Virus record (IMG/VR): IMGVR_UViG_3300028591_000115
Source of the DNA: an uncultured virus (IMG/VR IMGVR_UViG_3300028591_000115)
Taxonomy: Duplodnaviria; Heunggongvirae; Uroviricota; Caudoviricetes
Direction: 5' to 3' (one strand)
DNA length: 20,000 bases
Shown here: in pieces, positions 1-20,000 of the stretch
How the letters are laid out: each line of letters begins with the position of its first letter
Numbering within the stretch: the first letter of the stretch is position 1
The notes under the pieces: model-generated
Seen by the model: only the letters and a program-made list of their open reading frames with translations
Database searches by the model: none
What the model was told of the DNA's origin: nothing
Program-made: the position numbers and the translations under genes

Positions 1-47
1 TCACGAATAATAATATCATTATTAAAATCAGTTCCATAATACATCAT
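1..47 (-). CDS. 5' end of the next virion-module gene (partial; MMYYGTDFNNDIIIR...)
   Basis: ATG at 47 or 44 overlaps the TGA of the upstream gene (ATGA coupling). The frame stays open to the window edge. Confidence 0.5.
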   Translation of the reverse strand, partial: MMYYGTDFNNDIIIR

Positions 48-634
48 TCGTTTCCACCACCGATCGGCTCCCATGCATACTCATCACCATAATATTGATT
101 ATTGTATACATTGATCTGAGTCAATGCGCCGTAGCCAGAATTAGCTGTAACCTCCTCTGCTGCGGTTTGCTCAGGAATAGCACTTTGATTAATGGTAAGC
201 CAGTTAGACATAATATGTCCATCTAATGCTTTAAAACGACGTTTATACAAACGTTGGAAATGTATGTTTTCTCTATTGACTTCTGCCTTTAAATTTAAAA
301 GCTTCGCAAGATGATTAGCTTGCGAAGTAAATTTAAAATCTGAACCAGAATATTTCATTCTTGTATTTTCAACAGAAGCAATCTATCTATCCAACCAATT
401 CATTTTCATTAATATCGCAAGGATATTAATTTCTTCCTTGGTTAAATCAACATTATAAACTCCCTCTTCTTCATCATAATCATATGGTGCAAAACGAGGA
501 AATTCAAACTGAGGAATGGCATCAAGTAAATACTATTTTGCATCACGAATAGTGTCTTCTTCAGTAAGTTCCAAGTACATATCGTCGGTAATCTTACTAA
601 AGAACCTATCAATGATAGTATTAAATGACGTCAT
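44..634 (-). CDS. Putative head-completion/head-tail adaptor protein, 196 aa with TAG=Gln
   Basis: ATG at 634 with an AGGAGGA RBS at 641-647. ORF 44..358 extends through in-frame TAGs at 383 and 533 (MTSFNTIIDRFF...WLDR*IASVENTRMKYSG). Product inferred from its position downstream of the capsid gene. Confidence 0.7.
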
Positions 635-651
635 TTAACATCCTCCTTAGT

Positions 652-1242
652 TTATTTCTTTACGACATTATACTTAGGAGTTGTTCTGCGGCCACTTGTT
701 TCTTTAGCAGCTGCTGGCTGCACACGACGTCCAGGAGTTTTTTCAACATTCATTCCACTCTCTGTCTGTTCTTTAGCTGCAGCTTCTTCTGCCGCAAGTT
801 CTTCTTTATGCTTGAGTGCAAGCGCTACGTCAAACCCAGTCTTTTCCTTAATAGCTTTGATCTTACGAGTATCTGTAAGCGGAAGTTCAAGTGAATATTT
901 CTGAACTAAATCAAGAACGCCAGCTGGTGCGAAATCAAGACAATCCAGTAATGCATCGACTGAACCATTCTTTAGAAGATCAATAACTCCCTTGTCATCT
1001 AAATAATATTCAGGCTCTACGTTCATTGACATCTCTTCCACCGCGGCGGGATTCTCAATATACAAGTAATTCGCAATAATTTCTGGTCCGCCTGCCTGTT
1101 GACTTAAAGCATAAATCTCTTCAAGAGGAACTTGCTTGGCTGCTCCAGGCATAAATTCACGACGAACTCTTAAATCATCTACATTATATACGACTATAGA
1201 ATTACTTCTATTGCGTACTGTAATCATAGTTTTATTATCCAT
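652..1242 (-). CDS. Hypothetical virion-module protein, 196 aa
   Basis: Intact ORF with AAGGAG RBS and TAA stop, directly downstream of the major capsid gene. No in-frame TAG. Confidence 0.8.
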   Translation of the reverse strand: MDNKTMITVRNRSNSIVVYNVDDLRVRREFMPGAAKQVPLEEIYALSQQAGGPEIIANYLYIENPAAVEEMSMNVEPEYYLDDKGVIDLLKNGSVDALLDCLDFAPAGVLDLVQKYSLELPLTDTRKIKAIKEKTGFDVALALKHKEELAAEEAAAKEQTESGMNVEKTPGRRVQPAAAKETSGRRTTPKYNVVKK

Positions 1243-1271
1243 ATTAACTTTTTCTCCTTTTTCTCTATAGT

Positions 1272-1308
1272 AGAATAAGCGGGCGGCGTGTTATCACGCA
1301 CGCCCGCG
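1272..1308 (-). terminator. Probable intrinsic terminator/attenuator after the major capsid gene
   Basis: GCGGGCG-GCGTG/CACGC-A-CGCCCGC hairpin followed on the minus strand by TTATTCT. Confidence 0.6.
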
Positions 1309-1319
1309 ATCAATTTTTA

Positions 1320-2531
1320 TTAATCCTTAGTGTAGTAGGTCTTGCCATCTGCAAGCTCAACATCAGAGGTCTTTACATAAGATCCATTAACGAGTTCATA
1401 ATAGGTGCCAATATCTGCTACCTTAGGATTTGTTACTACAGTATAAGTGTCAGTAGTTGGAGTAGTAGAATTGCTCTGCTTATCACCAGTATAAACTGCA
1501 TACTGACCAGCAAGTTCAGTATCCTTATATACGCAAATATCAGGAGTCATTACGACACCAACGCCGACTTTCTTGTATACCTGAATTTCACGGCTACGAT
1601 CCTTGTTGACATATTCATCAACAATTGTAGAGCCTTCCATAACAACCTTAACTGGCTTTACATTACCTGGGAGGATATAGCAGAAACCTGGATCAATAAC
1701 CTTAGTGGTATGAGTAGCATCAGTGAAACCCTGTGGAAGAATATTAATCACATGATTCTTATAAGAAGCAAAGCGACCATTATTCCAAATGGTATCCTTC
1801 ATGCTATCAGACCAAGAAGCGTAAGTACCATTACCATTGCTTGGAAGAATCTTCTGAGCGAACTCTTCAGTACAATAAATGGTAGGAGTGCCATAAGCGG
1901 CAGAAATAGCGATCAAACGATCAAATGCCTTTTCATCGAAACCATTGGTTACAACAGTATTCAATGCAGGAAGCTGAGTAAGACCTTCCTTAAGGGCAGC
2001 ACCGATTTCCCAATGAATGAGTTCTTCGATACCTTCCATAACGATACGGGTCACTTCAGCAAAATCAGCACGGCCATCAAGGAACTCTTCAAGACCGATC
2101 TGAGCAGCACCACCGATAGCGCTAGTCTGTACTTCGATAGGTGTATCTTTACCAAGCTTGAATACTTCGTAGATACCAGCAAGACCAACTTTAGTGATGA
2201 ACTGCTTTGCGCGCTGACGATCATGTTTACGCCAGAAGATTGTAGAATTGCCCTGAGCAATAGTCTTTACCTCTGCGAACTTTTCAAACTCTTCCTCAAC
2301 TTTCTTAGGAAGAATATCATCCATAGTCTCTTCAATTAAAGAGAAAATGGTGTTCTTATTTTCACGATAAAGGGCGAAAGTACCAGCTAATTCGTTCATT
2401 TCAGAACGAAGGGTTTCATTAAGAGCATCATAGCTCAAATTTTCGCCATTGAATGAATAAGCAACAGGAGCAGAGCGGTCAGCTTTAGCAGTTGCCTTCA
2501 TCAATTTAAGAAGTTCATTTCTTTCTAACAT
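1320..2531 (-). CDS. Major capsid protein, 403 aa, with a short C-terminal appended domain
   Basis: Size, position (portal-protease/scaffold-decoration-capsid order), strong RBS and downstream hairpin fit a capsid gene. A Thr/Ser linker precedes a Tyr-rich C-terminal tail. No in-frame TAG. Confidence 0.8.
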   Translation of the reverse strand: MLERNELLKLMKATAKADRSAPVAYSFNGENLSYDALNETLRSEMNELAGTFALYRENKNTIFSLIEETMDDILPKKVEEEFEKFAEVKTIAQGNSTIFWRKHDRQRAKQFITKVGLAGIYEVFKLGKDTPIEVQTSAIGGAAQIGLEEFLDGRADFAEVTRIVMEGIEELIHWEIGAALKEGLTQLPALNTVVTNGFDEKAFDRLIAISAAYGTPTIYCTEEFAQKILPSNGNGTYASWSDSMKDTIWNNGRFASYKNHVINILPQGFTDATHTTKVIDPGFCYILPGNVKPVKVVMEGSTIVDEYVNKDRSREIQVYKKVGVGVVMTPDICVYKDTELAGQYAVYTGDKQSNSTTPTTDTYTVVTNPKVADIGTYYELVNGSYVKTSDVELADGKTYYTKD

Positions 2532-2554
2532 TGACTTTTTCTCTCCTTTCCTTA

Positions 2555-3361
2555 TTACTTAATTCTCATAACCTTGACTGCCTTCTGCATATCACCAAGG
2601 TTGTAGATCTTAACGACCTGCCACTGGAATGCAGCATTGGAAGCACCGGTAGCACTGAGATAACCATGAGCATTTGGAGTAAGAACAGATCCAAGTGTTA
2701 CGGTTGCATCAGCGATAGTATTAGTAGTAAAAATGTCACCTTCGTGAGTCTTAAATACACGAGGAACCATTAAGCCAGCCTTACCATTTCCATTTGGACG
2801 GTTTGGCTGTGCATATTCAGCCATCTGAGGAACATTAAGCTTCTCAACTTCATAGCTGTTTCCAATTGGATAATGATTACGACCATAATCTGGAGCAACT
2901 CCAGGAGCATTGCTATGACCATCGCCATAGATTTCAACCTGGCTCTGAATAGCCTTCATCATATCCCAATCAGCAGAACTAGCAAAACCATTAATTTTGG
3001 TACCATTGATGCCCTGAGCAGAACCCCAATCAGCAGAAGCTCCACCAACACCAACTGGACTATAAACGCGACCATTGTAGTCACGACGGATCATAGCGAA
3101 ATCCTGATCAGTTTCATGATCACGATATACCTTAACTTCATTGAAAACGAGCATCCATTCGCCAGGACCTGTAAAGTTTACTTCACCATTAGCATAGTCG
3201 TACTTAACGAACTGACCATTCTCAAGAATATCAATACTTGCAGCTACAGGTAACTGTGCATAAATTTCAGCAGTTCTCTGAGCACTGAGATGGTTAGGCT
3301 CGACCTGTCCGAAACCAAGTGTAACAAACTGAGCTTCTGGAGACAATCTTGTAAAAGCCAT
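2555..3361 (-). CDS. Putative capsid decoration/minor head protein, 268 aa
   Basis: Intact Gly-rich ORF with AGGAGG RBS between the scaffold and capsid genes. Function inferred from synteny. Confidence 0.6.
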   Translation of the reverse strand: MAFTRLSPEAQFVTLGFGQVEPNHLSAQRTAEIYAQLPVAASIDILENGQFVKYDYANGEVNFTGPGEWMLVFNEVKVYRDHETDQDFAMIRRDYNGRVYSPVGVGGASADWGSAQGINGTKINGFASSADWDMMKAIQSQVEIYGDGHSNAPGVAPDYGRNHYPIGNSYEVEKLNVPQMAEYAQPNRPNGNGKAGLMVPRVFKTHEGDIFTTNTIADATVTLGSVLTPNAHGYLSATGASNAAFQWQVVKIYNLGDMQKAVKVMRIK

Positions 3362-3384
3362 ACTTAGCTTCCTCCTTTATAAAA

Positions 3385-4716
3385 TTAGTTCATTTCTTTG
3401 GCGGTTTCACGCACGGCCTTAATCCAAGCAGGTGCGTTATCCTCACCATCATTACCATTTAATTCATAAATGGTAGGCTCTTTTTTGGAAGTATCCTTTT
3501 TATCGTCATCAAGGCTAAAAGAAACCTTGTTACGAACACAAATAATAGATAATTTAGCTTCGATATCATTGAGACTATAAGTGTCAATATTATCAATGCA
3601 ATCCTTCTTATCTTCATCAGAAAGCATATAGAAGCTATCAATCATATCTTGCTTTGCTTTACGATCAGCTTCAACTTTAAATGTACGAAGTGGTTCAACT
3701 TCAGCCTTTAAAGCTTCAAACTGTCTCTGGAGTTCAGTAAACTGAACAGCAAGATTCTTATAGAGATCAGATTCAGCGACTTCATCATCAGTTAAAGAAT
3801 GCTTACCAAATGGTGGCTTCTTCTTCTTATCTTCGTCATCTTCTTCTTCCTTCTTGTCGTCACCGGACTCAGGCTTCTTTTCATCTTCGCCGCCCTTATC
3901 CTCTTCATCCTTCTTTGGAGGGAATGGATTCTCTTTCTTTTCTTCCTTTTTGTCTTCTTCTTCCTTCTTCTTGAAGTCAACATCAGGGTTTTCCAAAGTA
4001 GGATCATTTACATTCTTGTTTTCTTCATTCATAGAAGTAAATCCTCCTTTGCTTAAAGCAGATTTAATATCCTCCATCAAGGAGAATAATTGGTTCTTGA
4101 AGTCGCCATCATACGAGAACTGTGCTGCAATACCCGCACCTTCAAAACAAGGTTCAACGTCTTCTCCAAGAATACAAAGCTTTTGTATCATTGCTTCATC
4201 AATTATGAAAAACTTTGGCAATCCTTTATCATCAAATGTCCAAGAGCCCTTCAAATTTTCTTCATTGAGTTCCATAGATTGATTATTTCCATGTTCTAAA
4301 ATTCTTTTAGATTCTGGATATAATGTTGTCCATAAATACCCCTCAGTTAATAAGTAAGTGCGTCTAACTTGATTGTCATCAATAAAGTCTTGGAACCAAA
4401 TCTTTGAACTAGAATCGACAAAGCCATAAGCCTTAGTTCTATCAACAATACGGAACTTACCATCGCCAACTTCAATACTACGGTTGTGACCAGAGAAATC
4501 TTCCTCTTTATTATCATAAAATCCAGCAATCGGGCAACCATGTAAAGTCTTTGCCATCTTAATAGCGGATTCTTTGTCAATCACACTATGATTGCGGTTC
4601 TCGCCAAGATAACAAACTTTAATATCACAATGGCTCAATAATGGATTATCTGACATTGGAGCCACATTAAGTAATTCAACCGTTCCATCAATCGGAACGC
4701 TAACATGTTTAGGCAC
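3385..4716 (-). CDS. Prohead protease-scaffold fusion, 443 aa
   Basis: GTG start with AAGGAG RBS. The N-terminal globular domain (NRNHS, QSMEL, LCILGEDVEPCFEGA) is followed by a K/E/D low-complexity tract and coiled coil typical of scaffolds. Confidence 0.75.
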   Translation of the reverse strand: MPKHVSVPIDGTVELLNVAPMSDNPLLSHCDIKVCYLGENRNHSVIDKESAIKMAKTLHGCPIAGFYDNKEEDFSGHNRSIEVGDGKFRIVDRTKAYGFVDSSSKIWFQDFIDDNQVRRTYLLTEGYLWTTLYPESKRILEHGNNQSMELNEENLKGSWTFDDKGLPKFFIIDEAMIQKLCILGEDVEPCFEGAGIAAQFSYDGDFKNQLFSLMEDIKSALSKGGFTSMNEENKNVNDPTLENPDVDFKKKEEEDKKEEKKENPFPPKKDEEDKGGEDEKKPESGDDKKEEEDDEDKKKKPPFGKHSLTDDEVAESDLYKNLAVQFTELQRQFEALKAEVEPLRTFKVEADRKAKQDMIDSFYMLSDEDKKDCIDNIDTYSLNDIEAKLSIICVRNKVSFSLDDDKKDTSKKEPTIYELNGNDGEDNAPAWIKAVRETAKEMN

Positions 4717-4721
4717 TTAAC

Positions 4722-6359
4722 TCACTCCTTTCCCGCAGCTTCACGGTTAGCTATAGTTTTATCAGATTTCTATTCATTGCTTTTTTCCGGTCTGCCCATT
4801 TTTTTATCCTCGGCCGCACCCTTAATCTAAGCCTAAGCTTTATTAGTAGCAGACTAAGCGTTTGATCCAGTCTTACCACCGAGTACATCCTCACCACGTA
4901 AAGTAGAACTCATGAGAGGCGGAATCATTAATTCTTGTAATTTCATTACATTATTCTCAAAATAAGCAGTAGCATAAATAGAACTTTGTGAATGTCCAAG
5001 AGCAATCTAAGGTAACACTTTGGAGAAACCAAGTTGTGTATGCTCTTTATATAACTTAGACAATTCTTTATAATTATTAATAGTAGTTTCAAGCATATTA
5101 AAATGCAAACACCACTTTTTATTTCCTGGGAACTTATTATTTAAGATCCTAGTAAATAACTCATCAAACTCAAAAATTAAATCTCTGATACTTGCTTCAT
5201 CAACAGCACTCGCTTTCTCAAGAGCAAGATTACTATTAGAGTTAAATAGGTTTTGAGAAACACCAGCTTCATTATAAACAGTGCGCTCAACTTTTTCAAG
5301 TTCATCTCTTGTTGCTGTAGTATTCTTATCAGCAAGATCGGCAACATCTACATCTGCAAACGTTGTCATAACATCTACGCCAATAGCACGCTTCAACATC
5401 TATACTGTATTATTATGAATATCTTTTGCTTCATCAACGTCAAATATCAAATCACCATTTTTATCTAATGGTAATTTTTGAATAATGACTTTTAATAACT
5501 TCTGCATCATCTTACGACGATCCAGATCTTGCGCTTCGTCCAAGTCCAATATCTTTGAAGTAACATTTACAAGCATTGGAACATCTTGTCCAGCAATATT
5601 AATCTTAAAAGCACAATCTGGATCTAACAACCACCATGTGCCCTCAGTATATCCATTCTTTGGATTGTTCAATTTGCCCTTCTTATAAGCAATATAAGCT
5701 TCAGAAAATTCTGAAGGATACATTTTTAAAACTCTTAAACGAGTTTCAATATCCGGAAATTGTTCATCAAAAAATCTTGGATTAAATTCTACTGCTGGTC
5801 TATTACCTACTTTGAACCGAGAGCGGCAATATGCAATTGGTAACTATTGGAATGTAAAGCCATTTGAGGTTTCTATAATATAGCCATAATAGCATCCATT
5901 AAGAATTACCTGCAATGCCACATCTTGGCACAACTTTTTCACTCCTGCATGATCAAAATAATCTAGAGCTTCAGAAAACTCCTTTAAAATTTTGTCATTC
6001 TTCTTTTCATTCTCCTCGATTACATAAGGAGTAATATACCAATCATATCTATAAAGACCGGCAAAATATTTAACCAATCTTTCATACATACCACTTACTT
6101 CAAAGAAGTAATTTGATATTTCTCTTAATAAAGGATAATCTTTTCTAGCCAATGCCGCAAGAACAGCCAATTTATTATAAGTTTTCTTGCTAGTCTTCTT
6201 AATGGCACCAAGATCTAATACAGCATCATCAAGTGTCTAGAAATAATTAACTTTTACTTTTCCATAATCTACTTGACTACCATAAATGTCATGAAGTTCT
6301 GGACGTTGGACTATTGAGAAGCCTTTGGAATGGATTAAATCCTAACGATTCTATTCCAA
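4722..6359 (-). CDS. Portal protein, 545 aa with TAG=Gln
   Basis: ORF fragments 5007..5399, 5400..5723 and 5844..6170 share one frame. In-frame TAGs lie at 4770, 4827, 4833, 4854, 5007, 5400, 5844, 6237, 6342 and 6351. TTG start 7 nt after AAGGAGG; TGA stop at 4722. Lies between terminase and protease. Confidence 0.8.
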
Positions 6360-6371
6360 GCCAATCCCTCC

Positions 6372-6737
6372 TTAATATCCAGCTTTTTCCATGATATAAT
6401 CATACGAAATTAAGTTTTCATCTGTATAAGGGATTTCGATTAGATTATATTCATTTAATGCGCAGAATCTGCGCTTATTTTTATCGTTGAACTATTGACG
6501 ATAGAAACCTTGCTTTCCACCATATTTACTGGAAGGTTCAAAATGTTGTTTTCCCTAATATTCAATTAAGAAATCCACATTACCATCATCATCAAACACG
6601 CAAAAGTCAAATCTTAATGGGCGACCATTTGGACTATTTAAACCTTCGAATGATTGCTCCATGGTGAAATTGAAGCCTGCATCGCGCAATATTTCTTCAA
6701 TCTTAATCTCTCCTCTTGAAGCTCGCAACTTTGACAC
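6372..6737 (-). CDS. PD-(D/E)xK / DUF559-Vsr-like endonuclease, about 121 aa with TAG=Gln
   Basis: Carries the motif LRFDF...LIEY*GKQH, then ND..KR.FC...LIEIPY. TAGs at 6555 and 6492; TAA stop at 6372. Confidence 0.8.
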
Positions 6738-6738
6738 C

Positions 6739-8469
6739 TCAATTCATAAATAACATATCGCTAAATCTTTTTTTATTACGTTTACGTTTTTTATCTTCTT
6801 CTAATTTTATCCAATACAGACCATATTCAAAAGCAGAAAATTTATCCTTTTTAATACCTTTATTTGCTTGCTTCAAAATGATATTAACACCTTCGTTTTC
6901 TTCACGAAGATTCATCATTTCTTCCTTTAATATGGAAGTCAAAGTAAATGGTTTAAGATATTCTGCCCGTTCTTCGGGCTTCATCTCTTGACCACGCTTG
7001 GTGGCCATTAACTTAATTTTTGCAACACGCTCATCAATTAACATCTTAACTCTGCCAGCTTGCATCATTGATTGTACATTACCATGTACTTCAGTATTAA
7101 TTGGCGCGTTAGCTTTAATTATCCATAAAGCATTTTCTTCACAAACCGCAGTTCTATATTTTTTATACTCGCCTTCTTCGTCATTATCAACACCAAAATC
7201 AGCAATAAGATCTCCAGTATCAGGATCAGTTTGACCTTTTACTAAATAATCAACTAAACCAATACCAAGACCGTTACCATCAATAACAACTTTTTTGGCT
7301 TTATATTTATAATATAATTTTTTAATACGAATACATTGTTCTTCAAAATGCATATCACTTAATGGATAGATATTGACTAAACTAATTAAAGCATTTCCCG
7401 CAGTTTGAGGATTAACCTTAAACACACAAATTACTGTATCACATCCACGTCTACCAACGTCGACAGAAAGTACATAATAAGCATTTTTTGTACTACGTCC
7501 AGAAAATTCATACTCTGGTTGCTTTAATATTCTATTATGATCAAATTGCTCTGCATTAAAGAATGCATCTTCTATTGTGCCGGACCAAACAGATTCATAT
7601 TCACGTTCAAATGAAGATTCATTAAACGTACCGTCCATTTTAAGATCTCTAATAAAGTTCTTATCGAGCAAATCCATTAAAACCGGAATTCTCCAAGTAC
7701 CACCCATGACCATCGCGCGATCAGGCTTTACAATCTCCCAACACAATAATTGAATTAATTTATCATAAGCGAATGTATTCTTCCAACCTGCTGTTGTAAC
7801 ATAAATCTATGATTTATTTAATACTTCATTATCATCTTTACCACCACACGCTGCACGTCTTGAAACGTTCATCGTAGGGATAATAACTTCATTAAGAATC
7901 GTTCCATCAATACCGACGCACTCCTCCATGAGTCCGCCATGGCGGCGTTGTCCTCTCGAAGTTTCACGAGCTGCTATATTGTCCAGCACTGACCCGTTCT
8001 TAAATATGTATCTAACATAATCTTTTCCCTCCATTGTCTTGCCGCGACGCCAATCAATCTCATCGCGCAATGGTGGGATTAAATGACATAATTCTTGCAC
8101 CTTAGCTTTAATAATACTTGATGCCTATTCCTTACCACCAGATGTAACAAATAATTTTGCTCCTGGATACAGTATACAGCGAATTATTAAAATTAATGCG
8201 GCCAAGAATGATTTTGAGTAAGCACGTGGGAATACTGCGTAAGTATATTTGTAACGCATTGCCGCACGTAAGAACACTCTCTAATAAAAGAATAAATGGA
8301 AATTTTCCGGATTATTCTTTTCAAGTAAAAAATCAACAAATAAATCTGGATACTCTCGCCAGAAAGAAACCCATTTACGAGCCACAGGTATGCAAGCCCG
8401 CACACGTTCTTCTGACAAACCAATTTTATCTACTCCAGTTTTTAAGTTGAGTAAATCCTAAAGCGCCAT
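6739..8469 (-). CDS. terL: Terminase large subunit, 576 aa with TAG=Gln
   Basis: One frame through TAGs at 7807, 8125, 8281 and 8458. Contains FY*R (adenine-binding Q motif), Walker A-like PRAYSKS, RGQRRHGGLMEE (Walker B region), VTTAG coupling motif, and RNase H-like LSVDVGR ... KDKFSA. Confidence 0.92.
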
Positions 8470-9650
8470 TATTCATCATCCTCTCCGAGGAGTTCACGAA
8501 TAGTAGCTTCATCTTCTTCTTGTTCACTTTCAACGAATTCATAATGTTTTAAGAAATCATTATCATTAAGAACTTCATCCTCAATTTCTTGTAGATCTAA
8601 ATCCTCAATCTCAGTAGTTTCAGAATCTTCTTCTTTTGCTTCTTCTCTTGCCATGGTTCTAACCGCGTTCTCAATAAGATTACCAAGATTCATTTCTTCA
8701 GTAACTAGCTTATGAGTATATCCACGAAGATCAGCAAGCGTTTCATCTACACGATCTTTTGGTTCATCTGTATAATATCTTGGAATAAAGTCTTCTCTTT
8801 CACACAACAGGATAAACTCGTCAATAGCGGAAACAAATTCTCCGCTCTCTGCTTTGTTCTGCGCAGCAGTAAATTTCGCAGACTTCATAAGCGTATCATA
8901 AACTTTAGACATTTTCTGAAATCCTTCAATGTCACCAAGATCAACTAACTAATGACACTTCAAAGAAGTCTTACAAATTAATTTTAAATAATCTTCATGA
9001 GCCGGGGTAACAATATCAAATGCCGCCATCATTTCTTGGTATAATTTCTCTAACTGAACCCACTCATATGGCCTATAAGCTTTTCCCCATTTAAGTGTAA
9101 GATACTTCTTATCTTCTTCAGTTAAATCATCATCAAAGAAATCTGGGGCATTTAAATCTATAGGAGCGGCACCTGTCTATTCGGCTTCCGCAGCTTTAAA
9201 ATCTTCCGGCTTTTCTGGCATAGTACCAGTTTGAATAGCATTTTCAATTTCTTCTCCGGTATAACCCTATCGCGCCATAACTTCAGCTTTCTTCGCATTC
9301 ATCTCTTCGCGCAATCTCTCGGTATCGGCCCAAGTATATGAACTAAATTGTTTCATACGCATCTTAGATAAATAACGACCAAGAATAGTCATACCAGTTG
9401 TCTTTCTTGGATCTTTAGCATAACGATCCAATAAAGTTGTCCATTCCTCTTCAATATAAGGAACGTCAATATCTTCCAGAATCCACAAATAAGTTTTAGG
9501 ATCCCAGTTATCTACGTGTCTAGTTAAACATTTTTTACATTCAGGTAAAAACCCATCAGGATATTTATCAGTTCTTTTTGTTTGGTAAAACTGATTTTCG
9601 TCCATTGTACGATTACACGTTTTACAATACAATGTTTTTCCATCGGCCAT
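8469..9650 (-). CDS. Zn-finger protein with acidic C-terminus (candidate terminase small subunit), 393 aa with TAG=Gln
   Basis: ORFs 9267..9650 and 8469..8912 join through TAGs at 9267, 9177 and 8949. N-terminal CKTC...CKKC. Its stop overlaps the terL start. The TerS role is inferred from position only. Confidence 0.7.
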
Positions 9651-9653
9651 TTG

Positions 9654-10724
9654 TTAGCACTCCTTTTTCTTGCTATTGCGGCACTTCTTACAAATACTAT
9701 AAAATCCATCTTTACTCGTTTTATTAATACTAAAGAATTTTGAATGAGCTAATTTAACTTCGCCACACCGGCTGCATTTCTTCCACTTACCTTTTTCTAC
9801 ATAAGTGAAATACCACATTATCCATTCGTCTTGTGCCTTTTGCGCAATTAGTTTTGGAATCTTATTCCGCCACAAACTGCTTATGTATTCTATTGAGTGC
9901 GTAAATTGGAACTCTTGTTCAAGTAATGCTTGTATTTCTACGTTCTGTAATCGTTCTTGTTTATACTGAACTATGCGTCTATACATCGGAAAATCCGCTA
10001 ATGCTCTTTCTACCAGCGGCGTAAAATCCTAAATCATATACCATGTATCGCCTTCGAAATTACCTTCAGATCGTCCTTTTAATAAGGGATACAATTGAAG
10101 AATTTCGTTTATAACTCGATAATCACAGAATGAAACACCTTCATATTTAATTACAGCATTATCATTGTCATCATATTCTATCCATTCATTCCAAGGTAAT
10201 GGTGGGAACGTTTTCATACCTCTCGATAATTTAGTGAATACAATGGGACGCTTGTAAGCATTTTTTACAACATATTGGTCTTTCCGCAATTCAATTAGCG
10301 TACTTTTTATTATATACGCCGCACGTCCGGTTGCAGTCTTTTGTAACCTTTCCCAGAATTCAATACTTTCTCTGAGACGTTTTAACTACGGTATATCTTC
10401 TATGTCTTGCTTTGTGATAGTAACTTTAGGTTGAAAAATTGTATTTTTTCCATTATCAGTAATTAAATTGTAAATTCCATCTTCACCGTTCTCTAATTGA
10501 CTGACCAGACCTTCATAAGAAATTTCTCGTTTATTAATCGTTGCTAAACGATTTTCAGTAAGAATTTTCTTCTCCTTTTTCTCTTGTTTCTCCATACAAA
10601 GAACCAAGTAATCCGCTAGAGCCTCTAGATACTACTCGCTTGGGTCGGGTACTTCTAACAAGATCTATTCTACTAGTTTGCGTCTTTCTTCTGGAGAATC
10701 AATAGTATAATCTAATTGAATTAT
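9654..10724 (-). CDS. Putative sigma-like/HTH transcription regulator with C-terminal Zn finger, about 356 aa with TAG=Gln
   Basis: Three ORF fragments join through TAGs at 10029, 10386, 10632 and 10665. Has an HTH-like segment (NVEIQALLEQEF..HSIEYISSLW) and CSRC...CKKC. Start is uncertain (ATA at 10724, 9 nt after AGGAG). Confidence 0.65.
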
Positions 10725-10772
10725 ACCAATCAACTCCTTATAATGGTCTATTTGTCCCCACTTACTACACTC

Positions 10773-10801
10773 ATTATACTAAAAAATTTTATGCAAGTCA
10801 A
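10773..10801 (-). promoter_or_regulatory. sigma-A-type promoter for the recoded head/packaging operon
   Basis: TTGACT-17 bp-TATAAT on the minus strand. Confidence 0.8.
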
Positions 10802-10820
10802 CGACGTTTTTTGCCCAAAG

Positions 10821-10849
10821 TTGAAAAATATAAAAATTTATAATATAAT
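10821..10849 (+). promoter_or_regulatory. Divergent sigma-A-type promoter
   Basis: TTGAAA-17 bp-TATAAT. Confidence 0.7.
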
Positions 10850-10878
10850 TATTATGTAAAAAAAAGAGGTGTATAAAA

Positions 10879-11412
10879 ATGAAGGTATATCTTGCAGGTC
10901 CAGTAGTTACAAATGATCCTATAGTGAAACAACAAATGGAAACTTTAGAAACAACACTTAATAATATGCGCATCTATAATAGATATTCTGATATAGAAAA
11001 AGAATATGTGGAAGTCTATCGTCCAGGTAAACATAAAGTCCCTAATGCATGGGGTATTGATATGGCAACTTGGGGTCAATGTGTATTTACAATGGATGTT
11101 ATTGCTATTGATAAATGTGAATGGATGGTGCTCGCAGATTATGGTCGACAAGCCACTGCCGGCACAAGCTGGGAAGCTGGATATGCTTTTGCAAAGGGAA
11201 TTAAAATTCTTGTCGTACAGATGCCTGGTGTAGAAGAATCTAGTCTTATGACACAAGGCTGTGCCGCAAACATTTGTAAGTACGAAGATTTTATTTCTGG
11301 CATTGATTGCGATGAACGTAATTGTGCTGTATATGATGAAATTTGGGATCATAAATATGAACACTTCTTTTTTGAGCGTGGTCGTAAACCACAAGAAAGG
11401 GTGTTAAATTAA
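10879..11412 (+). CDS. Nucleoside 2-deoxyribosyltransferase / N-glycosidase family protein
   Basis: Motifs KVYLAGP, MDVIAIDKCEWMV and GTSWEAGYAFAKG (catalytic Glu) match the NDT family. Confidence 0.85.
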   Translation: MKVYLAGPVVTNDPIVKQQMETLETTLNNMRIYNRYSDIEKEYVEVYRPGKHKVPNAWGIDMATWGQCVFTMDVIAIDKCEWMVLADYGRQATAGTSWEAGYAFAKGIKILVVQMPGVEESSLMTQGCAANICKYEDFISGIDCDERNCAVYDEIWDHKYEHFFFERGRKPQERVLN

Positions 11413-11771
11413 TGTCAAAATATTTTGAAGAAGAACTAAAACGTAAAAATATAGAATATTATATTCCGCGCATGGAAAATATTTTAGCAGTACGAGAAGG
11501 TCAGGTGAACAATATGATACAATGTTTTGAATGTTTTTATAGCATGTTTGGTAAATGCCCGGTTGATGGACACAAAGGCAATGCCGCATGTTTACAATTA
11601 CAAAAATCTTATTTTGATATGTCGCGCAAAGAATTAGAAGAAGTTACTGAAGAAGAATATAAAAAAGCTTTGCAAAATGCTGCGCAAATGTATCATATAA
11701 GAATGGATTATATTGCAAATATTTTTAAAGGAAAAGAGGAACATACTGATGAAGAAATATCAATTCATTGA
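11412..11771 (+). CDS. Hypothetical protein, 119 aa
   Basis: TAATG coupling to the upstream gene; intact ORF. Confidence 0.7.
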   Translation: MSKYFEEELKRKNIEYYIPRMENILAVREGQVNNMIQCFECFYSMFGKCPVDGHKGNAACLQLQKSYFDMSRKELEEVTEEEYKKALQNAAQMYHIRMDYIANIFKGKEEHTDEEISIH

Positions 11772-11976
11772 TGAGCATCCTACGGCAGGTTGTTTTACTG
11801 CTATTGTTCTTGTAGCATTAGCTATTTTTTTTGGGCCTTGGATTGTAATGCATGCATGGACTCTTATCGCAGTTAATATGTTTGGAGCTCCGGCAATGTC
11901 GTACTGGACCGCCTTCTTTGGCACCTGGGCCGCGCATATAATTTTTTCCAGAATGGATGTTAGAAAAGACGATTAA
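11749..11976 (+). CDS. Small membrane protein
   Basis: ATG at 11749 after GAGG; two hydrophobic segments. Confidence 0.7.
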   Translation: MKKYQFIDEHPTAGCFTAIVLVALAIFFGPWIVMHAWTLIAVNMFGAPAMSYWTAFFGTWAAHIIFSRMDVRKDD

Positions 11977-11989
11977 GGAGTTTCCCGCA

Positions 11990-12718
11990 ATGGATATGGA
12001 TACAATGTTAGGTTTATCTTTTGGCATCGTTGGTGGATGTATATTATTGGCATTAGTTCCTTGGTGGCTGTTGTTAGCTGTGGGAGTAGGATGTGTACTT
12101 CCATGGTACAAGAGATGGCGTTTCAAATGGATCGAGCCCGCAGAGGTTAAAAAGTTTATAGACTTTTCCAACATTGGGTATGGAACAATAGGAGATCTTG
12201 AAAAGATGATGTTCATCGGAATGTCAGAGGATAAAACTATTCGTTGGTGGTACTGGCGTGGCGATGATGGAGTCAAGGATTATCTGGTGCCGCAAGCTGT
12301 TGATGATGGTCAGATATATTGGAATAAAAAATTAGAGATTAAGAATCCTGTGCTATTGAAACATTTGCACGGTTTTATGGATATGGGCAATGAATGGCCT
12401 GCTTTTTATAAAATGACCAATAAGCAGATTGAGCATGTGCGGCAAATGCATAAAAAACAAGAGAAGAAGCAGAAAAAAGGAAATGCTAACATGATCAAGC
12501 ATCCTTGTTCTTTTGCGCCCGAGGATATAAAGGTTGTAGCGAGTGATTTGCCGCGAGCCGATTATGCGACCGTAGACCTGGACAAGAATAATATGAATGC
12601 AGCAACTGCGGCGATGGCTTCAGATGCTGAACTTTTGGAATTACAAAAAGCCGTGAAGGAACTTGAAGAAGAAATTCATGGTAGATGCCCTACTCTTGAA
12701 ATTAATGTAAATCCGTGA
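11990..12718 (+). CDS. Membrane-anchored hypothetical protein
   Basis: ATG at 11990 after AAGGAG (alternative start 11957); N-terminal hydrophobic hairpin. Confidence 0.7.
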   Translation: MDMDTMLGLSFGIVGGCILLALVPWWLLLAVGVGCVLPWYKRWRFKWIEPAEVKKFIDFSNIGYGTIGDLEKMMFIGMSEDKTIRWWYWRGDDGVKDYLVPQAVDDGQIYWNKKLEIKNPVLLKHLHGFMDMGNEWPAFYKMTNKQIEHVRQMHKKQEKKQKKGNANMIKHPCSFAPEDIKVVASDLPRADYATVDLDKNNMNAATAAMASDAELLELQKAVKELEEEIHGRCPTLEINVNP

Positions 12719-12931
12719 TCCGAAATTGAAAATACTTTTGGAGTGGGAATGGTCCAGGCAAAGAGCTTTTTTCAAAAAATAATAATTTTTTTCCCGAAAG
12801 TGGCCCCGGGGTCTAGCCTATCAGCAACATGCGTGTTGGTAGGCTTTTCACATGCCTAGGGTGCGAAAGTTTTTTGTTTTTAAGCTGACAAAAAAATAGG
12901 TAGGTAGTCTGGGGTCTCGCCAAACGCGCAC

Positions 12932-12958
12932 CCGGGCGTGCATGGTCAGCACGCCCGG
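12932..12958. repeat. GC-rich inter-cassette hairpin H1
   Basis: CCGGGCGTGC-ATGGTCA-GCACGCCCGG followed by CATTT. Confidence 0.8.
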
Positions 12959-13009
12959 CATTTAAGCCAAAGCAAGGGTTACACATTTTCGCCAGCGCAT
13001 CGATACACA

Positions 13010-13059
13010 TGTAACCAGCATGTAACTATCCTGTAACCATGGGATCCCTCTCATGTAAC
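13010..13059 (+). repeat. Phased TGTAAC direct repeats with 11-bp period
   Basis: TGTAAC at 13010, 13021, 13032 and 13054. Confidence 0.85.
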
Positions 13060-13184
13060 CCTCGGGATGTCAAATCTGGTAAGGTAAATGTTACAAAAAG
13101 TTAAGAAACTTTCGCTTGCTTTGTAACACCCTCTGTGCTATAATAAGAGTGTCCCAAGAGGGAACAGAAAGAGAGGGTTACATC

Positions 13185-13538
13185 ATGAACAAGATCATCG
13201 CTACCGCTACCGCCATCACTATCGCTTTGATTCTGACTTTTGCAACCATGATTCCGGCATCCGCTGAAGTGGGCGATCGTGGCGAGTTCTACCCCCGGCT
13301 GACCGTAGTAGTCGGCTATGAGCGCATCGGCGACACTGACATGTGGATCATCGACTGCATGGACAAGGATGGACAGGTCTGGAGCTTCTACGGAGAAGAA
13401 GAGGACGCACACATCGGCATCATGTTCAACCTGCTGATGTGGAACATGGGCGAAGTTGAAGAAGATGACGAGATCATCGAAGCGTATTACGAAGGACGCA
13501 TGGACACAATGCAAATGATGAAGTGGATGGAAGATTAA
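13185..13538 (+). CDS. Secreted/exported small acidic protein
   Basis: Own promoter and RBS. Signal peptide MNKIIATATAITIALILTFATMIPASA ends in an A-x-A cleavage site. Confidence 0.8.
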   Translation: MNKIIATATAITIALILTFATMIPASAEVGDRGEFYPRLTVVVGYERIGDTDMWIIDCMDKDGQVWSFYGEEEDAHIGIMFNLLMWNMGEVEEDDEIIEAYYEGRMDTMQMMKWMED

Positions 13539-13638
13539 AAAAAAATTGTTACAAAAGTATTAAACATTCAAAAAAGGGGTTGTAATGCAACCCCTTTTGT
13601 GGTATACTCTTATCAGATCAAGAGAGGAGGACACCACG

Positions 13639-14040
13639 ATGACTTACTACTGGGACATGGACGGAGTGCTCGCCAACTTCCACAAGGCTTACGCTAATGA
13701 CCGGGCTATCGCCCTCAAGCGTGAAGCGATGGCGAACCTTGAGCCCTTCATGGCCAACGTGGTTACCGTCCGGAATCTGATGGCTGAAGGCCACACCTGC
13801 TACATCCTCACCAAGGCCGCCAACGCTGAAGGCGCTGAAGGCAAGGTCGAGTGGCTCGCCAAGTACATCCCCGAGATGGACGAGGCCCACACCATCATCA
13901 TCACCAAGGGCCGCAAGGTTGACAACATCCGTGAGGATGGAATCCTGGTGGATGATGATGCCGCCAACACCCGGCAGTGGGAAAAGGCCGGACACAAGGC
14001 CATCCTCCTCACCACCAAGGGCGAGGCCGTCCGGATCTGA
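13639..14040 (+). CDS. HAD-superfamily phosphatase, 5'(3')-deoxyribonucleotidase-like (paralog 1)
   Basis: Motif I WDMDGVLANF, motif II ILT, K..WL, motif IV ILVDD; GGAGG RBS. Confidence 0.85.
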   Translation: MTYYWDMDGVLANFHKAYANDRAIALKREAMANLEPFMANVVTVRNLMAEGHTCYILTKAANAEGAEGKVEWLAKYIPEMDEAHTIIITKGRKVDNIREDGILVDDDAANTRQWEKAGHKAILLTTKGEAVRI

Positions 14041-14066
14041 CCAGATCCGATAATGTAAAATCTGGT

Positions 14067-14096
14067 AAGCTGATCCAAACAAGGATCAGCTTCTTT
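14067..14096 (+). terminator. Intrinsic terminator
   Basis: AAGCTGATCC/GGATCAGCTT stem followed by CTTT. Confidence 0.7.
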
Positions 14097-14157
14097 AATT
14101 TGTCAAATCTGGTAAACGCAATTTTGCTTTACATCGATGTAAATAAAAAGTTTTCGC

Positions 14158-14184
14158 AGGCGCGCGGCCGGTCGCCGCGCGCCT
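14158..14184. repeat. GC-rich inter-cassette hairpin H2
   Basis: AGGCGCGCGGC-CGGTC-GCCGCGCGCCT. Confidence 0.85.
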
Positions 14185-14309
14185 TGTTCGCGTAGTAAGT
14201 GGATCCCAACAAAAAAAGTTTGCAAAAAGTGCGCCAAAGGTGTTGACACAACCGCCCGAATGTGCTATACTAACAGTGTCAAGAGGGAGAGAGCAAGGAG
14301 GTCACCACC

Positions 14310-14618
14310 ATGATCAACATCAGGAGCATCAACAAGCTGCAGGACAACGACGGGCTGACGCTCAAGGCAGGCAAGCCTATCACCTACAAGACTGGTTGGC
14401 AGGTCGCCACAGAAGGCGTCGAGTGCAAGACGGCTCGTGAGTGCATCAAGGCTGTCAAGGCGTATGGTGGTAACTGCGGCGTGTGGTACAGCGAAGGGAT
14501 CTATTACGTGGACAAGAGCCACAGGGTAAACACGAAGCGCGAAGCCATGACCATTGGCAAGGCTTGCAATCAGATCAGCGTCCTGCGGTGGCGTGACATG
14601 GGCCTTGCCTACTGCTAA
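14310..14618 (+). CDS. Hypothetical early protein, 102 aa
   Basis: Own promoter, AAGGAGGT RBS, TAA stop. Confidence 0.85.
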   Translation: MINIRSINKLQDNDGLTLKAGKPITYKTGWQVATEGVECKTARECIKAVKAYGGNCGVWYSEGIYYVDKSHRVNTKREAMTIGKACNQISVLRWRDMGLAYC

Positions 14619-14696
14619 AAAAAGTTTGTAAAAAGTGTTGACAAACCGCATGTAATGTGCTATACTTACATCATCAAGAGAGAGGAGCGCAAGGCA

Positions 14697-14846
14697 ATGA
14701 GCAAGTGGTACACAGTCAATCATGGAGCAATCACACTGGAGCAGACCTTCAACACCTACGAGGAAGCCGAGCTGATGGCCATGGCCATGGCAGTGACTGA
14801 CCAGCACGTGTGGCATGTGGAGATGGTGATCGGTTGGGATCGGTGA
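14697..14846 (+). CDS. Hypothetical early protein, 49 aa
   Basis: Own promoter, GAGGAG RBS. Confidence 0.7.
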   Translation: MSKWYTVNHGAITLEQTFNTYEEAELMAMAMAVTDQHVWHVEMVIGWDR

Positions 14847-14865
14847 CCCCAGCCTTTTCATTTGC

Positions 14866-14892
14866 ACGCGCGCCAGCGGGCCTGGCGCGCGT
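14866..14892. repeat. GC-rich inter-cassette hairpin H3
   Basis: ACGCGCGCCAG-CGGGC-CTGGCGCGCGT. Confidence 0.85.
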
Positions 14893-14985
14893 TATTGCGC
14901 TATAGAACAGGATCCAGAAAAATTTATTTCGGGAAATGTGAAAAAAAGTGTTGACTTCTGATCCCGTTTCTGCTATACTATCATC

Positions 14986-15042
14986 AGTGAGAGAGAGTAG
15001 CAACTCTTGAAGGGCGCTCGACAGAGCCAGAGGTGGCCCACC
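14986..15042 (+). ncRNA. Small structured RNA, family copy C (short form)
   Basis: Promoter 14951-14979 has no ORF before the next promoter. Core ACTCTT..GGGC-GCTC-GACA-GAGC-N8-GCCC matches copies A and B. Confidence 0.6.
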
Positions 15043-15134
15043 AAAAAAAACTGCTACAAATTTTGAAAAAACCCTTGACAGGATCAGCAAAAGGTGCTAT
15101 ACTCTTATCAGATCAAGAGAGGAGCGGATGAACG

Positions 15135-15401
15135 ATGATGAACTACGAAGTCAAGAGCTACAGCTTCTTCCGGACGCCCAATGGTGGAGCCGATTATGTC
15201 AATGATGGAAAGCTGTTCCACCTGTCCGCTGAAATGCTGAATTGCCTGCTGAATCAGTATAAGGTCATGGGCTTCAAAGTGATCTTTGACAACGACAGCT
15301 TCGTGAGCGTTGCCAAAGTCACCAACGAAATTGAAGTGTTCAGCGCTCGCATGGATGAAATGGCGCGCAACCTGCGGGAAGCTCGCGCAGAAAATAAATA
15401 A
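15135..15401 (+). CDS. Hypothetical early protein, 88 aa
   Basis: Own promoter, GAGGAG RBS, TAA stop. Confidence 0.8.
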   Translation: MMNYEVKSYSFFRTPNGGADYVNDGKLFHLSAEMLNCLLNQYKVMGFKVIFDNDSFVSVAKVTNEIEVFSARMDEMARNLREARAENK

Positions 15402-15482
15402 AAAAAATTCAAAAAAAGGGTTGACAAAAAACCCGATCCATGTTAGAATAAATCATCGAAAGAAGCAAGGGAGGACGAAACG

Positions 15483-15710
15483 ATGATCCGTGAAAGCAAG
15501 ATGACCTTCAAGCAGGTGGGTGCCCAGTCCGTTGACATTTACTGCCAGACCCGGGATGACAATGGCCCGTGGCAGAAGCAGGGGATCATCCCGATCCGGG
15601 GCACCGTGGAAGAGGTCATGGCCCAGCAGATGGCCAATCAGGAGCGGTGGGGCTGGACTCCCTACGACATCGAGGACGGCGACACCCTCACCTTCTGGAA
15701 GGAGTTCTGA
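15483..15710 (+). CDS. Hypothetical early protein, 75 aa
   Basis: Own promoter, GGAGG RBS. Confidence 0.8.
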   Translation: MIRESKMTFKQVGAQSVDIYCQTRDDNGPWQKQGIIPIRGTVEEVMAQQMANQERWGWTPYDIEDGDTLTFWKEF

Positions 15711-15770
15711 TCGCTCCAGAAGAATAAAAAAAGTGTTGACAAACTGATTGACCTATGATACAATAACAAT

Positions 15771-15832
15771 GTCGGGAGGGGTTACTCAATCAACCCTCAG
15801 AAGTAGCCGTAAAAAGTAGGGAACCTCCCGAC
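15771..15832 (+). ncRNA. Structured 5' leader (closed stem enclosing a probable pseudoknot)
   Basis: GTCGGGAGG (15771-79) pairs with CCTCCCGAC (15824-32). Inside, GGTTACT/AGTAGCC and CCCT/AGGG cross each other. Confidence 0.55.
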
Positions 15833-15859
15833 CACTTAAAACAATAGGAGGAAACAAAA

Positions 15860-16081
15860 ATGATGACCATGACAAGACAATTCACAATCGGCGATCTAGC
15901 ACTGTTCAACCTCATGCAGGATGTGCGGAACATGGTAGATGATTTCACCGCTGATAAGTTCGGCCCAAAGGTCAAAATGACCGCTGAAGAATTCGCCGAT
16001 CTGATGGATCACATGGCGAAAAGCGCAAGGAACCTGGCCCAGGCCGAAGCCGTAAAGGCTGAACGCTCCAAGCGCACCTAA
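15860..16081 (+). CDS. Hypothetical early protein, 73 aa
   Basis: AGGAGG RBS, TAA stop, followed by a hairpin and U-tract. Confidence 0.8.
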   Translation: MMTMTRQFTIGDLALFNLMQDVRNMVDDFTADKFGPKVKMTAEEFADLMDHMAKSARNLAQAEAVKAERSKRT

Positions 16082-16136
16082 CACAGACGCAGCCCCCTCT
16101 CGCTTCTCTCCTTTCAGGCGGGAGGGTTTCTTTTTG

Positions 16137-16165
16137 GCCGACCGCGCGCGACCGGCGCGGTCGGC
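16137..16165. repeat. GC-rich inter-cassette hairpin H4 (loop inverted)
   Basis: GCCGACCGCGC-GCGACCG-GCGCGGTCGGC-ATTT; the loop reads CGGTC on the minus strand. Confidence 0.8.
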
Positions 16166-16210
16166 ATTTGAGTTGTAAAGGGGTCTCAGGGTTTGTGCTT
16201 GCGAAAGGGT

Positions 16211-16328
16211 AAAAAAAAGAGCGGGGATCGGACTCCCGCAATGCCATCGGCTTTTGTTTTGCTGGGCTCGCCCGGCTCCGTGAGGAGCGCCCTAGAGGAG
16301 TGCCGGTGGATCACTACCATCTCCCTGT
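16211..16328 (-). ncRNA. Small structured RNA, family copy A
   Basis: Minus-strand promoter at 16335-16363, no ORF, ends in a hairpin plus U-tract. Aligns end to end with 19646-19752 with compensatory changes. Confidence 0.8.
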
Positions 16329-16334
16329 GACTAT

Positions 16335-16363
16335 AAGATATCATACTTTGCTCTATTTGTCAA
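16335..16363 (-). promoter_or_regulatory. sigma-A promoter of the inverted ncRNA cassette
   Basis: TTGACA-17 bp-TATCTT with a TG extension and upstream A-tracts on the minus strand. Confidence 0.75.
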
Positions 16364-16496
16364 CTACTTTTTGCAATTTTCTTCAACTTTTTTTTGAAGA
16401 AAATAAATTGTTACAATTTTGTTAAATCTGCGAAAAAGGGGTTGTATTCTGATCCGATCTATGGTAATATAATGGTGCGAAAGGAAGGTGCTCTGA

Positions 16497-16931
16497 ATGA
16501 AGATCTGGTTCGACATGGATGGAACGATCGCCGATCTGTACGGCGTGACTGATTGGCTCCCGGCTCTGATCGCCGAAGATACCCGCCCTTACGAAGTGGC
16601 GAAGGGGATCGGCAATCTCGCTCTGATCGCTCGGCTCCTCAACAAGGTGCAGGCGAACGGTCACGAGATTGGAATCATCTCTTGGACGGCTAAAGCCGGA
16701 ACCGCCGGATACAACGCTCGGATTTACGCCGCAAAGGTTGGTTGGCTCGGCAAGCACCTTCCTTCCGTAAACTGGGACACGATCCTTGTCAAGCCCTACG
16801 GAACTGACAAGCGGGTTGCCACTGGTGGCGGGATCCTCTTCGATGATGAGGAACCGAACCGGATCGGATGGGGCGAAGGCGCCCACACTCCTGCCGAGAT
16901 CGTGGAAGTCCTCAAGGCTCTTACCAGATAA
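16497..16931 (+). CDS. HAD-superfamily phosphatase, 5'(3')-deoxyribonucleotidase-like (paralog 2)
   Basis: Motif I FDMDGTIADL, IIS, K..WL, ILFDD. Confidence 0.85.
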   Translation: MKIWFDMDGTIADLYGVTDWLPALIAEDTRPYEVAKGIGNLALIARLLNKVQANGHEIGIISWTAKAGTAGYNARIYAAKVGWLGKHLPSVNWDTILVKPYGTDKRVATGGGILFDDEEPNRIGWGEGAHTPAEIVEVLKALTR

Positions 16932-17015
16932 GACAATGTCAAATCTGGTAAACTAAAACTGACGCAGCACCCCTGACCTTCCTCCTTGGGTTGGGGGTTT
17001 TCCTTATTTTGTGGG

Positions 17016-17043
17016 CTGCGCGCCGGCGGTCGCCTGCGCGCAG
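17016..17043. repeat. GC-rich inter-cassette hairpin H5
   Basis: CTGCGCGC-CGGCGGTCGCCT-GCGCGCAG. Confidence 0.8.
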
Positions 17044-17161
17044 TATTTCGGCTAATTAGGAGGATCAGAAAAAATTTTTTTGAAAAAGTTGTGAAAAAAG
17101 GGTTGACAGATTATCCCTTATCGTGTATAATGACTACAGTAAGAAACAGGAGGTAACCACC

Positions 17162-17335
17162 ATGAAGCTGATCGCCACCGTCAACAATCTCCCCGCCAAC
17201 CTCTCCAAGTACGCTTGGATCACCGCTCGCGCTGTCGATGGCGAGCTCTGGTTCTACGGCGCTTGGTACGATGAGGATGGCGCTCGGGCTCAGGCTCGGG
17301 AGATCGACGGCATCGCCCTCAAGGTTGAGGGCTGA
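17162..17335 (+). CDS. Hypothetical early protein, 57 aa
   Basis: Own promoter, AGGAGGT RBS. Confidence 0.8.
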   Translation: MKLIATVNNLPANLSKYAWITARAVDGELWFYGAWYDEDGARAQAREIDGIALKVEG

Positions 17336-17402
17336 TGCTGAAAAAATTCAGCATCTATCCTGTTATAATAAGAGTGTAAGAAAGAGAGAGGAGTAAACGA
17401 AA

Positions 17403-17699
17403 ATGACTACCTACACCGATCTGATCCGCAAGATGGATAATCCCCGCTACGTTGGCAAGATGGACAAACCGGTCAAGCGGGTTAATAAAGTCTATGATCT
17501 GTTTATTGATGGATCTTACATCAAGACCGAATACCACAAGAACAACGATCAGCTTGCTATTGGTCGGCTGATGGATCACGCTCGATACTACATCGACAAG
17601 ATGAACCGGCTCGGCGGTGATCCCGCCGGTGAGATTGAGATCCGGATCACTGACAGGGATGGAAAAATTTCTTTCAAGAAATTTTCCAAAAACGCTTGA
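17403..17699 (+). CDS. Hypothetical early protein, 98 aa
   Basis: GAGGAG RBS; the TGA stop lies inside the TTGACA of the next promoter. Confidence 0.75.
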   Translation: MTTYTDLIRKMDNPRYVGKMDKPVKRVNKVYDLFIDGSYIKTEYHKNNDQLAIGRLMDHARYYIDKMNRLGGDPAGEIEIRITDRDGKISFKKFSKNA

Positions 17700-17754
17700 C
17701 AGGATCAAGCAAACCTGCTATAATGTAACCATCAAGAGAGAGGAGCGAAAGACA

Positions 17755-18030
17755 ATGACAAGCAAGAAATTCGCAGGACACGAAAAGGCCGCCGCTAAGA
17801 TCAACTACTACGAAGACGGCTCCATGGAACTGGTGAGCTACAAGACCGTGGTTGCCACGGTTGACCCCGAAGGTTGGGTGCACCTCAACGGCCTGTACAG
17901 CATGACCACGATCAAGCACATCGGTTGGTTCGCCCGGCTGATCGGTACGGACTACCACACGCTGAAAGGCCTCATGGTCGACCACAAGGACATGAACCTC
18001 AACACCGGCGAGGTGGTGGATTGGGAGTAA
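17755..18030 (+). CDS. Hypothetical early protein, 91 aa
   Basis: Own promoter, GAGGAG RBS, TAA stop inside the terminator loop. Confidence 0.8.
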   Translation: MTSKKFAGHEKAAAKINYYEDGSMELVSYKTVVATVDPEGWVHLNGLYSMTTIKHIGWFARLIGTDYHTLKGLMVDHKDMNLNTGEVVDWE

Positions 18031-18049
18031 TCCCAATCCTTTTTCTTTT
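18018..18049 (+). terminator. Intrinsic terminator
   Basis: GGATTGGGA-GTAA-TCCCAATCC followed by TTTTTCTTTT. Confidence 0.85.
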
Positions 18050-18051
18050 GA

Positions 18052-18080
18052 GCCGGTCGTTGCTGGGCGCGACGACCGGC
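18052..18080. repeat. GC-rich inter-cassette hairpin H6
   Basis: GCCGGTCGTTGC-TGGGC-GCGACGACCGGC-ATTT. Confidence 0.8.
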
Positions 18081-18192
18081 ATTTAGATTTTGGTAGGGTC
18101 TGCATAATTATACAATCGCATTGCATAAAAAAAGTGCTTGACAGCCGATCCTGTATCTGGTACAATAGTGGTGGAAAGGAAGGTGCTACCCC

Positions 18193-18627
18193 ATGACTGA
18201 ACTGACTGCGATCCGTGACTTCGTTGAGCTGATCACCGGCATCCGCCCTGTGATCGCACGCAAGCGTGACGATTGGTCTGTTATTTCCGAAGCCGACTCC
18301 ATGCGGATGACCGTCCCCACGGTCTACACCGGCTCCGAAACTGACAAGGCTTTCCGCAAGGACTTTGTGAGCCGTTGCCCTCTTGCCCGGGGCTTCGCTG
18401 ATGTTACCATTAGCATCCTGCACGAGATGGGGCACTTCGCCACCCGTGACAACTTCAACAGCGATGTGTACACCGCACAAGTTGAGGAAGCCGGCGCCGA
18501 CATGGAAAAATACATGGCGATCCCTTACGAGATGCTCGCCACCTGTTGGGCGATCTGTTGGCTGATGGATCCGGACAACCGGAAAGAAGCCAAAAATTTT
18601 GAGAAAAATTTCTTCGGAAGGGGTTGA
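18193..18627 (+). CDS. HExxH zinc-metallopeptidase-like early protein
   Basis: ILHEMGHF motif with a downstream Glu (PYE..A); own promoter and RBS. Confidence 0.7.
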   Translation: MTELTAIRDFVELITGIRPVIARKRDDWSVISEADSMRMTVPTVYTGSETDKAFRKDFVSRCPLARGFADVTISILHEMGHFATRDNFNSDVYTAQVEEAGADMEKYMAIPYEMLATCWAICWLMDPDNRKEAKNFEKNFFGRG

Positions 18628-18657
18628 CAAACCGCCCCGGATCTGATACAATGATCA

Positions 18658-18941
18658 TGTTGAAAGGAGATGGTTCCGATGGGGATCGAAGCCCCCGGCC
18701 CGCAGGCAGGTGCGAAGCGGGCCACATGGGCGGGAGGTAAGCACCCAGCCGGTTGAGGAGAGGGCCCCCAAGACCGGCAAGCGAACCTTGGCAAGTGAAT
18801 GGAGGATGGCCACCGCCTTAAGAAGCCCCAGGGAGGCTGAAGCCGATTGCGAGAGCGCAAGTTGCTCGTGTAAGACCTTCAAACTCGGGAAACGAGGATG
18901 CCCCGAACCCTGTTGATACAGAGCCGAACGGCTCTTTTTTT
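18658..18941 (+). ncRNA. Large structured RNA 1 (~240-nt core plus terminator)
   Basis: Lies between promoter 18624-18652 and terminator 18920-18941. 5' GGTTC..GGGG-ATC pairs with 3' GAT-G-CCCC-GAACC. Several internal stems and no convincing ORF. Confidence 0.75.
18920..18941 (+). terminator. Intrinsic terminator
   Basis: AGAGCC-GAAC-GGCTCT followed by a T run. Confidence 0.85.
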
Positions 18942-18945
18942 ATTG

Positions 18946-18974
18946 GCCGAGCGTGCGCGGGCCACACGCTCGGC
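18946..18974. repeat. GC-rich inter-cassette hairpin H7
   Basis: GCCGAGCGTG-CGCGGGCCA-CACGCTCGGC-ATTT. Confidence 0.8.
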
Positions 18975-19065
18975 ATTTGGGATCAGCTAAGGGTTCAGAA
19001 AAAAAATTTTGCAAATCGGCCAAAAAAGTGTTGACAAATGGCTCCCGTTATGGTATTCTATACTC

Positions 19066-19516
19066 ACCGGAAGGGGTTAGAGCCCGGGGCCACGGGTGCC
19101 AAAGCCGATGGAAGGAGCTACGCGCGGAGCGCCCCGCGCGCGGAAGAACCCGGGGGGTTGGAGTAGCGCACCAAGGGCCGAAGGCCAAGGCCGGATCTCC
19201 CGGGGCCGAAACTACTACGTTGAGGGTAGGCAGAGCCGGAACATCGGGTAGCCGAGCCGGTGGGGCCCATGAGAGCCTGTAAGACCTCCCCAATGAAACG
19301 ACCGCAGGCCGAAGTCCTACTCTGCGGTATACGGGGCGAGGAACCCCGGGGTCCGAAAGGGCTCAAATGTGCGGGCAACAACAGGGGAGCGTCTGGGACC
19401 CCGGGGCCAGTAGGATGGACGCAAAGGGTGGTAACCTGCCCGACGAAGAGCCGGGCTTGAGACCTCAAGTGCGAGGACGAATAGCCAACAGAGGGATCAG
19501 CTGATCCCCCTTTTTT
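19066..19516 (+). ncRNA. Large structured RNA 2 (~380-nt core plus terminator)
   Basis: Lies between promoter 19031-19059 and terminator ~19491-19516. AGCCCGG (19081-87) pairs with CCGGGCT (19451-57). Many internal helices, a GAAA tetraloop, and no RBS-led ORF. Confidence 0.75.
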
Positions 19517-19523
19517 CATTTGA

Positions 19524-19553
19524 GCTGGTCGCGGGCGGCCGCGCGCGACCAGT
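19524..19553. repeat. GC-rich inter-cassette hairpin H8
   Basis: GCTGGTCGCG-GGCGGCCGCG-CGCGACCAGT. Confidence 0.8.
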
Positions 19554-19645
19554 TTTCACGCTTCAGAGAGGATCCAGAAAAAAAGATTTGCAAAAGGCAG
19601 AAAAAAAGTGTTGACATCGGCTCCCGGATGTGGTATTATACTGTC

Positions 19646-19752
19646 AGAGGGAGAAGGCAGTGAACCGGCTGACACTCCTAAAGGGCGCCGAAAGGCAAGT
19701 GCGAGCCCCGCAAAACAAAAGTCACCGGCACGGGCGGGTCCGAACCGCCCAC
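19646..19752 (+). ncRNA. Small structured RNA, family copy B
   Basis: Promoter 19611-19639, no ORF, paralog of 16211-16328 (minus strand). Confidence 0.8.
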
Positions 19753-19818
19753 AAAAAAGTTGTTGACAGATCATAAGGTCTGTGCTATAATGAAGCCATC
19801 AAGAGAAGGGAGCTAACC

Positions 19819-20000
19819 ATGATGAATACCGAAGTTATCAAGGCAATGCAGGGCAACAAGAAGGAACATAAGGCGCGCAAGTGGTGGCACAAGAATGGTT
19901 ACAAGGTCATGCGCGTGATCCTGTTTCCGTTCTGGATCGGAAGTATCCTGATCAACAAGTGCCGGGCATGGCTCAACAATCGGCAGGAATGGAGCGAAGA
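19819..20000 (+). CDS. Hypothetical early protein (partial, basic with a hydrophobic stretch)
   Basis: Promoter 19763-19791, GGGAG RBS, MMNTEVIKAMQGNKKEHKARKWW... open to the window end. Confidence 0.7.
   Translation, partial: MMNTEVIKAMQGNKKEHKARKWWHKNGYKVMRVILFPFWIGSILINKCRAWLNNRQEWSE

Follow-up and report, generated by a model that had tools for sequence, protein, structure and literature searches.

A family of pseudoknotted small RNAs, each copy preceded by a predicted promoter, in a gut phage of ruminants

Results

Three copies of a small RNA in a mosaic phage region

The DNA analyzed here (hereafter the window, a stretch of 20,000 nucleotides) comes from a gut phage of ruminants whose whole viral record measures 41 kb. 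It corresponds to the GC-rich end of the phage, where genes are small, and contains three copies of a small RNA, designated A, B and C. PHROG matches to portal and terminase proteins, together with the IMG/VR record, bear out the phage setting proposed in a first-pass annotation. The portal gene, a late gene of this phage, has in-frame TAG codons. The region around the copies is a mosaic of recombining cassettes flanked by promoters. Metatranscriptome contigs span the entire window, although such contigs reveal neither the ends of small RNAs nor transcript levels. The features of the three copies, and two larger conserved RNAs beside them, are as follows.

14951-14979, plus strand: predicted copy C promoter, TTGACT, 17-nt spacer, TATACT, with TG (10/12 matches)
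14986-15057, plus strand: copy C RNA, without terminator; next promoter at 15075
14989-14993 and 15004-15008, plus strand: copy C P1, GAGAG with CUCUU
14997-15002 and 15052-15057, plus strand: copy C knot helix, GUAGCA with UGCUAC
15012-15015 and 15036-15039, plus strand: copy C P2, GGGC with GCCC; P3, GCUC-GACA-GAGC, at 15016-15027
15040-15051, plus strand: copy C linker
16335-16363, minus strand: predicted copy A promoter, -35 TTGACA (16363-16358), 17-nt spacer, TG, -10 TATCTT (16340-16335) (10/12 matches)
16211-16328, minus strand: copy A RNA, predicted start near 16328, pseudoknot core, then terminator
16321-16325 and 16296-16300, minus strand: copy A P1, GGGAG with CUCCU, backed by family covariation
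16302-16309, minus strand: copy A knot 5' strand in the P1 loop, CCACCGGC, partner of GCCGAUGG
16264-16292, minus strand: copy A inserted P2 region, GGGC (16289-16292) with GCCC (16264-16267)
16275-16288, minus strand: copy A P3 within P2, GCUCC-UCAC-GGAGC, plus a 3' bulge
16252-16263, minus strand: copy A A-rich linker from P2 to the knot 3' strand, AGCAAAACAAAA
16244-16251, minus strand: copy A knot 3' strand, GCCGAUGG
16221-16239, minus strand: copy A terminator hairpin, loop GUCCGAU; U8 run at 16211-16220
18653-18941 and 19060-19515: larger conserved RNAs
19611-19639, plus strand: predicted copy B promoter, TTGACA, 17-nt spacer, TATTAT, with TG (11/12 matches)
19646-19752, plus strand: copy B RNA
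19649-19653 and 19675-19679, plus strand: copy B P1, GGGAG with CUCCU
19665-19673 and 19721-19728, plus strand: copy B knot helix, CCGGCUGAC with GUCACCGG
19683-19686 and 19705-19708, plus strand: copy B P2, GGGC with GCCC; P3, GCC-GAAA-GGC, at 19687-19696
19709-19720, plus strand: copy B linker
19732-19750, plus strand: copy B hairpin, loop GUCCGAA, without U run

As the first-pass annotation had claimed, each copy has its own predicted promoter, a near-consensus sigma-70-type element in which TG precedes the -10 hexamer in all three cases. The three copies, likewise recognized at that stage as a non-coding family, are true paralogues. A and B are 71-74% identical over 79-107 aligned nucleotides (E 1.9e-7 in the 41-kb record, about 1.5e-9 with approximately 1 Mb of loci). 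No direct BLAST link joins C to A or B; the same places in two related loci (L012 and L009) are matched both by C (82%, E 4e-11) and by positions 31-76 of B (E 7e-5), and a single sequence profile recovers all three copies. Relatives turned up in 7 of the 80 related viral records and at 21 metagenome loci, which gave 23 distinct sequences, and the family is kept across diverged phages. A pattern scan of bacterial and archaeal genomes for cellular counterparts returned 15 loci, none of which is a member according to the model.

Variation among three A-type sequences affects 1 of 109 columns in the RNA, 7 of 17 in the promoter spacer and 13 of 32 in the downstream segment. A counterpart of copy B in another locus (L013) is identical at 108 of 109 positions, the difference being a 1-nt deletion in the linker. 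Judged by the A-type comparison, selection is shown to act on the RNA itself.

A covarying H-type pseudoknot

RNAs of this family fold as an H-type pseudoknot. The predicted 5' end lies 3-5 nt ahead of P1 (GGGAG/CUCCU), whose loop pairs with a strand that follows the A-rich linker about 45 nt downstream. Inserted between the two, in the long third loop of the knot, is the P2/P3 hairpin, in most cases with a GNRA tetraloop at its tip. The pseudoknot core spans about 75-90 nt; RNAs that continue into a terminator reach about 110-120 nt in full.

RNAalifold, run on 18 members, finds P1, P2 and P3 unaided. When the knot is added to these 18 sequences, pairing extends to 93.5% of 306 cells (84.3% in shuffles), eight pairs are changed on both sides (4.0 in shuffles) and the covariation score reaches 0.296 (0.124 in shuffles); none of 500 shuffles attains any of these values, whereas controls with slid strands pair at 52% at most. 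Compensatory changes are found in four helices. The knot helix exists in at least eight compensated versions, which include CCACCGGC/GCCGAUGG in A and CCGGCUGAC/GUCACCGG in B, the pairings from which a covarying crossing helix had been proposed, as well as GUGGC/GCCAC, AAGGC/GCCUU, GUAGC/GCUAC, GGAGCA/UGCUCC, UGAGCA/UGCUCA and GAAGC/GCUUC. P2 reads AGGC/GCCU in five members and is reversed in another (GCC../..GGC, L092). The A-type and B-type rows alone (five rows, two lineages) have two column pairs changed on both sides, a number reached by 244 of 500 shuffles and therefore not significant by that measure; significance comes with the wider family. Altogether, we regard it as highly probable that this is a real structured RNA family.

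Two structural details had to be revised. Of the two pairings offered for P1, GGAG/CUCC stands and AGUG/CACU does not, as AGUG is absent from shorter members and P1 covaries (GGGUG/CACCU in L086, GAGAG/CUCUU in C). Copy C, described earlier as the first stem plus the GGGC module only, has a knot helix of its own (GUAGCA/UGCUAC) and consequently ends near 15057, not at 15042. A candidate second helix, P4 (GGUG/CACC or GCG/CGC), overlaps the 3' strand of P2 and also covaries, a hint of two alternative conformations, which are more usual in a switch than in a passive decoy.

No match to known RNA classes

A search with Rfam 15 gave no match at the gathering score in the window and six related loci, in agreement with the first reading, which had recognized no known family in it. 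At E values up to 10, the segment 14800-20000 gave chance-level matches only, none of them on A or B. ARAGORN detected no tRNA or tmRNA gene in the window or the rest of the 41-kb record. A, B and C are best explained as members of a phage-specific small RNA family without Rfam match.

Three candidate identities were rejected. The copies differ by 1-, 3-4- and 11-nt indels and conserve no frame, contrary to expectations for a small protein-coding gene; moreover, the sole AUG of copy A abuts GGGAG, leaving no spacing for a ribosome-binding site. A transcription-terminating riboswitch is at odds with the separation of the knot 3' strand from the terminator stem and with the lack of a gene after A. 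An HDV-like ribozyme does not fit the single A or AA found between the knot 5' and P1 3' strands in 23 of 23 members.

Predicted transcript ends and cassette behavior

In 13 of the 23 members the last element is a terminator-type hairpin with a U run after it. The stems of the terminal hairpins, which most copies have, vary while their apical loops are kept: nine members have a G-ACAGGUAAGAC-C loop and five have GUCCGA. UCCGA recurs in the A and B types and UAAGA in other members, and both fit U-N-N-G-A, a pattern that marks T-loops; these loops may be T-loop-like, as the first-pass annotation suggested for GUCCGA. The terminal hairpin reported for both A and B needs qualification, being a terminator with a U8 run in A and lacking the U run in B, where the next promoter follows directly. 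Seven of the 23 members have no terminator and run directly into the next promoter or cassette; together with the B type, these make nine members that might just as well be the 5' portions of longer transcripts. The units that lack a terminator precede differing payloads.

Copy A stands alone on the minus strand, where it converges on the end of a gene of the plus strand and has no gene downstream. In L012 and L013, a family member occupies the position of copy A, upstream of and divergent from an NT5C-like gene; in L013, a protein-coding gene without terminator lies behind the same promoter in the slot of copy C. These arrangements show the units to be autonomous, promoter-flanked cassettes. 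The GGGAG..AAGGCA start of the pseudoknot RNAs also heads a larger conserved RNA (LR2 type) of relatives. At least one mRNA leader opens with the related GGGAGG, and a leader of this kind lies in the window. P1 may therefore be something that transcripts of this phage have at their 5' ends in general.

Discussion

We infer from these data that the RNAs are transcribed, act in trans and bind protein. That each is an autonomous product acting in trans seems somewhat more probable than the contrary; that it serves as a protein decoy or sponge is a possibility to which we give less than even weight. Our preferred model is tentative: a stable RNA acting in trans by its folded shape, most likely as a protein-titrating decoy. 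A strong sigma-70-type promoter would drive a free-standing RNA with P1 near its 5' end and the A-rich stretch lying along P1. Closed at both ends, by P1 at the 5' and by the terminal hairpin at the 3', the RNA would be a stable product, which would bind and titrate a protein, be it one of the host (an RNA-binding factor or a nuclease) or one of the phage. The RNA does not appear to regulate a neighboring gene. Expression at the onset of infection and nuclease resistance, both suggested in the first-pass annotation, are possible further traits. Several findings weigh against the model. Neighboring proteins include no RNA-binding, toxin or defense matches; strong family matches are confined to 7 of the 80 related records and absent from the 13 records at least 90% complete; nine members may be portions of longer transcripts; the 5' start is shared with a larger RNA and, in related form, with a leader; and the covarying P4 candidate is more in keeping with a switch.

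An element acting in cis on its own transcript, or on the RNA polymerase making it, could stabilize the RNA against 5'-end-dependent decay or confer put-like or EAR-like resistance to terminators. Its constant location at the predicted transcript start, the seven members without terminator before the next promoter, the missing U run in B and the sharing of the GGGAG and GGGAGG starts with larger RNAs and a leader all suit such a module. We nonetheless judge it unlikely. Copy A, like its counterparts at the same position, points toward the 3' end of a gene that converges on it, so that read-through would yield antisense RNA only; downstream payloads vary among members; the loops of the terminal hairpins are conserved, as though they stayed part of the product; and no Rfam antitermination family matches. 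Furthermore, the protein gene that L013 carries in the same promoter slot also lacks a terminator, indicating that absent terminators are normal in this region. Functionless, decaying duplicates of promoter and leader segments would be at home in a mosaic of recombining promoter-flanked cassettes, and the 5' part does resemble the Shine-Dalgarno-containing leaders of neighboring genes; compensatory changes in four helices, a near-invariant RNA beside variable flanks and persistence across diverged phages make this the most improbable explanation of all. Self-cleaving or otherwise catalytic RNA is scarcely more credible: the order P1 5', knot 5', P1 3', hairpin, linker, knot 3' resembles that of HDV-like and pistol ribozymes, but P3/L3/P1.1, as found in HDV-like ribozymes, could not be accommodated in the 1-2 nt between the knot 5' and P1 3' strands, and none of the ribozyme families gives a match at E values up to 10.

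Several riboswitch aptamers (preQ1-II, SAM-II) are also built as a pseudoknot in which a hairpin is embedded and unpaired nucleotides are conserved. A ligand-binding aptamer, working as a switch in the manner of a riboswitch or as a free sponge that takes up a small molecule (a signaling nucleotide, for instance), would account for P2 and candidate P4 being mutually exclusive while both covary, and for the terminator hairpin directly after 13 of 23 members. Yet there is nothing to control downstream of copy A, the knot strand and terminator do not overlap and hence form no evident antiterminator, and the best riboswitch match, to SAM-II, reaches 19 bits where the gathering score is 44 (E 4.6) and lies in another register; we hold this reading to be quite improbable. 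A special case of the decoy is an RNA mimicking a type III antitoxin against a host ToxN/CptN-like abortive-infection ribonuclease. Phage-made antitoxin mimics exist, and Rfam contains an antitoxin-RNA model such as ToxI. The pseudoknot fold and A-rich loop typical of type III antitoxins are present, in the same topology (P1 of 5 bp, first loop of 2-4 nt, second stem of 5-8 bp, A-rich last loop). However, Tandem Repeats Finder detected no tandem direct repeats of about 34-45 nt in 14800-20000, the core, with its inserted hairpin, measures 75-90 nt and not 34-45 nt, nothing in Rfam matches around the copies at E up to 10, and H-type knots that have A-rich loops are generic. Neighboring proteins have no Pfam, PHROG or PADLOC match to ToxN, CptN or TenpN, so no toxin gene lies nearby, although a phage-borne mimic would need none. 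Judged by eye, the RNA has no sequence likeness to the CptI repeat (PMC4627078). This special case appears improbable to us.

More speculatively, and with little confidence, the pseudoknot RNAs could belong to an RNA-based toolkit for host takeover along with the two larger RNAs. The motif GUAAGACC occurs in both larger RNAs and in the terminal hairpins of nine members from relatives; A and B of the window carry GUCCGA in its place, and C has no terminal hairpin. If so, shape-specific RNAs made from the strongest promoters would bind one another or common protein targets, reprogramming host RNA metabolism, translation or defense (as anti-defense decoys, for example) before the late genes are read.

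Comparison with known systems

Phi29 packaging RNA and HK022 put RNA, both transcribed from early promoters of phages, work by way of their structure, the former having covarying loop-loop complementarity. They differ from the present family in fold and genome type and show no sequence or model match; put RNAs, in addition, act in cis upstream of operons, which copy A does not fit. PreQ1-II and SAM-II share the H-type knot and A-rich strand, and preQ1-II has a hairpin before the 3' knot strand, but neither gives an Rfam match here, copy A controls no gene and, unlike in riboswitch aptamers, the knot overlaps neither a Shine-Dalgarno sequence nor a terminator. HDV-like ribozymes also have a fold beginning at the 5' end and two crossing helices with a hairpin between; P3/L3/P1.1 are absent here, as is any Rfam match.

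A survey of IMG/VR viruses lists 8495 candidate structured RNAs as 'DNAVirus_X' motifs (PMC10690425), the same type of object from the same source collection, and the family may already be an unnamed entry among them. A motif search of six supplementary files of that survey gave no match, and the main-text passages covered describe no such motif.

The CptI antitoxin of Eubacterium rectale, one of the gut Firmicutes, folds as an H-type pseudoknot of 45 nt whose first loop is short and whose A-rich loop occupies the minor groove of stem 1 (PMC4627078). A single CptI unit suffices to neutralize the toxin, and CptI works by binding protein (PMC4627078), as we propose for this family. CptI units lie in tandem repeats beside the toxin gene, and the toxin processes them, whereas here the units are single and carry the P2/P3 insert. 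Both have the H-type knot, short first loop, A-rich last loop and a promoter of their own, predicted in the present case.

Three related RNAs, each behind its own promoter

The first-pass annotation had proposed a three-copy small RNA family with a covarying pseudoknot. When the window was read directly, all three sequences were found in place:

16328-16211, minus strand: copy A
19646-19752: copy B
14986-15057: copy C

The likeness between A and B is significant (E 1.9e-7 in the 41-kb record, about 1.5e-9 against 1 Mb). Copy C is joined to them via intermediates, since the same sites in two related loci, L012 and L009, match both C (82%, E 4e-11) and B (E 7e-5). Each copy does have a promoter of its own immediately upstream, scoring 10-11/12 and carrying an extended -10. 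No Rfam family reached its gathering score in the window, as the annotation had anticipated, and nothing meaningful appeared on copies A, B and C at E values up to 10. ARAGORN found no tRNA or tmRNA in the window, and the phage GenBank collection yielded no DNA match to positions 14800-20000. Membership of the HDV-like ribozymes, pistol-like ribozymes, SAM-II and tRNA-like RNAs was considered and rejected. Single-sequence folding z-scores were ordinary (0.19, -0.88 and -1.26), which is expected of a pseudoknot.

Three A-type sequences from different contigs vary in only 1 of 109 columns within the RNA, as against 7 of 17 in the promoter spacer and 13 of 32 in the downstream flank. The copies differ from one another by indels of 1, 3-4 and 11 nt, ruling out a conserved reading frame.

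RNA sequencing runs with this stretch are labelled sheep or bovine gut. Metatranscriptome contigs from four sheep-gut runs (from at most two samples and at most two studies) were compared with the whole window. Many match the phage at 99% identity or more, along the entire window and including the late genes; such contig coverage carries no transcript ends, strand or level, and DNA carry-over may contribute to it. The long contigs among those listed do not cross copy A, stopping at 16088 and resuming at 16377.

Relatives of the three copies

The NT5C-like protein (5'-deoxynucleotidase family) encoded beside copy A (16497-16931) was used as a seed and led to 78 related viral loci, many on contigs 130-190 kb long. 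BLAST and profile searches placed family members in 4 of the 78. A covariance model (R1) was built from 8 sequences on a structure comprising a 5' helix (P1) and an inserted hairpin (P2 and P3). Run across whole records, it matched 7 of 80 strongly (E below 1e-6), while signals elsewhere were weak (15-20 bits); the 13 records of at least 90% completeness include no strong match.

Scanning metagenome contigs with a sequence pattern yielded 62 loci, of which R1 accepted 21 (E ≤5.7e-13), matched 3 weakly (E 0.004) and left 38 unmatched. Once two loci from the window's own record had been excluded and 6 duplicates removed, the distinct set numbered 23, in which 18 have the shorter, C-like length and the rest are A-type (3) or B-type (2). 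Applied to bacteria and archaea, with one genome for each species, the same pattern gave 15 loci, none a member by the model; the best of these (20 bits, E 0.001) is identical to the weak match of three microbial-mat loci. This weak element (20.2 bits with R1), shared by L101, L129 and L150 from microbial-mat metagenome and by L162, a bacterial genome-bin contig, probably represents an unrelated element, conserved and compatible with the search pattern. A viral scan with GAGCCCNGCAAAACAAAAG hit one locus, within unrelated sequence and seemingly by chance, and a looser viral pattern hit none; both scans may omit the window's own record.

A pseudoknot supported by covariation

For the 18 shorter members, RNAalifold predicted precisely the set P1, P2 and P3. 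The crossing (knot) helix, in which the P1 loop pairs with the strand past the A-rich linker, was added to these and pairing was counted on the 18 sequences.

Pairing in the 18 shorter members, knot helix included (observed; shuffled mean; shuffles reaching the observed value)
Paired cells, of 306: 93.5%; 84.3%; 0 of 500
Pairs altered on both sides: 8; 4.0; 0 of 500
Covariation score: 0.296; 0.124; 0 of 500

Pairing dropped to 52% or less when the 3' partners were shifted by 1-3 columns. Misalignment of L092, L139 and L103 by MAFFT accounts for some unpaired cells, and the knot pairing of L103 is doubtful. The knot is the most variable helix, with at least 8 compensated versions, a different one in each of the window's copies A, B and C. 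P1 occurs also as GGGUG/CACCU and GAGAG/CUCUU, and P2 as AGGC/GCCU, with wobble pairs in L091 and a flipped GCC/GGC in L092. With the A and B types taken by themselves, pairing reaches 96% of cells, yet just two column pairs are altered on both sides, too few for significance with two lineages; gap placement masks a third compensated pair. The covarying pseudoknot originally drawn from A and B was a correct inference on thin evidence, significance being reached with the 18-sequence family. An uninterrupted knot helix of at least 5 bp forms in 16 of 22 cognate combinations (one of the 23 members was lost in parsing) and in 22% of 412 non-cognate strand pairs, a contrast kept modest by the GC end that the knot versions have in common.

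Architecture of the pseudoknot RNAs, 5' to 3'
1: 3-5 unpaired nt at the 5' end
2: P1 5' strand
3: spacer, 11 nt long in A and B and 2-4 nt in the others
4: knot 5' strand
5: A or AA
6: P1 3' strand
7: UAAA
8: P2 and P3; most members have a GNRA tetraloop here, and the 3' bulge measures 8 nt
9: A-rich linker of 10-12 nt
10: knot 3' strand

Three positions of the bulge could further pair with the three nucleotides following P2 (candidate helix P4: GGU/ACC in C-like, GCG/CGC in B-like members). In this candidate 94% of cells pair and two pairs covary; its hairpin would have the P2 3' strand as loop. By our reading of pseudoknot geometry, P4 would be incompatible with a full P2. It may represent an alternative conformation, or the two lineages may differ here by descent.

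Beyond the core, members end in various ways.

3' ends of the 23 distinct members
Hairpin whose apical G-ACAGGUAAGAC-C is conserved while the stems covary, U run present in 8: 9
A-type hairpin, loop GUCCGAU, then U8: 3
B-type hairpin (GUCCGAA loop) lacking a U run, next promoter after it: 2
Plain terminator: 1
No hairpin, next promoter directly: 7
Continuing into GC-rich sequence: 1

Among the loci compared, every occurrence of ACAGGTAAGACC lies 3' of a family core.

More distant RNAs with the same plan and other inserts were seen in L007, L008, L041, L016 and L065: a promoter, a 5' GGGAG/CUCCC helix, a loop paired to a strand past an A-rich stretch, and a terminator. R1 finds no match in their records at E ≤0.1 (L041 reaches only 15.5 bits, E 0.12). 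A descriptor scan for the architecture gave 13 matches in 80 loci vs 0-2 in controls; 5 of the 13 have AT-rich sequence and are probably plain leaders or chance matches, and the bulged B type is missed by the scan. The family probably extends beyond the 23 sequences counted.

Genomic setting

Portal, terminase and tail-related matches to phage protein (PHROG) profiles lie on the minus strand in the first 10 kb of the window, all sampled words of which recur in a 41-kb IMG/VR record of estimated 23% completeness. G+C content changes abruptly, from 33-42% in positions 1-12000 (structural genes) to 48-56% from 13 kb on, and the GC-rich part extends about 10 kb past the window (locus L003, 4000-14000). 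It holds small plus-strand genes with near-consensus TTGACA-17-TATAAT promoters, and also RNAs, among them copies A, B and C. By analogy only, this part may be labelled early.

The portal gene (5007-6170, minus strand) is broken into three reading frames by in-frame stops, all TAG (5846, 5402 and 5009), and consecutive pieces match consecutive stretches of one portal profile. The late genes thus seem to read TAG as an amino acid. The GC-rich small-gene part is free of TAG breaks of this kind, and the 41-kb record holds no suppressor tRNA. Also in the GC-rich part are three NT5C-like paralogues (window 13585-14040 and 16497-16931; L003 9835-10281, minus strand). A further gene, at 10879-11412, is nucleoside deoxyribosyltransferase-like. 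Hairpins about 30 nt long and GC-rich, with ATTT or TTTC after each, recur between a terminator and the next promoter, placed like punctuation:

14864-14897: GC-rich hairpin
16137-16165: GC-rich hairpin
17013-17045: GC-rich hairpin
18052-18080: GC-rich hairpin
18945-18975: GC-rich hairpin
19524-19555: GC-rich hairpin

Relatives have CCGGCC-rich elements at similar places.

Copy A is the sole minus-strand unit of its neighbourhood and converges with the end of the gene at 15860-16081. At its position L012 and L013 have a C-like member, upstream of and divergent from the NT5C-like gene, and L007 a more distant variant with the same P1 and a GCCAC/GUGGC knot. Window and L013 are related by mosaic blocks (73-97% identity) with breakpoints at promoters. 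Behind copy C's promoter, L013 (3470-3960, compared with window 14951-15110) carries a protein gene of about 125 codons, and one metatranscriptome contig links 19040 to 19786 with 13 other letters, skipping a large RNA and copy B. The region therefore consists of cassettes recombining at promoters, in which the RNA is a payload equivalent to a gene product. Since the L013 gene likewise lacks a terminator ahead of the next promoter, missing terminators are uninformative. Copy B is identical at 108 of 109 positions between window and L013, but this forms part of a 490-nt tract at 94% identity and is not specific to the RNA.

The 163-aa protein of the gene after copy B matched nothing in Pfam or PADLOC; its N-terminal stretch is hydrophobic by eye, giving it a look unlike that of a toxin. 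As phage ncRNA arrays adjoining UG27 enzymes are described in a preprint, a reverse transcriptase was sought among the neighbouring proteins and none was found.

The leader of the gene at 15860 (15767-15859) begins with GUCGGGAGG, paired with CCUCCCGAC about 50 nt downstream, the pairing strand being followed by an A-rich stretch and a ribosome-binding site. A comparable GUCGGGAGG start occurs in L016 (plus strand, about 4450), where loop and tail pair over 7 bp.

Two larger conserved RNAs

Two longer GC-rich units in the same part of the window hold no convincing gene:

19060-19515: about 450 nt; promoter 19031-19059, terminator 19493-19508
18653-18941: about 290 nt; promoter 18624-18652, terminator 18920-18935

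The core of the longer unit (from about 19217) is 77-87% conserved in several relatives, where it begins directly after a promoter with ACAGGGUGAGGGAAGGCA, a start resembling that of the pseudoknot RNAs. This unit includes GAGAGYCNGUAAGACC and GGUCCGAAA, and an RNA-library contig covers 18947-19552. Rfam gave no match to it, nor to five relatives at E up to 1. The shorter unit, also without an Rfam match, includes GCGCAAGUUGC..GUAAGACC, which recurs in L008, L139 and L006; L009 matches it at 76% over 111 nt.

Possible function

Altogether, the data establish the structure, selection and autonomy of the pseudoknot RNAs. A helix a few nucleotides from the 5' end together with a 3' hairpin is the classic build of long-lived bacterial RNAs (5' stabilisers such as the ompA leader), and the same two elements would render the pseudoknot RNA stable. 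The conserved unpaired nucleotides, tetraloop and terminal loops could allow recognition by shape, and long single-stranded seeds for mRNA pairing are absent. On the strength of these features, we prefer to read the product as a stable RNA that acts in trans and binds a protein. The rival readings are that the RNA acts in cis as a 5' module, that it is a ligand aptamer or switch, or that it is a ribozyme.

In conclusion, this is a real phage small-RNA family whose structure has good covariation support and for which a described counterpart was not found. To our knowledge, a job has been assigned to only a few of the small RNAs that phages encode, and hardly any are known from large uncultured rumen phages. 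The pseudoknot RNAs provide a compact, covariation-supported fold in several copies per genome behind near-consensus promoters, in a phage with in-frame TAG in a late gene; the two larger, family-less conserved RNAs that adjoin add interest. Counter-defence is mostly a field of proteins. Should the RNA act as a decoy, with a host defence or RNA-handling protein as its target, that field would gain a counter-measure consisting of RNA alone; should it bind a ligand or switch conformation, it would represent a new aptamer class. Either way, its small size permits direct testing and it merits bench work.

The literature searched contained no description of this motif; it may already stand as an anonymous entry among the 8495 unnamed candidate RNAs catalogued from the same viral collection (PMC10690425). 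The closest worked example for the protein-binding reading is the CptI antitoxin of a gut Firmicute, an H-type knot of 45 nt whose A-rich loop lies in the stem 1 minor groove, a single unit of which is enough to neutralise the toxin (PMC4627078). Repeats, size, sequence and gene context all speak against membership of the CptI class, so the comparison is limited to function: by analogy, the pseudoknot RNAs may work like CptI.

Follow-up and report, generated by a model that had tools for sequence, protein, structure and literature searches.

RNA1, a unit of about 283 nt in the early region of an uncultured rumen phage, is a real, uncatalogued, and modular phage RNA gene that is conserved and folded and is unrelated to the raiA-motif RNA. 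The 20,000-nucleotide stretch of DNA that we analyzed (the window) belongs to a 41-kb virus record (G001) that is 23% complete. Sheep gut runs contain near-identical DNA, and many runs from cattle gut give partial matches. A first-pass annotation of the window had described RNA1 as an independent structured RNA of the phage early region, bounded by its own promoter and terminator, and had suggested a relationship with raiA. The independent structured RNA is supported by our analysis, and both bounding elements are present (Table 1). The relationship with raiA is excluded, as described below. RNA position n corresponds to window position 18657 + n, so that RNA position 1 is 18658.

The 403-aa late protein encoded at 1320-2531 is 50% identical to a protein of phAss-1, a phage for which the available text of PMC10607447 gives a predicted host in the Eubacteriales. 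Late genes at 4722-10973 (minus strand) are broken when read with table 11 and are 545, 576, 393, and 439 aa long when TAG is read as glutamine. Because these genes are open only with TAG as glutamine, the phage recodes TAG, like phAss-1. Two early genes (13585-14040 and 16497-16931) are 5'-3' deoxyribonucleotidase-like (NT5C). No tRNA gene was found in the window.

RNA1 is one among about a dozen promoter-led cassettes that form an early-cassette array at ~14240-20000. Between 16000 and 20000 there are 9 promoter-like sites, compared with 2.2 expected. The RNA1 promoter arrangement is repeated at six other loci (L012, L013, L017, L018, L021, and L023), and at each of these the upstream neighbor of RNA1 is the same 144-aa gene as in the window. 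This gene is absent from that position in a second virus record that carries RNA1 (G002), and it matched no family in searches of PHROG and Pfam. Relatives of the 144-aa gene at L002 and L003 are without RNA1. Most terminators are followed by a G+C-rich palindromic hairpin (18052-18080, 18946-18974, 19525-19552, and others), and then come an A-tract and the next promoter; these palindromes may be recombination or protein-binding sites.

Expression of RNA1 is plausible. The transcript evidence comes from four runs and consists of contigs throughout. In cattle RNA run X23, a variant contig of 166 nt lies within RNA1; a contig cannot show ends, strand, or level. RNA run X3 contains the phage itself, with contigs that span the RNA1 promoter and terminator and leave the middle of RNA1 uncovered. 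Uncovered stretches in runs X3 and X22 (in X22, RNA1) were not counted as evidence.

Table 1. Features of RNA1 and its surroundings in window coordinates (RNA numbering in parentheses)
Feature	Position	Strand	Remarks
144-aa gene, HExxH-like motif	18193..18627	+	directly upstream of RNA1
Sigma-70-type promoter, TTGACA-17-TACAAT with TG extension	18624..18652	+	near-consensus; overlaps stop codon of 144-aa gene
RNA1 transcript, ~283 nt	18659..18941	+	start inferred from -10 spacing
P1, probable end pairing	18659..18917 (18659-67/18909-17)	+	overlaps Shine-Dalgarno site
Extended Shine-Dalgarno site	18662..18674	+	GGAG core 18666-69 invariant
AUG and 25-codon ORF	18679..18756	+	AUG invariant in 6/6; peptide not conserved
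Module A, 5' domain (RNA 34-121)	18691..18779	+	P2, P3, candidate pseudoknot, P5
P2	18691-94/18728-31	+	module A
P3 hairpin	18697-723 (RNA 40-66)	+	module A
Candidate pseudoknot GGUGC/GCACC	18709-13/18741-45 (RNA 52-56/84-88)	+	module A
P5 with inner stem 18757-68	18748-78 (RNA 91-121)	+	module A
Module C, 3' domain (RNA 122-262)	18780..18917	+	P6, P7, inner stems, P8, second candidate pseudoknot
Second candidate pseudoknot	18786-90/18893-97	+	P8 loop with RNA 129-133; invariant
P6 with palindromic GGCC loop	18801-17	+	module C
P7	18832-36/18876-80 (RNA 175-179/219-223)	+	module C; inner stems 18847-73
Motif GGC(A/U)..AGC ... GUAAG(A/C)CC	18835..18877	+	common to RNA1 3' half and RNA2 core D
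P8	18885-89/18902-06 (RNA 228-232/245-249)	+	module C
Intrinsic terminator of RNA1	18920..18941	+	
RNA2, downstream neighbor	19066..19515	+	module B 19123-211; core D (base presumably K-turn-like) from ~19219; 3' part

A pattern scan of metagenomes gave 13 loci, 7 of which are real and 6 of which are chance matches. Among the seven real loci, L022 is identical to the window, L021 and L023 carry the same RNA, and L012 is a chimera. A scan with the neighboring RNA (RNA2) yielded G002, in which locus L024 has an RNA1 copy that is 90% identical and lies among otherwise unrelated cassettes; pieces of the RNA core are the sole other DNA that this locus has in common with window positions 16000-20000. 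In G002 (L024/L031), a 19-bp palindrome lies to either side of the RNA1 cassette, and TTGCGC or TTGCTT stands as the -35 element. RNA1 thus has five other distinct copies, which are 88 to 92% identical. The alignment used below has six rows, one for each distinct full-length copy, and excludes L022, L021, and the chimera L012.

Of the six virus records searched, all of them incomplete, two (G001 and G002) have RNA1, and no copy was found in G003 to G006. Scans of a viral collection gave no copy beyond that in G002 (0 matches, 0/5 real, 1/12 real, and 1/10 real). At the sensitivity used, no copy was detected in bacterial genomes (0 matches and, in a second scan, 0/7 real) or in GenBank phages and plasmids.

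Variation among the copies is concentrated in the leader, where 18/32 positions are variable, compared with 15/88 in module A (p 5e-5) and 35/141 in module C (p 0.001). The divergence of the RNA1 core is 1 to 9%, compared with 4 to 42% at four-fold sites of the neighboring gene, which is an imperfect clock because the cassettes recombine. Variable positions make up 15/94 of the paired and 35/135 of the unpaired positions, which is not a significant difference (p 0.08).

The fold that we propose for RNA1 (Table 1) has moderate support, which comes from sequence comparison: across six close copies, three base pairs have changed by compensatory substitution and two have lost both partners. The substitutions are GC to CG at 18760:18765 (inner stem of P5), AU to UA at 18854:18866 (inner stem of module C), and CG to UA at 18885:18906 (P8). 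The paired deletions, at 18834:18878 (P7) and 18889:18902 (P8), occur in L017 and L023 and depend on gaps that were placed by hand. Both P8 changes are present on a single contig of run X4. The covariation score of the unedited alignment was reached by 15/500 shuffles, in an alignment of closely related copies in which most helices never vary and from which the structure itself was picked. There are 52 five-bp helices that fit all six copies, and 5 of these have a two-sided change; 3 are helices of our model, and the remaining two involve the terminator U run. The comparative model lies 15 to 24 kcal/mol above the minimum free energy (MFE) structure, pseudoknot energy excluded. P7 has a probability of 0 in the computed ensemble, and the broken pairs are 102:109, 146:158, 190:216, and 191:215 (RNA numbering). 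The folding energy of the window copy (z of -1.65; 16/200 shuffles) is unremarkable for its composition, and z is between -0.45 and -1.9 when the terminator is omitted.

Several helices had already been named in the first-pass annotation. Hairpin P3 is invariant in 6/6 copies with a pair probability of 0.86 to 1.00, and the stem GCCGGUU/GACCGGC (P5) has a probability of 0.81 to 0.99 and two wobble-preserving changes, so both are retained. The pseudoknot proposed for the P3 loop is kept as a candidate. Its GGUGC/GCACC pairing is invariant in 6/6 copies and for this reason is without covariation, a 5-bp match of this type occurs in ~5% of shuffles, and its 3-bp GCC extension conflicts with the better supported stem at 18748-78. 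Two other proposals fail. The end pairing 18672-87/18897-909 is in the window MFE structure, but it has 18/72 cells unpaired and a probability of ~0 in 5/6 copies. The hairpin CUCG-GGAAA-CGAG is also in the window MFE structure, but it has 8/24 cells unpaired and is broken in 4/6 copies. P8 excludes both and replaces them. P1, the end pairing of our model, has 1/42 cells unpaired and three one-sided changes; its probability is 0.49 to 0.84 in the five homologs, and the window copy has 0.07. In 6/6 copies the loop of P6 is complementary to itself, and a single such loop is a weak sign of a kissing-loop oligomer.

We set aside helices 76-81/218-223, 129-133/172-176, 168-170/178-180, 178-180/185-187, and 77-81/128-132 (RNA numbering). 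The variants do not support a K-turn in P5 or a bulged-G loop in P7, and Rfam gave no support for a likeness to twister, HDV-like, hammerhead, or SRP Alu RNAs. A search of the window against Rfam 15 gave 0 matches to any family, including ROOL and GOLLD, at the gathering threshold, and a relaxed search gave chance matches alone (E of 0.39 to 1). Rfam searches of three related early regions also gave 0 matches.

The suggested relationship with raiA was examined by means of the Rfam raiA model (RF03072), for which the membership cut-off is 101.3 bits and the minimal form scored 57. Neither this model nor a search with all of Rfam gave a raiA match at the gathering score or at E<=10, and no raiA RNA was found in record G001. 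In the control search with the Rfam model, 12/141 bacterial genomes were above the cut-off, with scores of 136 to 199 bits; an earlier control sample had given 0/101 genomes. L070 and L071 are 113-nt raiA-like RNAs that score 57 and 52 bits, which is under the Rfam cut-off, and the accessible part of PMC12968392 describes a minimal raiA subtype of the same length, 113 nt. We also built our own covariance model from nine raiA RNAs, with filters off and three RNAs held out. This model gave the held-out raiA RNAs 182 to 197 bits and a minimal raiA RNA 56 bits. RNA1, in contrast, scored 0.6 bits and its homologs <=5.6 bits, which is below local hairpin noise. The order of short raiA motifs on which the suggestion had been based was compared with 12 raiA RNAs; z was 0.9 to 2.3 in the window copy, and the five homologs gave -1.6 to +0.5. 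The likeness is peculiar to the window copy and leans on U70, A102, and G134, which are missing in most homologs.

In the available portions of PMC12968392 and PMC10861870, the features that define raiA are P1, P4, P6, and PK1; the membership criteria also include a triangular-core tertiary fold and KhpA/KhpB binding. The RNA1 alignment lacks the P1 closing stem with its conserved GU and GGU bulges (consensus UGUGGUUG ... ACCAGGUCA), the P4 strand GUGUGGGG, and the P6 CCUG/CAGG pair. PK1, in which the P3b loop pairs with the P5-P6 linker, has no counterpart, and the CCCGC of RNA1 sits in a 7-bp local hairpin. The Rfam result, the score of 0.6 bits, the loss of likeness in the homologs, and the missing P1, P4, P6, and PK1 together exclude raiA-motif identity. 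It could be argued that RNA1 is a highly diverged raiA-motif RNA that mimics the host RNA. The motif order of the window copy, with z up to 2.3, points in this direction, as does GUAAGACC, a short word that the published raiA alignment contains 256 times and that is kept in both RNA1 and RNA2. However, real raiA RNAs score 56 to 197 bits, the homologs lose the likeness, the invariant letters of P1, P4, and P6 are missing, and the letters preceding GUAAG in RNA1 differ from the UUAG of raiA. Family membership is refuted, and we consider the diverged form extremely improbable. RNA1 and raiA are alike in size, in a multi-stem fold with two candidate pseudoknots, in a probable clostridial host, and in the word GUAAG-N-CC, whereas RNA1 differs in model score, in topology, in being phage-borne, and in lacking the invariant P1, P4, and P6 sequences. 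A link with raiA, now ruled out, would have opened a route to raiA function.

The modules of RNA1 are exchanged with those of its neighbor. In the chimera at L012 (2252-2600, minus strand), module A is fused to D-E, and RNA1 positions 1 to 123 run straight into the RNA2 core, with RNA2 as the donor of the 3' part. The chimera keeps module A whole, and the leader and domain A move as one block. At 955-1043 (minus strand) of the same locus, module B is found alone with its own promoter. Both L012 junctions have matching loose ends in cattle RNA run X23; past one junction, the letters diverge. RNA2 variant contigs in this run have a depth of 41 to 58. The arrangements in related phages are A-C, A-D-E, B-D-E, B alone, and D alone, and in other records A-C occurs alongside a lone D, or D carries different tails. 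The covariation score of RNA2 core D was reached by 0/500 shuffles, and we take the base of this core to be K-turn-like. The motif that RNA1 shares with core D (GGC..AGC followed by GUAAGACC) is present in 6/6 RNA1 copies and 8/8 core copies, and its GG and CC are pairable in both. It was found in 2/20000 shuffles, with a pattern that was written after the data had been seen. A search with the RNA2 core profile did not detect RNA1, and we therefore give common descent and a binding motif held in common equal likelihood. The window also has paralogs of a third small RNA family, at 19645-19760 (+), 16251-16329 (-), and ~15003-15050 (+), and G004 has a 98% copy.

The leader of RNA1 carries an extended Shine-Dalgarno site and an AUG. 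With a 16S tail motif, the predicted duplex is -14.6 to -20.3 kcal/mol in 6/6 copies. Among 80 cassette genes (some of which are duplicates across phages), the median duplex is -12.95, and from 0 to 14 of them have a site as strong as that of RNA1. Sites are weaker (-8.3 to -11.5) in the other non-coding units that we examined. Both the GGAG core and the AUG are invariant amid a leader in which more than half of the positions vary, and the GGAG core is computed to be unpaired with a probability of 0.19 to 0.39. The first-pass annotation had pointed to the 25-aa ORF as a possible argument against a noncoding RNA. What is conserved is the ribosome-binding site and the AUG, and not the peptide. 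Purifying selection on the peptide was not seen in the six copies. In the five in-frame copies, 8/14 variable sites are at codon positions 1 and 2, which is close to neutral. In L024, a frameshift past codon 6 gives an ORF of 20 aa and leaves the folded core intact. The peptide has no match in Pfam. Since the peptide is not conserved, the ORF does not refute the RNA call, and the pattern of variation suggests that initiation, rather than the peptide, is the conserved feature of the leader. The same 16 leader letters stand ahead of a protein gene in L003. The leader could be baggage, because it is also found in protein cassettes and may be covered by P1.

The reading that we favor, with a probability of roughly 0.5, is that RNA1 is an early transcript of the host polymerase that functions as a folded RNA made of two exchangeable domains, that its 5' end is shielded by a ribosome, and that the domains, once folded, act in trans by binding a host factor. 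Host RNA polymerase would begin at the RNA1 promoter right after infection and end at the terminator. A host ribosome would load on the Shine-Dalgarno site and AUG near the 5' end, and this initiating ribosome would most likely protect the 5' end against 5'-3' decay and so let RNA1 accumulate. STAB-SD-type 5' protection is a comparable system. According to the available text of PMC5737220, initiating ribosomes shield the Bacillus subtilis hbs mRNA. Domains A and C, whose folding is supported in part by the substitutions described above, would then work in trans, either as a decoy or as a scaffold, on a defense component or RNA-binding factor of the host. The motif common to RNA1 and the RNA2 family would be the likeliest recognition site.

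One alternative is that the Shine-Dalgarno site and AUG are vestiges of a protein cassette, and that RNA1 is a structured RNA whose 5' end is closed by P1, with no role for the ribosome. This would fit the leader shared with protein cassettes, the P1 probabilities of the five homologs, in which P1 covers the site, and the low unpaired probability of the GGAG core. It does not readily explain why GGAG and AUG are invariant in so variable a leader, why six variants retain an above-median 16S duplex with differing letters, or why the other non-coding units have weaker sites, and we consider it a serious possibility that is nonetheless rather unlikely. Another is that host ribosomes are recruited and then held or slowed by the pseudoknotted domain A, which would divert translation or tether the 3' domain. 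The mRNA entry to an initiating ribosome lies about AUG+12, and P2 starts at AUG+12 in all copies; the leader and domain A form one block in the chimera, and both reading frames end within domain A. However, 7-bp hairpins are usually unwound by elongating ribosomes, and the AUG+12 spacing is possibly chance, and a trap of this kind seems doubtful to us. We would put at a similarly low level the proposal that these RNAs are a mix-and-match phage family in which a 5' docking domain, made of the strong Shine-Dalgarno site, the AUG, and the pseudoknotted block where the mRNA enters, would capture ribosomes of the host and bear 3' effector domains that can be exchanged. If true, it would be an RNA-only, domain-shuffled system of host takeover or counter-defense.

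It is very unlikely that RNA1 is a small-peptide mRNA or a dual-function RNA in which the 25-aa product matters. The strong site, the invariant AUG, and the same 25-codon frame in 5/6 copies and in the chimera are what such an mRNA would have, but they must be set against the L024 frameshift with its intact folded core, the substitutions at codon positions 1 and 2, the negative Pfam result, and ~165 nt of conserved structure downstream of the stop. We find it just as hard to regard RNA1 as a non-functional passenger cassette that was acquired by recent recombination and whose structure reflects high G+C. The weak folding z-scores are in keeping with a passenger, as are the occurrence in just two of the six incomplete virus records and a high identity that could mean recent transfer. 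Three compensatory substitutions, two paired deletions, and a leader that varies far more than the core are not.

If the ribosome loading that our favored reading invokes is functional, phages would be using initiation on a throw-away ORF to stabilize a structured RNA or direct it to a target. The domain swaps that occur naturally (A-C, A-D-E, B-D-E, B, and D), the shared motif, and the conserved start are ready tests of what the parts do. We found no description of RNA1 in the titles and abstract openings of the papers that our literature searches listed. Six short RNA1 words were unmatched in the searchable part of the supplements of PMC10690425, a catalogue whose remainder could hold RNA1. 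ROOL and GOLLD have solved folds and no known function, and RNA1 is small enough to make and probe.

The RNA1 array can be compared with the promoter-early stem-loop (PeSL) cassettes of T4-type phages. Like these, it is made of small promoter-gene-terminator units that recombine; unlike these, some of its units are RNA genes, and domains are swapped inside the RNAs too. RNA1 also resembles the hbs mRNA of PMC5737220 and STAB-SD-type 5' protection in having a strong Shine-Dalgarno site near the 5' end together with long-range 5'/3' pairing, and by analogy initiation rather than a product could set the stability of RNA1. However, hbs encodes an essential protein, whereas the RNA1 ORF is not conserved and the body of RNA1 is a conserved fold. 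The accessible part of PMC12286853 describes ROOL and GOLLD as phage-encoded, independently folded noncoding RNAs with pseudoknots and of unknown function, reports for OLE or GOLLD a palindromic GGCC loop that makes an intermolecular kissing contact, and notes that many GOLLD RNAs are >800 nt. RNA1 belongs to neither family. It is like them in being a phage-encoded, folded noncoding RNA with pseudoknots (candidates in RNA1) and a palindromic GGCC loop (P6). It is unlike them in having no Rfam score, in its length of 283 nt, in its place in an early-cassette array within a window that has no tRNA gene, and in its Shine-Dalgarno site and AUG.

What the first reader, a model, noticed from the sequence alone, without database searches (positions are those of the whole stretch)
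19066..19516. Large structured RNA 2 (~430-450-nt transcript) of unknown family
Seen: a very GC-rich unit with promoter and terminator and no RBS-led ORF. Closing helix AGCCCGG/CCGGGCU. Internal helices include CGCGCGG/CCGCGCG (19121-40), GGCC-GAA-GGCC, ACCGCAG/CUGCGGU (19301-28), CGGGG/CCCCG, GGGUCC-GAAA-GGGCUC, and CGGGCA/UGCCCG (19372-442) enclosing GCGUCU/GGACGC. Established: ornate large ncRNAs such as GOLLD and ROOL occur in phages of Bacillota. Inference: this is a new or divergent large RNA, possibly catalytic or a scaffold.
Basis: partly seen in the sequence, partly recalled or inferred. Interest (0 to 1): 0.82.

Follow-up and report, generated by a model that had tools for sequence, protein, structure and literature searches.

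The report
Modular triple-knotted rumen phage RNA
A large virus of rumen bacteria carries a gene for an intricately knotted RNA that makes no protein; its fold is preserved by compensating mutations across many related viruses and it gains and loses add-on parts, but its job is inferred, not shown.

Summary
The whole 451 nt folds no better than shuffles (z 0.2), and two proposed long-range helices are not conserved. Homolog searches gave 91 distinct members, including this one. All 15 virus records tested carry a homolog of one putative capsid protein. The conserved part is about 200 nt (19218-19422): a three-way-junction domain (kink-turn in 27 of 91) plus a core with three covarying long-range pairings. 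The window carries a long form with an extra 5' module, two optional hairpins and a covarying 3' module. In one relative the 5' half of the neighbouring RNA is fused to the same core. A bovine metatranscriptome contig spans 19076-19494 only (weak hint). No Rfam match. Best guess (about 0.4): a stable, early, trans-acting RNA that binds a host factor. This scan probably found the same family before on other DNA (e1-5892860, e1-5952326).

The parts
19031..19059 (+). sigma70/sigmaA-type promoter (TTGACA-17-TATTCT, extended -10); start site predicted near 19066
   Evidence: one of an array of near-consensus cassette promoters
19066..19217 (+). 5' accessory module; fold unresolved apart from hairpin 19121-19140
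   Evidence: only one other homolog, L198, 94% identical; no pair changes on both sides; also covered by the X22 RNA contig
19218..19300 (+). domain A: kink-turn stem (19218-26 with 19289-19300) leading to a three-way junction; hairpins 19235-61 (holding an insertion shared with L122) and 19264-77; conserved junction GUAAGAC at 19279-85
   Evidence: 21 sequences chosen by a pattern that required the GA/GA motif; 7 of 18 pairs change on both sides; junction variants in all 91 members, where the motif was the membership filter
19302..19331 (+). domain B, P1 hairpin; its loop holds the kissing strand GCC (19308-10) and the 5' strand of PK1 (19314-21)
19332..19364 (+). two optional hairpins, replaced by 1 nt in 74 of 91 members
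   Evidence: skip also seen in contigs of runs X22 and X4
19365..19422 (+). domain B, 3' half: AAAUGUG linker; GGC kissing partner (19374-76); PK2 (19382-87 with 19399-403); P6 (19389-94 with 19417-22); 3' strand of PK1 (19409-16)
   Evidence: PK2 4 of 6, P6 5 of 6, PK1 2 of 8 pairs change on both sides; for divergent members
19425..19486 (+). 3' accessory module: hairpins 19425-37, 19438-56 and 19461-78, and a possible 3-bp pseudoknot 19430-32 with 19484-86
   Evidence: 8 sequences; 8 of 18 pairs change on both sides; X22 variants 19425+19437 are compensatory
19493..19516 (+). intrinsic terminator
   Evidence: X22 RNA contig ends at 19494
18659..18940 (+). neighbouring RNA 1, related but separate: its 5' half (18659-18780) is fused to domains A+B in L107, and by inspection 18840-18893 resembles domain A; no domain B
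   Evidence: a fused junction is also seen in X22 record 1

Best explanation
SHOWN: this is a non-coding RNA gene of an uncatalogued family, with a compact two-domain core (three-way junction plus a core locked by three long-range pairings). It sits as a swappable cassette behind a host-type promoter in the early-cassette region of a lineage of large gut phages, and carries exchangeable 5', internal and 3' modules. INFERRED: host RNA polymerase makes it in quantity right after infection; the knotted fold resists nucleases; and the sequence-conserved junction and linker bases form a surface that binds and neutralises or redirects one conserved host factor (a defence nuclease or sensor, or an RNA-binding regulator) in trans. 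The paired strands can change freely as long as they pair, so it does not act by base-pairing to target RNAs. The accessory modules add stability or extra binding surfaces. About 0.95 that it is a structured ncRNA with this core fold; the confidence below is for the mechanism.
For: Fold: 97.8% of 1178 cells paired against 85.8% shuffled and 37-45% slid; 13 of 31 pairs change on both sides. PK1 pairs with its own downstream strand in 22 of 26 loop classes against 67 of 504 cross pairs. The kissing strands switch together: 62 GCC/GGC and 29 GGN/NCC. Stand-alone in most members: the first feature downstream is a terminator-like hairpin in 38, the next promoter in 22, an RBS-led ORF in 21, a tRNA in 3, nothing in 7, of 91. 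No neighbouring ORF family is shared by more than 20 of 89 member loci. Promoter-like site upstream in 81 of 86, within 110 nt of P1 in 72 (loose pattern, no shuffle control). Occurs in TAG-recoded phages and in one that is not. RNA contig 19076-19494 in X22 with no loose end, where DNA runs go on.
Against: No partner was identified or tested. Early timing is inferred from promoter type and cassette context only. RNA evidence is contigs, not reads: X3's contig (18947-19552) overruns both predicted ends, and only one study gives the boundaries. Apparent invariance of P1, KAUA and AARUGU is partly built into the search patterns (a pattern-breaking member is L475). Not found in the two database relatives tested, phAss-1 and Enterococcus phage EF1, so it is probably dispensable in the wider lineage.
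Confidence: 0.4

Rival explanations
1. Cis-acting 5' stabiliser: the knotted core at the 5' end blocks 5'-to-3' decay (RNase J type) or shields the message of the downstream early gene or tRNA.
For: The core starts within 110 nt of the promoter in 72 of 86; an ORF follows in 21 and a tRNA in 3 of 91.
Against: 60 of 91 end at a terminator or the next promoter with nothing to protect; the downstream ORFs are unrelated. The window's own copy ends in a terminator.
Confidence: 0.15
2. Small-molecule sponge: a free aptamer that soaks up a host signalling nucleotide (alarmone or immune second messenger).
For: Riboswitch-like size, multi-pseudoknot core with conserved junction bases, and no expression platform. 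Phage protein sponges are recalled precedent, not checked here.
Against: No ligand clue from gene context; no Rfam aptamer match; no natural RNA sponge precedent appeared.
Confidence: 0.13
3. Ribozyme, self-cleaving or acting on another RNA.
For: Nested pseudoknots with peripheral insertion sites are typical of ribozyme cores (established knowledge); a few copies abut tRNA genes (L182, L355, L378).
Against: No known ribozyme model matches. One X22 contig runs unbroken through the whole RNA. Most copies have nothing to be released from. tRNA adjacency is 4 of 91 within about 140 nt.
Confidence: 0.12
4. RNA-only oligomer or cage, as for ROOL and GOLLD, with the long-range pairings partly intermolecular.
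For: Similar habitat and phage context (PMC12286853 passages). Tandem paralogs in one genome use different PK1 sequences (L041), which would keep them from cross-pairing. Self-complementary CCCGGG tracts recur in the long form (seen directly).
Against: The core is a quarter to a third the size of ROOL/GOLLD; covariation cannot tell intra- from intermolecular pairing; the palindromic tracts are not conserved in short forms.
Confidence: 0.1
5. Selfish or neutral mobile cassette with no benefit to the phage.
For: Patchy presence, shuffling and fusion of modules.
Against: Compensatory change maintained across 26 PK1 loop classes and capsids 32-91% identical implies long purifying selection; no linked mobility gene.
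Confidence: 0.05

Closest known systems
ROOL and GOLLD RNAs
   Same: Phage/prophage-encoded, multi-pseudoknot, function unknown; ROOL env-120 is from cow rumen (PMC12286853 passages).
   Different: No Rfam match; core about 170-200 nt against 659 nt and over 800 nt; located in early promoter cassettes rather than tRNA islands (RNA 3-70 kb from the nearest tRNA in four genomes, and locus table); oligomer state untested.
raiA motif (ModT) RNA
   Same: Similar size, compact pseudoknotted core with optional peripheral stems, Bacillota setting, unknown function (PMC12968392 passages).
   Different: raiA has a closing P1 that ends the whole RNA and two pseudoknots, and is bacterial. This RNA has two side-by-side domains, no closing stem, three long-range pairings, and was not found in 150+150 other host-family genomes.
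OLE RNA
   Same: Carries a kink-turn proposed to bind a protein (OapC).
   Different: No Rfam match; smaller; phage-borne; kink-turn in only 27 of 91 members; no linked partner gene.
Kayvirus phage K lncRNAs
   Same: Abundant phage non-coding RNAs, one from its own early promoter, function unknown (PMC9241854 passages).
   Different: No sequence match in the phage collection; no structure reported in the passages seen.

Membership tests
ROOL / GOLLD / OLE | match to the Rfam covariance model | tested here: not met
   0 at gathering over the window; none of these at E<=10 over 18500-20000; none in 9 and 20 homolog loci
ROOL / GOLLD | often near tRNA islands | tested here: not met
   tRNA on the same strand within about 140 nt downstream in 4 of 91; 2 of 60 loci with a tRNA by ARAGORN; none in the window or the 14 kb beyond it
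ROOL / GOLLD | RNA-only homo-oligomeric cage | not testable with these tools
   needs mass photometry or cryo-EM
raiA motif | Rfam match; closing P1 with P3-P6, PK1 and PK2 | tested here: not met
   no Rfam hit; covariation gives a different topology without a conserved closing stem
RNase P RNA | Rfam match; P4 pseudoknot with bulged U joining 5' and 3' conserved regions (feature recalled) | tested here: not met
   no Rfam hit; the look-alike 3' strand 19451-56 pairs locally and is missing from most members
group I / group II intron | interrupts a gene; conserved catalytic core | tested here: not met
   stand-alone promoter-terminator cassette; no Rfam hit
T-box leader | stem I with double T-loop, antiterminator, downstream amino-acid gene (features recalled) | tested here: not met
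   the apparent T-loop hairpin is contradicted by the parse; no such genes downstream; no Rfam hit
known self-cleaving ribozymes (HDV/theta, twister, pistol, hammerhead, glmS) | Rfam match to the catalytic core | tested here: not met
self-cleaving ribozyme of a new class | site-specific cleavage in vitro | not testable with these tools
   one unbroken RNA contig is a weak hint against
kink-turn motif | C-stem, 3-nt bulge, tandem G.A pairs, NC-stem (definition recalled) | tested here: met
   present in the window; both stems covary in 21 sequences selected for the GA/GA motif

The most novel reading that the evidence does not exclude
These phages build non-coding RNAs from exchangeable folded domains the way proteins are built from domains, and the conserved core is an RNA-based counter-defence device (a free aptamer that sequesters a host immune signal or sensor, or a new ribozyme class). 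The fusion of RNA 1's 5' half to the core in L107, the domain-A-like segment inside RNA 1, and tandem paralogs with different pseudoknot sequences fit this reading. The domain shuffling is shown; the counter-defence or catalytic role is not.
Probability: 0.18. Interest if true: 0.92.

Novelty: new variant of a known kind. Interest (0 to 1): 0.7.

Why it matters
Orphan ornate RNAs (ROOL, GOLLD, raiA, OLE) are few and their functions are an open question. This family is small enough to synthesise (about 165 nt minimal form), has a covariation-defined three-pairing core with many natural variants, comes in natural long, short and fused forms that mark core against accessory parts, and turns up in rumen RNA libraries. 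It is a tractable target for structure work and for asking whether phages use folded RNAs, not only proteins, to take over or disarm Clostridia-like hosts.

Tried and rejected
No whole genome G000 is held; the nearest virus record G001 (41 kb) has one copy. BLAST against cultured and deposited phages gave nothing for the region and only short chance hits for a short form. A 5'-end pattern gave 6 hits, none extending past 19 nt. Following the upstream 144-aa protein gave 2 loci without the RNA inside them. Energy folding was uninformative. A double T-loop / tRNA-elbow idea was dropped: the G-rich strand pairs upstream, not with the following CCC. A link to TAG recoding was rejected: G307 carries the RNA and shows no recoding (0.80 against 0.82 cover). 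A host-chromosome origin was not supported: 2 of 120 genome contigs rows were true, both in phage-like cassette DNA, and 0 of 150 other genomes in each of the two families matched (27 candidates scored per genome, so not absence). The first cross-pairing control was too loose (54% of cross pairs passed) and was tightened. The 5' module's fold could not be fixed from two sequences. The 19-nt likeness at 12800-12818 to the RNA's 5' end is not significant (E 0.089). Contig depth is not used as a measure of expression.

Full report
SETTING. The window is part of a large phage. Its left half holds terminase-like and head genes broken by TAG: long-ORF cover of the minus strand of 1-10800 rises from 0.47 to 0.90 when TAG is read through, and not with TGA. 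From about 13 kb on it is an array of small cassettes with near-consensus sigma70 promoters (17 sites against 5.5 +/- 2.6 in shuffles). Runs that hold the region are mostly sheep and bovine gut metagenomes. The 403-aa protein at 1320-2531 (called 'putative capsid' by my inference from position; PHROG 4088, unknown function) matches phAss-1 at 50% and Enterococcus phages such as EF1 at 36-37%. PMC10607447 (passages seen) places these in one group and predicts Clostridia hosts for phAss-1.

OBSERVATION. Promoter, terminator, GC content and all 14 quoted helix strands are present. Folding energy is at chance level (z 0.20), so the sequence alone did not justify 'ornate'. Rfam gave 0 hits at gathering and five unrelated hits with E 0.45-1.2.

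HOMOLOGS. A profile gave 103 hits of 23 bits or more among 326 loci plus the window, with background at most 15.5; these collapse to 66 distinct sequences. After, 216 raw pattern hits gave 118 distinct sequences. 95 of these had the domain-A junction upstream, which was not part of the pattern; 4 were offset duplicates and were dropped, leaving 91 including the window's copy. Of the 23 without the junction, 22 look like chance hits and one is a truncated true member. The 91 are related phages, not independent events. A covariance model from the first 38 found a match in all 56 member loci given to it, at 14.6-117 bits. All 15 virus records tested carry the putative capsid homolog at 32-91% identity.

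CORE FOLD (domain B, 19302-19422). 38 type-I cores were aligned (L090 left out for an insertion; 10 type-II and 3 type-III cores left out as too divergent for MAFFT). 97.8% of 1178 cells pair, against 85.8 +/- 0.5% in shuffles and 37-45% when partners are slid; 13 of 31 pairs change on both sides. P6 covaries at 5 of 6 pairs, PK2 at 4 of 6, PK1 at 2 of 8 and P1 at 2 of 6. P1's first four pairs and part of PK1 were fixed by the patterns and are no evidence. One PK2 pair fails in 14 of 38 and one PK1 pair in 5 of 38. Divergent members extend this: 26 PK1 loop classes, of which 22 pair strongly with their own downstream strand against 67 of 504 cross combinations. The third pairing, invariant, switches in step across the wider set: loop GCC with downstream GGC in 62, loop GGN with downstream NCC in 29. 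That switch may reflect only a few evolutionary events.

DOMAIN A (19218-19300). A three-way junction with a conserved GUAAG(A/U/C)C strand. In 21 sequences chosen by a pattern that required the GA/GA motif, 88.4% of cells pair against 79.1% shuffled, and 7 of 18 pairs change on both sides, including both kink-turn stems. A kink-turn-like motif is found in 27 of 91; the rest have other bulges.

ACCESSORY PARTS. The hairpins at 19332-64 are replaced by one base in 74 of 91. The 3' module occurs in 8 sequences and covaries (95.9% against 84.5%; 8 of 18 pairs; two rows lack its last hairpin and count as gaps there). The 5' module has one homolog (L198) and no fixed fold. L107 carries the 5' 122 nt of the window's RNA 1 (98% identical) joined directly to domains A+B. 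L045 keeps RNA 1 and an A+B RNA in tandem as in the window. Other members have unrelated 5' extensions of up to about 300 nt. Two phage contigs carry two paralogs each with different PK1 sequences (L041; L045 with L046).

EXPRESSION. In bovine metatranscriptome X22 one 419-nt contig covers 19076-19494 with no loose end, while DNA runs X4 and X5 continue. A second X22 contig shows the short form, and a third the RNA 1 fusion junction. Sheep run X3 has a contig over 18947-19552 that overruns both ends. X22's listed variants fit the covariation model (19425 with 19437 compensatory; 19443 with 19451 giving G-U; 19292 giving the common kink-turn bulge); 12 of its 19 differences were shown. These are contigs, so strand, ends and level are not proven.

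FUNCTION. Not coding. No fixed partner: downstream is a terminator-like hairpin in 38, the next promoter in 22, an ORF in 21 (two look spurious), a tRNA in 3 and nothing in 7 of 91, by simple rules. The commonest neighbouring ORF cluster covers 20 of 89 loci of unequal length. Not tied to recoding. Not found in 150 other genomes of each of two host families, nor in phAss-1 or EF1 (the first look gave no candidates). This points to a dispensable, trans-acting phage RNA whose shape and junction bases matter and whose paired strands do not. I put a host-factor decoy first (0.4), then cis stabiliser, ligand sponge, ribozyme, oligomeric cage and neutral cassette.

LITERATURE. Searches listed no description of this family. 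Seen: PMC12286853, PMC12968392, PMC10607447 and PMC9241854 as passages; PMC10085705 as abstract, outline, section 17 and a supplement search with no motif hit; PMC10690425 as listing and a supplement search with no motif hit in 6 files, while files 1, 2 and 4 were not searched and could hold this family as an unnamed candidate; PMC5737381 as listing only. Subscription journals and bioRxiv supplements were not covered. Features of RNase P, T-box, kink-turns and phage sponge proteins are recalled.

EARLIER SCAN NOTES. e1-5892860 (shares 8 of 62 words with L018) and e1-5952326 (3 of 127 with L010) describe what is probably this family in shorter forms; I saw them after building the model. e1-5633798 may be another. 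New here are the 450-nt long form, the domain fusion with RNA 1 and the RNA contig boundaries.

VERDICT. A real, uncatalogued structured RNA family of the orphan ornate kind; not a member of any family tested; mechanism open. Interest 0.7.

Noticed in passing
window 1-10800: Late genes (terminase, portal region) are interrupted by TAG; the phage reads TAG as an amino acid. The listed early cassette ORFs end in TAA or TGA.
   Followed up: partly
window 19643-19750 (+), 16330-16251 (-), 15003-15050 (+): A second, shorter RNA family with three paralogs in the window and a 99% identical copy plus a paralog in L010; no Rfam match.
   Followed up: no
window 18659-18940: RNA 1 has a full homolog in L045, partial ones in L107 and L138, and a domain-A-like junction at about 18840-18893 without domain B.
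   Followed up: partly
window 12932-12964, 16138-16170, 18053-18085, 18947-18979, about 19522-19553: GC-rich palindromes follow terminators at cassette boundaries (families D7, D8, D20); possible recombination or regulatory marks.
   Followed up: no
window 13639-14040 and 16497-16931: Two HAD-type deoxyribonucleotidase-like paralogs; a homolog sits beside the RNA in L010, L243 and L272.
   Followed up: partly
L182:395-477, L355:727-797, L378:401-474, L020:1642-1703: A tRNA or tRNA-like gene lies just downstream of the RNA in a few phages.
   Followed up: partly
G309 (L474, L475): A 402-kb record has two putative capsid genes and two copies of the RNA; it may be two phages joined or a duplication.
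   Followed up: no
L476:1500-1620: Weak model hit (E 0.07) inside the tRNA region of G006; not clearly a member.
   Followed up: no
window 12800-12818 (-): 17 of 19 match to the RNA's 5' end at the border of the cassette array; not significant.
   Followed up: partly
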